Translations under genes and position numbers: made by a program | From: Narcine bancroftii | Taxonomy: Eukaryota | NCBI RefSeq assembly: GCF_036971445.1 | Contig: NC_091470.1 | Span: 189,720,001 to 189,784,000 of the forward strand | Length of the DNA: 64,000 bases | Direction of reading: 5' to 3' | Shown: piece by piece, positions 1-64,000 of the stretch | How positions within the stretch are numbered: the first letter of the stretch is position 1 | How the letters are laid out: the number at the start of each line of letters is the position of its first letter | The notes under the pieces: generated by a model | The model's input: only the letters and a program-made list of their open reading frames with translations | Told to the model about the DNA's origin: nothing | Databases searched by the model: none

Positions 1-3000
1 TAACATTGTATCTGTAATCACATATTCAAGGTTACTTCCCTCTGGCAAACTCAAACTGCTTCCTAATTTATCCTTCAAGTAGGATCTCAATTGGTAATAT
101 GCCAGCGCTGTATCTCCAGTTATATTGTACTTATCTTTCATTTGTTCAAAGGATAAGAATCTATTTCCTGAAAAACAATTTTCTATTCTTTTAATCCCTT
201 TTTTTCCCCATTCTCTAAAGGAAAGGTTATCTATTGTAAAAGGGAGTAACTTGTTTTGCGTCAATATTAGTTTTGGTAATTGATAATTTGTTTTATTTCT
301 TTCTACATGAATCTTCTTCCAAATATTGAGGAGATGATGTAATACTGGAGAACTTCTATGTTGTACCAATTTTTCATCCCATTTATATAATATGTGTTCA
401 GGTATCTTTTCCCCTATTTTATCTAATTCTAATCTCGTCCAATCTGGCTTTTCCCTTCTTTGATAAAAATCTGATAGGTATCTTAATTGTGCGGCTCTAT
501 AATAATTTTTAAAGTTTGGCAGTTGTAAGCCTCCTTGTTTATACCATTCTGTTAATTTATCTAGTGCTATCCTCGGTTTCCCCCCTCTCCATAAAAATTT
601 CCTTATTATTTTCTTTAACGCCTTGAAGAATTTCTCTGTCAGTTGTATTGGCAATGCCTGAAATAAGTATAATATCCTTGGAAAAATGTTCATTTTAATA
701 CAGTTTATCCTTCCTATTAGTGTTAGTGGTAAATCTTTCCAATGCTCTAAATCGTCCTGTAATTTTTTCATTAGTGGATAATAATTGAGTTTATATAGTT
801 GGCCGAGATTTTTGTTTATTTGTACACCTAGGTATCTTATTGCTTGCATTTGCCATCTAAATGGTGATTCCTTCTTAAATTTTGAGAAATCCGCATTATT
901 CATAGGCATTGCTTCACTTTTATTTACATTGATCTTGTAACCCGACACTTCTCCATATTCCTTCAATTTCTTATATAATTCTTTTATTGATAGTTCTGGT
1001 TCTGTTAAGTACACTATAACATCATCCGCAAATAAACTGATTTTATATTCCTTGTCTTTTATTTTTATTCCTTTTATATTATTATCTGTTCTTATCAATT
1101 CTGCAAACAATAAAGTTGATAGTGGGCATCCCTGTCGTGTTGACCTGCTTAAGTTAAATTGTTTTGATACGTCCATTTACTGTCACTTTCGCTAATGGTC
1201 CCTTATATAATGCTTTAATCCAATTAATATACTTCTCCGGTAAACTGAATTTTTGCAATACTTTGAACAAATAATTCCATTCTACTCTGTCAAAGGCCTT
1301 CTCTGCATCTAAAGCAACTGCTACAGTTGGTGCTTTATTCCCTTCTACTGCATGAATTAAGTTAATAAATTTACAAATATTGTCTGTTTTGCGTCTTTTT
1401 TTGATAAATCCAGTTTGGTCTAGATTTACCATTTTCGGTACATACTCTGCTAATCTGTTTGCTAATAATTTAGCTATTATCTTATAATCTGTGTTAAGTA
1501 AAGATATTGGTCTATATGATGCTGGTGTGAGTGGATCTTTCCCTTGCTTTAGTATTACTATAATTATTGCTGTTTTACATGAATCTGGTAAGCTTTGTGT
1601 TTTATCAATCTGGTTGATTACATCCAGGAGGGGCGGAATTAATAAGTCTTTAAATGTTTTGTAGAATTCTATTGGGAATCCATCCTCTCCTGGTGTCTTA
1701 TTATTTGGTAATTTTTTTATTATCTCTTGTATTTCTACTATTCCAAATGGCTCTGTTAATTTATTTTGTTCCTCTATTTGTAGTTTTGGTAGTTCAATTT
1801 TAGTCAGAAATTCATCTATTTTCCCTTCTTTCCCTTCGTTTTCAGTTCGGTATAATTGTTCATAGAATTCTCTAAAGTTTTCCTTAATTTCTTTTGGATT
1901 ATATGTAATTTGTTTGTCTTTTTTCCTTGATGCCAATACCATTTTCTTAGTTTGTTCTGTCTTAAGCTGCCATGCTAGGATTTTGTGCATTTTTTCACCC
2001 AGTTCATAATATTTCTGTTTTGTCTTCATTATATTCTTCTCCACCTTATATGTTTGTAGTGTTTCATATTTTATTTTTTTATCCGCCAATTCTCTTCTTT
2101 TAGTTGTATCTTCCTTCATTGTTAATTTTTTTTCTATATTTACTATTTCCCTTTCCAACTGCTCTGTTTCCTGATTATAGTCCTTCTTCATCTTGGTTAC
2201 ATAACTTATTATTTGCCCTCTAATGAACGCTTTCATTGCATCCCATAGTATAAACTTATCTTCCACTGATTCCGTATTTATTTCAAAATACATTTTTATT
2301 TGTTTTTCAATAAATTCTCTAAAATCCTGCCCTTTAAGTAACATGGGGTTTAATCTCCATCTATACATTCTTGGAGGGATGTCCTCTAGCTTTACTGTCA
2401 ATATTAAGGGTGAATGGTCCGATAGTATTCTAGCTTTATATTCTGTTTTTCTTACTCTATCTTGCATACTAGCTGATAACAAAAATAGGTCTATTCTTGA
2501 GTATGTTTTATGTCTAGCCGAGTAATATGAATATTCCTTTTCCTTTGGGTGTTGTTTCCTCCATATATCCAAAAGTTGCATTTCTTGCATTGATTTAATT
2601 ATAAATTTGGTTACTTTGTTCTTTCTGTTAATTTTTTTCCCAGTTTTATCCATATTTGAATCCAAATTCAGGTTGAAATCCCGTCCTATTAATATGTTCC
2701 CTTGCGTATTTGCTACGTTCAAAAAGATATCTTGCATAAACTTTTGATCTTCTTCGTTAGGTGAATAAACATTGAGTAGATTCCAAAACTCCGAATATAT
2801 CTGACATTTTATCATTACATATCTCCCTGCTGGATCTATTATTTCCTCTTCTATTTTAAATGGCACATTTTTACTAATTAATATAGCTACTCCTCTTGCT
2901 TTTGAATTATACGATGCTGCTGTTACATGTCCTACCCAATCTCTCTTTAATTTCTTGTGCTCCAATTCAGTTAAGTGTGTTTCTTGCACAAATGCTATAT

Positions 3001-3204
3001 CAATTTTTTCTTTTTTCAGTAAATTTAGCAGTTTCTTCCTTTTAATTTGGTTATGTATTCCATTAATATTTAAAGTCATATAGTTCAACGTAGCCATTTT
3101 ATACTTTGTTTATCTTCCCTTTCCGTTTTTCCATCATTACCTTTCCTCCTTTTCCATTTCTGTTTTCTTATTTTAAACCCATTATAAGACAACATTCCTA
3201 AAAC
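1..3204 (-). mobile_element. L1-clade LINE (family A), ORF2 region; 5' part missing, runs off the window start
   Basis: ORF 1154-3097 has an APE endonuclease (TLNING, FVQETH, YSRID, SDH) and RT start (YRPISLLNTD, LDAEKAFDRV). A 2-nt deletion near 1170 frameshifts it, and RT motif LFADD lies near 1020-1035. It is near-identical to the copy at 20336-25216. Confidence 0.95.
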
Positions 3205-4416
3205 CCATTTGCCTTCTTCACAGCTTTCTGAACCTGCATGCTAGTCTTCAGTGACCGGTGAACAAGTACTCGCAGATCCATTTGCTCCTCCCCACTCCCT
3301 AGCTTTTCTCCATTTAAATAATACTCAGCTTTCCTATTATTGCCCCCAAAATGGATAACCTCACATTTGCTCAATTGAACGTTATCTTCCATTCAGCAGC
3401 CCACTCCCCCAACCTGTCCAAGTCCCTCTGCATTTTCCTGACATCCTCCTCACACCCCACACCGCCACCCAGTTTAATGTCATCTGCAAATTTGCTCATG
3501 TTATTAATAATCCCCTCATCCAAATCATTTACATAAATTACAAACAACTGAGGACCCAATACCGATCCCTGCGGCACTCCACTCATCACATCTTGCCATC
3601 CTGAAAAAGACCCGCTTACCCCAACCCTTTGTTTCCTATTTCTTAACCAATTTCCTATCCATGTCAGCACCTTACCTCCAATACCATGCTCCCTGATCTT
3701 GCCCACTAGTCTCCCGTGCGGTACCTTATCAAAGGCCTTCTGGAAGTCCAAATACACCACATCCACTGGCTCTCCCAAGTCCACCCTCTTTGTCACATCC
3801 TCGAAAAATTCCAGAAGGTTAGTCAAGCATGACTTACCCTTAAGGAATCCATGCTGACTAGCCCTTATACTATTATTTCTGCCTAAGTGTTCTGCTATTA
3901 CTCCTTTTATGATAGACTCCAATATCTTCCCCACCACCGACGTCAGGCTGACTGGTCTATAATTTCCCGTTTTATCCTTCCCTCCCTACTTAAAAATCGG
4001 CACCACATCAGCCACTCTCCAATCCTCAGGGACCTCCCCCGAATCTATGGAACTTTGGAAAATGTGGACCAGTGCTTCCACAATTTCCATAGCAACTTCT
4101 TTAAGCACCCTGGGATGCAGCCCATCAGGCCCTGGGGATTTATCAGCCCTCAGTCCCAATAATTTACTCACAACCTCCTGTTTCTGGATCCGGATATCCA
4201 TTAGATCCCCTACTTCCCCAGGAAAGTTCCCCAAGTCTCTTGATACCGCATGACCACTACCCCCTAACTGACCATAACCTATATCCTCCTTGGTGAAGAC
4301 AGTTGCAAAGTATTTGTTAAATTCCTCAGCCATCTCCTTGTTTCCGGTAATAATTTCACCCTTTTCCATTCTTAATGGACCAATTTTAGACCGAACAAAT
4401 TTCTTCCTCTTCACAT
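3205..4416 (-). mobile_element. CR1 LINE ORF2 fragment (RT domain)
   Basis: ORFs 3986-4414 and 3371-3937 contain KSPGPDGLHPRVLKE, QHGF, YLDFQKAFDKVPH, GVPQGSVLGP and KFADD. Confidence 0.92.
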
Positions 4417-5289
4417 AGGTCCTCCATCAGCCAGCTCCCCACCATGACTACCAGCCCCCCCACATCTCCATCGGGCACACAAAACTCAAAACGGTCAACC
4501 AGTTTACCTATCTCGGCTGCACCATTTCATCAGATGCAAGGATCGACAACAAGATAGACAACAGACTCGCTAAGGCAAATAGCGCCTTTGGAAGACTACA
4601 CAAAAGAGTCTGGAAAAACAACCAACTGAAAAACCTCACAAAGATTAGCGTATGCAGAGCCATTGTCATACCCACACTCCTGTTCGGCTCCGAATCATGG
4701 GTCCTCTACCGGCATCACCTCGACTCCTAGAACGCTTCCATCAGTGTTGTCTCCACTCCATCCTCACCATTCATTGGAGTGACTTCATCACCAACATCGA
4801 AGTATTCGAGATGGCAGAGGCCGACAGCATCGAATCCACGCTGCTGACGATCCACCTGCGTTGGGTAGGTCACGTCTCCAGAATGGAGGACCATCGCCTT
4901 CCCAAGATCGTGTTATATGGCGAGCTCTCCACTGGCCACTGAGACAAAGGTGCACCAAAGAAGAGGTACAAGGACTGCCTAAAGAAATCTCTTGGTGCCT
5001 GCCACATTGACCACGGCCAGTGGGTTGATATCGCCTCAAACCGCGCATCTTGGCGCCTCACAGTTCAGCGGGCAGCAACCTCCTTTGAAGAAGACCGCAG
5101 AGCCCACCTCACTGACAAAAGACAAAGGAGGAAAAACCCAACACCCAACCCCAACCAACCAATTTTCCCTTGCAACCACTGCATCCGTGTCTACCCGTCC
5201 CGCATCGGACTTGTCAGCCACAAATGAGCCTGCAGCTGACGTGGACATTACCCCTCCATTAATCTTCGTCCGCGAAGCCAAGCCAAAGA
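4417..5289 (+). mobile_element. RTE LINE 3' fragment
   Basis: Matches the 3' part of the RTE copy at 14886-18974 (LRWVGHVSRM, C-terminal Cys/His finger) and ends in the family tail GAAGCCAAGCCAAAGA. Confidence 0.92.
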
Positions 5290-8155
5290 TAGATACCTAT
5301 TTTCAGCTTTCTGAAAAGGTTGCTGAGAGCTCAAGATGGCCAACTGAAGAGTGGTCTCTAATTCTCCAAAGTGTATTGAAAGGAAAAACACAAATTCTTG
5401 ACTGCACAGCAAGTGGCAAATTATGATACTGTTAAACAAGCTGTATTGAAAACTTATGAGTTGGTTAAAGAAGGATATAGATAAAAATTTAGGAGTTTGG
5501 TGAAAACATGCAATCAATTTTATATAGCTTTTGTTCTGAAGAAATCTGTATGTTTTGACCATTGGTGCACCTCAAAAGGAATAAACATTGATTTTGACAG
5601 ATTGAGAGAATAGAGGAAATGAAAAGGTGTGTCCCAAAGGAGATTGAATTATACCTGGATGAGAGAGACGTTGGGATGTGGCAACAAATGGTAGATTAAC
5701 GGACAAATTCATTCCAATTCACAAAAATACATTTCAGATAGAAGACATTTTCAGAGAATTTATGTGGAACAGATTAATAAACCTGTTCATAAGGTTAATA
5801 TGGAGCAGGATAGTCGGCCTGAAGTTAAGTCTGGAGAAAATGATAAGAGAAAAAAATGAAGGTAAGGTGGGAAAGGACAGAACTTCTGGATTTGTATGTC
5901 ATTTTTGTAAGAAATCTGGTCACGTGATTGCGAATTGTCTGGTGTTGAAAAAGAAATGAGAAAAGGAGGTTTTACCAGAAGCATGTATACAATGGAATTT
6001 AAGGAGAGCAGAGGTGCCAAACCTGGTAAGGAGGTCATGGATGTTTTCAAGGCTTTTGTGTCAGAAGGGCTTTGTCTCAATAAAGGAGGGACAACCATAG
6101 GTTCCAGTTAAAATTCTTAGAGTCACTGTTGTTGGAAATTATTTTAACTGTGGATCAAAGGACTGACACAGGGGAGAAAACTTGGATTAAAGATTTTGGA
6201 GGTGAGGTAGGGTCAATATCGCTTCACAATATTATGCTAAATTCAGAATTAGTAAAAGGATCTGTCATCATAGGAGTAATTTCAAAGTTATCCATGCAGA
6301 GTATCTCGTTTTTATTAGGGAATGATTTGGCAGAAGTTGGGTCAGTTTTGAGATTAACAATTCAGCCTTGTAAGGATAGGGTTAGAGAGGATGGTGAGAT
6401 ATATCCTGTATGTGCGGTAACAAGGTCTGTGACTAAGAAAATGATGAGAGCTGAAGAAGATCCAGTTGATAGAGATCTGCCCAGTACTTTTGAAAGAGCA
6501 GGGTCATTGTGAGAGTGAGGATTTCTCTTTGTCAAGGAAACAGTTAATTCAGCAACAAAAAAATAGATGCAGATCTTGTAAACTGAAGGGAGAAAGCAGA
6601 AACTGAACAGACGAGTAAAGAAATGGCTTGTGGATATTTCTTAAAAGGTGAAGTGCTGATGAGAAAATGGAGACCTCTTGATATTCCTGCTAATGAAGAT
6701 TGGGGAGTGATTGTAGAAATTACCGGAAGGAAATATTAGATCTAGCCCACAGTACACCTTTGGGTGGTCATCTTGGAGTTAAGAAAACTATGAATAAGAT
6801 TTTTGAGACAATTGTTTTGGCCTGGTTGGATGTTGTAAATTGGTGCCAGACATGTCATTTTTGTTAGGTTGTGGGGAAACCTAACCAGGGTCCTCCAGTG
6901 GCTCCATTACAATCTATTCCTTTTGTTGGGGAACCTTTCACTAGGGTTACTGTAGATTGTGTAGGTCCCCTGCAAAAAACTAAGTCTGGTAATCAGTACT
7001 TATTAACAATTATGTGCACAATGTTGAGATTTCCAGAGGCTATACCACTGAGAAATATTAAAGCCAAAATGGTGGTAAAGGCTCAAGAAAGATTTTTCAC
7101 AGTTTTTGGATTACCTAAAAAGATTCAGAGTGATCAAGGATCTAACTTTATGTCTGGGTTGTTTCAGCAGTTGGTTTATGAGTTGGGAATAAAACAGATC
7201 ACTTCATCTGCGTACCATCCTGATACTCGGGGAGCTTTGGAAAGATTTCATTCTACTCTTAAAAACATGATGAGGATTTATTGTCTGGAGAATGGAAAAG
7301 ATTGGGATGAAGGTATTCATTTATTGTTATTTGCAGCAATGGATGCTGTGCAGGAGTATTAGGTTTCAGCCCTTTTGAAATTGTGTTTGGACAACAGGTT
7401 AGAGAACAGTGGGTTTAATGACGATGTGCAGTAGAATTTGCTGGATTATGTTTCTAAATTTAAGGGTAAGTTACAAACAGTGTGGACTTTGGCTCAAGAG
7501 AATTTGGAAATGGCTCAGGGTAAAATAAGCCATTTATTGACAGGAAAGCTCAGGTGAGGAATTTGAAGGTAGGAAGTAAAGTTTTGATTTTGTTTCCAAC
7601 ACGTGACAATCCTTTGAGAGCTAGATTTTCTGGACCGTACATAGTTAAACCAAAACTGAATTATGTTAACTATGTTGTTAACACTCTAGACTGAAGATTT
7701 GTCACATAAATATGTTGAAACCTTATTATGAGAACAAAGGTAGTGGAGAACAATCTGTATCAGACGTGTTAGTTTTTAACAGGGTTGATGAAGTTATGGA
7801 TCATAAGATTATGGAAACAAAATCTTGTGAGGGTAACCTTAAAGAAACCATGGTTCCTGTGCGTCTGTCTAACTCAACAATTTTGGAAAATTTAGAAGAA
7901 AAATTAGGCCTTCTTAAGTTACAAGAGAAAATAGAGTTGAAAGGATTTCTTTTGAAATACACAAATTTGTTCTCTGATGTTCCAAAAAGGACATCAGTGA
8001 TTTACCATGATGTAGATGTGGGGGAAGCAAATCCCATAAAACAGCACCCATAAAGAATAAACATTCAGAAGAGTTAAATCATGGATCAGAAGGTGGAATA
8101 TATGTGGGGAATTGATATTATTAGATCTTCAAAATCGGATTGGAGTTCTCCTTGT
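5290..8155 (+). mobile_element. Gmr1-type Gypsy LTR retrotransposon copy 1, segment 1 (gag with SCAN-like region and zinc knuckle, protease region, integrase), degenerate
   Basis: Gag motifs WPTEEWSLILQSVLKGK and CHFCKKSGHVIANC. Integrase ORF 6871-7362 has VDCVGPL, IQSDQGSNF and GALERFHSTLK and lies upstream of RT. Confidence 0.88.
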
Positions 8156-11100
8156 CTTTGGCTTGGCTTCGTGGAAGAGGATTTATGGAGGGGTAATGTC
8201 CACGTCAGCTGAAGGCTCATTTGTGGCTGACAAGTCCGATGTGGGACAGGCAGACACGGTTGCAGCGGTTGCAAAGGAAAATTGGTTGGTTGGGGTTGGG
8301 TGTTGGGTTTTTCCTCCTTTGTCTTTTGTCAGTGAGGTGGGCTCTACGGTCTTCTTCAAAGAAGGTTGCTGCCCGCTGAACTGTGAGGTGTCAAGATGCA
8401 CGGTTTGAGGCGATATCAGCCCACTGGCGGTGGTCAATGTGGCAGGCACCAAGAGATTTCTTTAGGCAGTCCTTGTACCTCTTCTTTGGTGCACCTCTGT
8501 CTCGGTGGCCAGTGGAGAGCTCGCCATATAACACGATCTTGGGAAAGCGATGGTCCTCCATTCTGGAGACGTGACCTACCCAGCACAGTTGGATCTTCAG
8601 CAACGTGGATTCGATGCTGTCGGCCTCTGCCATCTCGAGTACTTCGATGTTGGTGATGAAGTCACTCCAATGCATGTTGAGGATGGAGCGGAGTCAACGC
8701 TGGTGGAAGCGTTCTAGGAGTCGTAGGTGATGCCGGTAGAGGACCCATGATTCGGAGCCGAACAGGAGTGTGGGTATGACAACGGCTCTGTATACGCTAA
8801 TCTTTGTGAGGTTTTTCAGTTGGTTGTTTTTCCAGACTCTTTTGTGTCGTCTTCCAAAGGCACTATTTGCCTTGGCGAGTCTGTTGTCTATCTCGTTGTC
8901 GATCCTTGCATCCGATTAAATGGTGCAGCCGAGATAGGTAAACTGGTTGACCGTTTTGAGTTCAGTGTGCCCGATAGAGATGTGGGGGGGCTGGTAGTCA
9001 TGTTGGGAAGCTGGCTGATGGAGGACTTCAGTTTTCTTCAGGCTGACTTCCAGGCCAAACATTTTGGCAGTTTCCGCAAAACAGGACGTCAAGCGCTGGA
9101 GAACTGGCTCTGAATGGGCAACTAAAGCGGCATCGTCTGCAAAGAGTAGTTCACAGACAAGTTGCTCTTGTGTCTTGGTGTGAGCTTGGAGGCGCCTCAG
9201 ATTGAAGAGACTCCCATCCGTGCGGTACCGGATGTAAACACCGTCTTCATTGTTGAGATCTTTCATGGCTTGTTTCAGCATCATGCTGAAGAAGATTGAA
9301 AAGAGGGTTGGTGCGAGAACGCAGCCTTGCTTCACGCCATTGTTAATGGAGAAGGGTTCAGAGAGCTCATTGCTGTATCTGACCCGACCTTGTTGGTTTT
9401 CGTGCAGTTGGATAACCATGTTGAGGAACTTTGGGGGGCATCCGAGGCACTCTAGTATTTGCCAAAGCCCTTTCCTGCTCACGGTGTCGAAGGCTTTGGT
9501 GAGGTCAACAAAGGTGATGTAGAGTCTTTTGTTTTGTTATCTGCACTTTTCTTGGAGCTGTCTGAGGGCAAAGACCATGTCAGTAGTTCCTCTGTTTGCG
9601 CGAAGCCGCACTGTGATTCTGGGAGAACATTTTCGGCGACACTAGGTATTATTCTATTTAGGAGAATCCTAGCGAAGATTTTGGCTGCAATTGAGAGCAG
9701 CGTGATTCCCTGTAGTTTGTGCAGTCTGATTTCTCACCTTTGTTTTTGTACAGGGTGATGATGATGGCATCACAAAGGTCCTGAGGCAGTTTTCCTTGGT
9801 CCCAGCAGAGCTTGAAAAACTCATGTAGTTTGGCATGCAGAGTTTTGCCGCCAGCCTTCCAGACCTCTGGGGGGATTCCATCCATACCTGCTGCTTTGTC
9901 ACTTTTCAGTTGTTCAGTTGCCTTATATGTCTCTTCCCGGGTGAGGACCTCATCCAGCCCTAGCCTCAAGAGTTGTTGAGGGAGCTGGAGCAGGGCGGAT
10001 TCTTGGACTGAGCGGTTGGCACTGAAAAGAGATTGGAAGTGTTCTGACCATCGGTTGAGGATGGAAATCTTGTCGCTGAGGAGGACTTTGCCGTCTGAAC
10101 TGCGCAATGGGCTTTGGACGGGGTGAGGGGCCATACACAGCCTTTCTTCTTTGGCTTGGCTTCGCAGACGAAGATTTATGGAGGGGGTAAATGTCCACGT
10201 CAGCTGCAGACTCGTTTGTGGCTGACAAGTTCGATGCAGGACAGGCAGACACGGTTGCAGCGGTTGCAGGGGAAAATTGGTTGATTGGGGTTGGGTGTTG
10301 GGTTTTTCCTCCTTTGTCTTTTGTCAGTGAGGTGGGCTCTGCGGTCTTCTTCAAAGGAGGTTGCTGCCCGCCGAATTGTGAGGTGCCAAGATGCACGGTT
10401 TGGGGCGATATCAGCCCACTGGCCGTGGTCAATGTGGCAGGCACCAAGAGATTTCTTTAGGCAGTCCTTGTACCTCTTCTTTGGTGCACCTCTGTCACGG
10501 TGGCCAGTGGAGAGCTCGCCATATAACACGATCTTGGGATGGCGATGGTCCTCCATTCTGGAGACGTGACCCACCCAGCGCAGCTGGATCTTCAGCAGCG
10601 TGGACTCGATGCTGTCGGCCTCTGCCATCTCGAGTACTTCGACGTTAGGGATGAAGGCGCTCCAATGAATGTTGAGGATGGAGCGGAGACAATGCTGGCG
10701 GAAGCGTTCTAGGAGCTGTAGGTTTCTTGGTGTGAGCTTGCAGGCGCCTCAGATTGAAGAGACTGCCAATCGTGCGGTACCGGATGTAAACAACGTCTTC
10801 ATTGTTTAGGTCTTTCATGGCATAGTTCAGCATCATGCTGAAGAAGATTGAAAAGAGGGTTGGTGCGAGAACGCAGCCTTGCTTCATGCCATTGTTAATG
10901 GAGAAGGGTTCAGAGAGCTCATTGCTGTATCTGACCCGACCTTGTTGGTTTTCGTGCAGTTGGATAACCATGTTGAGGAACTTTGGGGGGCATCCGAGGT
11001 GCTCTAATATTTGCCAAAGCCCTTTCCTACTCACTGTGTCGAAGGCTTTGGTGAGGTCAACAAAGGTGATGTAGAGTCCTTTGTTTTGTTCTCTGCACTT

Positions 11101-13750
11101 TTCTTGGAGCTGTCTGAGGGCAAAGACCATGTCAGTAGTTCCTCTGTTTGCGCGAAAGCCGCACTGTGATTCTGGGAGAATATTCACGGCGACACTAGGT
11201 ATTATTCTATTTAGGAGAATCCTAGCGAAGATTTTGCCTGCAGTGGAGAGCAGCGTGATTCCCCTGTTGTTTGAGCAGTCTGATTTCTCGCCTTTGTTTT
11301 TGTACAGGGTGATGATGATGGCATCACAAAGGTCCTGAGGCAGTTTTCCTTGGTCGCAACAAAGCTTGAAAAACTCATGCAGTTTGACATGCAGAGTTTT
11401 GCTGCCAGCCTTCCAGACCTCTGGGGGGATTCCATCCAAACCTGCTGCTTTGCCACTTTTCAGTTGTTCAATTGCCTTATATGTCTCATCCTGGGTGAGG
11501 ACCTCATCCAGCTCTAGCCTTAGGGGCTGTTGAGGGAGCTGGAGCAGGGTAAAATCTTGGACTGAGTGGTTGGCACTGAAAAGAGATTGGAAGTGTTCTG
11601 ACCATCGGTTGAGGATGGAGATCTTGTCGCTGAGGAGGACTTTGCCGTCTGATCTGCGCACCGGGCTTTGGACTTGGGGTGAGGGGCTGTACACAGCCTT
11701 TAGAGCCTCGTAAAAACCCCTGAAGTCACCAATGTCCACGCTGAGCTGGGTTCATTTGGTGAGGCTAGTCCACCACTCATTTTGGATCTCCCGGAGTTTG
11801 CGCTGAAGATGGCTACATGAGCAACGGAAGGGTCATTTCTTCTCTGGCCAGGACGGCTTTGCAAGGTGAGCCTGGTGGGCAGCTCGCTTCTTTGCCAGCA
11901 GCTCCTGGAATTCCTGGTTGTTTTCGTCAAAGCAGTCCTTGTTTTTCCTGGAAGAGAAGCCCCGTACCTCTTCATTGGATTGCAGTATGGCAGTCTTCAG
12001 CTGATCCCAGAGGGTTTCAGGGGACAAGTCCGTGAGGCGGATTGCATCCTCAAGCTTTGCTTGGAGGTTTGCCTGGAAGTTTCCTCTCACTACATCTGAC
12101 TGCAAGTTTCCAACATTGAACCTCTTTCTGGGGGCTTTACCGTTCCTGGACTTTGGCTTGAAGTGAAGGTTGAGTTTGCAGCGAACAAGCCGGTGGTCAG
12201 TGTTGCATTCTGCGCTGGGCATGACCCTGGTGTGGAGCACATCTCGTTTGTCTCTTTCTTGCACCAGGACGTAGTCCAGGAGGTGCCAGTGTTTGGATCG
12301 GGGATGCATCCAGGTGGTCTTAAGGCTGTCCCTCTGCTGAAAAGGGTGTTTGTAATGACAAGCCACTGTTCTGCGCAGAGCTCCAACAGGAGGCGCCCAT
12401 TGTCGTTGCACTTGCCGACACCGTGCTTGCCCAGGATTCCTGGCCAGGTTTCTGAGTCTTTGCCGATGCGAGTGTTGAAGTCGCCAAGGTTAACAACCTT
12501 GTCGGCTGTAGGGGTGCATTGAATGAAGTTGCGCAGATCAGTGTAGAACTTGTCCTTTTCTGCTGGTTCCGCCTGGAGGGTTGGAGCATAGACACTGATG
12601 AGCGTGATGCGATGCTTGTTTTGAAAGGGGAGTCGCATGGACATGATCCTGTCCTCGTGGCCTGTCGGGAGGTTTTCGAGTTTGGAAGCAATGGAGTTCT
12701 TGACCATGAAGCCTACACCAGATAGGCGTCGTTCATCCATAGGCTTGCCAGACCAGTAGAGTGTGAAGCCCGCGCCGCGTTCTTGGAAGCTGCCTACATC
12801 TGCAAGGCGGACTTCACTGAGAGCAGCTATGTCGATGTCAAGTCTGAGGATTTTATGTGCGATGAGGGCAGACCGATGTTCAAGTCGGTGGCTGTCAGCC
12901 TTGTCTAGCATGGTTCTGATGTTCCAGCATGCTAGCTTGAGTTTTTGAGCATCTTTTGAGGGGAAGGGCATGGACCTGTCCTCGGGCCTGTGCAAAGGAG
13001 CTTTTAGGTGGAGTGCAGTGTGCGCAGTACTGGTCCTTTACACCCATGGTTCGTGTGCCGTGGCCAAGCAAGCTGGGATGTGGCAGCGAGGTCCTTGGGT
13101 CGTAGGTTTTATATTGGAGTGACCTTCTCCTATGCAGGTTTCTTACCCGAGCTGGAGCGGCCTGCCTCCTCTCCTAGGTCAGACAATACCTGGTCCGATT
13201 AGTACAGGTATAACATTGTGCATGAGGAACACGGGAGATGGGCCGCCGCCGCCTACCCTCTGCCCAGACCAGGGCCGGGGCTGGCGCTGCCTTCCCTGTG
13301 CCTGGACCGGGGCTGCCGCCTCCTTCTTTCTGCCCGGACCGGGGCCTCCGCCTGCTTCGCTCTGCCGAGGCTGGGGCCACCGCCTCCCCCTCGCTTCTGC
13401 CCAGACCGGGGCCGCTGACTCCTTCTTTCTGCCCAGACCGGGGCCTCTGCCTGCTTCGCTCTACCGAGACCGGGGCCATCGCCTCCCCCTCACTTTTGCC
13501 CAGATCGGGGCCGCCGCCTCCTACCTTCTGCTTGGACTGGAGCCGGGGCCGCCGCTGCCTACCCTCTGCCCGGACCGGGGCCGGGGCCACTGTTGGCTTC
13601 CCTGTGCCCAGACTGGGGCCGCCGCCTCCTTCTTTCTGCCCAGACCGGGGCCTCCACCTGCTTCGCTCTGCCGAGGCCGGGACCACTGCCTCCCCCTCGC
13701 TTCTGCCTTGACTGGGGCCACTGCCTCCTTCTTTCTGCCCGGACCGGACC
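8156..13750 (-). mobile_element. Composite RTE LINE insertion (duplicated 3' half) inside Gypsy copy 1
   Basis: 14-bp TSD GGAGTTCTCCTTGT at 8142-8155 and 13751-13764. APE domain in ORF 12090-12995 (ACWNIRT, LSEVR, GDFN) and RT in ORFs 10645-11739 and 8916-9482. There are two 3' tails, near 8156 and near 10146. Confidence 0.93.
13240..13750 (-). repeat. GC-rich degenerate tandem repeat (~30-nt units) forming the 5' end of the RTE insertion
   Basis: Repeated CCGGGGCC-anchored units lying inside the TSD-bounded insertion. Confidence 0.85.
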
Positions 13751-14885
13751 GGAGTTCTCCTTGTATTCTGGTACCAAAACCAGATGGAACTGTTAGGTTC
13801 TGTACAGATGACAGGAAGGTTAATTCAGTAACTAAAACAGATGCTTATCCTATTCTGAGAATAGATGACTGTATTGATAAAATTGGAAACACTAAATTTC
13901 TTACTAAGTTGGATTTATTGAAGGATTACTGGTGTGTGCCTTTAACTGAGAGAGGAAAGAATATTTCAGCTTTTGTTACTCCATCTGATTTATATGAGTA
14001 TAATGTGTAACCTTTTGGCATGGAAAATGCCCCTGCAACATTCCAAAGGATGGTTAATTCAGTAATCCAAAGATTAACTCATACAGATGCTTATATTGAT
14101 GACTTGGTCACAAAAAGTGACACATGGGAAGAACATTGAAGGTTATCCCAAGCAAACTTAACTGTTAATTTAGTAAAAAGTCAATTTGCAAATGCCACAG
14201 TAACATATTTGGGTTCTGTAGTTGGCCATGGCAAAGATGCACCTATTCAAGCTAAGGTGAATGCAGTTTCTGAGTTTCCTATTCCCAATGGCAAGAAAGC
14301 AGAGAGAAGGTTTTTAGGAATGACAGGATATTATAGAAAATTTTGCAGAAATTTTGCTGAGGTCACTCTTCCTTTAACCAATGTTTTGAAGAAAGGGGAG
14401 GAATTTGTGTGGACTAAAGTTTGTCAGACAGCTTTGGAAATTTTAAAAGAGATGCTATGCCATTGCCCTGTGTTAAAATCTCCCAATTTTGACAAACCTT
14501 TTTCTGTCGCAGTGGATGCCAGTGAGGGAGCAACAGGTGCAGTTTTATTGTAAAAACATAATGAAATTGACCATCCAGTTGCCTACTTTTCAAAAAAATT
14601 CAACGTTCATCAAAGGAACTATTCCACAATTGAACTGTTTTTTATCTTATTGTTCTGCAGAATTTTGATGTATATCTTGGGACCTCTCATGAACCAATTG
14701 TTATATTCACTGACCACAATCCTCTGGTGGTTTTGAATGAAATGAAGATTAAAAACAGAAGATTGTTAAACTGGAGTTTGATATTACATGAGGTATAAAT
14801 AATGTGATTGCCAATTGTTTGATTGTGTATAAAAATACTCTCAAAATTGGGTTACTGTATTATAACATGTTATATATTATGTATT
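13751..14885 (+). mobile_element. Gypsy copy 1, segment 2 (RT and RNase H), degenerate
   Basis: SSPCILVPKPDGTVRFCTD, LDLLKDYW, AYIDD, FLGMTGYYRKF, VAVDAS. It resumes exactly where segment 1 stops. Confidence 0.9.
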
Positions 14886-17800
14886 CAATAGGACGTCGGA
14901 CCTCGGGCCTCCGGCAGCGGTAGCAACAGGACCTCGGGCCGCCGTCGGAAGCCCGAGGTCCTGTTGCTGCCGCCGCCGGAGGCCCGAGGTCCTGTTGCTA
15001 CCGCTGCCGGAGGCCCGAGGTCCTGTTGCTGCCGCCGCCGGAGGCCCGAGGTCCTGTTGCTACCGCTGCCGGAGGCCCGAGGTCCTGTTGCTGCCGCCGC
15101 CGGAGGCCCGAGGTCCTGTTGCTGCCGCCACCGGAGGTCAGGCAAACCCCGGCAGCTCGCACAGCCCGACTGTTGGCAGCCGAGCCCCGGGCCGGGAGCG
15201 ATCAATGAGGTATTACAAGGAGGCTAAATGTGTTAAATTATGAAGGTAGGAAACATATTAATCAAACTGAGATGCTCAGAATAATTAATAAGGCATAAAT
15301 TTAAAAATTAGTGTTAAATGACTGCAGGGTGTCAGGGAGCACATTTTGAAAGACTGTGAAATTCCTTGGGTGCAGTGACTTTACATGCCATGAAGAGTCC
15401 AAAGGGGCACATGGTCCTTTATAGTTCTCGGCCGCGGCAGGAGTAAGCGAACGCAGGCCGATTCCAGGGCGCACCACTGCATAACTGGGGACAGCGGTCG
15501 TAGATCTCCAAAATGGTTTGAGCTAAAAGGGGAGGCAGGCCTCTTCAGCCCGGTGAGGCAACCTGCATAGGAGAAGGTCACTCCAATATAAAACATATGA
15601 CCCAAGGACCTCGCTGCCACGTCCCAGCTTGCTTGGCCACGGCACACGAACCATGGGTGTAAAGGGCCAGTACTGCGCACACTGCACTCCACCTAAAAGC
15701 TCCTTTGCGCAGGCCTGAGGACAGTCCTTCCCCTCAAAAGATGCTCACAAACTCAAGCTGGCATGTTGGAACATCAGAACCATGTTAGACAAGGCTGAAA
15801 GCCACCGACCTGAACGTCGGTCTGCCCTCATCGCATATGAACTCCTCAGACTCGATATCGACATAGCCGCTCTCAGCGAAGTCTGCCTTGCATATGTAGG
15901 CAGGCTCCAAGAACACGGCGCGGGCTTCACACTCTGCTGGTCTGGCAAGCCTCAGGCTGAACGACGCCTATCTGGTGTAGGCTTCATGGTTAAGAACTCC
16001 ATTGCTTCCAAACTCGAAAACCTCCCGACAGGCCACTCTGACTGGATCATATCTATGCGACTCCCCCTTCAAAAGAAGCGAAATATCACTCACATCAGTG
16101 TCTATGCTCCAACCCTTCAGGCGGAACCAGCAGTAAAGGACAAGTTCTACACTGATCTGCGCAACCTCATCCAACACACCCCTACAGCCGACAAGGTTTT
16201 CAACCTTGGCGACTTCAACGCTCGCATCGGCAAAGACTCAGAAACCTGGCCAGGAATCCTGGGCAAGCATGGTGTCGGCAAGTGCAATGACAAAGGGCGC
16301 CTCCTGTTGGAACTTTGCGCAGAACAGCGGCTTGTCATTACTAACACCCTTTTCCAGCAGAGAGATAGCCTGAAGACTACCTGGATGCATCCCCGATTCA
16401 AACACTGGCACCTCCTGGACTACGTTCTGGTGCGAGGAAGAGACAAATGAGATGTGCTCCACACCAGGGTCTTCCCCAGCGCGGAATGCAACACTGACCA
16501 CCGGCTTGTTCACTGCAAGCTCAACCTTCACTTCAAGCCAAAGTTCAAGAATAGTGGAGCCCCCAGAAAGAGGTTCAATGTTGGAAACTTGCAGTCAGAC
16601 GTAGTGAGAGGAAATTCCAGGCAAACCTCCAAGCAAAGCTCGAGGATGCAAACTGCCTCACGGACACGTCTCCTGAAACCCTCTGGGATCAGCTGAAAAC
16701 GGCCATACTGCAATCCACTGAAGAGGTACTGGGCTTCTCTTCCAGGAAAAACAAGGACTGGTTTGACGAAAACAACCAGGAAATCCAGGAGCTGCTGGCA
16801 AAGAAGCGAGCTGCCCACCAGGTTCACCTTGCAAAGCCGTCCTGGCCAGAGAAGAAACGAGCCTTCCGTTGCACATGCAGCCATCTTCAGCGCAAACTCC
16901 GGGAGATCCAAAATGAGTGGCGGACTAGTCTCGCCAAATGAACCCAGCTTAGCGCCGACATTGGCGACTTCAGGGGTTTTTATAAGGCACTAAAGGCTGT
17001 GTACGCCCCCTCACCCCAAGTCCAAAGCCCTCTGTGCAGCTCAGACGGCGAAGTCCTCCTCAGCGACAAGATCTCCATCCTCAATCGATGGTCAGAACAC
17101 TTCCAATCTCTTTTCAGTGCCAACCGCTCAGTCCAAGACTCCTCCCTGCTCCAGCTCCCTCAACAACTCTTGAGGCTAGGGCTGGATGAGGTCCTCACCC
17201 GGGAAGAGACATATAAGGCAATTGAACAACTGAAAAGTGGCAAAGCAGCAGGTTTGGATGGAATCCCCCCAGAGGTCTGGAAGGCTGGCGGCAAAACTCT
17301 GCGTGCCAAACTACATGAGTTTTTCAAGCTCTGCTGGGACCAAGGAAAGCTGCCTCAGGACCTTTGTGATGCCATCATCATCACCCTGTACAAAAACAAA
17401 GGCGAGAAATCAGACTGCTAAAACTACAGGGGAATCACGCTACTCTCCATTGCAGGCAAAATCTTCGCTAGGATTCTCCTTAATAGACTAATACCTAGTG
17501 TCGCCGAAAATGTCCTCCCAGAATCACAGTGTGGCTTTCGCTCAAACAGAGGAACTACTGACATGGTCTTTGCCCTCAGACAGCTCCAAGAAAAGTGCAG
17601 AGAACAAAACAAAGGACTCTACATCACCTTTGTTGACCTCACCAAAGCCTTCGACACCGTGAGTAGGAAAGGGCTTTGGCAAATACTAGAGCACCTCGGA
17701 TGCCCCCCAAAGTTCCTCAACATGGTTATCCAACTGCACAAAAACCAACAAGGTCGGGTCAGATACAGCAATGAGTTCTCTGAATCCTTCTCCATTGACA

Positions 17801-18974
17801 TCGGCGTGAAGCAAGGCTGCGTTCTCTCACCAACCCTCTTTACTATCTTCTTCAGCATGATGCTGAAACAAGCCAATAAAGACCTCAACAATGAAGACGG
17901 TGTTTACATCTGGTACCGCACGGATGGCAGTCTCTTCAATCTGAGGCACCTGCAAGCTCACACCAAGACACAAGAGCAACTTGCCCGTGAACTACTCTGC
18001 AGACGATGCCGCTTTAGTTGCCCATTCAGAGCCAGCTCTCCAGCACATGACGTCCTGTTTTGCGGAAACTGCCAAAATGTTTGGCCTGGAAGTCAGCCTG
18101 AAGAAAACTGAAGTCCTCCATCAGCCAGCTCCCCACCATGACTACCAGCCCCCCAACATCTCCATCGGGCACACTGAACTCAAAACGGTCAACCAGTTTA
18201 CCTACCTCGGCTGCACCATTTCATATGATGCAAGGATCGACAAAGAGATAGACAATAGACTCGCCAAGGCAAATAGCGCCTTTGGAAGACTTCACAAAAG
18301 AGTCTGGAAAAACAACCTCCTGAAGAAACACACAAAGATCAGCGTGTACAGAGCCGTTGTCATACCCACACTCCTGTTCGGCTCCGAATCATGGGTCCTC
18401 TACCGGCATCACCTATGGCTCCTAGAACGCTTCCATCAGCGCTGTCTCCGCTCCATCCTCAACATTCATTGGAGCGACTTCATCACCAACATCGAAGTAC
18501 TCGAGATGGCAGAGGCCGACAGCATCGAGTCCATGCTGCTGAAGATCCAGCTGTGCTGGGTGGGTCACGTCTGCAGAACGGAGGACCATCGCCTTCCCAA
18601 GATCGTGTTATATGGTGAGCTCTCCACTGGCCACCGTGACAGAGGTTCACCAAAGAAGAGGTACAAGGACTGCCTAAAGAAATCTCTTGGTGCCTGCCAC
18701 ATTGACCACCGCCAGTGGGCTGATATCGCCTCAGACCGCACATCTTGGCACCTCACAGTTCGGCGGCAGCAACCTCTTTTGGAGAAGACCACAGAGCCCA
18801 CCTCACTGACAAAAACCCAACACCCAACCCCAACCAACTAATTTTCCCTTGCAACTGCTGCAACCGTGCCTGCCTGTCCCGCATTGGACTTGTCAGTCAC
18901 CAACGAGCCTGCAGCAGACATGGACATACCCCTCCATAAATCTTCGTCCTCGAAGCCAAGCCAAAGAAAAGAAA
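14886..18974 (+). mobile_element. Near full-length RTE LINE, inactivated by stops and frameshifts
   Basis: 12-bp TSD ATATTATGTATT at 14874-14885 and 18975-18986. APE ORF 15782-16450, RT ORFs 17563-18111 and 17981-18841, 3' tail GAAGCCAAGCCAAAGAAAAGAA. Confidence 0.94.
14895..15135 (+). repeat. 31-bp GC-rich tandem repeat with an inverted leading copy, at the RTE 5' end
   Basis: Unit CCGGAGGCCCGAGGTCCTGTTGCT(G/A)CCGC(C/T)G, about 6 copies. 14898-14940 is the reverse complement of the unit. Confidence 0.9.
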
Positions 18975-18986
18975 ATATTATGTATT

Positions 18987-19565
18987 GTTATCTCTTTAGT
19001 GCTTTTTAATTTAGTTTAGTTATAACTGTATTTTAACTCAAGAGTTAAAATTCCTTTAAAGGGGGAAGGTGTTACAGAGTATATGGAAGTGTTTGGGAGA
19101 TTAATTGGGGAAGGTTTGTTAGAGCAGGTCACACGCAAGCACTTTACAACAAAATATTTGCTGGAGTTTTGTGGAGTGCTCACAGACTTCAATGATGGAC
19201 TGTTAATTGCAACAGGCAACAATGTAGCAACATGCAGTAGCAGCTTTGTATGGAAAACAGGTTGCTGTCTGGAAGAGCATGTGATCTTTGCAGGCAGAGG
19301 CAGAACAGCTTTGCTCTCAGTGTTGGGAGGGAATGAGAGAGAGGAAAAACAGAGACCAGTTCCAGAAGGACAAGCTGGCAAGCTTTGGAAGATGGCCTGG
19401 TCAAAGGAGAGGACTGGCTATCCGGTGTTTCCCTTGGAATAGGAGAAACAGAAAGGAACTCTGTGGTGACCTAAAAAAAAGAGGTAATCATCTGGGGAAT
19501 CCTGAAAGGGGGAAAGCGTCATCAGCGAAGCACTGGAGTGGCTGATTAAGAAGTAATCAGTTCTT
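18987..19565 (+). mobile_element. Gypsy copy 1, segment 3: polypurine tract and truncated 3' LTR
   Basis: PPT AAAGGGGGAAGG at 19058-19069, followed by TGTTACAGAG at 19070. It is the reverse complement of the LTRs ending at 45597 and 62360. Confidence 0.85.
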
Positions 19566-19569
19566 AGTA

Positions 19570-20320
19570 TTGAGCGACGGAACACGGAAATGCAAAGTTG
19601 CGTTTCCCTGGAGAAAATAATTTACAATCTGAGGAACAAGTCCAGCACCTTTCGGAATATTTGGCAGCCATACATGCACGACACAGGTGCATGGAAGTGA
19701 TTGTTCTACCGTTCCTTGCTGCAGCTCCCTCTCTCCCGTGCTGATCCCAATCAAAGCAAATCAAGAATGAGCACTGGCCCGGAAGCCGTCCGTTGAGCCG
19801 TGATAGTCCCAGTTTCTTTTTTTCATTTTTAAAATTATTTGTACTTTTATTCATTTCTTTAATGTTAATGTGTCTTATTGACATTGTAGTATGAATGAAT
19901 CATTTAATTTTACAGGTGGGGGGAGGGAGGTGGGTAATGACATGGGCTTGTATATACTTTATTTGGTGGAGAGTGAGATAACTTTAACGACATCTGATCT
20001 GCATGTATTAGCTTTTATTTCTGTTATGGCCAAGCAGGCGGTGTTGCTCAGATGGAGGGACGTTACCCTACCTCATCATGCTCAATGGCTACGTGGCGTC
20101 ATGTTATGTTTAAATTCAGAGATGAGATGCTCAATTTCTGATGTCAATTTAAATTTTCAAACCCTTTTGAATTACTTTTGTAATCATTCATTTGCTGTGA
20201 AGGTAGAACTGTTAACAAATGTGTTAATTTATCCCTCTGCTAAGAATTCTGCCTTCCTGTTTTTGGCCAAACAGCTTCTTTCTTGGTAGTGGGTTTAGAT
20301 TTTTCTTTTTTAGAATGTAT
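19570..20320 (+). mobile_element. Two old L1-clade ORF2 C-terminal/3' fragments
   Basis: Readable as EKIIYNLRNK..F.NIWQPY (~19610-19675) and AKQAVLLRWRD..PHHAQWL (ORF 19891-20289). Confidence 0.6.
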
Positions 20321-20335
20321 TAATAAAACAATAGA

Positions 20336-23300
20336 GGGGGGAGTCACGTGATGGAGTAGTGGCCGGACGGTGAACTCCAGCCCTCTCCAGAAAAGTCGGA
20401 AAAAACAAAGGAAAACACAAAGGCACAAAAATAAAAATTAAAGAAAAGTGAGTATAAAGGTGGAAAGAAGATGGCGACGAAAAAAGAAAAATCGAAATCA
20501 ACGGTAAGAAGAGAGGAAGAGAAGACAACGGAAGAAGAAGGAGAAGGCCTTACCTGTTCGAAGAGGCCCGCGGTGGAGAGAGAAACCCGCTCCCTCAGGT
20601 CGGTAGAAAGTGGACTACAAAAATGGCTCACTGAGCCGAGTAAAAGTGCGCAACCGGGCATGCGCGAGGAGTCGCGCATGCGCGATGCGCATACAAAAAA
20701 ACACACCGACGGGAGGGGTGACCAGCTGGAGAGTCGATCTCCACAGCCGGCAATGACAGCTGCAGAACACCTGCAGCAAGAGGAGAACATAGAAGACAAT
20801 GAAAACGAGAAAGAAGAGAAGAAAAGGGCAACAAAGAAACAACAGATGGCCAACCCAGAGGAAGAGGAAGAGTACAGTGAAATAGAAGAAGAAGGGAAAG
20901 GCAAGATAAAGGATATACTTTCTCTTATTAAAGAATACATGGAGTCATTTAAAGAATGGCAAGCGCAAGAATTTAATGATTTAAGAAGAAGAATAAACAA
21001 TACAGAAGAGAAAATGAATAAAATAGATATGACCTTAACAGAAATGGGAAAGAGAATGGACAAGATGGAAGAGCGGGAAGCAGCAGTAGAAATGGAGGTA
21101 GAGGACTTAAAAAAGAAATTAGAGGAATCTAATAAAAAAGTTATAGAGACACAAGAACTGTTAGCTCAGAAAATAGATATAATGGAAAATTATAACAGAA
21201 GAAATAACATAAAGATAGTGGGCCTTAAGGAAGATGAAGAAGGCAAGAATATGAGAGAGTTTATAAAAGACTGGATCGCCAGGATCCTAGGATGTCCAGA
21301 ACTACAGCAAGAAATGGAAATAGAAAGGGCACATAGAGCAGTGGCCTTTAAACCACAACCACAACAAAAGCCAAGATCTATTTTAGTAAAATTCCTAAGA
21401 TATACTACAAGAGAAAAGGTACTGGAGAAGACAATGGAAAAAGTAAGAGAGGGCAACAAGCCACTGGAGTACAAAGGGCAAAAAATCTTCATTTATCCAG
21501 ATATAAGTTTTGAACTCCTGAAGAAGAGAAAGGAGTTCAATACAGCAAAGGCGATTTTATGGATGAAAGGGTATAAATTTATACTAAAGCATCCAGTGGT
21601 ATTGAAAATATTTATTCCAGGACAACAAAACAGACTATTCTCGGATCCAGAGGAAGCACGAAAATTTGCAGAACAATTACAAAATAGACTGAGGGATGAA
21701 GACGTGTAACGAGAGTACAAAAGACTGCAAACTAAAAAGACACATAAGTTTTGAACTCCTGAAGAAGAGAAAGGAGTTCAATACATCGAAAACGATCTTA
21801 TGGGGAAAAAAAAACTATTCTTGGATCCAGAGGAAGCAAGGAAATTTGCAGAACAACTACAAAACAACCAGAGAGATGAAGATATGTAATAAGAGTAAAA
21901 ATGACCACGATTTATATGTATGTGGGTAAAGAGGTATATGTGTGTTTATGTATAATGTGCATACATGAATGTATCCGTATTTAGAGGAAAATATAGATAG
22001 TATAGACAAGAATTAATAAGGGAAGGAAATGGAATAGAGGGAATAAGGAGGGAATTAAAAGAGTGACCTTTGTGACATATGAAAAGTGAAATCTTTTCTG
22101 GGGGGGGCTGGGTGGGGAGGAGTTGCGGTCACTGCAAAATCAGCTGACGCTTGCGAGTGAATTCGCAAATCCAAATGGAGAGGGGAGATGTGGTTGTCCG
22201 ACAAGGGATAAAGGACAACTCAGGAGGGGAAGGGGAGATTGGGGCTAAAGAAGTTTTAAATAGGAGAATAAGGAAAATGTTTGATGTTTTAGGAATGTTG
22301 TCTTATAAAGGGTTCAAAACAAGAAAACGGAAATGGATAAGAAGGAAAGGTAATGATGGAGAAACGGAAAGGGAAGATAAACAAAGTATAAAATGGCTAC
22401 GTTGAACTATATGACTTTAAATATTAATGGAAGACATAACCAAATTAAAAGGAAGAAACTGCTAAATTTACTGAAAAAAGAAAAAATTGATATAGCATTT
22501 GTGCAAGAAACACATTTAACTGAATTGGAGCACAAGAAATTAAAGAGAGATTGGGTAGGACACGTAACAGCAGCATTGTATAATTCAAAAGCAAGAGGAG
22601 TAGCTATATTAATTAGTAAAAATGTGCCATTTAAAATAGAAGAGGAAATAATAGATCCAGCAGGGAGATATGTAATGATAAAATGTCAGATATATTCGGA
22701 GTTACTCAATGTATATTCACCTAATGAAGAAGATCAAAAGTTTATGCAAGATATCTTTTTGAAGGTAGTGGATACGCAAGGGAACATATTAATAGGAGGG
22801 GATTTCAACCTGAATTTGGATTCAAATATGGACAAAACTGGGAAAAAAATTAACAGAAAGAACAAAGTAACCAAATTTATAATTAAATCGATGCAAGAAA
22901 TGCAACTTTTGGATATATGGAGGAAACAACACCCAAAGGAAAAGGAATATTCATATTACTCGGCTAGACATAAAACATACTCAAGAATAGACCTATTTTT
23001 GTTATCAGCTCGTATGCAAGATAGAGTAAGAAAAACAGAATATAAAGCTAGAATACTATCAGACCATTCACCCTTAATATTGACAGTAAAGTTAGAGGAC
23101 ATCCCTCCAAGAATGTATAGATGGAGATTAAACCCCATGTTACTTAAAAGGCAGGATTTTAGAGAATTTATTGAAAAACTAATAAAAATGTATTTTGAAA
23201 TATATACGGAATCAGTGGAAGATAAGTTTATACTATGGGATGCAATGAAAGCATTCATTAGAGGGCAAATAATAAGTTATGTAATCAAGATGAAGAAGGA

Positions 23301-25216
23301 CTATAATCAGGAAACAGAGCAGTTGGAAAGGGAAATAGTAAATATAGAAAAAGAATTAGCAATGAAGGAAGATACAACTAAAAGAAGAGAATTGGCAGAT
23401 AAAAAAATAAAATATGAAACACTACAAACATATAAGGTGGAGAAGAATATAATGAAGACAAAACAGAAATATTATGAACTAGGTGAAAAAACGCACAAAA
23501 TCCTAGCATGGCAGCTTAAGACAGAACAAGCTAAGAAAATGGTATTGGCATCAAGGAAAAAAGACAAACAAATTACATATAATCCAAAAGAAATTAAGGA
23601 AAACTTTAGAGAATTCTATGAACAATTATACCGAACTGAAAACGAAGGGAAAATAGATGAATTTCTGACTAAAGTTGAACTACCAAAACTACAAATAGAG
23701 GAACAAAATAAATTAACAGAGCCATTTGGAATAGTAGAAATACAAGAGATAATAAAAAAATTACCAAATAATAAGACACCAGGAGAGGATGGATTCCCAA
23801 TAGAATTCTACAAAACATTTAAAGATTTATTAATTCTGCCCCTCCTAGAAATAATCAACCAGATTGATAAAACACAAAGCTTACCAGAGTCATGTAAAAC
23901 AGCAATAATTACAGTAATACTAAAGCAGGGGAAAGATCCACTCACACCAGCGTCATATAGACCAATACCTTTACTTAACACAGATTAAAAGATAATAGCT
24001 AAACTATTAGCAAACAGATTAGCAGAGTATGTACCGAAAATGGTAAATTTAGACCAATCTGGATTTATCAAAAAAAGACGCACAACAGACAATATTTGTA
24101 AATTTATTAACTTAATTCATGCAGTAGAAGGGAATAAAGCACATACAGTAGCAGTTGCTTTAGACGCAGAGAAGGCCTTTGACAGAGTAGAATGGAATTA
24201 TTTGTTCAAAGTATTGCAAAAATTCAGTTTACCGGAGAAGTATATTAATTGGATTAAAGCATTATATAAGGGACCGTTAGCGAAAGTGACAGTAAATGGA
24301 CATGTATCAAAGCAATTTAACTTAAGCAGGTCAACACGGCAGGGATGCCCACTATCACCTTTATTGTTTGCGTTAGCTATAGAACCACTAGCAGAATTGA
24401 TAAGAACAGAAAATAATATAAAAGGAATAAAAATAAAAGACAAGGAATATAAAATCAGTTTATTTGCGGATGATGTTATAGTGTACTTAACAGAACCAGA
24501 ACTATCAATAAAAGAATTATATAAGAAATTGAAGGAATATGGAGAAGTGTCGGGTTACAAGATAAACGTAAATAAAAGTGAAGCAATGCCTATGAATAAT
24601 GCGGATTTCTCAAAATTTAAGAAGGAATCACCGTTTAGATGGCAAATGCAAGCAATAAGATACCTAGGTGTACAAATAAACAAAAATCTCGGCCAACTAT
24701 ATAAACTCAATTATTATCCACTAATGAAAAAATTACAGGACGATTTAGAGCATTGGAAAGATTTACCACTAACACTAATAGGAAGGATAAACTGTATTAA
24801 AATGAACATTTTTCCAAGGATATTATACTTATTTTAGGCATTGCCAATACAACTGACAGAGAAATTCTTCAAGGAGTTAAAGAAAATAATAAGGAAATTT
24901 TTATGGAGAGGGGGGAAACCGAGGATAGCACTAGATAAATTAACAGAATGGTATAAACAAGGAGGCTTACAACTGCCAAACTTTTAAAATTATTATAGAG
25001 CCGCACAATTAAGATACCTATCAGATTTTTATCAAAGAAGGGAAAAGCCAGATTGGACGAGATTAGAATTAGATAAAATAGGGGAAAAGATACCTGAACA
25101 CATATTATATAAATGGGATGAAAAATTGGTACAATATAGATGTTCTCCAGTATTACATCATCTCCTCAATATTTGGAAGAAGATTCATGTAGAAAGAAAT
25201 AAAACAAAAAAAATAA
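20336..25216 (+). mobile_element. L1-clade LINE (family A), 5'-complete but 3'-truncated
   Basis: 14-bp TSD AATAAAACAATAGA at 20322-20335 and 25217-25230. G-run start, intact ORF1, and ORF2 from 22393 with premature stops at 23986, 24835 and ~24985. Confidence 0.95.
20471..21709 (+). CDS. L1 ORF1p (coiled coil, RRM, C-terminal domain), open reading frame intact
   Basis: 412 aa with ENYNRRNNIKIVGLKE, IERAHR, PRSILVKF and IFIYPD motifs typical of L1 ORF1p. Confidence 0.9.
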   Translation: MATKKEKSKSTVRREEEKTTEEEGEGLTCSKRPAVERETRSLRSVESGLQKWLTEPSKSAQPGMREESRMRDAHTKKHTDGRGDQLESRSPQPAMTAAEHLQQEENIEDNENEKEEKKRATKKQQMANPEEEEEYSEIEEEGKGKIKDILSLIKEYMESFKEWQAQEFNDLRRRINNTEEKMNKIDMTLTEMGKRMDKMEEREAAVEMEVEDLKKKLEESNKKVIETQELLAQKIDIMENYNRRNNIKIVGLKEDEEGKNMREFIKDWIARILGCPELQQEMEIERAHRAVAFKPQPQQKPRSILVKFLRYTTREKVLEKTMEKVREGNKPLEYKGQKIFIYPDISFELLKKRKEFNTAKAILWMKGYKFILKHPVVLKIFIPGQQNRLFSDPEEARKFAEQLQNRLRDEDV

Positions 25217-25727
25217 AATAAAACAATAGATTGGGTTACCTAAAATTAGAAAAATCAAAATGTTCAGGGCTTTGGATTTAAGGTCATTTCGGAGGAATAT
25301 GATGTGTTATTCCTCAAGTTTACATTTAGCCTCAGCACTCACCTAAATTCCACACTACCTCAGTCCTCACTTTCCAATCCACCAGCCTCTGCAACAGACA
25401 CACCACGCTCCCAACAATTTCAGTGTGATCCCATCACCAGCCACCATCCTCTCCCCAACCCATTCATTGTTTTGCAGGGATCAGTCTCTCAGAGTTCCCT
25501 ACTCTGCTTGTCACACCCTTCTTTCCTCCTGTTGTACCTGCAGAAGGTGTAAAATTTGTCCAGACCACTTCTCACCTCCATCCAGGATCACAAAAAACGT
25601 GGCTTCCCCTCTACCACCCTTTTCTCCTCCATTTTCCACACATCTGCCCTGGCCCCGTTCCATCCCAAGATCCACAAGGACAGGATCCTTCTTGTTCCCA
25701 TCTACTAACCCATCAGACTCCATTTGG

Positions 25728-26080
25728 ACAGGAGATATAGAAAGGTTGTTTCCCATGGTAGGAGAATCTAGAACAAGAGGGTTCAACTTCAGTATTGAAA
25801 GGCATCCACACAGAACAGAAATGCATAGGAATTTCTTCAGCCAGAGGGTGGTAAACCTGTGGAATTGGTCATTAGATGTTTTTGTGGATGCCAGGTTATT
25901 GGGTGCATTTAAGGCAGAGATTGATAAGTTCATATTTAGCCGGGTGATCAAAGTTTATGGGGAAAAGGCCTGGAAGTGGGGCTGAGTGGGACAATGGATC
26001 AGCTCATGAGTGAATTGCAGGGCAGACTCAATGGGTTGAATTGCCAGATTCTGCTCATATGTTTTATGGTCTTGTGGTCT
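25728..26080 (+). mobile_element. CR1 3' fragment
   Basis: RLFPMVGESRTRG and RNFFSQRVVNLWN, followed by a 3' UTR with the TGTTTTATGGTCTTGTGGTCT tail. Confidence 0.8.
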
Positions 26081-26639
26081 ATCCACTTTACTCTTGAGAA
26101 AGGGTCACAACCCAAAACACTGATTGTCCATTTTGACAATAATGAAATTCTCCAACAAACCATTGTTTGTTCTATAATGTTTGCAGTTTCTGTGTGTGTG
26201 CTTTTTTTAAATCTTCACTTGTTCAGCCTTCCTCTCCCAAGAATGTTCTACAGCTTCTATTTAATATTCTAAATTCTGGCCTCAGGCACACAATGTAATC
26301 ACTCTGGTGTCACAAAAATAACTCCAGGGTTCCATCACTCAAAATTCTCTAGTAACTACTCAAATAAGAATGCCATAACCTCAGAGCCAGTCACTTTTGT
26401 ACCAAAGAAGTTTTTGTTTGAAGTGGTGACTTAAAATGATTGAGGCAAAGAGTATTCTACAGGACAAGACCATTGGTCTCTTGGAATTTCGGTCACGGAA
26501 CACAGAAATAAGCCCACCTCATCCAAGCCAATTAAGTTGCTTCCCAGAGTGAGTACCCCTTGCTTGAATTTGGCCCAGATCTCCCTTAACCCCCACCACC
26601 GAACTATTTTTCAATGCACCAATCTGAACACCCTTAAAA

Positions 26640-27090
26640 ATCCATTTCAAATCCTATGCCCACGTATGTCCATGGTCTTGTGCACTGCCAGATCCAAACC
26701 AACCACAAATTGGAGGAACACCTCATATTCCATATGGGCACCCTCCAACTGGGCAGCATTAGTGCCAACTTCTCCAGTTTTCATTAGCTCCCCCATCTCT
26801 CCCCTTATCCTAGCCCCATTTTTCTTTCACTCTCTATCCCCCTCTATCTCCTTTCCTCCACCTCTGCATTGACAGAGCCACTTCCCTCCCCAGATCTACT
26901 GCTACCTTTCCTGTTCTCTGGCACATGTCGATTTATCACCTTTTGCCTGTGCTCCTGCCCTTTCTTCCCTTCTCCCCAGCCTTTTTACTCAGCCACTATC
27001 TTTTGTTTTTGCTTATACCTTAAAGAAGGACTCAGGACCAAAATGCCTTTACTTCTTACGGATGCTGCGAGACCTGCTGAGTTCCTCCAC
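26640..27090 (+). mobile_element. Penelope-like element 3' remnant
   Basis: Similar to 31330-31850 (TTGGAGGAAC..CCTCATATTC..GGGCACCCTCCAAC) with the GATGCTGCGAGACCTGCTGAGTTCCTCCA end. Confidence 0.6.
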
Positions 27091-27559
27091 CATTGCCAAC
27101 AGAATAGTCTTCCTCAGCCCGTTTTCTTTTGCCACATATCCCGCTAACCATTGATCCAGGCACTTATCCAGTCATCATTAATATGTGGTAATGATATCCA
27201 CCCCTACCACTTCCTCTGGTGGCTTGTTCCACATACCCACCAACCTTTGTATAATAGAAAAACCTTCAAAGACCCTTTAAGTTTTTCCCTTCTGATCTTA
27301 AACCTTGTGATTCGACAAAGTCAAGAGTCAGAAAAGCCAAAATATTCTTGGCAGAGGTAAGCGTTTTGCAATCAGGAAGACTCACTTGCACACAGACTGC
27401 CAGAAGATGCACATTCTGTGCCAGAATAAGCTGACGTGGATCAGAATTATAGCTGATTGTTTATTCTACAAGAAATGAGACTCTGAAAAGTAACTTCAAT
27501 TATATTTTTAAATGCTAAAAATAATTTTAAAATTTTCATACTTCATGGTAACAGGCTCA

Positions 27560-27755
27560 TACAGTCCTCAAGCCGATGCCACCCAAATATCCCAATTAAA
27601 CTCCAATACCCATATATTTAAGGGTGGGAGGAAACCAGAGTGCCCTGAGGAAACCCATTGCAGACACAAGGAGAACATACCAATGCCTTAAAGACAGCAC
27701 TGCATTTGAATCTGGGTCACTGGCACTGTAAAAGCATTGTGCTAAACGTGCCACC
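27560..27755 (-). mobile_element. tRNA-derived V-SINE-like element
   Basis: Reverse strand has a tRNA-like head (GTGGCACGTTTAGCACAATGC, B-box-like GATTCAAAT) and the V-SINE core TGTTCTCCTTGTGTCTGC..GGGTTTCCTC.GGGCACTCTGGTTTCCTCCC. Confidence 0.7.
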
Positions 27756-28259
27756 CAAATCTCTGGATCCTAAGCACCTTTGGGAACCCCAGGAGGGAAG
27801 GTGGCACAGGGAGCCCTGGTTGGTGTAGGCAGTTATGGCATTGTCTTAACAGCAGCAGCAATCGGGACTGATTAATTAAATAAATGTGCCAAAGATTAGT
27901 GCCCAGACATCAGATTCAATGTCAAAAAATCCATTTATTGATAATAAACCACCATAAATAACAAGAAAACATTTAAGCAAAGACCTCTGCTGTGAACACA
28001 TCTGTATGCACAGCCAAAAGAGCCAAAATGAACAATACAATTTATATAAATCAACATATATAAAAATAATCCAATTAAAAAAAAGATGAAGTTCAGATGG
28101 GATTCAGCAAAGTAACAAATTACAAACATTTTGCATTAAAGAAACAAGTACGAGAGTGATCAGGCAAAACTGGTATCGGTGCTACAAGGTTAGGTTCCCT
28201 GTGGGCTCTGTTGCATCTTAGCACAGATGTGTTTGCGAGCTATTTCACTCTGTAGTCTT

Positions 28260-30181
28260 TTAATCCACCTCCTCAATGGTCGGTCCCGAAGATGTCGCAC
28301 TCCCAGCCTGGGCACGACAGGACTCCCCTGGGGCTGCCCCTTGGTACAGTTTGGCAACGATGGGATTACAAACCTTTTCCAGCTGTTTCTGCTGGTGCTC
28401 AAATTCTTCCTTCTCTGCCATCTGATTTCTCTCCAGCCATGATATTGTCTGATTGCACGAGTCAATTACCTTCTTCTTGTCTTCTTCACTGACCTTACTT
28501 GCCAACTTCTCATCCTCCACGGTACTCTTCATGCTGAAGGCGTACGACTCCAGGGAGTTCTTGGCTGCAACTTTCTGCCACTGCATTTCATCCTCATTCT
28601 TGTACTTCTCTGCATCCTGCACCATTCTGTCAATTTCCTCCTTACTCAGCCTGCCCTTGTCATTGCTGATGGTGATCTTGTTTGTTTTCCCAGTGCTCTT
28701 GTCAACAGCAGAAACATTGAGGATGCCATTGGCGTCGATGTCAAAAGTCACCTCGATCTGCGGAACACCACGAGGGGCAGGAGGGATGCCACTCAACTCA
28801 AATTTGCTCAGAAGGTTGTTGTCCTTGGTCATCGTTCTCTCACCCTCATACACCTGAATGAGGACGCCAGGCTGGTTGTCAGAGTATGTGCTGAAGTTCT
28901 GTGTCTGCTTGGTGGGGATGGTGGTGTTCCTCTTGATGAGTGCTGTCAATACACCACCGGCTGTTTCCAGACCCAATGACAGAGCAGCAACATCCAGGAG
29001 AAGCAGATCCTGAATGTTGTCTGATATTTCCCCCGTCAGAAGAGCCGCTTGGACAGCTGCCCCGTAAGCCACTGCCTCGTCGGGGTTGATGCTCTTGTTC
29101 AGCTCCCTGCCGTTGAAGAAATCTTGCAGCAGTTTCTGGATCTTGGGGATTCGGGTGGAACCCCCAACCAGGACAATTTCCTGGATCTGGGATTTGTCCA
29201 ATTTGGCATCTCTTAGGGCTTTCTCCACCGGCTCCAGAGTGCCTCTGAACAGGTCAGAGTTCAGTTCCTCAAAACGAGCCCGGGTGATCGAGGTGTAAAA
29301 GTCAATCCCCTCAAACAGAGAGTCAATCTCAATACTGGCTTGGCTGCTGGAAGACAGGGTTCTCTTTGCCCTCTCACAAGCTGTCCACAGCCTCCTCACT
29401 GCCCGCTTGTTCTGGCTGATGTCCTTCTTGTATTTCCGCTTGAACTCCTCAATGAAGTGATTGACCATGTGGTTGTCAAAGTCCTCTCCTCCCAGGTGGG
29501 TGTCACCTGCCGTGGATTTCACTTCAAAGATCCCATCATCGATGGAGAGAATGGACACATCGAAGGTGCCACCACCCAGGTCAAAGATGAGAACATTGCA
29601 CTCACCCTTGCCCTTCTTGTCCAGCCCGTAGGCAATGGCGGCTGCAGTTGGTTCATTGATGACACGCAGGACATTGAGGCCAGCTATCACACCAGCGACT
29701 TTGGTCGCCTCGCGCTGGGAGTCGTTGAAGTAAGCAGGTACTGTGATAACAGTATTGGTGACACTGGAGCCCAGGTAAGCTTCAGCGATCTCCTTCATCT
29801 TGGTCAGCACCATGGAGGAAATTTCCTCTTGGTAAAAGGTTTTCTTCTCCCCCTTGTATTCCACCCTCACCTTGGGCTTCCCCGAGTCACTCAGCACCTG
29901 GAAGGGCCAGTGCTCATGTCGATCTGGACCATAGGGTCATCGAATCTCCTGCCGATGAGTCTCTTGGCATCAAAGACAGTGTTGGCCGGGTTCATGGCTA
30001 CCTGGTTCTTGGCCGCGTCACCAATGAGCCTCTCGGTGTCGTTGAAGGCCACTTAGCTGGGGGTGGTGCGGTTTCCCTGGTCATTGGCGATGATCTCCAC
30101 CTTGCCATGCTGGAAGATGCCCACACAGGAGTAGGTGGTGCCCAGGTCGATGCCAATGGCCGTTCCCTTGGATGCAGGCAT
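28260..30181 (-). pseudogene. hsp70: Intronless cytosolic, inducible-type HSP70 pseudogene
   Basis: ATG at 30181 gives [20 protein letters not shown]. Codon 43 is TAA (30055-30053) in place of the Tyr of TTPSY. A 1-nt deletion lies near 29914. The remaining 545 aa are open with [21 protein letters not shown] and the terminal [14 protein letters not shown] on the minus strand at 27934-27939. Confidence 0.93.
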
Positions 30182-30284
30182 CTCTGTCCTTTCACCCACA
30201 TCACTGAAGGGGTTTCTTTGTAGTCACAGGCGAGTCTTCGATCTCCACCGCTACTTGTAGCTGGTACCACTGACGGCCTCTGCT

Positions 30285-31120
30285 CCTTTTATGCACAACT
30301 CCTTGGCAAGGGTGGCACTCCAGGCTTGATTGATTACTGCCTCGACCAATAAGAACGTTGTCCGTGACTCACTGTGGAAACTCAGAGAAACTAAGGGGAC
30401 GTGACCAATGACAACTCAGCGGCGGCGGGAGTTCGAGAGCCTTCTGTAAAATACGGTGATCGACAGCGGCAGCAGCCAATGAGCATTCCATAGGCTGCAG
30501 CATGTCGCAGGGAGGTAGGTGAGGACTCGGGGGAGCAGCCAATGGTAGAAAAGCACAGTGCCCCACCGAGGATGATGGACAGCGAGTGGAGCCAATAGGA
30601 GCATGGGTGGGCCAGGCTCCATCGACGGGTTGGACGAAGCTTCTGGAAGTGGCGGCCAGGATGAAGCTAATGGAATGGGTCAGAAAGGTGGGAGGAGGCC
30701 ATGAAGGGTGGCGGCCGGGATCCCGCACACGGGGAAGCAGCTCATGGAGCCGGACGTTGCCCTTATTCTCTCAGTCTTAGAGAAGCCATGGTTTTTAGGG
30801 GCTCCTTTGTGAGGAGTCGTCGTTCGGCTGTGGTCAAGAAGAATTTGTGGGTACATCTGCACTGGACAAGTTGGAGGATATTCCCGGCAGCTCTTTGACC
30901 ATGTTCATTGTGAGGAAGGGTCCTGGACCTTCTAGAACCATCCACAGACTGTCCTGCCCAAGTGAGCTGGGCCAGAAGGGTCATCTCTCCTTTCAAGGTT
31001 TCAACTTCCTTTCATCCTCAGGGAATGATGCAGTAAAATTGGATGGACCGGATAGACCAACTGTTTCCGGCTGTAAAGGCAAACAAAGGCATTGGCCCTG
31101 ACATGGAACATTCCAGAAGG
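30285..31120 (-). promoter_or_regulatory. HSP70 promoter: TATA-like box, multiple CCAAT boxes, heat-shock elements
   Basis: CATAAAAG on the minus strand near 30286-30293. CCAAT at ~30346, 30405, 30476, 30539 and 30592. Perfect three-unit HSEs GAAgcTTCtgGAA (30636-30648) and GAAcaTTCcaGAA (31106-31118), and partial HSEs near 30432 and 30926. Confidence 0.8.
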
Positions 31121-31149
31121 AAGATGCTGCCCTTGGCCCTACGCTCCTC

Positions 31150-31850
31150 CGTCATCACCATTCGGGGCCCCGAACAGTCCTCGCCAGTGAAGCAACGCCT
31201 CCCTTGCGAGTCTGCGCGGCTCATCACAACAGCCAGTGCTCCCCATTATGGTCCCGTCTACGTCGGACAGACTGGGTGCGTGCTGGGAGATGGTTTCGCT
31301 GAGAACCTCGGCTCTGACGCCACAATAGAGTGGATCTCCCAGCGGCCACCCATTTCAATTCCCCGTCCCATTCCCTTATTGATGTGTCTGTACATGGTCA
31401 CAAGCATCGCCAGACTGAGACCACCCTCAAATTGGAGGAACAACACTTCCTCTTCCATCTGGACACCCTCCAACTGGATGAAATTGGAGGAACAACACTT
31501 CCTCTTTCATCTGGGTGTCCTCCAACTGGATGGCATTAACATCGACTTCTCTGGGTTTTAAATCTTCTCCCCACCCCTCTCCCCAGCATTTCTTTCCCCC
31601 ATCAGCTTCCTGCATGCTCTGTCTCTTTCCTTTTCCCTCTGACTCTTTCACACAGACAAAATCAATTCTCACCTCTCCCTTTATCATATCCAATTAACAC
31701 TATTTGTTGGTGTGGACTCTTTCCCTGGCCAGATTTCTGGTTTTTTGATTTTTAATTCCTTGACCAAGTGCTTAGGCCTGAAATGCCAGCAAATATATCT
31801 TCATCTCCTCAGGATGCTACATTAACTGCTGCTCCTCCAGCATTATGGTA
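31150..31850 (+). mobile_element. Penelope-like element fragment (GIY-YIG endonuclease C-terminus)
   Basis: YVGQT..L..FAE and HFNSPSHSL..KLEEQHFLFHL..LQLDGINIDFS, with an internal ~51-bp tandem duplication at 31430-31531. Confidence 0.75.
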
Positions 31851-31909
31851 GAACAGTACAGGGCCTTGATGTTGTGCTGACTTAGATATTCCCACCAAAA
31901 AAAAACTAA

Positions 31910-33640
31910 AAGCTAACCCTGGAAATTATAGGCTGGTGAGCCTGACATTAGTAGTAGGTAAATTATTGGAAGGTGTTCTAAGAGGGTGGATATACAATTA
32001 TTTGGATAGCCAGAAACAGATTATGGGATGTCAAAATGGCTTTGTGCATGGTGGGTCGTGTTTAATCTTTTAGAGTTTTTGAGATTACCAAGAAGGTAGA
32101 TGAAGGAAAGGCTGTGGATATTGTCTACATGGAGTGATAAGGTCCCACATGGGACATTAGTCAGGAAGGTTCAAACGCTAGGTATCCAGGGTGAAGTGAA
32201 CTGGATTCAACAGTGGCTGGATGGGAGAATCAGGGAGTGGTGTTGGAAGATTGCTTCTCAGACTGGAGGTCTGAGTGGTGGGCCTCAGGTGGGACCATTG
32301 TTGTTTGTCATCTATATCAATGATCTGGATAATAAGGTGGTAAATTGGATCAGCATGTTTGCAGATAACGCTAAGATTGGAGGTGTGGACAGCGAAGAGG
32401 TTTTCAATGCTTGCAAAGGAATCTGGACCAGCTGGAATAATAGGCTGAAAAATAGTAGATGGAATTTAATGCAGACAAGTGTGAGATGTTGCATTTTGGA
32501 AGGACAAACCAAGAAAGAATGGACGCGGTTGATTGTAGGGCATTGAGGAATATGGTAGAACAGAAGGATCTGGGAATACAGATCCCTGAAAGTGGTGTCA
32601 CTGGTGGATAGGGTTGTAAAAAGTTTTTGGCATATTGGCCTTCATAAATTAAAGTATTAAATATAAGAGTTGTGTTACAAGATCAAACCAGCAACCACAA
32701 AGAAGGCAGATCACACGGGTAAAGATGAACAATTACTTTATTAACAAAATTTCACCTTCAAACTTTAATTCAAAATCCCCCCCCCCCACCCTTTATAACA
32801 ATGCCCACTGGTTAATATACAAATTTCTATAACAGTGTAAAACTGATAAATTCCCCAGCCTAAATATAACATATATAATCAAAGTCTAAGGTATATTCCC
32901 AACTGTCCCACAGAAAAAAACTTAAGACACAAAATACATAAGGCTCACAAAACTTTCATTGCAATCGAAGTAAAGATCGTAAACAAAATTCAGTTTGTTT
33001 GGTAAATACGCAACAAAGAACTCTGTAACAGTTGGGATGTTATGGTAAAGTTGCATAAGGCATTGGTGAAGCCAAATGTAAAGTATTGTGTGCAGTTCTG
33101 GTTTCCTGACTACAGGAAAGATGTCAATCAAATAGAAAGGTTGCAGAGAAACTTTACTAGAATGTCACCTGGATGTCAGGCAAAGGTTAAACAGGTTAAG
33201 AATTTATTCCCTGGCGTGTAGAAGAATGAGGGAAGATTTGACAGAGGTATTTAAAATAATGAGGGGAATAGATAGAGTAAATGTAGATAGGCTTTTTCCA
33301 CTGAGGGCAGGTGAGATCCAAACCATATAGATAGGCATTTTCCACTGAGGGCAGGTGAGATGACATGGGCTAAGAGTGAAAGGGGAAAAGTTTAAGGGGA
33401 ACATGAGGGGGAACCTTCACACAGAGAGTGGTGGGAGTGTGGAGTGAGCTGCCAGCTGAAATGGCAAATGTGGGCTCAATTTTAATATTGAAGAAGAATT
33501 TTGACAGGTACATGGATGGGAGGGGTATGGAGGGCTATGGACTGGGTACAGGCCAGTGAGACTAAGCAAAAAAAATGGTTTGGTACAGAATAGAAGGGCC
33601 GAAGGAGACTTTTTCCGTGCTGTATGGTTGTTTGGTTCTA
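31910..33640 (+). mobile_element. Degenerate CR1 LINE ORF2/3' end
   Basis: DKVPHG, GPLLFVIYINDLD and MFADN motifs plus a CR1-type 3' region. Interrupted by a solo LTR. Confidence 0.82.
32673..33030. mobile_element. 358-bp solo-LTR-like insertion inside CR1
   Basis: Termini TGTTACA...TGTAACA with a 4-bp TSD GTTG at 32669-32672 and 33031-33034. Confidence 0.78.
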
Positions 33641-33719
33641 AACACTAACTATCTCGTAACACTTATTTTTCTTTCATCTATGTGCTGGTCTCAGAGTCTC
33701 TAAAATGCCCCTCCTGTTG

Positions 33720-33937
33720 TGGGTCCTTGGAATACATTGCCACAGAGGGTAGTGGGGGCGGATTCATTGGATAGATTTAAGAGAGAGTTGGATAAGGCTT
33801 TTGTGGGCAGGGGAGTTAAGGGTTATGGGGATAAGGCTGGGATTGGTTATTGAAAGGGAAAGATCAGCCATGATCCGATAAATGGCGGTGCTGGCTCGAA
33901 GGGCCATTTGGCCTACTCCAGCACCTATTGTCTATTT
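33720..33937 (+). mobile_element. CR1 3' end fragment
   Basis: TGGAATACATTGCCACAGAGGGTAGTG...GATCAGCCATGAT...GGCTCGAAGGGCC...CCTACTCC 3' UTR pattern. Confidence 0.7.
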
Positions 33938-34149
33938 GCCGTGCATGGCCCGGTTGGTGGGTCAGTGATTGAACAGTGGGCTAAATGAAATAAATACTGA
34001 TACATGGACATTATGTAATTTAAGTTTTAATTATGTGAAATTTCAAGGTCGTTCATGTGTGTTTGTGGCAGAGGAATGGTGCCTTTTCTCTCTCCAACCT
34101 TTGCTGCTGCTCTGTCAGTTGTTTTCCCCACTAACTTTGACAAACCCAA

Positions 34150-35000
34150 CTCCATGACTGCCACCATTTTCTGTGATACTTCAAAAATGTCTCTCCTGCA
34201 ATGGTTTCCTTTAAAGGGATTAACTTAACAAATTCCTCAATAATGTCAACACTTGACCTTATTCCTCAAAGACTGCAAGTTGAGCAGTGTCTTTTAAATA
34301 TTTGCTTTCATCAAGCACGATGGAAAATTTGGAAATTTTCATAGTGTCCTTTAAACCACCTCTGACAACTGCTGACATTTCTTTGATTTGCCGTGTGAGT
34401 GTTCTTCGAGAGAGGCTAGCAGGTGAGAATAACAATTCTTTTCAGGACAATGTCCACAACTGCCAACAAGCATTCCTTCACAAAATCGCCATCTCCAGAT
34501 TCTATTTATTGTCATTGTAATGTGATCATCTTCATATTACATGAAATTGCTTTTGTCTGCTGGAAGGCAGACAGATTCACCATCAGCAGAAATTGCCTGA
34601 AGCACTTCTTTCCAATCAGAGGGAAAAGCAAAAGAGTGTCGTCGTCCCCACCCCCCCCACCCCACCCAGAGTCGCTGAGTGTCTGTAGATTTTCCTCCAG
34701 TGTTCCCACAGCCATGTAGGGAAAAGGCTTAATATTTCCTGCTATCAGCTTCAATACTACATGACTTGCATGTGGATTGCTTCTCATTTCCACACACTTC
34801 TGAAAAATGAACGTTGTTTTTCCATGCCTTCTTTCCGTCTACAAACTTCATTTGTCCTAGCTTGTCCACTCAATTCCTTGAATTTTGCATGCTTTGTTTT
34901 ATAGGGACGCTTGATCTCGAACCCCTTGTTCACACCAACACTTTCATTGCAAATGAAGCATACAGATTGTAGCGCGACCGAGGGCACTCAACCACAGAGA
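34150..35000 (-). mobile_element. hAT (Charlie/Buster, GTF2IRD2-like) transposase remnant
   Basis: ORF 34784-34987 has the BED-finger-like CFICNESVGVNK..IKRPYKTKH. ORF 34512-34793 has ASHVV..LIA...KPF. Confidence 0.6.
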
Positions 35001-35235
35001 AAGTACAACATGCTTTTATTCAATAAGAATAGCATACATGGTCTGTGGACTGAACTGGGGTTTTGGCGGGGGTCCAGGGTTTATATCAGGATATGCAGGG
35101 GGAGGAGCCAGGCCTTAGAGCATCGCACCAGTATTGAATTCCCAGTTCACGACATTCACCCCTTCATTTTGAATGAAGCCTGTGAGTGAAGACAGAGAAC
35201 ATCGGATAGTCTAGTCAAAATTTTTTTTAGAATAT

Positions 35236-35628
35236 TTACAAGTTCAGCCTGTCAGGAGGTCTGGAAATTGAGCAGATTTGGTTGGCTGCCCCTGGTCCTG
35301 GGCCTCCTGACCCTCCTGTGGTTCCAGAGTTGGGCCGTGGGTGATCTGGCTCTGGTTGAGGGGTGGCTGGAGCCACTTCTTGCGACAGCTCACCTGCGCT
35401 CCTTGGCGCTTCTCCAGAAACCCTGAGAAGGTCAGAGTCCTGGCCCCTTGGGGTGGTGGTCTCACTTCTGGTGGGTGCCATGTCCATGATCGAGACAGTG
35501 TATTTCCTGCCATCTAGGTTTGCCACGTAGGCGTAAGTGGGGTTGGCATGGAGTAGGTGCACCTTCTCGACCAGGGGGTCGGATTTGCTCCTCCTCACAT
35601 ACTTTCGGAGCAGTTGGGCCACCTCCAA
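35236..35628 (-). mobile_element. Gypsy LTR element fragment of a second family (integrase C-terminal region)
   Basis: LLRKYVRRSKSDPLVEKVHLLHANPTYAYVA..DGR..TVSI.D.AP, ending with RPPDRLNL. LTR-like sequence lies just downstream (~35020-35190). Confidence 0.6.
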
Positions 35629-38074
35629 TGACCTGGCCAGTAGTACATTGTATCGGACTCTGGCTTTACCCTACCCTCAATTTGGTCTATGTGTCGTCTG
35701 AGTCCAGCGTGCTCACTGAATGAAGTGATAGGAGAAGGTATTCGGTTTCACAATCAGTTTATTACATAGCACAAGAATAAAGCTTAACAGAGCTCTGATT
35801 CAGTCGTTAGTTCATAGGTCACCTGCTCGGTGAGCTATTTCCCAAGACTGACCCTTACCGTCCAGTCTCTTCTGTTTATATAGATCAACCTTGTTACACT
35901 GACCACGAGTTGGTTTTCTTTGATAGGCTCCTTGCCTAAGATTTATCTCAAGCAATTTCCTGCTCTGCAATTATCTGTGGTGTAGCCCTCCCAGGCCAGA
36001 ACATTCTGTTGCTTTAATCAACACCTGCCGTGTACCCTTATGACTCCTCATTCCAACACAAGTGGTTTATTTATTTTGTTTTACTCTGACATTCTCAGTC
36101 ATGGTACTCTTATCACTTATCCTTGCAATACACTTATCTTCCTGTCACTGGCCTGGTTCAGAATAAATGACAGTCCTTTTGGTTCCTCCAACCTCATCCT
36201 GTCTAACTTCTCCTATCTGCTATCCTGTTACTCCCATGTGTGCCTTTGATGCTTTCTCTCTGGACTTGTGCTTTACAATTAGCAGTTTAGTGTAACCTTG
36301 GGGATGAAAGTATTTTCTCTCTTTGTATTTGGAGTCAGCAAATTCTACATATACTATAATCAGCCAACTTTTCTACATACTGTGGCTGTTACTTAATTAC
36401 ATTAATATTTCCCCTAAACAGTATAATTGAAGTACATAGTAAATTGTTACATAGCAATGGATTAATGAATACATAATGAATAGTACATAGGCATATTTTC
36501 CATGATTACTTAACGCCTTGGTTCCAACAGTTGTCAGGCAGCTCCGCACTGCCCTTCTCCAGCAACCGCTGCCGAATGTACTTGGACCGCACCCCCAATG
36601 ACCAGAGCATCCCGGATCTGCTCATCCTCCCGTTCCTCGCGAGTGCTTGTAGGAGAGGGCATAGTCCTCAATGGACTCACCAGGCCGCTGCTTCCATTGT
36701 GAGAGTTGATGCCTCAATGGGATGACGTATTGGGGCCTTCAGCATCTTAACAGCCCCGCTGCCTAAGTCATACAGTCTCTGCTAATCGGGAATCCTTGAG
36801 GTCTGATGCGAGAGAGGAGCGCCGACCTCTTTAGCTCATCCATTGAGTATGTAGAAATTGCGTTTTAAAATAACTACACAGAAATCGTTGGAAGACTCAA
36901 CATGAGTTTATTCAAGCAAGAAGCTTCCAGAGAACAGGATACAAGTTGAAGGCTAATTCTCACCTCTCATACTGAGCCAGAGCCATATCCTAATGCCTAC
37001 CTGATCTCTTTAATCCAATAGTGCTAACTGACTCCAACCTGCTGGACATGATCTAAAGGCCGCAATAAGCATCCAGCACCACTCAGTCCCTGAATGCATT
37101 GTTTCTGCTTTAAAGTGTTGGCCACCATTGTCAACAAGAATTTAAGATCAGGATGAAACTAGCCATTCACGTGTGTAAATTGGAAACCAGAAATCAGGCA
37201 GCCAGAGACTCGATACTGATGTGTCCTGTGAGCAACTCTTGCAGACTTCTGTTGATATTTTTGTATACCAGAAACTTGTTCTTAATTATATCTGGTACAT
37301 GAGATTAAATGGCCAACAACAAATCATTTCCCTGTCTTTAGGAAGAGGATATGCAGAATGTAAAAAAAACTGTAAACACCTTCAAAGAAATATAATCCAA
37401 TTTGTATGCAGGAAAATGCCTTAAATGCCTGTGTGTTCTTTGAATGAGGTTCAAACAGTACTAGTGAGGTGACCCTGTCTACCCACCACTGTTACCCTCA
37501 TTCCCGCTGACGTGACTCAATATAGACTCAATGTTTTGGACTTTGTGGTTTGTTCCTGCCCCTTTTTGTATCCTGACAAAAGCGCAACTTTAACAAGTGG
37601 CTGATCCTGCTTGTGGCTGACAGGGACATTGTGCAAACTCTTCTGGGGGCAGAGGGTTGATGAGGAACATCGCGGGCTTCAACAGCGTTCTTTATTGAAT
37701 AAAGTTACCATGCTGGGGTGAAAAAAAATCTCACCAACAATCTAATCATTATCAATTAAATGGCTAAGAAAGAAATAACGTAAAGACAGAGAACCAAATA
37801 AAACGGAAGAAACTTGATTCTGAATAATCTCACATCGTAGTGAAACTTTTCAACATTGAACTGCAACACAAAGACCTCATGACATACAAATAAAATACAT
37901 GAATACAACTTAAACTCACTCTTGTGTTGAGTCGACATCTTCAAAAGGAATATAAGGAATGAAATATTAAATAAATACAAATAGATGATTAACTGAATTT
38001 TAAAAAAAGTATATAAACGGAAGAAACAGAAATAAAGAAACTGAAAACTCACCTTGGTTTGATTTCCCGTAAAT

Positions 38075-38172
38075 GTTGGCGGAGCGCTTCGCGCAAGACT
38101 GTCGCAGCACCCGCGATTGGGACTGGACCTGGATTCGAATCCTGCGCTGTCTGTCAGGAGTTCGTACTTTCT
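38075..38172 (+). mobile_element. tRNA-derived SINE head
   Basis: A-box-like TTGGCGGAGCG and B-box-like GGATTCGAATCC, followed by GCTGTCTGTCAGGAGTT as in the SINE at 27560-27755. Confidence 0.6.
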
Positions 38173-38277
38173 GTGGAGCAGGCCTCATCTCCTCATTAAA
38201 CCCTGAACCACAATACTGTGTACCCTTGGGAGGAGGATTTAAACAGGGCATTGATCACATTGTTTAAATGGGTTTCA

Positions 38278-38280
<3 letters not shown>

Positions 38281-38312
<32 letters not shown>
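38281..38312. repeat. (CT)n microsatellite
   Basis: Perfect CT dinucleotide run. Confidence 0.95.
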
Positions 38313-38317
<5 letters not shown>

Positions 38318-38884
38318 CCTATCTCCATCCTTAATTTTTTTGGTACCTCGGTCCCTCTATCCTCTCTGTATCTCACTTTTTCTCTTATTCTCCTTTCTCC
38401 ATCTCTCTGCTCTGTTCTGACTGTTGCTCTCTGTCTAGGTCCCTCTATCTCTGGTGCTCTCTAACCTCTCACTGTTGCTCTCTCTTTCTCTCTATTGTTC
38501 CTTCTCTTCCCTCTATCATCTCTCTTTATGCTTCTCACACTCCACACCACCCCCCACAATTCTGCACCTCCATTCATTGTCGTGGACTGGATGAACCTCC
38601 TGACTGCTGGGTCTGATCACAGTGATTTCAGATCCTGTCTCATTGGACGATGCCTCTGCCCATCCCTCCCGGGGAAACTCCCTGTGACTGGGCGTGAGGC
38701 TGAGTCATTCCAACGGAAGACCAAGCTTGAAAAGGAACCTGAAACTGATAGTGGTGGATCTGTGTGTGGCTGGTCAGGCAGTGATACTGGGGAGAGGGGC
38801 AGAGACACAGTCAGAGCAGGGCATGCGGCTACAGGGCTGGGAGGCACAGGGGTACAGTGCTGGGTGGTACGGGGTGAACACAGC

Positions 38885-39390
38885 AGTGGGACACAGGGTA
38901 AAGGGCAGTGGGAAATGGAGAAAATGGCAGTGAGAAATGGGGTAAAGGGTGGTGGGACATGGGGTAAAGGGCAGTGGGAAATGGGGTAAAGAGTGGTGGG
39001 ACATGGGGTAAAGGGCAGTGGGAAATGGGGTAAAGGGTGGTGGGACATAGGGTAAAGGGCTGGGAAATGGGGTAAAGGCAGAGGGACGTGGGAGTATAGC
39101 ACAGCAGGACAGGCTATAGGGTAATGGGATGGGGCACAGGGCAGTGGGGATTGGGGGTATAGGGCAATTGGATCTGAAGGTACAGGTCAGTGGGGCATGG
39201 GGGATACAAGTAATTGGGGCATAGGGGTAGAGGGCAGTGGGGCATGGAGTTACAGGGCAGTGGGATATGGGGGTACAGACCAGTGGGGTACAGGGATGTA
39301 GGGCAGTGGGACACGAGGGTGCAGGGCAGTGGGACTCAGGGGTACTGAGAAGCCAGGAATGGGGGTACAGGACAATGGGCCACAGGGGTA
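38885..39390. repeat. G-rich 22-bp minisatellite, degenerating rightwards
   Basis: Alternating GGGGTAAAGGGCAGTGGGAAAT and GGGGTAAAGGGTGGTGGGACAT units. Confidence 0.85.
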
Positions 39391-39394
39391 CAGA

Positions 39395-40510
39395 TTTATT
39401 GTCAGAATACATACACAACATCACATATATCAGTGAGATTTTTTTCCTGCAAGTCAGACAGAATTTCTACTTATCGGTCATGCAAAAAAACTGTACTCAG
39501 GATAAGATAGTGTATACAAAAGATAAAATGTATAACAAGGAAGAAATGTAACCAAACTGACTGTGCAATACAGGAAATAAATATTCAGTAATAAATAATG
39601 TCTAAAGTTCAAGTCCTTAAATGAGTCTCAGAGTTGAGGACTCTGAGGATGGAGGGGTAGCAGTTGTTCCTCAACTTGCTGGTGCGAGTCTGGTGGAACT
39701 AATACCTCTTCCCTTGTGCTGGGTTTGTGGATCCTTGATGGTTGCTACAGCTCTCCCATGGCAGTGTTCCATGTAGATTTTCTCAATGGTGGGGAGGTTT
39801 TTTGCCTTTAATGTCCTGGACTGCATCCACTACCTTTTGCAGGGCTTTCCACTCAGAGGCATTGGTGTCCCCAGTTTGGCCAAATTTCCAATGTCAAGCT
39901 AAACCTCCACAAACTCCTGAGAAAGTTGAGGCACTGACGTGCTTTCTTTACAATGACATTTGTGTGTTGGGTCCAGGAAACATCTTCCGAGATAGTAACT
40001 CCCAGGAACCGAAATGTGCTCTCCATCTCCATCTCTGATGCCCAATTATTACTGGATTGTCTACCTTTGGTTTTTCCTTCCTGAAGTCAACAATCAGCTC
40101 CTTAGTTTTGGTGACATTGAGTGTGAGGTTGTTGTTGCACCATTCAGTCAGGTTTTCAATCTCCATTCTCTGTGCTGACCCATCCCTTTCCTTTATACAA
40201 CTCACTCCGTGGTATCACCAGCGAATTTGTAGATGGTGTGATTGTCGTACCGAGCTATGCAGTCATAAGTGTGAAGCAGGCAGAGTCGAGCATAGCCCTG
40301 TGGTGCTCTAGAACTGATGGACATTCTAGAGATGTTCTTACCAATCCTCACTGATTGTGGTCTGGAGGTGTGGAAATCCAGGATCTAATTACACAGGGGG
40401 GTGCTGAGTCCCTGGCCTTGGAGTTTGCTGATCAGTTTTGAGGGGATAATGGTGTTAAATGATGAACTGTAGTCGATAAAGAGCATCCTGATGTAGGCAC
40501 CTTTGCAAGA
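39395..40510 (-). mobile_element. Rex1/Babar-type LINE fragment
   Basis: [25 protein letters not shown] and WCNNNLTLNVTKTKELIVDFRK. Confidence 0.75.
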
Positions 40511-41500
40511 TTCCTGATGCAGGGTCTTGATCTGAAACATTACCTTACACCTTTTGCATAATGGGGTTGTGGAGGAGAGGGGTGGCAAAGGTCAGAGTCA
40601 CAGAGTTTAACAGCACAGAAACAGGACCATCAGCCCATCTCCTCCATACCATACTACCCAGCTGGTCCCACTGGCCTGCATTTGGCCCACTTCCCTCCAC
40701 ACCTTTCCTAACCATGGTCCCTGCCTCTACCCCTTCATCCGGCAGCTTGTTTCACAGCACCCCCACCACCACCCACTGGCCCCATTCCTCTCATTTCTGA
40801 ACCACTCATTCTCTGTTTCTCTCCACAGATGCTGTATGACCTGCTGAGTGTTTCCTCCATTCCCAGTTTTATCTCCGTGTTGCTGGAACTGCAGTTTTTT
40901 GGGGGTTTATTTTCCTTTATAGCTCATCTTCTTCCTCTCCCTCACCCTCTCACCTCCCCACATTGTTCCTTCAGCCATCTGTCTCCGTTAACACAGCACA
41001 CCCTCTCCCCTCCACTCTTCCTGTCTCCCATTCCACTCTTCTCCATATTACCCTCTCTACCTCCCACCCTTTCCTCTCCTGCCTTGACTTTGCTCCCCTC
41101 TTTCTCCTCGCCTCCTCCCATCTCTCTACCCTCCTTCCCCTTGACTTCCTGCCTCCCCTACCACTCTCTCCTCGCCCTGCCTTTATTGTTCTCTTCTCCC
41201 CCTCTCCCTTTTCTCCAGAGTCTGTGTCTGGGGTGTGTCCCCAGGGTCTGTGTCTCGGTTCTGTCCTGGGGGGGGGGGTCTGTCCCCAGGATCTGTGTCT
41301 GGGGGGGGGGGGTGTGGGGTGACCCAGGGTATGTGTCTGGGGGGTGTCCCCGGGATCTGTGTCTGGGGGTTGTCGATAGGGTCTGTCTCTGTCCCTGGAG
41401 GTTGTGACCCGGGGTCTGTGTCTGAGGGTCTATGTCTAGTGGGGGGGGGGGGGAGGGGGGTGGTGTCGCCAGGATCTGTTACAGCGACTCCCTCATCCAT

Positions 41501-41740
41501 ACTTTCGATTTCTGTGATCGTAACCTCGCTCACACAACCTTGCCCGGCAACCGATGACGCGATATCGACTCTATTTTCTGATTGGGCTGATGAAGGTATT
41601 TTTGCAACAATTTTTCCCAGTTTCTTAACCTGTTCAGACTTCCTCTGCCCAGACACTAATGACGCTGGCGCAGCGCGTAGTCTGATTGGAGCTGCAGGTG
41701 CCGCGGACCAATCAACGTGCAGCGTGGGGATATAACTGCC
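41501..41740 (+). promoter_or_regulatory. MHC class I promoter: ISRE plus two tandem S-X1-X2-Y modules and a TATA-like box
   Basis: ISRE ACTTTCGATTTC at 41501-41512. Module 1: S GTAACCT 41520-26, X CCCGGCAACCGATG 41543-56 overlapping TGACGC, Y CTGATTGG 41578-85. Module 2: S TTAACCT 41625-31, X CCCAGACACTAATG 41648-61 overlapping TGACGC, Y CTGATTGG 41682-89. TATAA near 41731. Confidence 0.85.
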
Positions 41741-41849
41741 CGACCTCGATCGAAAGTCGCAGTTTCCCGGTCAGCTGCGAGCGGAGTTTGACCGGTCACT
41801 GGCGGAGGGCTCGTGAATTCGGGACCACCCAATCAGGGAAGGAGTCACG

Positions 41850-41898
41850 ATGCTGCGTCTGCTTCTGATGACCCTCCTGTGTGGGGGGTTCTCCGCAG
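41850..41898 (+). CDS. MHC class I heavy chain exon 1 (signal peptide MLRLLLMTLLCGGFSA)
   Basis: ATG downstream of the SXY promoter, hydrophobic 16-aa leader, phase-1 donor CAG|GTGGGT that joins in frame to the alpha1 exon (G|CC = Ala). Confidence 0.85.
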
Positions 41899-41990
41899 GT
41901 GGGTGAGAGATCAATGGTCAACTGGGGCTGAGCCCCGGGTCCGTGGGGAGGGTCCAGTCCGGCTGGACAAGGGGTGATGGATCCCGGTCG

Positions 41991-42300
41991 GGGGAGGGGG
42001 CGGGCACCCTTTCCCCACCAATGGGGAGGGGGCGGACACCCTTTCCCCACCAATGGGGAGGGGGCGGACACCCTTTCCCCACCAATGGGGAGGGGGCGGA
42101 CACCCTTTCCCCACCAATGGGGAGGGGGCGGACACCCTTTCCCCACCAATGGGGAGGGGGCGGACACCCTTTCCCCACCAATGGGGAGGGGGCGGACACC
42201 CTTTCCCCACCAATGGGGAGGGGGCGGACACCCTTTCCCCACCAATGGGGAGGGGGCGGACACCCTTTCCCCACCAATGGGGAGGGGGCGGACTCTCCTT
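41991..42300. repeat. 32-bp minisatellite (~9-10 copies) in MHC I intron 1
   Basis: Unit GGGGAGGGGGCGGACACCCTTTCCCCACCAAT. Confidence 0.95.
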
Positions 42301-42532
42301 CCCCAGCAATGGGTGAGGGGGGGGGGAATGGACACTCCTTCCCCACCCATTGCTGGGGAAGGAGAGTTGCCCCCCCATTGGTGGATGGGGAGGGGGCAGA
42401 CACCCCTTCCCCACCAATGAGGGGGTGGACATCTCTTCCCCACCAATGGGGGGCTTCACCGCCACTCACTAACTTGCTTGACAGCTTGGAAGTCACTGCC
42501 GCCACGCCCAAGGGCCCGAAGCTGGTGGAAGG

Positions 42533-42700
42533 GTGTCACTGCCCCTCCCCCAGCCGGGCCCCAGTCCTGGGTGGTCACCGCCCCTCCCCCAGCCAGGCCC
42601 CAGTCCTGGGTGGTCACTGCCCCTCCCCCAGCCAGGCCCCAGTCCTGGGTGGTCACTGCCCCTCCCCCAGCCAGGCCCCAGTCCTGGGTGGTCACCGCCT
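42533..42700. repeat. 39-bp minisatellite (~4 copies)
   Basis: Unit GTCACTGCCCCTCCCCCAGCCAGGCCCCAGTCCTGGGTG. Confidence 0.92.
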
Positions 42701-43244
42701 GTGAGAAACCCAGCGCACTTATTAAATAATCTCTCAGAGTCGATAAGCTAAGCGATATAACCTTTTATTCAACGTTCTTGCAAGAGCGGGTCTCCTTCAG
42801 AGACGACACACTCACTGATATTCAACAACCTTTTTATACATTTCTTTGTGTTAATAACCATTTCATTTAATTGGTTAGTTAACTGAGTAATTAATAGGTT
42901 AGTTTAACCTATCAAAAGCTGTTCCGCTCCTCGTTTTAAAGCCCGCCCTTGTTTACTCTCCCATTCCCATAATTTTTGCAATCCCAACTCTTATTTAATC
43001 TTATCATTTGGAGTGGTGCTTTGTCAGATGTTCCTGTTCTTTTGCAGTTTTTTTAATATATCAAGTTGCCCTTGCCTGCAATCTATTGCAGGAACTGTCC
43101 TTCCTTTGTATTCTAGCAGACACCCCTCTTCCCCCTTTTCTTCTCTAATGCCTCATCTCTGTGCAGCCATTGTTAACACTGATGATTGATGATTACATTT
43201 TTCTGAAACAGTACTTTGGATAATTCCCACACCACCCCTCCCAC

Positions 43245-43480
43245 TGCAGGGGCCGAGTGCTGGGAGTTGCAGCCGGCCCGCAGGAGCCGAGTGCTGTGGG
43301 TCGCCGCCGGCCCTCCCCCACAGGGGCCAAGTGCTGGGGGTCGCCGCCAGCCCTCCCCCACAGGGGCCGAGTGCTGGGGGTCGCCGCCAGCCCTCCCCCA
43401 CAGGGGCTGAGTGCTGGGGGTTGCCGCTGGCCCTCCCCCGCAGGGTTCCAGTGCTGGGGGTCACTGGCCCTCCCCCACCA
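43245..43480. repeat. ~40-bp degenerate minisatellite
   Basis: Unit CAGGGGCCGAGTGCTGGGGGTCGCCGCCAGCCCTCCCCCA. Confidence 0.85.
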
Positions 43481-43952
43481 AGGTCCAATGAAGTCATTGC
43501 CCCAACGCTACCAGAGCTGAGACTGGAAGTCTTCACTGCTCCCACTACCCTACCAGGGCCTCATCCTTGGATTCATCGGCCCTCTCGCCAAGGACCAAGT
43601 CCTGGGTGATTACTGTCCCTCTCCTACCATGGCTTAGTATTGCGGGGGGGGTGCAATACCCTTCCCCTACCTGGGCCTAGTGTTTGGGTCACCGCCCCTC
43701 CCTCTCCAAGGCCTAGGACTGGGGTTCAATGCCACACCCCAACCAGGGCCATAGCCTTGATGGTCACTGTCCCTCCCAGAATAGGCCCCAGTCCTGCAAA
43801 TTACATTACTTCTCCCCCCACCAGTTCTGATGCATTGGGGGAGGGGGGGGTCACTATCCCTTCTCCACAAGGGCATCCCCTCCCACACCATTGCCTCATT
43901 AGGGTCAACTTCCCACCCAACCAAGGGCCCATTCCTGGGGTTGGGAGGTTTT

Positions 43953-44230
43953 CTGCCCCTCCCCCACCAGGGCAGAGGCCGAGGAGTCACTGCCCCTCCC
44001 CCACCAGGGCAGAGGCCGAGGAGTCACTGCCCCTCCCCCACCAGGGCAGAGGCCGAGGAGTCACTGCCCCTCCCCCACCAGGGCAGAGGCCGAGGAGTCA
44101 CTGCCCCTCCCCCACCAGGGCAGAGGCCGAGGAGTCACTGCCCCTCCCCCACCAGGGCAGAGGCCGAGGAGTCACTGCCCCTCCCCCACCAGGGCAGAGG
44201 CCGAGGAGTCACTGCCCCTCCCCCACCAGG
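43953..44230. repeat. 37-bp minisatellite (~7.5 copies)
   Basis: Unit CTGCCCCTCCCCCACCAGGGCAGAGGCCGAGGAGTCA. Confidence 0.95.
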
Positions 44231-44290
44231 GTCCAATCCTGGTGGTCACTTCCCCGCCCCCTGCAGGGGCCCGGTGTTGGCGGCCACTGC

Positions 44291-44925
44291 CCCGCCCCCG
44301 CAGGGGCCCAGTGATGGGGGGTCCCGCCCCCGCAGGGGCCCAGTGATGGGGGGTCCCGCCCCCGCAGGGGCCCAGTGATGGGGGGTCCCGCCCCCGCAGG
44401 GGCCCAGTGATGGGGGGTCCCGCCCCCGCAGGGGCCCAGTGATGGGGGGTCCCGCCCCCGCAGGGGCCCAGTGATGGGGGGTCCCGCCCCCGCAGGGGCC
44501 CAGTGATGGGGGGTCCCGCCCCCGCAGGGGCCCAGTGATGGGGGGTCCCGCCCCCGCAGGGGCCCAGTGATGGGGGGTCCCGCCCCCGCAGGGGCCCAGT
44601 GATGGGGGGTCCCGCCCCCGCAGGGGCCCAGTGATGGGGGGTCCCGCCCCCGCAGGGGCCCAGTGATGGGGGGTCCCGCCCCCGCAGGGGCCCAGTGATG
44701 GGGGGTCCCGCCCCCGCAGGGGCCCAGTGATGGGGGGTCCCGCCCCCGCAGGGGCCCAGTGATGGGGGGTCCCGCCCCCGCAGGGGCCCAGTGATGGGGG
44801 GTCCCGCCCCCGCAGGGGCCCAGTGATGGGGGGTCCCGCCCCCGCAGGGGCCCAGTGATGGGGGGTCCCGCCCCCGCAGGGGCCCAGTGATGGGGGGTCC
44901 CGCCCCTCCCCTGCAGGGGCCCAGT
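44291..44925. repeat. 32-bp minisatellite (~19 identical copies)
   Basis: Unit CCCGCCCCCGCAGGGGCCCAGTGATGGGGGGT. Confidence 0.96.
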
Positions 44926-47900
44926 GCTGTGGGGGGGGGACCCCAAAATCCAGCAGCATTAGATATGCACCACAACCCAGGGTTACTTAAACAAAAATAG
45001 TTTTTAAATTATAATTGAACAAGAAAATAGAATTAAACGTTAACTTATTACTTAACCTACTTAAACACAGGTGTGTGTAATGGTAGAAAAGTTCTTTGGA
45101 TCACAATCCAATCTCACTAGTTGCAGGCAATTCTTGTACTGTGCACAGATGTTAGCATGAACAAAGTTCGCCAGTCTTTGATGCTTAACAGGGAAATGGT
45201 TACCACTCAGGAGAGAGATTTGTTTTGTTCCAGGACATCCACAACTGATTCCTGTTTAATCAGTCTTCAGGGTTTTCCAGATGATCCTCCTTCTTTCAGA
45301 TCACCTTTCAGACAGCTTGTCTTCTCCTTTGACCAGGCAGACTTCCAAAAGTTTGCCAGCTTTGTCCTTCTGGAACTGATTTCTGTCTCCTGTCTCTCTG
45401 TTTCACACCCTCCTTCTCTAAGATCAAAACTGTTCTGTCTGCCTGCAAAAGTCACATGCTCTCCCTGGCAAGCTGTATGCTGCAACTTTGTTGCTCTTTT
45501 TGCAAAAAGCACTCTGCAAAAGTCCTGCAAATATTCTGTGTTTTAAAATGTTTGTGTGCTACCTCCTTCCCAAAACACTTCTAAATACTCTGTCACACTT
45601 TCCCCTTCTAAGGGAATTTTAACAAGTTAAAATTCAGTTATAACTAAACTGTCTTAAAAATCACTTAAGAGATAACTATACACAGTATATAACATGTACA
45701 CTACAGTAATTCAATTTCAAGAGTATTTCTATAAATGATCAATTTTAGCAACTTGACAAACAATCGGCAATCACATATTTGCACCTCTGATATGGTTAAT
45801 TTGCAGATCATATTCTTGTAATATCAAACTCCATTTTAACAATCTTCTGTTTTTAATCTTCATTTGATCCAGAGGATTGTGGTCAGTGAATATAACAATT
45901 GGTTCATGAGAGGTCTCAAGATGTATGTCAAAATTCTGCAGAACAAATATGATAGCCAACAGTTCTTTTTCAATTGTGAAATAGTTCCTTTGATGAACAT
46001 AGAAATTTTTTGAAAAGTAGGCAACTGAATGGTCAATTTCATTATGTTTTTGCAATAAAACTGCACCTGCTGCTCCCTCACTGGTGTCCACTGGTACAGA
46101 AAATGGTCAAGTCAAAATCAGGAGATTTTAAACACAGGGTAATGGCATAGCATCTCCTTTAAATTTTCTTACACAGCCTGTCAATCTTTAGTCCACACAA
46201 ATTTCTCCCCCATCTTCAAAAGATTAGTTAAAGGAAGAGTGACCTCAGCAAAATATCTGCAAAAATATCCTGCCATTCCTAAAAACCTTCTCAACGCTTT
46301 GTCATTGGGAATAGGAAACTCAGAAATTGCATTCAACTTATCTTGAATTGGTGCAACTTTGCCATGGCTAACTACATAAACAAAGTATGTTACCGTGGCA
46401 TTTGCAAATTGACTTCTTGCTAAATTAAGAGTTAAGTTTGCTTTGGATAATCTTGCAAACAATTTGTCCAATTCCCTTACATGTTCTTCCCATGGGTCAT
46501 TTTTTGTGACCAAGTCATCAATATAAGCATCTGTATGTGTTAACCCTTGGATTACTGAATTAATCATCCTCTGAAATATTGCAGGAACACTTTTCATGCC
46601 AAAAGGTAACACATTATATATGTATAAACCAGATAATTACAAAAGCTGAAATATTTTTTCCTCTCTCAGTTAAAGGCACACACCAGTAACCTTCAATAAA
46701 TCCAACTTAGTAAGAAATTTAGCGTTGCCAATTTTATCAATACAGTCATCTATTCTCGGAATAGGATAAGCATCTGTTTTAGTTACTGAATTAACCTTCC
46801 TGTCATCTGTACAGAACCTAACAGTTCCATCTGGTTTTGGTACCAGAATACAAGGAGAACTCCAATCCGAGTTCGAAGATCTAATAATATCGGTTCCCCA
46901 CATATATTCCACCTTCTGATCCATGATTTTACATTTGAACGTTTATTTTATATGGGTGCTGTTTTATTGGATTTGCCTCTGCTACATCTACATCGTGGTA
47001 AATCACTGATATGATTTTAGGAACATCAGGGAACAAATTTGTGTATTTCAAAAGAAATCTTTACAACTGTATCTGCTCTTGTAACTTAAGATGGCCTAAC
47101 TTTTTCAATTTTTTCAAAATTGTTGAGTTAGACAGGTGCACAGGAACAATGGTTTCTTTAAAGTTACCCTCACAAGATTCTATTTCCATAATCTTACAAT
47201 CCACCACTTTCTCCACTCTGTCAACAGCCAACACCTCTGGTAAAGATTGTTCTCCACTACCCTTATAATAAGGTTTCATTAACCATTTGCCCTCCAAGTC
47301 ATATCCACAAGCCATTTTTTTAGTCTCCTGTTCAGTTACTGCTTTCTCCCTTTAGTTTACAAGATCTGCATCTATTTTTTGTTGCTGAATTAACTCTTTC
47401 CTTGACAAAGAGAAATCTTTACTCTCACAATGACCCTCCTCTTTCAAAAGTACTGCAGAAGTACTGGGCAAATTTCTCTCAACTCTATTTTCTTCAGCTG
47501 TCATCATTTTCTTAGTCACAGACCTAGTTACCGCACATGCAGGATATATCTCATCACCCTCTCTAACCTCATACTTATTAGGCTGATTTGTCAATCTTAA
47601 AACTGACCCAACTTTATCTTCTGCCAAATCATTCCCCAACAACAATGAGACACCCTGCATGGGTAACTTTGGAATTGGTGTCAGTCCTTTGATCCACAGT
47701 TAAAATACTTTCCAACAACAGTGACTAAGAATTTTAACTGGAACCTATGGTTGTCCCTCCTTTATTGAGACAAAGCCCTTCTGACACAAAAGGCTTGAAA
47801 ACATCCATGACCTCCTTACCAGGTTTGGCACCTCGGCTCTCCTTAAATTCCAATGTTTGAATACATAGTTCTGGTAAAACCTCTTTTTCTCATTTCTTTT

Positions 47901-48116
47901 TCAAGACCAGACAATTCGCAATCACGACCAGATTTCTTACAAAATTGACATACAAATGCAGAGGTTTGTCCTTTCTCACCTTTCCTTCACCTTTTATCAT
48001 TTTCTCCGGACTTTTTCAGACTCACTATCCTGCTCCACATTAACCTTTTGAACAGGTTTATGGATCTGTTCCACATTAGCTCTCTGAAAATGTCTTCTAC
48101 TCTGAAATGTACTTTT

Positions 48117-51100
48117 ATTTTTTAAACTTTAGTATTTTTTTCAATAAAAATAAACAGACTTTTTCAGAATAAGTAGCCTAATAATAAAACATAGAAACAT
48201 AGAAGATAGGAGCAGGAGTAGGTCATTCGACCCTTCGAGCCTGCTCCGCCATTCAACGAGATCATGGCTGATCAGTACCCCGTCCCCGCCTTCTCTACGT
48301 AACCTTTAATACCCTTATACTGAAGAAATAGATCTAATTCCCTCTTAAATATATTTAATGAACCTACCTCTACTGCCCTCTGTGGCAATGAATTCCACAG
48401 ATTCACCACCCTCTGGGTAAAGAAATTCCTCCTCATCTCGGTCCTAAATGGTTTGCCTATTATCCTCAAACCATGGCCCCGGGTTCTGGATTTTCCCATC
48501 TGCATCCATTCTGTCCAGTCCTGCCAGAATTTTATATGTCTCTATGAGATCCCCTCTCAATCTTCTAAACTCCAGCGAGTACAATCCCAATTTGCGCAAT
48601 CTTTCCTCATAAGTCATTCCAGGCATCAGCCTGGTGAATCGCCTCTGCACTCCCTCCATTGCAAGAACATCCTTCCTTAGATAAGGTGACCAAAACTGCA
48701 CACAATACTCCAGGTGTGGTCTCACCAAGGCCCTGTACAGCTGCAGTAAGGTATCCTTGTTCCTATACTCAGTAACAGTAAAATAAACCCATCCCCTCCC
48801 CCCTCCCACAACAGATCCCCAAAGGGAAGCATTAAAAAGAAAAAACATTCAGTAATTTACAATATTACTAAATTCATATCCTTCATACATGTTGTCCACA
48901 CCTTAACAAAAAAAATCATAATTATTATGTAAATTATGTTATTTGTTCCATATAGATACACAACTTTAACTCATTATGCCATCGAACTACATTTAACTCC
49001 ACTTCATCTTTCCAAGACATAGCATTACATTTACAAGCAACTGTCAACGTCAGACAAATAAACGTTGTCTGAAACTTATCCAATCCCAAGTCCACTAACG
49101 GAGTAAAATAACCTAACAAAAAAAATTTTTGGATCTAAAGGAAATTGAATTTTAAACAAATTTTGATGAAAATACCCAATTTTAAACCAGAAAGGATGAA
49201 CTTTATCACAAAACCAAACAGAAGGTCTAAATGCTCCAACACGTAATCCACACCTAAAACACAGATCTGAATGACTAAATCCATAGTTTTTCAAGGGTTA
49301 AATATAACTGATGCAAAAAATTATTATGAACCATACTATATCTTACATTAATTTAGTCAACCCATCATAACACGTTTTACCAATCCACCTGACTAATCTC
49401 ACAATTTAAATCACGCTCCCATTTAATCCTAGATGTATTTATTTTTTTTTAACCATTGTATCTTGTAATAATGCAACATTTCTGATATAAAACCTTTATC
49501 TGAAAAATATGAAACCATAAATTCAAATTTAGTTAACTTAGAAATGTTCATTTCTCTTCCAAAATTATCTTTCACTAATGCTCTCATTTGACAATAAACA
49601 AACAGAGAATTCCCTAAAATCCCACATTTCTCTTTAGCTGGTTAAATTATTTAAAAAATTCCCTTCAAAACAATCCTGCAATCTTTTTATTCCTTTAATC
49701 CACCAATCTTCTAAAAGTATTATTCAATGAAAAAGGAAACCATTAATTTTGATATATTGGGGTTTGAACTGATAAACTACCTTTTGATCTTATTAACAAC
49801 TTCCTTTCAGTCCAAATTTCTAATAAATGTTTCAAAATTGGTACATTATATTTCTGTAGTAAGACAGTATTCCATTTAAATACAAACTGATGGGGACAAG
49901 GTTCCAATATCGCAGCCAATTCCACCCTAGCCCAACTAGGAGGGTTCGAAATATCGAACAGACGAGTAATAAATCTTAATTGAGCTGCTTCATAATAATT
50001 TAAAATATTAGGTAATTGCAAACCTCCCAAAGCATACTGCCAGGTCAATTTATTTCCTTTCCATAAAAATTCTCGAACTACTTTATTTAAATCTTGAAAA
50101 AAGGATTTTGGAAGAGAACAAGGAATCGATTGAAACAAATATTGAATTTGTGGAAAAATATTCATCTTTATATAATTTACTCAGATTAATCTGGATTATT
50201 TAAATATATCAAAACATCATCAGCAAAATAAATTAATCTTATATTCATCCTGTCCAATCCTTATACCTGTAATATTCTCATTCTGCCTGATGGCCTGAGC
50301 TAATGGTTCAATAACCAATGCAAATAGGGCTGGCAACAAAGGACAACCTTGACAAGTTGAACGCGTTAATTTAAAAAAGGAAGAATTTTGACCATTTGTC
50401 GCCACCCTTGCTACAGGATTATTATATGATGCCTTCACCCAACCAATAAATAAGGGTCCAAATTTATATTTGTCCAGAATTTTAAATAAAAAAACTCAAT
50501 TTGAACCTATCAAAAGCTTTTTCAGCATCGAATGATACTACCATTGGTAGGTTGGGTTGCTGACGTGAAGCATTGATCAATGAAACCACTCTAAGAATAT
50601 TATCCGAAGCATACCTATCTTTAATAAAACCAGCCTGGTCAGAATGTACTAATTGTGGTAAATAATTTGCTCATCTACTTCCTAATAATTTTACTATTAT
50701 TTTATAATCCACATTTAATTTAAAAAATTGGTCGATAAGAAGAAACCTTCAAAGGGTCTCTGTCTTTTATTGGTATAACTGTTATTATTGCACTCAAACA
50801 CGAGTCTGTAAAGCTTGTTCCTGAGTTACCTGATTAAGAACATCCATGAGTACAGAGGACCCATCATCATAAAAAACCTTAATAAATTAAGCAGTGAACT
50901 CATCATCTCCTGGTGACTTCCCATTAGGCATTTGTTGAATAACATCCTTTATTTCTAAATCCGTAAAAGGAGAATCCAACTTTCTCACATCCTCCTCCTT
51001 CAATATTGGTAAATTTAACTCTGACAAAAATGCTTCAATATAACCATCATCTCGCACTCCCTCGGAAGCATATAATTTCTAATAAAATGACAAAAATTGG

Positions 51101-53612
51101 TCCTTAAGTTCCTGAGGTTTAAAAGTAACTGAATTGTCTTTCGTCACAACATTAATAATCCTTGAAGCTTGTTCAGTTTTCAATTGCCATGTCAAAACTT
51201 TGTGCTCTATCCCCTAACTCATAATAATGTTGCTTAGATCTTTGAATCAAACATTCAAATTGGTCAGTTTGCAATATATTATGTTTTAGCTTCAATTTTG
51301 TCAAAAAAGCCTTATTATCTTCTGTAGAATTCCTCTGAAATTCCTTTTCCAACTCTGCTATTTGTTTTTCCAACAATTGAGACTCTACCAGAAATTTCTT
51401 CTTTTCCTTTGATGCATAACTCATGACTTGACCACGTTAAAATGCCTTTAAAGCATCCCATACAATAAAATTACTCCTTTATTCTTATCCAAATCTAAAT
51501 AAATAGCAATTTGATCCTTAATAAATTTTACAAATTCCGTTTTTTTCAATAACATTATATTAAACCTCCAGCGAAAAATTGATTGATTTAACTTCCGGCC
51601 CCACACAAGAAATAAACAGCAAAGCATGGTCAGAAATTATCCTACTCTTATATTCAGCTTGAGTGAAACGTACTTGGAAATGTGCTGATGCTAAACAAAG
51701 TCAATCCTCGAAAATGAATTATGACGTGAAGAATAAAATGAAAAATCTTTCTCAGTAGGATTTAATCTTCTCCAGACCTCTATCAAATTCAGATCTTTCA
51801 TCAAGGATTTTTTCACAACTTTTGGAAATTTATCCAATAATGGGTCGAACACACAATTGAAGTCTCCCCCAATCAAAATATTCTCCTTAGCTTGTCTTAA
51901 AGTTAAGAAAGCTTCAGACTCAAACTGTTCATCATCTACATTAGGTGCATACACATTCATTAAAGACCATGGCTCAGCAAACAATTAATCATTAAAATAC
52001 GACCAACTGATTCCGTCAAAGAAACAAGTTCCAATGGTATTTTCTTAGGAATCAAAATTGCCTCTCCTCTTGCTTTTGAGTTAAAGATGAAAATACCTCA
52101 GCGACCTCTCTACCCCCAATCAGACTCGTAAAATGATGTCTAAATCAGCTCACAGTCCCATTGATTTTAATCCCAATACTTGCTCCGGATATCAATATCA
52201 ATCAAGCTCTTTGACAGATTTCCATTCCCGTTTCAATACTGCAAGATATCTAAAAGAAACTTTATAACCCTTTCTCCAAAGCACCTCTTTTGCAGAATTA
52301 AACTCTACATCTCCTAATAATTTCTTGACTCAGATCTGGATAGAAGAAAAACCTTCAACAGGGATTGATATCTGCATGCATTCTGAACTGCTACTCTCAA
52401 AATAGTTTCTCTATCTTGATATTTTAGACAGCGAATCAAGGTTGTTGACTTGGATATGGTTTACTCCTTAAAGCCCTCCAACTCCAAACCTGCTGGAAAT
52501 AACTCCAATACCAATGCCTCAGGAATCCCATTTTAAATTTTTTAAAATTGAATCTGAACACTCGATTCCCACTATTTTAACATTATTTCGACGAATTTGG
52601 TTTTCCAGAGAGTCTATCTTCTTCAATAATTCTTTCTTCTGAATCTCCCATCCAACGAAAGAATCTTCCACTTTCTCTATTTTCTCTTTACTACATTTCC
52701 TTAAACTTGAAAGGCACCTTCCATTTTCTTAAAATTATCTTGAACTGTGTCCACCAAATTCAAACATTTATTGACATCGCCTTTAACAGCAAAAATGTCC
52801 TTTTTAAGAAACCTCATCAGAAATATTATTCATTTTTTGTTATATTTATAAATCCATGTTGCACCTGAGTAGACACTTGCGTTGACATATTGCCCATTTG
52901 ATGTGCCATTGATTCCAAAACAGTAAAAACAGCTTCAGTTAGTTTCCTCTCCTTGAGGCCTTCCTTGTTTCTCTTCACAAACAATCAACGATTCTTCTTC
53001 CAATTCTTTTAATTCAGCCTTCGATTTAACCTTGCTTCTGAGGGGTCCAGTCCCAATTTGTTCAGAATGTCGTTAACCCTCCTTATTGTGTTTGAGTGCA
53101 ATAATAACAGCCCAGACCTTATCCAGTAACTCCCGGACTCGTGACGCACCGCGCATGTCCGGCAACAGAGATCTGCGCGTGCATATCTTCCGACATGCTG
53201 CCCCAAATCTCCGCGCTGCCGGGACCTGCAGCAGCACCGTGCGTCATGGACACCAGTGATTCTGCAGCACTCCCGACATATGAAGAAAGAATTTTTGGTA
53301 GCCTGGCGCCATCCTGTGGTGGCGCTGGGGTAATACTTAGCTGAGCTGGAGCACTTTGTTCCTTGGGTGGCTGTCTAGTCGACTCCGAGGATTCCATTTG
53401 ATAAATAGGCCTCGCTTCTAAACTTTTCAAGTGAAGTTTCTTCTGAATCTGTGTTTTCCATTTCTTTGTATTAGCCGCCATTACAGTTTTTAAACATTCA
53501 GATAACTTCAAAACAAACTTTTAAAACTTTTACAAGTATTTAAATTTAGGTATTTTTTAGTCCAACTGAGGGAATATGGAATTTCTTCCTCCTTCGCCAT
53601 CAGGCCACACTC
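48117..53612 (-). mobile_element. Older L1-clade LINE (family B), 5'-complete and degenerate, nested in Gypsy copy 2
   Basis: 15-bp TSD CTGAAATGTACTTTT at 48102-48116 and 53613-53627. ORF2 remnants include NVYAPN, IGGDFN, FSRID, CQGCPL and GGLQLPN. Confidence 0.88.
48186..48771 (-). mobile_element. 5'-truncated CR1 nested in the 3' region of L1 family B
   Basis: [19 protein letters not shown] and RNFFTQRVVNLWNSLP, with the tandem tail AAACATAG repeated at 48187-48204. Confidence 0.9.
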
Positions 53613-56325
53613 CTGAAATGTACTTTTGCGAAGAAGAGCAAATTGGTCTGCAAATCTTGCCGCCTGTAGCCACGTTCCCACATCTCTCTCATCCACGTAT
53701 AATTTAATCTCCTTTGGGACACAGCTTTTTAATTTCCTCTATTAATATTAATTCTCTCAATCTGTCAAAATCATTATTTATTCCTTTTCAGGTGCATCAA
53801 CGGTCAAAACATACAGATTTCTTCACAGCAAAATCCAGACAAGATTGATTCTATGTTTTCACCAAACTCCTAAATTTTTGTCTAGATGCTTCTGGAACCA
53901 ACTCATAAGCTTTCAATACTGCTTGTTTAACAGTACCATAATCTGCCACTTGCTGTGCTGTCAAGCAATTTGTGCTTTTCATTTCAATACACTTTGCAGC
54001 ATTAAAGACCATTTTTCTTTAGGCCATTTTGAGCTCTCAGCAACCTTTTTCAAAAAGCTGAAAAGAGGTATCTATATCTCCCTCATCAAAAGGAGGCACT
54101 TGATTTACTCGCCAAAAACCTCTTAGTGAGCTTCAGCCTTTTTTACTTTCCTCCCTCTCAATTTTCAACCCTCTCTAATTTAAACTGTCTTTCCACAAAC
54201 TCTAACTCATATCTCCTGTTTTTCAGCTTTCTCTGCCTGATATGTTCTCTGTTTCTCAGCCTCTTCTCTTTGCCTTTCCAATTGGTCTGCCTCATACTGT
54301 TGTCTCTGCAACTCAAAATCACTGTCGTTCCTCTTGAACCCTCAATGTTTCCAATTCCAATTGCAACTCACCAGAACTATCCTCTGGAAAATCTTCTAAG
54401 TCTTTCTGAACAAATTTACCCTCAACTATATAATATTTCACTCTAATCCTCTGAATTTGTACTTTCCTCATTCAATGTTTAACCTTTTTTTAATAATTTT
54501 TTCTTTTTCACACTGTGAACCATATCAACCGAAATATGTACAAACGTTTCTCATTAAATATACACAGTGGCATTTTCTCCCTTTTTTCCCCCCTTCCCCC
54601 TCCCTCCAAAACCATAAATATTCAACATGTACAATACAATAAAACCATTAAACAATGTTATCCACACAATGAAAAATAAACAAGAAAATCATGTCTACTT
54701 TTCTCACTGGGTCAATCCAATGTTCAACTTCAGGTAGTTTTAATGCCTTAGAAATACCCATCAGTTCCTCTTTTCTCCTGCTCTTCAGCTCTGCAGGTGA
54801 TGGTTTTAACAAAAATGTATCAACATCCATTGCTGCTGTTTTCCCCGGCTCCAGCTTTAAGTTAGCTTGCAAAAATAAAGCTTGCAAAAATTCCAGACAC
54901 AATAACTTGCAAAAAAGACCCCAATCAAATAATAAATGATCAAACTGCAATGTTCAAATCCTATAGGACGAACTCCCATAAAATGTTCCGGAGTCCAAAG
55001 GACCCCAAAAACCAGCAGTAATAGATATGCACCACAACACCAGGGTTACTTAACAAAAGTGGATTTTAATGATTTCTGTAGCTGCTTGTAGGTGCTGTGA
55101 TAGAAGATTAGGTGCCCGCAGGTGCAGCTAGCTACAGGAGTTCAGCTAGCACGTTGAGGTGGCCACGGAATGGACAGCTTTCTGGCACCTCAATGTGCCA
55201 GCTGACAGTTAGCCGCCTAACAGCAAAAGCCGGACAAGTGCCTAGTCACGCCCACGCTGACCTGATGTTATAGCAGCGCGCCAAGGCATGCCTGACAAAC
55301 AACTCAGACATGACTCCCGCTGCTGGTCTTCCCCCAACCTCACCTGCTCGACACCCACTGTCGGTCTCCTCGCCCGCCCGACTCCTTTGGCCACTGCCGG
55401 TCCCCCCCCCCCGCAACACCTCACTACTCCCGCTGCTGGTCTTCCCCCAACCTCACCTGCCCGACACCCACTGTCGGTCTCCTCGCCCGCCTGACTCCTT
55501 TGGCCACTGCCAGTACCCCCCCCCCCCCCACCTCACTACTCCTGCTGCTGATCTCCCTCTCCCTCCACTCCCAACCTGGCAGCGGGGAGTGGGTGCAAAA
55601 AAATTGGAAGAAGTCTACTTTAGTCTGACTTCCTTGTCTCAGGAGTCAATGGCTGACAACATCACCGCGTTGTCAGCTGCCACAATCGATACTCTGAGCA
55701 GGATAGTTCTATCTCTTGCAGAAGGGCTGTGTAAGTAACCCTCCTGGCCGGCTTTTCCGGTTTCCGATGGCCACCCGACACCCGCACAGGTGTATTCTGT
55801 GTGGCTTTACAGGCGGGCTTGTGGCCACCTCAAAGTGGCTTGTGTCACCTCTCTGTTTCACTCCCTCCTTCTCTGAGTGCAAAACTGTTCTCCCTCGGCC
55901 TGCAAAGATCACATGCTCTCCCAGGCAAGCTGCTGTCCATACTTTGTTGCCTCCTGCAAAAAGCATTAGGCAAAAATTGTGTTTTTAAAATGTTTGTGTG
56001 CAACCTGCTCTAGCAATTCCTCCCAAACCACCTCCAAATAGCTCGTCCTGAGCGTGGGTGGGTGACTGGCCATTGCATCCAAGGGCCCAGTCTTGGGGTC
56101 AACGCCCCTCCCCCATCAGCGCCCAGTCCTTGGAGTCACTGCACCTCCCCCACAAGGGCCCAGGGTTACTGATCACTGTCTCTCCCTACCAAGGTCTCGT
56201 GCTGCTGGTCAACGGCCGTCTCCCACGTCCCCATTGTTTGGGTGGGGGTCTGGGCCGGGTGACGGGGTGGGTGGGCGGGGGGTCTGGGCCGGGTGACGGG
56301 GTCCGTGACTCTGCTCCCCTTGCAG

Positions 56326-56586
56326 CCTCCCACTCTCTCCGTTACTTCTACACGGCGGTGAGCCCGGTGCCCGATGTCCCCGAGTTTGTGACGGTCGGAT
56401 ACGTGGACGAGGAGCCGATCGATTACTACGACAGTGAGACCCGGAGGACGGTCCCGCGGCAGCAGTGGATGGAGAAGAGTCAGGGCCCCGATTACTGGGA
56501 GGGGGAGACACAGAACTTACGGGGCGACGAGCAGGTGTTCAAGGCCAACATCCAGATCCTGGAGGAACGGACCAACCAGACGGGGG
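56326..56586 (+). CDS. MHC class I exon 2 (alpha1 domain)
   Basis: TTGCAG acceptor and G|GTGAGT donor, 261 nt. SHSLRYFYTAVS..PEFVTVGYVD..YYDS..PRQQWM..DYWEGETQ..ERTNQTG, with Y7, Y59, R84 and the N86 glycosylation site. Confidence 0.95.
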
Positions 56587-56622
56587 GTGAGTGCGGGATC
56601 TCGGCCGGAACAACATCCACGG

Positions 56623-57020
56623 TCCCCCCCCCCCCGACACTGACGGGCCGTGTCCTCCCCCCCCCCCCCCGACACTGACGGGCCGTGTCCTCCCCCCCCC
56701 CCCGACATTGACGGGCCGTGTCCTCCCCCCCCCCCGACATTGACGGGCCGTGTCCTCCCCCCCCCCCCCGACACTGACGGGCCGTGTCCTCCCCCCCCCC
56801 CGACACTGACGGGCCGTGTCCTCCCCCCCCCCCGACATTGACGGGCCGTGTCCTCCCCCCCCCCCGACATTGACGGGCCGTGTCCTCCCCCCCCCCCCGA
56901 CATTGACGGGCCGTGTCCTCCCCCCCCCCCCCCGACACTGACGGGCCGTGTCCTTCCCCCCCCCCCCCGACACTGACGGGCCGTGTCCTCCCCCCCCCCC
57001 CCGACATTGACGGGCCGTGT
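56623..57020. repeat. ~32-35-bp minisatellite (12 copies) filling MHC I intron 2
   Basis: Unit (C)nGACA(C/T)TGACGGGCCGTGTCCT. Confidence 0.95.
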
Positions 57021-57027
57021 GTTCCAG

Positions 57028-57301
57028 GGGGTCCACACCTACCAGGTGATGTACGGCTGTGAGCTGCGGGACGACGGATCCATCTCCGGGTTTTGCCAGT
57101 TCGGGTGGGACGGGGACGACCTCATCAGCTTCGACAAGGACCAGGAGGTGTGGGTGACGCCCGTGACCTGGGGGCAACTCACCAAATACAAGTGGGACCG
57201 GGACACGGCCATGATCCAGGACTGGAAGATCTACCTGGAACAGACCTGTATCACATGGCTGAAGAAATATGTCCAGGCCGGACAGGCCCAGCACAAACCC
57301 G
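57028..57301 (+). CDS. MHC class I exon 3 (alpha2 domain); 5' junction 1 nt out of phase
   Basis: VHTYQVMYGCEL..FGWDGDDLISFD..LTKYKWD..YLEQTCITWLKKY, with TTCCAG acceptor and CCG|GTGTGT donor. Confidence 0.93.
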
Positions 57302-57311
57302 GTGTGTGGGG

Positions 57312-57535
57312 CAGGGGGGTGTCGGCGCCGGAGGGAGGGGGGTGTCGGCGCCGGAGGGAGGGGGGTGTCGGCGCCGGAGGGAGGGGGGTGTCGGCGCCGG
57401 AGGGAGGGGGGGTGTCGGCGCCGGAGGGAGGGGGGGTGTCGGCGCCGGAGGGAGGGGGGGTGGTCGGCGCCGGAGGGAGGGGGGGTGTCGGCGCCGGAGG
57501 GGGGGGGGGTCGCGGGCGGGGGTCGGCGCCGGGGG
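57312..57535. repeat. ~23-25-bp G-rich minisatellite at the start of MHC I intron 3
   Basis: Unit GTCGGCGCCGGAGGGAGGGGG(G)nT, about 8 copies. Confidence 0.92.
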
Positions 57536-57579
57536 TGGTGAGGGGGTAGGAGGACAGCACAAGGTGGAGGGGGTCTCCC

Positions 57580-60220
57580 CCTCCCCCCTCCCTGACACAT
57601 CTCCCTCCTCCCCTTCACCCCATTCTCCCTCCTCCCCATCACTGCCTCCATTCTCATCCCTCCCTGTCACTGACCCCCCCCCATCTCCCTCCTCCCCATC
57701 ACTGCCTCCATTCTCATCCCTCCCTGTCATTGACCCCCCCATCTCCCTCCTCCCCTGACTGATCACGCTCTCCCTCGACCCTTTTTCATACTCCCCTCCC
57801 TCCTCCCCTTCACTAACCCTCCCTCCCTCTCCCTCCTCCCCCTCATTGATCCCCCTCTGACCCCATTCTCCCTCCTCCATTCTTACTGACCCACCCTCCC
57901 TCCTCCATACTTACTGACCCACCCTTCCACCTCCCCCCCCACTGACTCTCCCTTTCCCTCCCCCTCACTAACTCTCCCTCTCCCTCATCCACTCACTGAT
58001 CCCTCTCCTACCCCTCACTGATTCCCCTTTCCCTTCTCCCCACTCACTGACCCCCCTCTCCCTCCTCCTCCCCCTCACTGACCCCATTCTCCTCCCTCCC
58101 CGTCACTGACCCCCACCTCCCCCTCCCTCGTCCCATTCAGATCACGCTCTCCCTACTGCCCCTTACTGACACCCCCCTCCCTCCTACCCCTCACTGATAC
58201 CCCTCTCCCTCCTACCCCTCACTGATCCTACTCCCTCCTCCCCCTCACTGAAACCCCTCTCCCTCCTCCCCCTCACTGACCCTCCTCCCCCTCACTGACC
58301 CTCCTCCCCCTCACTGACCCTCCTCCCCCTCACTGACCCTCCTCCCCCTCACTGACCCTCCTCCCCCTCACTGACCCTCCTCCCCCCTCACTGACCCTCC
58401 TCCCCCTCACTGACCCTCCTCCCACTCACTGACCCTCCTCCCCCTCACTGACCCTCCTCCCCCTCACTGACCCTCCTCCCCCTCACTGACCCTCCTCCCC
58501 CTCACTGACCCTCCTCCCCCTCACTGACCCTCCTCCCCCTCACTGACCCTCCTCCCCCTCACTGACCCTCCTCCCCCTCACTGACCCTCCTCCCCCTCAC
58601 TGACCCTCCTCCCCCTCACTGACCCTCCTCCCCCTCACTGACCCTCCTCCCCCTCACTGACCCTCCTCCCCCTCACTGACCCTCCTCCCCCTCACTGACC
58701 CTCCTCCCCCTCACTGACCCTCCTCCCCCTCACTGACCCTCCTCCCCCTCACTGACCCTCCTCCCCCTCACTGACCCTCCTCCCCCTCACTGACCCTCCT
58801 CCCCCTCACTGACCCTCCTCCCCCTCACTGACCCTCCTCTCCCCCTCACTGACCCTCCTCTCCCCCTCACTGACCCTCCTCTCCCCCTCACTGACCCTCC
58901 TCTCCCCCTCACTGACCCTCCTCTCCCCCTCACTGACCCTCCTCTCCCCCTCACTGACCCTCCTCTCCCCCCTCACTGACCCTCCTCTCCCCCTCACTGA
59001 CCCTCCTCTCCCCCTCACTGACCCTCCTCTCCCCCTCACTGACCCTCCTCTCCCCCTCACTGACCCTCCTCTCCCCCTCACTGACCCTCCTCTCCCCCTC
59101 ACTGACCCTCCTCTCCCCCTCACTGACCCTCCTCTCCCCCTCACTGACCCTCCCTCTCCCCCTCACTGACCCTCCTCTCCCCCTCACTGACCCTCCTCTC
59201 CCCCTCACTGACCCCCTCCTCTCCCCTCACTGACCCTCCTCTCCCCCTCACTGACCCTCCTCCTCCCCCTCACTGACCCTCCTCCCCCCCTCACTGACCC
59301 TCCTCCCCCCTCACTGACCCTCCTCCCCCCCCTCACTGACCCTCCTCCCCCCCCTCACTGACCCTCCTCCCCCCCCTCACTGACCCTCCTCCCCCCCTCA
59401 CTGACCCTCCTCCCCCCCTCACTGACCCTCCTCCCCCCCCTCACTGACCCTCCTCCCCCCCCTCACTGACCCTCCTCCCCCCCCTCACTGACCCTCCTCC
59501 CCCCCCTCACTGACCCTCCTCCCCCCCCTCACTGACCCTCCTCCCCCCCCTCACTGACCCTCCTCCCCCCCTCACTGACCCTCCTCCCCCCCCCTCACTG
59601 ACCCTCCTCCCCCCCCTCACTGACCCTCCTCCCCCCCCTCACTGACCCTCCTCCCCCCCCTCACTGACCCTCCTCCCCCCCCTCACTGACCCTCCTCCCC
59701 CCCCTCACTGACCCTCCTCCCCCCCCTCACTGACCCTCCTCCCCCCCCTCACTGACCCTCCTCCCCCCCTCACTGACCCTCCTCCCCCCCTCACTGACCC
59801 TCCTCCCCCCCCTCACTGACCCTCCTCCCCCCCCTCACTGACCCTCCTCCCCCCCCTCACTGACCCTCCTCCCCCCCCTCACTGACCCTCCTCCCCCCCC
59901 TCACTGACCCTCCTCCCCCCCCTCACTGACCCTCCTCCCCCCCCTCACTGACCCTCCTCCCCCCCTCACTGACCCTCCTCCCCCCCCTCACTGACCCTCC
60001 TCCCCCCCCTCACTGACCCTCCTCCCCCCCCCTCACTGACCCTCCTCCCCCCCCTCACTGACCCTCCTCCCCCCCTCACTGACCCTCCTCCCTCCCTCCT
60101 CTGATCCCCTCCCTCCTCCCCCTCAATGACCCCCCTTTCTCTTCCATCTCACTGACGATACCCTCTATCTCCTCTCCATCACTGACCCCCTCTCCCTTCT
60201 CCCCCCTCACTGACTCCCCT
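57580..60220. repeat. C-rich 19-24-bp minisatellite filling MHC I intron 3
   Basis: Core CCTCACTGACCCTCCT(C)n, homogeneous from 58265 to 60090 with degenerate flanks. Confidence 0.96.
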
Positions 60221-60223
60221 TAG

Positions 60224-60486
60224 ATCCCCCGAGGTATCCTTCACCTCCTCCGCCGATGGACGCCAGCTTGCCTGCAAAGCCACTGGCTTCTATCCCCAGG
60301 CCATCGACGTGACCCTGTTGCAGGACGATCGTGTCCTGGGAGAGACCCGGTCCCACGGGATCCTCCCCAACCACGACGGCACCTACCAGCTGACTAGGAG
60401 GGTGGAGGTAGACCCCTCTGACCCTGCCCAGTTCTCCTGTCGGATTGAGCACCGAGGTCTGGACGAGCCCCTCCTACTGTTCCTGG
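60224..60486 (+). CDS. MHC class I exon 4 (alpha3 Ig C1 domain); 5' junction 1 nt out of phase
   Basis: PEVSF..QLACKATGFYPQAIDVT..ILPNHDGTYQL..FSCRIEHRGLDEP, with CCTTAG acceptor and G|GTAAG donor. Length is 263 nt. Confidence 0.93.
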
Positions 60487-61016
60487 GTAAGAGGCAGCCT
60501 GAGGCAGTGTGGGGGTGGGGGTCAGACGAGGTGGGGGTTGCATCGGACACGGAGATGGGGACATTGGACCAGGTGGGGAGGGAGGGAGGGGACAGACCAG
60601 GAGAGCCGGGGTCATTTGGACCAGTTAAGGGGGGAGGGAGTGAGTGGTCAGAAAGGATAAGGGGTCAAACGATGAAGGAGGTGATTGAGGAAGTCAACAG
60701 AGCAGGAGACAGAATGTTGGAGCCAGATGAGTGCGGAGAAGAGTTGGATTCAGGAGTTGAGGTCCGTGTGGGGAGGGGGGGGGTCTCCATGAGTGGAGCG
60801 GTGTCTGCATGGGACGAAAGGGTCCGCATATGGGAGGGGCTCCCTGTGGGTCCGTGTCGCCCCCCAACCTGAAGGTTCCCTTTGGATCCCTGTGCCCCCC
60901 CCACCACCACCACCACCGACCGATGGTTCCCCACGGATCCTAGTCTCATCCCCACCCCTGCCTGGCGGGTCCCCACTCGATTTGTCACTCCTGACTGTTC
61001 CTCTGAACCTTGACAG

Positions 61017-61121
61017 ATCGGAAGGCTGGCCCTCCAGTGCTGATCATTGTGGTGGTTGTGGTGCTACTGATCCTCGTGGCCATCACCGTCATTGGAGGTT
61101 TCATTTGGTGGAAGAAGAAAG
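61017..61121 (+). CDS. MHC class I exon 5 (connecting peptide and transmembrane segment)
   Basis: TGACAG acceptor, DRKAGPPVLIIVVVVVLLILVAITVIGGFIWWKKK, G|GTAGG donor. Phase 1-1 and in frame with alpha3. Confidence 0.9.
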
Positions 61122-61407
61122 GTAGGTCTGGGGGCAGCAGATTGGGACCACCTTCCCATCCTCAAACCCCCATCTCCTACTCCCCCTCCCTTCCTGATCA
61201 CCCTCCCTCCTGGAGGGACACTGTCTGTCTTGAGCCTTGTCCCCCGACCCCCAACCCCATCCGCCATTCTGCGCGGAGAGCATCAGAACAGACCATTCAG
61301 CCCACATTTTATCTGCTGTCCCTCCATTCCCCTTCAGTTTGGTCATCGCACCTCCAGTCATTCAGTAGCTGCTCATGAGGAGTATCTGCCTCCCCCACCC
61401 CTTCCAG

Positions 61408-61438
61408 CAGAGTTCAGATTGCAAGCCCCCACCCTGTG
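61408..61438 (+). CDS. Possible MHC class I cytoplasmic exon (AEFRLQAPTL)
   Basis: Pyrimidine tract plus CAG acceptor. Phase-1 reading gives AEFRLQAPT, then either a GTGAG donor or an in-frame TGA. No recognisable motif. Confidence 0.3.
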
Positions 61439-61613
61439 AGAATTCTTCCAACCTACCCCACCCCGCGTTCGACCCTTCCTCTCATCTGTACACCTTGGGT
61501 CTGAGAGAGTTTGCTCCTTTCCCCAGATCTCGGAGCGTTCCGTTCCCACCACCGGTGCAGGCTTTGAGTTGGTGAACCAGTAGCTTGGCCGGTGAACCAG
61601 TCAATTGGCCAGT

Positions 61614-62360
61614 TGTTACGGAGACCAGAGGACCCCAAAAACCACCAGCAATTGATATGCACCACAAAACCAGGGTTACTTAAACAAAAATAGTTTTTAA
61701 TTATGTTTGAACAAGAAAACAGAATTGAACTTTAACTTATTACTTAACCTACCTAACTACTTAACTCCCCTGTCTAATATTAAGCGCAAGTGTGTGTAAT
61801 GTATATTTAAGATTAGAAAAGTTCTTTGGATCACAGTCCAGTCTCACTGGTTGCAGGCAATTCTTGTACTGTGCACAGAAGTTAGCATGAACAAAGTTCA
61901 CCAGTCTTTGGTGCTTAATAGGCAAATGGTTACCACTCAGGAGGGTTCTTGTTGGTTTTCAGAGAGAGATTCCTTTTCCAGGACATCTACAACTGATTCC
62001 TTCTCAATCAGTCTTGCTGATGAAATTTGCCCCCTTCAGAGTTCTCCAGATGGTCCTCCTTTTAGGTCACATTTCAGACAGCCAGTCTTCTCCTTTGACC
62101 AGACAGTATTCCAAAAGTTTATCAGTTTTGTCCTTCTGGAACTGAATTCTCACTGTTTCACACCCTCCCGCTCTACGAGCAAAACTGTTCTCTCTCTGCC
62201 TGCAAAGATCACGTACTACCAGGCAAGCTGCTGTTGATACTTGGTTGCCTCCTGCAAACAGCATTCTGGAAAAGTCCTGCAAATATTCTATGTTTTAAAA
62301 TGTGTGTGTGCAAGCTGCTCTAACAATTCTTCCCAAACCTCCTCTAAATACTCTGTCACA
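61614..62360 (-). mobile_element. Solo LTR of the Gmr1-type Gypsy family (747 bp)
   Basis: TG...CA termini and near-TSD CAGT/CGGT. Homologous to the LTRs at 19070, 44928-45597 and 54984-56040. Confidence 0.9.
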
Positions 62361-62640
62361 CGGTGAACCAGTGGCCGGTTAAGGAATCTGTTTTTGCTGT
62401 TCACACTGGGCCACTGATAACCGGTTCTCTGTGTCCTTTCACACTCATCACTTCCCCAGGGATAGGGGATTCTCTCCTCCACTGGTGACGTCTGAGTGAC
62501 ACATCGCGCGACGGTGGACCTGCCCTAAATCCTGATCAATGTATCATGATCTCGTATTTAAACCAAATTAATCCTGCCGAATTATAACGTAATGAAGGAT
62601 TACGTACAGCACAGTCTGATTCCTTCAGACCCAGTTGTTG

Positions 62641-62869
62641 TGCTGACCTATGTAAACCTTTACAAACTTATAAAGTACTGTGGGAAAATGGTAGCGGCAA
62701 GAGCAGACAGTTTATAAAGACCTTGGTAAAGAGCAATGGTGGACCTGTCCTCCCAGAATTCTGTGCAGCAGAGAAAAGGCTGAATGCACGGAACACTTGT
62801 GGGGGGGGGGGGGTGGGGTGTGGGTATTTCTCTGCCGCACAGAATTCTGGGAGGGCAGGTCCGCCATCG

Positions 62870-62910
<41 letters not shown>

Positions 62911-62966
62911 ACTGCGACTTTCCCATGGTCCTTCAGAAATTTATAAAGGTTTATATAGGTCGGCAA
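62641..62966. repeat. Imperfect fold-back (inverted repeat) element
   Basis: Outer arms TGCTGACCTATGTAAACCTTTA../..TAAAGGTTTATATAGGTCGGCA. Inner arms GGACCTGTCCTCCCAGAATTCTGTGCAGCAGAGAAA/TTTCTCTGCCGCACAGAATTCTGGGAGGGCAGGTCC. Confidence 0.8.
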
Positions 62967-63319
62967 AGTTTATACCTTTTTAATCTTTTGTTTCCTTCAT
63001 GTTCCGGCTCTCGTGCAAAAACGTCATCAACGCATCATTACTTTGTCCCTGGATAGTAAGTGTCCCTTTCACATTGGGCTAATTGGCACACAGGTGTCAG
63101 ATGACCCCAGGGATGATACTACCTACCTTGGTGGTACATCCCCGGTGCGATTTGAACCCTGCGTGCTGATTAAGGAGGTGTCATGCTGAACCCTTAAATT
63201 GGGCCGTTAACTATTAGGACAAGGTGCCAGTGTGAAAGGGGCTTTTGGCTTGAGATCCTTCATGAGGAAGAGCTCGCTTCCAGTGAGGTAATTTAATCAT
63301 TTAATTCAATTAGGAGTAG

Positions 63320-64000
63320 GTACGGGAGTCAGGTGGGGCAGTGAATCGCTCCGATTGCAGGATGTGGGGAATCTGGGGCAGCGTAATTGTCCCTGATGAC
63401 AGCAGCTGGAGAAGGTGCATCCAGCTGCAGCTCCTGGGAGACCGAATTAGGGAAATGGAGCTGGAGATGGATGAACTCTGGTTCATTCAATAGGCAGAGG
63501 GGGTGATAGAGAGGAGCTTCAGGGAGACAGTCACCCCCAGAAGTCAGGAGGGAGGTAGCTGGGTGACAGTCAGTAGAGAAAGGGAAAGGATAAAGAGAGC
63601 AGAGCATCCCTGTGGCCATTCCCATCAACAATAAGTGTACTGTTTTGGATAATTTTGGTGGGGACGACCTACCAGGGGCAAGTTGTCGTGGTCACGTCTC
63701 TGGACCCCCAGGAAGGAAGGAAGGAAGGAGGGAGGAGAGGAGAGCAGTAGTGATTGGGGATTCGATAGTTAGGGGAACAGATAAGAGGTTCTGTGGGAGA
63801 GAGCGGGAATCCTGGATAGCCTGTTGCTTCCCTGGTGCCAGGGTCCACAATATTTCGGACTGAGTTCTCAGTATTCTCAGGAGGGAGGGTGAGCAGCCAG
63901 ATATCGTGGTCCATGTAGGGACATGACGTGGGTAGGAAGTCCTGCAAAGTGAGTTTAGGGAGTTGGGTGCGAAGTTGAAGGGCAGATCATCCAGGGTTGC
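63320..64000 (+). mobile_element. CR1 LINE ORF1 region with SGNH/GDSL esterase domain, degenerate, runs off the window end
   Basis: AVVIGDSIVRGTDKRFCG..CCFPGARV, followed by IVVHVGT. Confidence 0.82.

Follow-up and report, generated by a model that had tools for sequence, protein, structure and literature searches.

A broken HSP70 gene diverging from a probably functional MHC class I gene in the electric ray Narcine bancroftii: a probable product of recent duplication and lineage reshuffling

HSP70 and class I genes in described MHC regions

The HSPA1A, HSPA1B and HSPA1L genes of mammals and the MHC-linked hsp70 of Xenopus, reportedly described by Salter-Cid in 1994, are intronless and lie in class III order. 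HSP70-MHC linkage is also already known in sharks and rays from the supplement of PMC10751288, whose main text leaves HSP70 unmentioned. The outgroups compared in detail here are two species from that one paper's table: white shark (chr19), with 10 HSPA rows between CCHCR1/TCF19 and LSM2/VARS1, and sawfish (chr34), with 7 HSP70 rows in the same slot. HSP70 lies at 3.9–4.2 Mb in sawfish, with the nearest class I row at 12.3 Mb and class Ia at 17.2 Mb, and at 110.6 Mb in white shark, with the nearest class I row at 88.0 Mb; the distance from HSP70 to any class I row is 8–22 Mb across the two. Sawfish class Ia (XP_051899611) abuts TAP1, and a compact class Ia region has been described (Verissimo et al. 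2023).

We analysed a window of 64,000 nucleotides from N. bancroftii (NC_091470.1, positions 189,720,001 to 189,784,000) in which an HSP70 ATG at 30181 (minus strand) and a class I ATG at 41850 (plus strand) diverge, with 11,668 bases separating the starts in the assembly. A sequence-only reading had reported this arrangement (11.7 kb apart) and had proposed an MHC location in a probable cartilaginous fish; all of this was borne out. TAP1/2, PSMB8/9, class II and a C4-like gene lie in the vicinity, and a gap-free 820-kb stretch that includes the window (189.60–190.42 Mb, zero N) also carries BRD2 and beta-2-microglobulin (B2M). TAP1 (+), TAP2 (-), PSMB8 (-), PSMB9 (+) and NOS (+) follow the sawfish order, and the C4-like gene, BRD2, B2M and Ib match sawfish in both order and strands. 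The MHC_II_beta profile gave zero matches despite a class II beta1 exon at 191.373 Mb; because it missed a real exon, a lack of divergent class Ib lineages is not claimed. The TAP profile overlooked the true TAP genes and the A2M_recep profile overlooked C4, the Val_tRNA-synt_C search was empty, the LSM profile did not locate LSM2, and the Pou profile had zero matches inside the MHC.

The HSP70 pseudogene and its duplicated unit

The HSP70 of the window (28260..30181, minus strand) is a pseudogene of HSPA1 type, as judged from the tree below and from three intact copies to which its DNA is 98% identical. Its coding region is intronless, whereas the C17 HSP70s match in eight pieces. A TAA at codon 43 (about 30053–30055) and the loss of one base at codon 90 (about 29914) break an open reading frame of ~640 aa that is open in all three intact copies. 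The promoter (30182..30660, minus strand) has decayed as well when compared with two intact copies: among motifs that we take to be TATA boxes and heat-shock elements, TATAAA has become CATAAA at -112 and the proximal heat-shock element (-213) is gone, while distal matches resembling heat-shock elements (-263, -467) are retained. Both intact copies examined keep the TATA and the proximal element. Synonymous sites in the window copy and its source are only 3.3% divergent, and polarised changes number 13 non-synonymous and 9 synonymous on the window branch as against 1 and 5 on the trio branch, in line with decay of the window copy. A window-branch non-synonymous/synonymous ratio of about 0.4, short of 1, tells the other way, on small counts.

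A quick-method tree of 54 rows, chosen by name from ~240 matches and without human HSPA1A or HSPA8, placed the window HSP70 in one clade with the elasmobranch MHC HSP70s (SH-aLRT 99), inside a wider HSPA1-type clade with possum HSPA1A and bat HSPA1B (support 81). The HSPA2 and HSPA8 clades (97 and 98) included it in neither case. The comparison with HSPA1, HSPA2 and HSPA8 that had been suggested from the sequence thus assigns the gene to the HSPA1 type and not to a non-MHC lineage, and by its sequence it is of the MHC-linked HSPA1 type. The ray HSP70 is intronless and MHC-linked like the mammalian and Xenopus genes but, unlike them, is not in class III order.

The gene sits in a duplicated unit of ~6.9 kb (25232..32098) that is 91–93% identical, in the same orientation, to the repeat units of an intact HSPA1-type trio at 190.57–190.60 Mb on the same chromosome, 0.85 Mb away; both this unit and the pseudogene state are direct observations. 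HSP70 copies are also scattered at 188.63, 189.75 (the window) and 190.98 Mb in a region rich in TRIM, GPR139-like and ZSWIM3-like duplicates. The trio lies on a 240-kb piece bounded by gaps at 190.421 and 190.661 Mb, so its placement rests on scaffolding.

The class I gene and the map around it

Between the two genes, the spacer (32099..41456) consists of transposon remnants and simple repeats by repeat comparison. Repeats recurring elsewhere in the fetched DNA make up 74% of the HSP70-class I interval, one open reading frame in the spacer encodes a reverse transcriptase fragment, and no host exon was found within the interval, in agreement with the earlier impression that no other host gene lies there. 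A bidirectional promoter common to both genes was considered and rejected, since the HSP70 promoter has decayed and 11.7 kb of repeats intervene. We regard any action of the remnant heat-shock elements on a class I gene 11 kb distant as unsupported speculation, and the head-to-head pose is likely without function.

The class I gene (all parts on the plus strand) begins with an upstream/promoter region (41457..41849) that is 74–80% like class I relics at 190.815 and 191.076 Mb, followed by a leader exon (41850..41898). The alpha1 exon lies at 56326..56586, with Y7, Y59, R84 and an N86 glycosylation site, and the alpha2 exon at 57028..57301, with T143, K146, W147, Y159 and Y171. The alpha3 exon is at 60224..60486 and the transmembrane exon at 61017..61121, with two cytoplasmic exons outside the window (about 2184–2213 and 2562–2608 of the adjoining piece). 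The gene thus runs past the interval covered by the earlier reading to ~2.6 kb beyond the window end.

As assembled, its frame is opened by no canonical splice combination: a G5 run at the acceptor of alpha2 carries a surplus G, and a C5 run at the start of alpha3 is short of one C. The RNA-like contigs, whose RNA nature is the tool's guess as none of the listed runs is recorded as RNA, read C6 at the alpha3 start, and this sixth C makes that break likely an assembly error or an allele. The spliced alpha3-transmembrane joint was seen directly in three of three RNA-like runs and not in the one DNA run, and the contigs carry spliced loose ends at the alpha2-alpha3 and transmembrane-cytoplasmic joints. 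NCBI models a full 343-aa protein. We take the gene to be probably intact, although the extra G at the alpha2 acceptor may still be a true lesion. The earlier view that both genes carry lesions is thus partly right: it holds for HSP70, with its stop, frameshift and lost TATA, and is weakened for class I, where one break is corrected.

All eight peptide-anchoring residues (Y7, Y59, R84, T143, K146, W147, Y159 and Y171), which we take to be the classical set, are kept in the alignment. Like the classical UAA lineage (sawfish XP_051899611, nurse shark 6LUP), the ray gene retains these residues and a cytoplasmic tail. The protein is 71% identical to XP_051899611, labelled MHC-Ia in the PMC10751288 supplement; by domain, identity is 76/67/73% to sawfish Ia and 49/31/39% to a nonclassical protein of nurse shark, and 6LUP is the best PDB match for alpha1 and alpha2. 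On these comparisons the gene is likely a working, classical-type class Ia (UAA) gene. It lies 1.74 Mb from TAP1, with BRD2, B2M, HSP70 and class II between, whereas the sawfish gene abuts TAP1. Set against the compact class Ia region of Verissimo et al. (2023), the ray span, at about 1.9 Mb, is as long as the upper bound given for white shark, but it encloses class II and class III-derived genes.

The class III slot of the ray, which with the gene map is directly observed, is bounded by VARS at 181.93–181.97 Mb and TCF19/CCHCR1 at 184.03–184.08 Mb, and these flanks, together with CSNK2B, are arranged as in sawfish. No HSP70 was found between the flanks by DNA search (12 of 12 candidates scored) or protein search (31 of 31); 200 kb of the 2 Mb were read, and any gap there could conceal HSP70 genes. 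The ray HSP70 genes resemble the elasmobranch class III cluster in being tandem, single-exon-sized and on the MHC chromosome, and share TRIM/A33-like neighbours with the sawfish cluster. They differ in lying 6.5 Mb from the TCF19-LSM2/VARS1 slot, with B2M, class Ib and class II as neighbours, and in that the window copy is a pseudogene.

Origin of the head-to-head pair

We consider it quite probable that a broken HSP70 came to stand beside a likely working class I gene through a recent 6.9-kb duplication, as this lineage was recently reshuffled. The inducible-type HSP70 cluster would have left its VARS1-TCF19 place in the ray lineage and settled among BRD2, B2M and class Ib genes. Segmental duplication within the region may then have spread HSP70 copies to 188.63, 189.75 and 190.98 Mb, where they decayed. 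The head-to-head pair likely arose because the 6.9-kb unit was duplicated recently into this spot, probably from the intact cluster 0.85 Mb away. The paralogous flanks of the class I gene are less alike (80–86%) than the HSP70 unit (89–93%), which suggests an older arrival of the class I gene, independent of HSP70.

The sequence-only reading had connected the pair with the primordial MHC. A relic of tight ancestral class I-HSP70 linkage would fit the MHC-linked lineage of the window HSP70, and since HSP70 and class I matches seem to share a contig in five of the eight other species with both, linkage at the level of the chromosome is old. However, in white shark and sawfish HSP70 stays in class III, with 8 Mb or more separating it from class I, their LSM2/VARS1 slot is the same as in human, and synonymous divergence of 3.3% marks the window copy as recently duplicated. 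Because the slot is empty in ray class III, the tight linkage appears derived, and we give a primordial relic hardly any credence. The same reading had suggested a decaying copy of a duplicated HSP70 + class I cassette, which several HSP70 and class I relics within 2.5 Mb and the two assembled frame breaks would suit. Yet identity with the HSP70 trio stops at 32098, identity with the class I relics begins at ~39300, and no copy spans both. HSP70 is absent from the 5' end of the other two class I relics on the chromosome; with no second pair in the assembly there is no cassette. Separate duplication times, together with a class I gene that is spliced in RNA-like contigs, corrected at one break and modelled in full, make this reading very improbable.

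An assembly artefact, in which either the window is wrongly joined or the trio piece is misplaced and the real cluster is still in class III, could be suspected from five 200-N gaps in the fetched DNA, a 106-kb tandem duplication (99.6–99.9%) that may be false, and the homopolymer errors in the class I gene. It is improbable given that HSP70 copies occur on at least three gap-separated pieces (188.6–191.0 Mb), that the window piece runs without a gap through BRD2 and B2M and shares local duplications (96–97% over 7–10 kb) with the trio piece, and that the C4-like gene, BRD2, B2M and Ib are ordered and oriented as in sawfish. A more serious alternative, though still unlikely, accepts the map and takes the window gene for an 'Ia-like' paralogue, the true class Ia beside TAP/PSMB being absent from the assembly. 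Elasmobranch Ia-like genes distant from TAP have been described, with a catshark row 8 Mb from TAP1; there are gaps at 191.37, 191.577 and 191.645 Mb; and position 123 is L, not Y/F. Against this, the gap-free class IIA-TAP1 interval, the site of sawfish class Ia, is devoid of class I exons, searches of the whole genome with alpha1, alpha3 and the promoter found no other intact UAA-type gene, and no second alpha3 variant at 90% likeness appears among the RNA-like matches listed. Such a paralogue is compatible with the recent-duplication account of HSP70 and would alter only the class I label.

Our search, with subscription journals mostly outside it, found no paper on this ray's MHC or on HSP70 beside elasmobranch class I. 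The HSP70 cluster and the only intact class Ia-type gene both appear to have been relocated in the ray, which is the mildly new part. Tentatively, at somewhat less than an even chance, the ray may have broken the 'regimented' elasmobranch MHC, with the HSP70 cluster out of class III, the sole classical class I gene 1.74 Mb from TAP1 past class II, BRD2 and B2M, and class I reduced to one Ia and one UFA-like gene. The pair is a caution that a head-to-head arrangement need not be ancestral. If the map holds, this ray would depart from the MHC order conserved in elasmobranchs and be useful for studies of class Ia-TAP-PSMB8 haplotype co-evolution, and would serve as a natural experiment on whether tight linkage is required for class Ia and TAP to co-evolve.

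The head-to-head HSP70 copy and its paralogues

An intronless HSP70 (30181 to 28260, minus strand) and the leader exon of a class I gene (starting at 41850, plus strand) diverged in the window (G000:C5:189,720,001-189,784,000) and were separated by 11,668 bases. No host exon was found in this interval, 74% of which consisted of matches to local repeats, bearing out the sequence-only reading that no host gene intervenes.

The window HSP70 is a pseudogene copy: a TAA interrupts it at codon 43, one base is missing at codon 90, and it carries 17 non-synonymous and 14 synonymous differences. Upstream, TATAAA had become CATAAA and the proximal heat-shock element was gone. Three open 640-codon copies differing pairwise by 1–2 bases (the trio) were located at C5 190.570, 190.582, and 190.599 Mb, and more decayed copies at 190.976 Mb and 188.627 Mb (a 3' fragment). 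When the 190.976 Mb copy served as outgroup, the window branch received 13 non-synonymous and 9 synonymous changes and the trio branch 1 and 5, respectively, leaving 3 unresolved. The 6.9-kb unit around the window copy (25232-32098) showed 91–93% identity to the trio repeat units.

A quick tree built from 54 chosen rows placed the window HSP70 with elasmobranch HSP70s (support 99), including sawfish and white shark proteins from contigs of MHC-chromosome size. This clade was nested, with weak support (81), within the HSPA1-type clade, and the window copy was separate from HSPA2 (97) and from two intron-bearing C17 genes (98) taken as HSPA8 from their structure. The latter lie in tandem at C17:133.49-133.52 Mb (L016-L017), and an HSPA2-like gene at C5:9.42 Mb (L015) has its coding region interrupted by ~1.5 kb of inserted or intronic sequence.

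The pair had also been proposed to be a decaying copy of a duplicated HSP70 + class I cassette. Trio-like sequence stopped at 32098 and sequence resembling the broken class I pieces (relics) of C5 began near 39300, and no copy spanning both genes, hence no repeated pair, was found among the compared trio and relic sequences, which does not support a cassette. Because the class I flanks were 74–86% alike among paralogues and the HSP70 flanks 87–93%, the HSP70 copy likely arrived after the class I copy.

The class I gene and other class I sequences

The class I gene comprised alpha1 (56326-56586), alpha2 (57028-57301), alpha3 (60224-60486), and transmembrane (61017-61121) exons, with two cytoplasmic exons just beyond the window end. 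Intron 1 was 14.4 kb, and GC-rich minisatellites (41991-44926 and 56623-60136; 22–39 base units, up to 90 copies) enlarged the introns. The supposition that both genes carry lesions held for the HSP70; the class I gene as assembled had two frame breaks, each in a homopolymer run, and is likely alive. At the alpha2-alpha3 join, contig loose end X1 (17 contigs) had six C where the assembly has five, mending that run; the second break, an extra G at the alpha2 acceptor, lay outside contig coverage. The alpha3-transmembrane GT..AG joint was present in contigs of all three runs guessed to be RNA and absent from the one DNA run, and the transmembrane-cytoplasmic join was carried by loose ends X2 and X3. 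The NCBI model is a 343-aa protein; the window protein kept all eight classical anchor residues, had nurse shark 6LUP as its best PDB match, and was 71% identical to a sawfish protein labelled MHC-Ia in the PMC10751288 supplement.

No second intact gene of the classical UAA type turned up when the whole genome was searched with alpha1, alpha3, promoter, and MHC_I queries. These searches recovered a frameshifted alpha1 (C5 191.075 Mb), a leader relic (C5 190.815 Mb), and broken genes on C396, an unplaced 60-kb contig with two UAA-type pseudogenes (L018; C396:59935-60126) that may belong in an MHC gap. A divergent gene at C5 190.367 Mb resembled, by eye, the UFA rows in the PMC10751288 supplement. 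A broken UDA-like piece at C9:222.775 Mb (L019:5436-6286) had contiguous alpha1 and alpha2 and shared 43% identity with a nonclassical (UDA-like) protein of nurse shark. It probably represents a processed pseudogene lying outside the MHC, a location for which no class Ib genes are reported in the 2023 paper.

Gene order on C5

We named C5 genes on the basis of their Pfam domains, exon translations, and synteny, with paralogue labels partly provisional, across ~1.98 Mb of sequence (190.73-191.33 Mb in part). The order was CSNK2B (181.55 Mb), VARS (181.95), TCF19 (184.035), CCHCR1 (184.06), an HSP70 fragment (188.63), C4-like (189.0), two IgGFc-binding/ZP genes (189.65-189.71), the window HSP70 (189.75) and class I gene (189.76-189.79), TRIM and ZSWIM3-like genes, BRD2 (190.24-190.26), B2M (190.30), UFA-like class I (190.37), a gap, TRIM, the HSP70 trio, CENP-A-like (190.63), a gap, GPR139-like (190.70-190.72), class I relics, class IIB (191.37), class IIA (191.40), TAP1 (191.50), TAP2, PSMB8 (191.60), PSMB9 (191.64), and NOS (191.65-191.69). 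The contig thus holds the TAP, PSMB, BRD2, class II, and C4-like neighbours sought, and 189.60-190.42 Mb contained no N bases.

The two IgGFc-binding/ZP-domain genes adjoining the window (189.655-189.71 Mb; L086-L091) face each other. The interval from the class I gene to BRD2 contains a ~106-kb tandem duplication (189.894-190.104 Mb; L143-L163; 99.6–99.9% identity) that is either very recent or false. Endogenous retrovirus-like fragments occurred within this duplication (L147, L157-L158) and upstream of the class I relic at 191.076 Mb (L011). A third proteasome beta-subunit gene (192.144 Mb; L040:6118-6327) lay 0.5 Mb past PSMB9.

HSP70 linkage and the apparently rearranged ray MHC

HSP70-MHC linkage at the chromosome level is old and already known. 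In the PMC10751288 tables, 10 HSPA (white shark) and 7 HSP70 (sawfish) rows lie between cchcr1/tcf19 and smx5 (LSM2)/vars1, with the nearest class I row 22.6 and 8.1 Mb away, respectively; 'hsp' does not occur in the main text. HSP70 is therefore on the MHC chromosome in these elasmobranchs but in class III, far from class I, and the suggested relevance of the pair to the primordial MHC is not supported. The human class III order, in a table of PMC1309616, is VARS-LSM2-HSPA1A. In the ray, the VARS and TCF19/CCHCR1 flanks kept their order, whereas searches found no HSP70 match between them.

In the sawfish tables, class Ia adjoins TAP1, whereas the gap-free ray IIA-TAP1 interval lacked a class I exon; NOS directly followed PSMB9 in both (ray L033-L037). 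The ray CENP-A-like exon (190.633 Mb; L051:3525-3695) lay 32 kb from the trio, whereas the sawfish row is 2.3 Mb from HSP70, near CYP21A2/TNXB. Beside TCF19, the ray had an array of GPR139-like receptors together with a duplicated segment (183.85-184.01 Mb; L061, L072-L076), a candidate rearrangement breakpoint, where sawfish has POU/NPDC1-like genes and HSP70. Between them, PMC12619710 and PMC11850509 state that class III rearrangements occur in urodeles and cite the paper on the Xenopus linkage.

The HSP70 cluster would have relocated into the class I region in the ray lineage, and a recent local duplication would then have set one copy against the class I gene; the two genes likely came to lie head-to-head, 11.7 kb apart, as a side effect of that duplication. 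On a map that depends on one assembly with gaps, the remaining interest lies in the apparently rearranged MHC of the electric ray.

Follow-up and report, generated by a model that had tools for sequence, protein, structure and literature searches.

A tandem pair of S-X-Y modules upstream of an MHC class Ia-type gene in the electric ray Narcine bancroftii

The stretch of DNA analysed here, called the window, comprises 64 kb from the electric ray Narcine bancroftii. It holds a cartilaginous-fish MHC class Ia-type gene and, upstream of it, two complete S-X1-X2-Y modules (41501-41690) that have the same order and orientation. The protein encoded by the gene is identical to P0010, which its source names as a class I antigen of this species. 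The following exons lie in the window, and the cytoplasmic exon is found ca 2.2 kb past its end:

41850..41898, + strand: exon 1, class I heavy chain leader peptide, with a GT donor; 100% identical to P0010 residues 1-16
56326..56586, + strand: alpha1 exon
57028..57305, + strand: alpha2 exon; best solved match 6lup_A (E 2e-34)
60224..60486, + strand: alpha3 exon (C1-set)
61017..61122, + strand: transmembrane exon

Contigs of two runs from one study, guessed to be RNA, join exon 1 (ending at 41898) to the alpha1 exon across an intron of 14.4 kb (11 and 32 contigs). Contigs of these runs also cover 41744-41898, with no cover over 41474-41728. Because contigs can show neither a start nor its absence, the missing cover is not counted against a second start. 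The module pair is thus placed upstream of the gene start by the leader exon at 41850, while the exact start is deduced from a TATA-like element (see below).

All of the exons are open, and the full-length NCBI model carries no low-quality label. When the assembly is spliced canonically, one extra G is found at the alpha1/alpha2 joint (57028), which is out of frame, and the frame is maintained at the alpha2/alpha3 joint (57301-60224) only if a phase-2 donor at 57305 is used. Both joints are located beside short homopolymer runs, and the extra G belongs to a run of G that is shorter by one in two paralogs. This G is probably an assembly slip, the alternative being a real frameshift. The peptide-anchoring motifs of classical class I molecules, which we take to be Y7, Y59, R84, T143, K146, W147, Y159 and Y171 in this numbering, are present in P0010. 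Among the best-scoring candidates, the window gene is the only copy found that combines open alpha1, alpha2 and alpha3 exons with these motifs.

The neighbours on the same contig are beta2m at 0.5 Mb, class II alpha at 1.65 Mb and two proteasome beta genes at 1.85 Mb, which are read as PSMB8 and PSMB9; the published linkage spans up to 1.9 Mb (PMC10751288). TAP was not located in the genome search, for which a stricter filter was used. Two further observations concern the window itself. The class I introns at 41991-44906 and 56623-60136 are full of GC-rich minisatellites with periods of 22-40 and up to 90 copies. At 28260-30180, on the minus strand, there is an HSP70 gene that lacks introns and whose beginning is disrupted by an in-frame stop and a frameshift; heat-shock-element-like words and several CCAAT boxes are found upstream, and it is likely a pseudogene.

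The promoter region has the following elements, in which identities to mouse H2-K and H2-Eb are given for the S boxes and invariant columns refer to four paralogous promoters discussed below:

41501..41512, + strand: ISRE / IRF-element-like site ACTTTCGATTTC, assigned from sequence; 8 nt upstream of the distal TAACCT
41520..41526, + strand: distal S box GTAACCT, class I type; 6/7 to H2-K S, 5/7 to H2-Eb S
41543..41554, + strand: distal X1 CCCGGCAACCGA, core GCAAC; 16 nt after the distal S box
41555..41560, + strand: distal X2 TGACGC, abutting the distal X1
41578..41585, + strand: distal Y box CTGATTGG, inverted CCAAT; 7/8 columns invariant
41619..41624, + strand: AGTTTC, a half ISRE-like site, assigned from sequence; abuts the proximal S box and is kept in L002 and L003
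41625..41631, + strand: proximal S box TTAACCT, class I type; 6/7 to H2-K S, 4/7 to H2-Eb S
41648..41659, + strand: proximal X1 CCCAGACACTAA, core GACAC; 16 nt after the proximal S box
41660..41665, + strand: proximal X2 TGACGC; 6/6 columns invariant
41682..41689, + strand: proximal Y box CTGATTGG; 7/8 columns invariant
41729..41736, + strand: TATA-like element GATATAAC, assigned from sequence

A sequence-only reading of this DNA had described two complete modules in tandem, about 105 bp apart and with gaps of 16 and 20-21 nt, and the coordinates confirm this. The distal module runs GTAACCT, 16 nt, CCCGGCAACCGA TGACGC, 17 nt, CTGATTGG, and the proximal one TTAACCT, 16 nt, CCCAGACACTAA TGACGC, 16 nt, CTGATTGG. 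Counted from a 14-nt X box, the X-Y gap is 21 nt in the distal and 20 nt in the proximal module, the S-X gap is 16 nt in both, and the X-to-X distance is 105 bp. The ISRE-like site follows the IRF consensus, and it is retained in the paralog L002 and gone from L003 and L004. The distal X1 sits within a near-palindrome, CTTGCCCGGCAAC (41539-41551), which has the form of an RFX-type site as judged by the RFX consensus. The spacings of the two modules (16/21 and 16/20) both agree with the rule for NLRC5-bound modules, S-X 16 and X-Y 20-22 (PMC4374748).

The module pair lies within a CpG island (o/e 1.0, 41500-41900), and inspection of 41300-41850 gave no enhancer A (NF-kB)-like site upstream. Judging from the TATA-like element, transcription would start near 41760, which puts the proximal Y box ca 70 bp from the start. 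In class II promoters the module is 50-100 bp from the start, and the proximal Y box falls inside this range. At the position of the TATA-like element, a similar GGGGATAAAC is found in L004, and the element is not kept in L002 and L003.

A comparison of the two modules with each other gives identities of 6/7 for S, 7/12 for X1, 6/6 for X2 and 8/8 for Y. Outside the boxes, the identity is 4/16 in the X-Y spacer and, ungapped, 3/16 in the S-X gap. The earlier statement that the boxes are conserved and the spacers diverged is therefore correct for the X-Y spacer, but the S-X gaps have not fully diverged, since their gapped score is significant against shuffles (p=0.0075). This is the sole significant case of four comparisons outside the boxes, the other three giving no significant sign of homology, and the evidence there for a duplication is thus thin. 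The residual likeness of the S-X gaps, together with the half ISRE-like site at 41619-41624, which is possibly a remnant of a duplicated ISRE, would nevertheless fit a common descent of the two modules.

Such a pair is not readily obtained by chance. When the 501-bp promoter was shuffled 20,000 times with its dinucleotides preserved, 112 of the shuffles had one or more occurrences of a loose X2-Y pattern and none had two, while the real promoter has two. Within the window, the full S-gap-X-X2-Y pattern is found at these two sites only. In the 3.33-Gb genome the S-X1-X2 pattern has seven matches, and a Y box follows in two of them, which are those of the window; since the pattern was built from these modules themselves, the count is a measure of rarity and not an independent confirmation. 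The X2-Y-X2 search of the genome gave nine matches; the three with a second Y are class I promoters, and the fourth such promoter carries a TGATGC variant. A loose X2-Y pattern has 119 matches in the genome, and as those listed (100) are mostly TGATGC and outside the MHC, a single match is not specific. Doubled X2-Y pairs in metagenomes were also considered (62 stretches), but the four with a second Y turned out to be tandem repeats of almost identical units that resemble neither S nor X1, and they were discarded.

We now turn our attention to the conservation of the pair, for which paralogous promoters within this one batoid genome were compared. Three relatives of the promoter are located on the same contig, L002 and L003 with 80% identity and L004, which aligns at the leader only, and both X1-X2-Y sets are present in all three. 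Over the four promoters, 22 of the 26 columns of the distal boxes are invariant (X1 10/12, X2 5/6, Y 7/8). The proximal values are 7/12, 6/6 and 7/8, that is, the distal X1 is better conserved than the proximal one. For the X-Y spacers the numbers are 5/17 and 5/16, and for the linker 8/39 (13/56 for spacer plus linker). When the window promoter is compared to its three paralogs, the identity of the boxes versus the X-Y spacer is 73/78 versus 31/49 for the distal module and 71/78 versus 28/48 for the proximal one (Fisher p ~2e-5 for each, with comparisons that share the window sequence and are not independent). Against L004 alone, the most diverged paralog, the identity is 24/26 in the distal boxes, compared to 9/16 in the spacer (p=0.009). 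Such a pattern is not what copying or gene conversion would leave behind, which argues that both modules were under selection. This constraint refers to the past, because none of the three paralogs is a whole, unbroken gene: alpha1 is frameshifted in L002, no alpha1 lies within 20 kb in L003, and alpha2 of L004 contains stops.

It should be noted that the S boxes are poorly kept across the four promoters, with 2/7 and 1/7 invariant columns. The distal S box is retained at 5/7 positions in L002, 6/7 in L003 and 2/7 in L004, and it lies at exactly 16 nt in the window gene, L002 and L003. The proximal S box has the 16-nt gap in the window gene only, with a gap of 13 nt in L002 and loss of the box in L003 and L004, and both S boxes are thus intact at 16 nt in the window gene only. 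The near-palindrome at 41539-41551 is present in the window, L002 and L003, while in L004 its left arm is lost and X1-X2-Y stay. The GCAAC core of the distal X1 is found in all four promoters. The distance between the modules varies over the four (105, 101, 99 and 97 bp), and the modules therefore probably act independently. A fixed helical phasing between them was considered and rejected, as the distances correspond to 10.0, 9.6, 9.4 and 9.2 turns, although three of the four genes are broken.

An unplaced copy, whose alpha2 is 91% identical to that of the L004 gene, clusters with the window gene in the alpha3 tree (99/95), separately from other rays. For dating the duplication, the trees of alpha1 and alpha2 gave no resolution, and alpha3 alone placed this diverged copy. 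With this grouping, the pair is shown for this lineage only, and it may be that the duplication is restricted to electric rays. A run under a second organism label was also considered as a conservation test. It is identical over 41516-41856 and also holds L002- and L004-like promoter pieces, and was set aside as uninformative. Four other runs, which may be the source of this DNA, were likewise left out of the support.

Other MHC promoters of the ray were examined for comparison. The beta2m (L047) and class II alpha (L036) promoters each have one module in the region around X2 (400 bp upstream, 300 bp downstream). They use the same X1-X2-Y grammar as the class Ia-type promoter, and differ from it in that the module is single and that a TAACCT S box at 16 nt is absent. 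The X1 core of class II alpha is GAAAC. No X-Y module was found near the leader of a divergent class I gene (L040:2560 / L038:9682 / L039:8316, G000:C5:190.35-190.38 Mb, + strand), whose alpha1 identity is 35% and which is probably nonclassical. Among the promoters examined, the doubling is hence specific to those of class Ia type. The beta2m promoter with its single SXY-like module (L047:9384, minus strand, G000:C5:190305884) is located within the MHC, with class I on one side and class II on the other. Neither a PF00969 search of the genome nor tblastn gave a class II beta exon, the latter in ca 380 kb around and beyond class II alpha (ca 180 kb beside the gene, plus C5:191.534-191.734 Mb), which may be due to a search miss or an assembly gap, and the class II comparison consequently rests on one alpha gene.

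The question of which coactivator the modules serve can be approached from mouse reporter assays (Ludigs 2015, PMC4374748), in which the X boxes of H2-K and H2-Eb serve NLRC5 equally. The S box was reported there to be necessary and sufficient for NLRC5 specificity, and swaps of the S box, not of the X box, switch the response. The class comparison made here uses one reference pair, the mouse H2-K and H2-Eb primers of the same paper. Both ray S boxes carry TAACCT as in H2-K, not GGACCT as in H2-Eb, and the distal GTAACCT, tested for the class II-type GGACCT, has the H2-K letters at the discriminating positions. The ISRE-to-S spacing is 8 nt at the distal module versus 6 nt in H2-K, and the proximal S box follows the half site.

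For the X1 boxes, the sequence-only reading had claimed that the two cores differ, and they do: the distal GCAAC is the core of mouse H2-Eb and the proximal GACAC that of H2-K. Its description of the distal X1 as class II-like holds for this core and is less clear for the whole box. Over 12 nt, the distal X1 agrees with H2-Eb at 8 positions and with H2-K at 7, and hence it hardly discriminates the class. Within the ray, it has 8 matches to class II alpha, 9 to the module upstream of PSMB8 and 10 to beta2m, which is the nearest, and the X1 boxes of beta2m and class II alpha also share 8/12. Rather than class II-specific, the distal X1 would thus more aptly be called a strong RFX half-site.

With somewhat better than even confidence, we favour an old tandem duplication of an ISRE-S-X-Y unit, in which both modules are likely additive class I (NLRC5)-type platforms. 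By analogy with mammals, RFX5/RFXAP/RFXANK would bind X1, CREB/ATF X2 and NF-Y the Y box of each module, and the TAACCT S box would select NLRC5 at both. An NLRC5 ortholog reported in the whale shark (PMC8455134) speaks for this reading. The proximal module, close to the deduced start, would open the promoter and position the start site. The distal module, coupled to an ISRE that is intact, would be an enhancer at very short range. It would raise the basal and the interferon-induced output and also widen the nucleosome-free region. An HLA-DRA module shifted to 80-150 bp from the start was reported to serve that start no longer (PMC2677874), and an enhancer role is therefore fitting for the distal module. 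The two modules would probably be independent and additive, not one rigid complex.

Some points speak for caution. The rules for the S box were worked out in mouse, and a ray may not follow them. The X1 cores have stayed different, with GCAAC at the distal module in 4/4 promoters, and the roles of the two modules may accordingly be unequal. The induction by IFN-gamma in a salmon cell line seemed not to require the enhanceosome (PMC7573153), which counts against the favoured explanation.

Another option considered is a division of labour, with the distal module recruiting CIITA and the proximal one NLRC5, such that class I is boosted together with class II in antigen-presenting cells. This elaborates the proposal of a dual-module promoter that possibly answers both transactivators, which is undermined by the fact that the S box decides in mouse and both ray S boxes are of the H2-K type. 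The two different cores, with the H2-Eb-type one in every promoter of the set, point to such a division, and orthologs of both NLRC5 and CIITA have been reported in the whale shark (PMC8455134). Moreover, as class II alpha of the ray has no recognisable S box at 16 nt, the CIITA of the ray possibly does not read S, and X1 could steer it instead. However, the mouse X boxes are interchangeable for NLRC5 (PMC4374748), the S box of the distal module is of class I type, and its X1 is nearer to beta2m and to the PSMB8-upstream module than to class II alpha. Overexpressed CIITA also activates ordinary class I promoters with a single module (PMC7866136, PMC7753138), and a second module is therefore not needed for CIITA to act. 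The reading with one module for CIITA and one for NLRC5 is thus weak, and we regard it as unlikely.

Next, the distal module could be independent of a transactivator, that is, a strong site for RFX, together with CREB and NF-Y, which would open chromatin or aid IRF1 at the ISRE, while the proximal module alone recruits the NLR coactivator. This would be in line with the near-palindromic RFX-type site in the window, L002 and L003 and with the sole full ISRE adjoining the distal module. In teleost systems, IRF1 has been proposed as the main driver of MHC induction (PMC7573153), and the nucleosome-free region of HLA-DRA comes mainly from the enhanceosome (PMC2677874). Against this stand the S box kept at exactly 16 nt in the same three promoters and the X-Y gap of 20-21 nt, spacings that matter for coactivator recruitment in mammals (PMC4374748, PMC4381081, PMC7753138), and also L004, in which the left arm of the palindrome is gone and X1-X2-Y remain. 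We find this scenario distinctly unlikely.

A broader version of the division, in which the doubled promoter is elasmobranch-wide and CIITA reads the distal module, with its class II-type X1 core and class I-type S box, while NLRC5 reads the proximal one, is very unlikely in our judgement. If it were true, a state before class I and class II promoters diverged in their coactivator specificity would be preserved, and in cartilaginous fish X1, not S, would steer the choice. That the distal copy is a relic, left over from a duplication or an abandoned promoter, and that the likeness of the paralogs reflects recent copying or gene conversion, is hardly probable at all: the paralogs sharing the module are indeed broken genes, the alpha3 tree does put the diverged copy with the window gene, and beta2m and class II alpha do manage with one module, but copying or conversion would have saved the spacers too, yet 13/56 spacer and linker columns versus 22/26 distal box columns are invariant, and the two modules differ in the X-Y spacer (4/16) yet agree in X2 and Y (14/14), which indicates that each has been kept since the duplication.

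Returning to the favoured reading of two class I-type platforms, the closest known system is the SXY module of mouse H2-K, which is occupied by NLRC5 (PMC4374748). It shares with the ray promoter the TAACCT S box, the S-X gap of 16 nt, the TGACGC X2, the ATTGG Y box at 20-21 nt and an ISRE just upstream of S, and its X1 core is identical to that of the ray proximal module. The ray promoter differs in having two modules 105 bp apart instead of one, in the GCAAC core of the distal X1 and in the lack of an enhancer A (NF-kB)-like site in 41300-41850. With mouse H2-Eb, a CIITA class II module (cf. human HLA-DRA), the ray has in common the distal core GCAAC and the Y box CTGATTGG. Unlike these, it has TAACCT and not GGACCT as S box and TGACGC and not TGATGC as X2, and the gene is class I. 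A second SXY module that serves the same gene as an enhancer is known from the class II S'-Y' enhancers (HLA-DRA, ca -2.3 kb; PMC2677874, PMC7866136). Those, however, are enhancers of class II or CD74 at distances of kilobases, whereas the second module of the ray is 105 bp away, in the same orientation and the same CpG island, and belongs to a class I gene.

The arrangement is thus a real and conserved variant of the known SXY element, second modules being known as distal class II enhancers. MHC class I promoters are described in the sources cited with one proximal SXY module each. A search of the openly accessible full-text literature found no report of a tandem proximal SXY pair in a class I promoter or of an elasmobranch class I promoter, and the main texts of PMC10751288 and PMC8010645 do not contain the term 'promoter'. 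The class I S box, the X1 core and the ISRE-S order are common to the ray and mouse H2-K. A second complete module with a different X1 core, retained under selection, amounts to a natural swap experiment, which bears on how NLRC5 and CIITA distinguish their targets on a shared platform. If the two modules are merely additive, they would represent a modest, lineage-level route to higher class I output.

Finally, some minor observations were made around the class II alpha gene. Its S-X gap (L036:4000, minus strand) begins with GCAAACT, the same seven letters as the gap of mouse H2-Eb, with no GGACCT before it; this is possibly an overlooked conserved class II element. Upstream of the class II alpha promoter, at distances of 22.5 and 35 kb, there are two further X1-X2-Y modules, L054:6528 and L055:9280 (both minus strand; G000:C5:191440527 and 191453279). 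They have the orientation of class II alpha, with no leader seen downstream, and the second is followed by IRF-like and NF-kB-like words, which makes the two candidates for distal S'-Y' enhancers. The module upstream of PSMB8 (L082:603, minus strand, G000:C5:191614602) is X1-X2-Y-like, with CCCGGCAATTGG TGACTC, 14 nt and CCTATTGG, and lies ca 1.2 kb upstream of the likely PSMB8 start codon.
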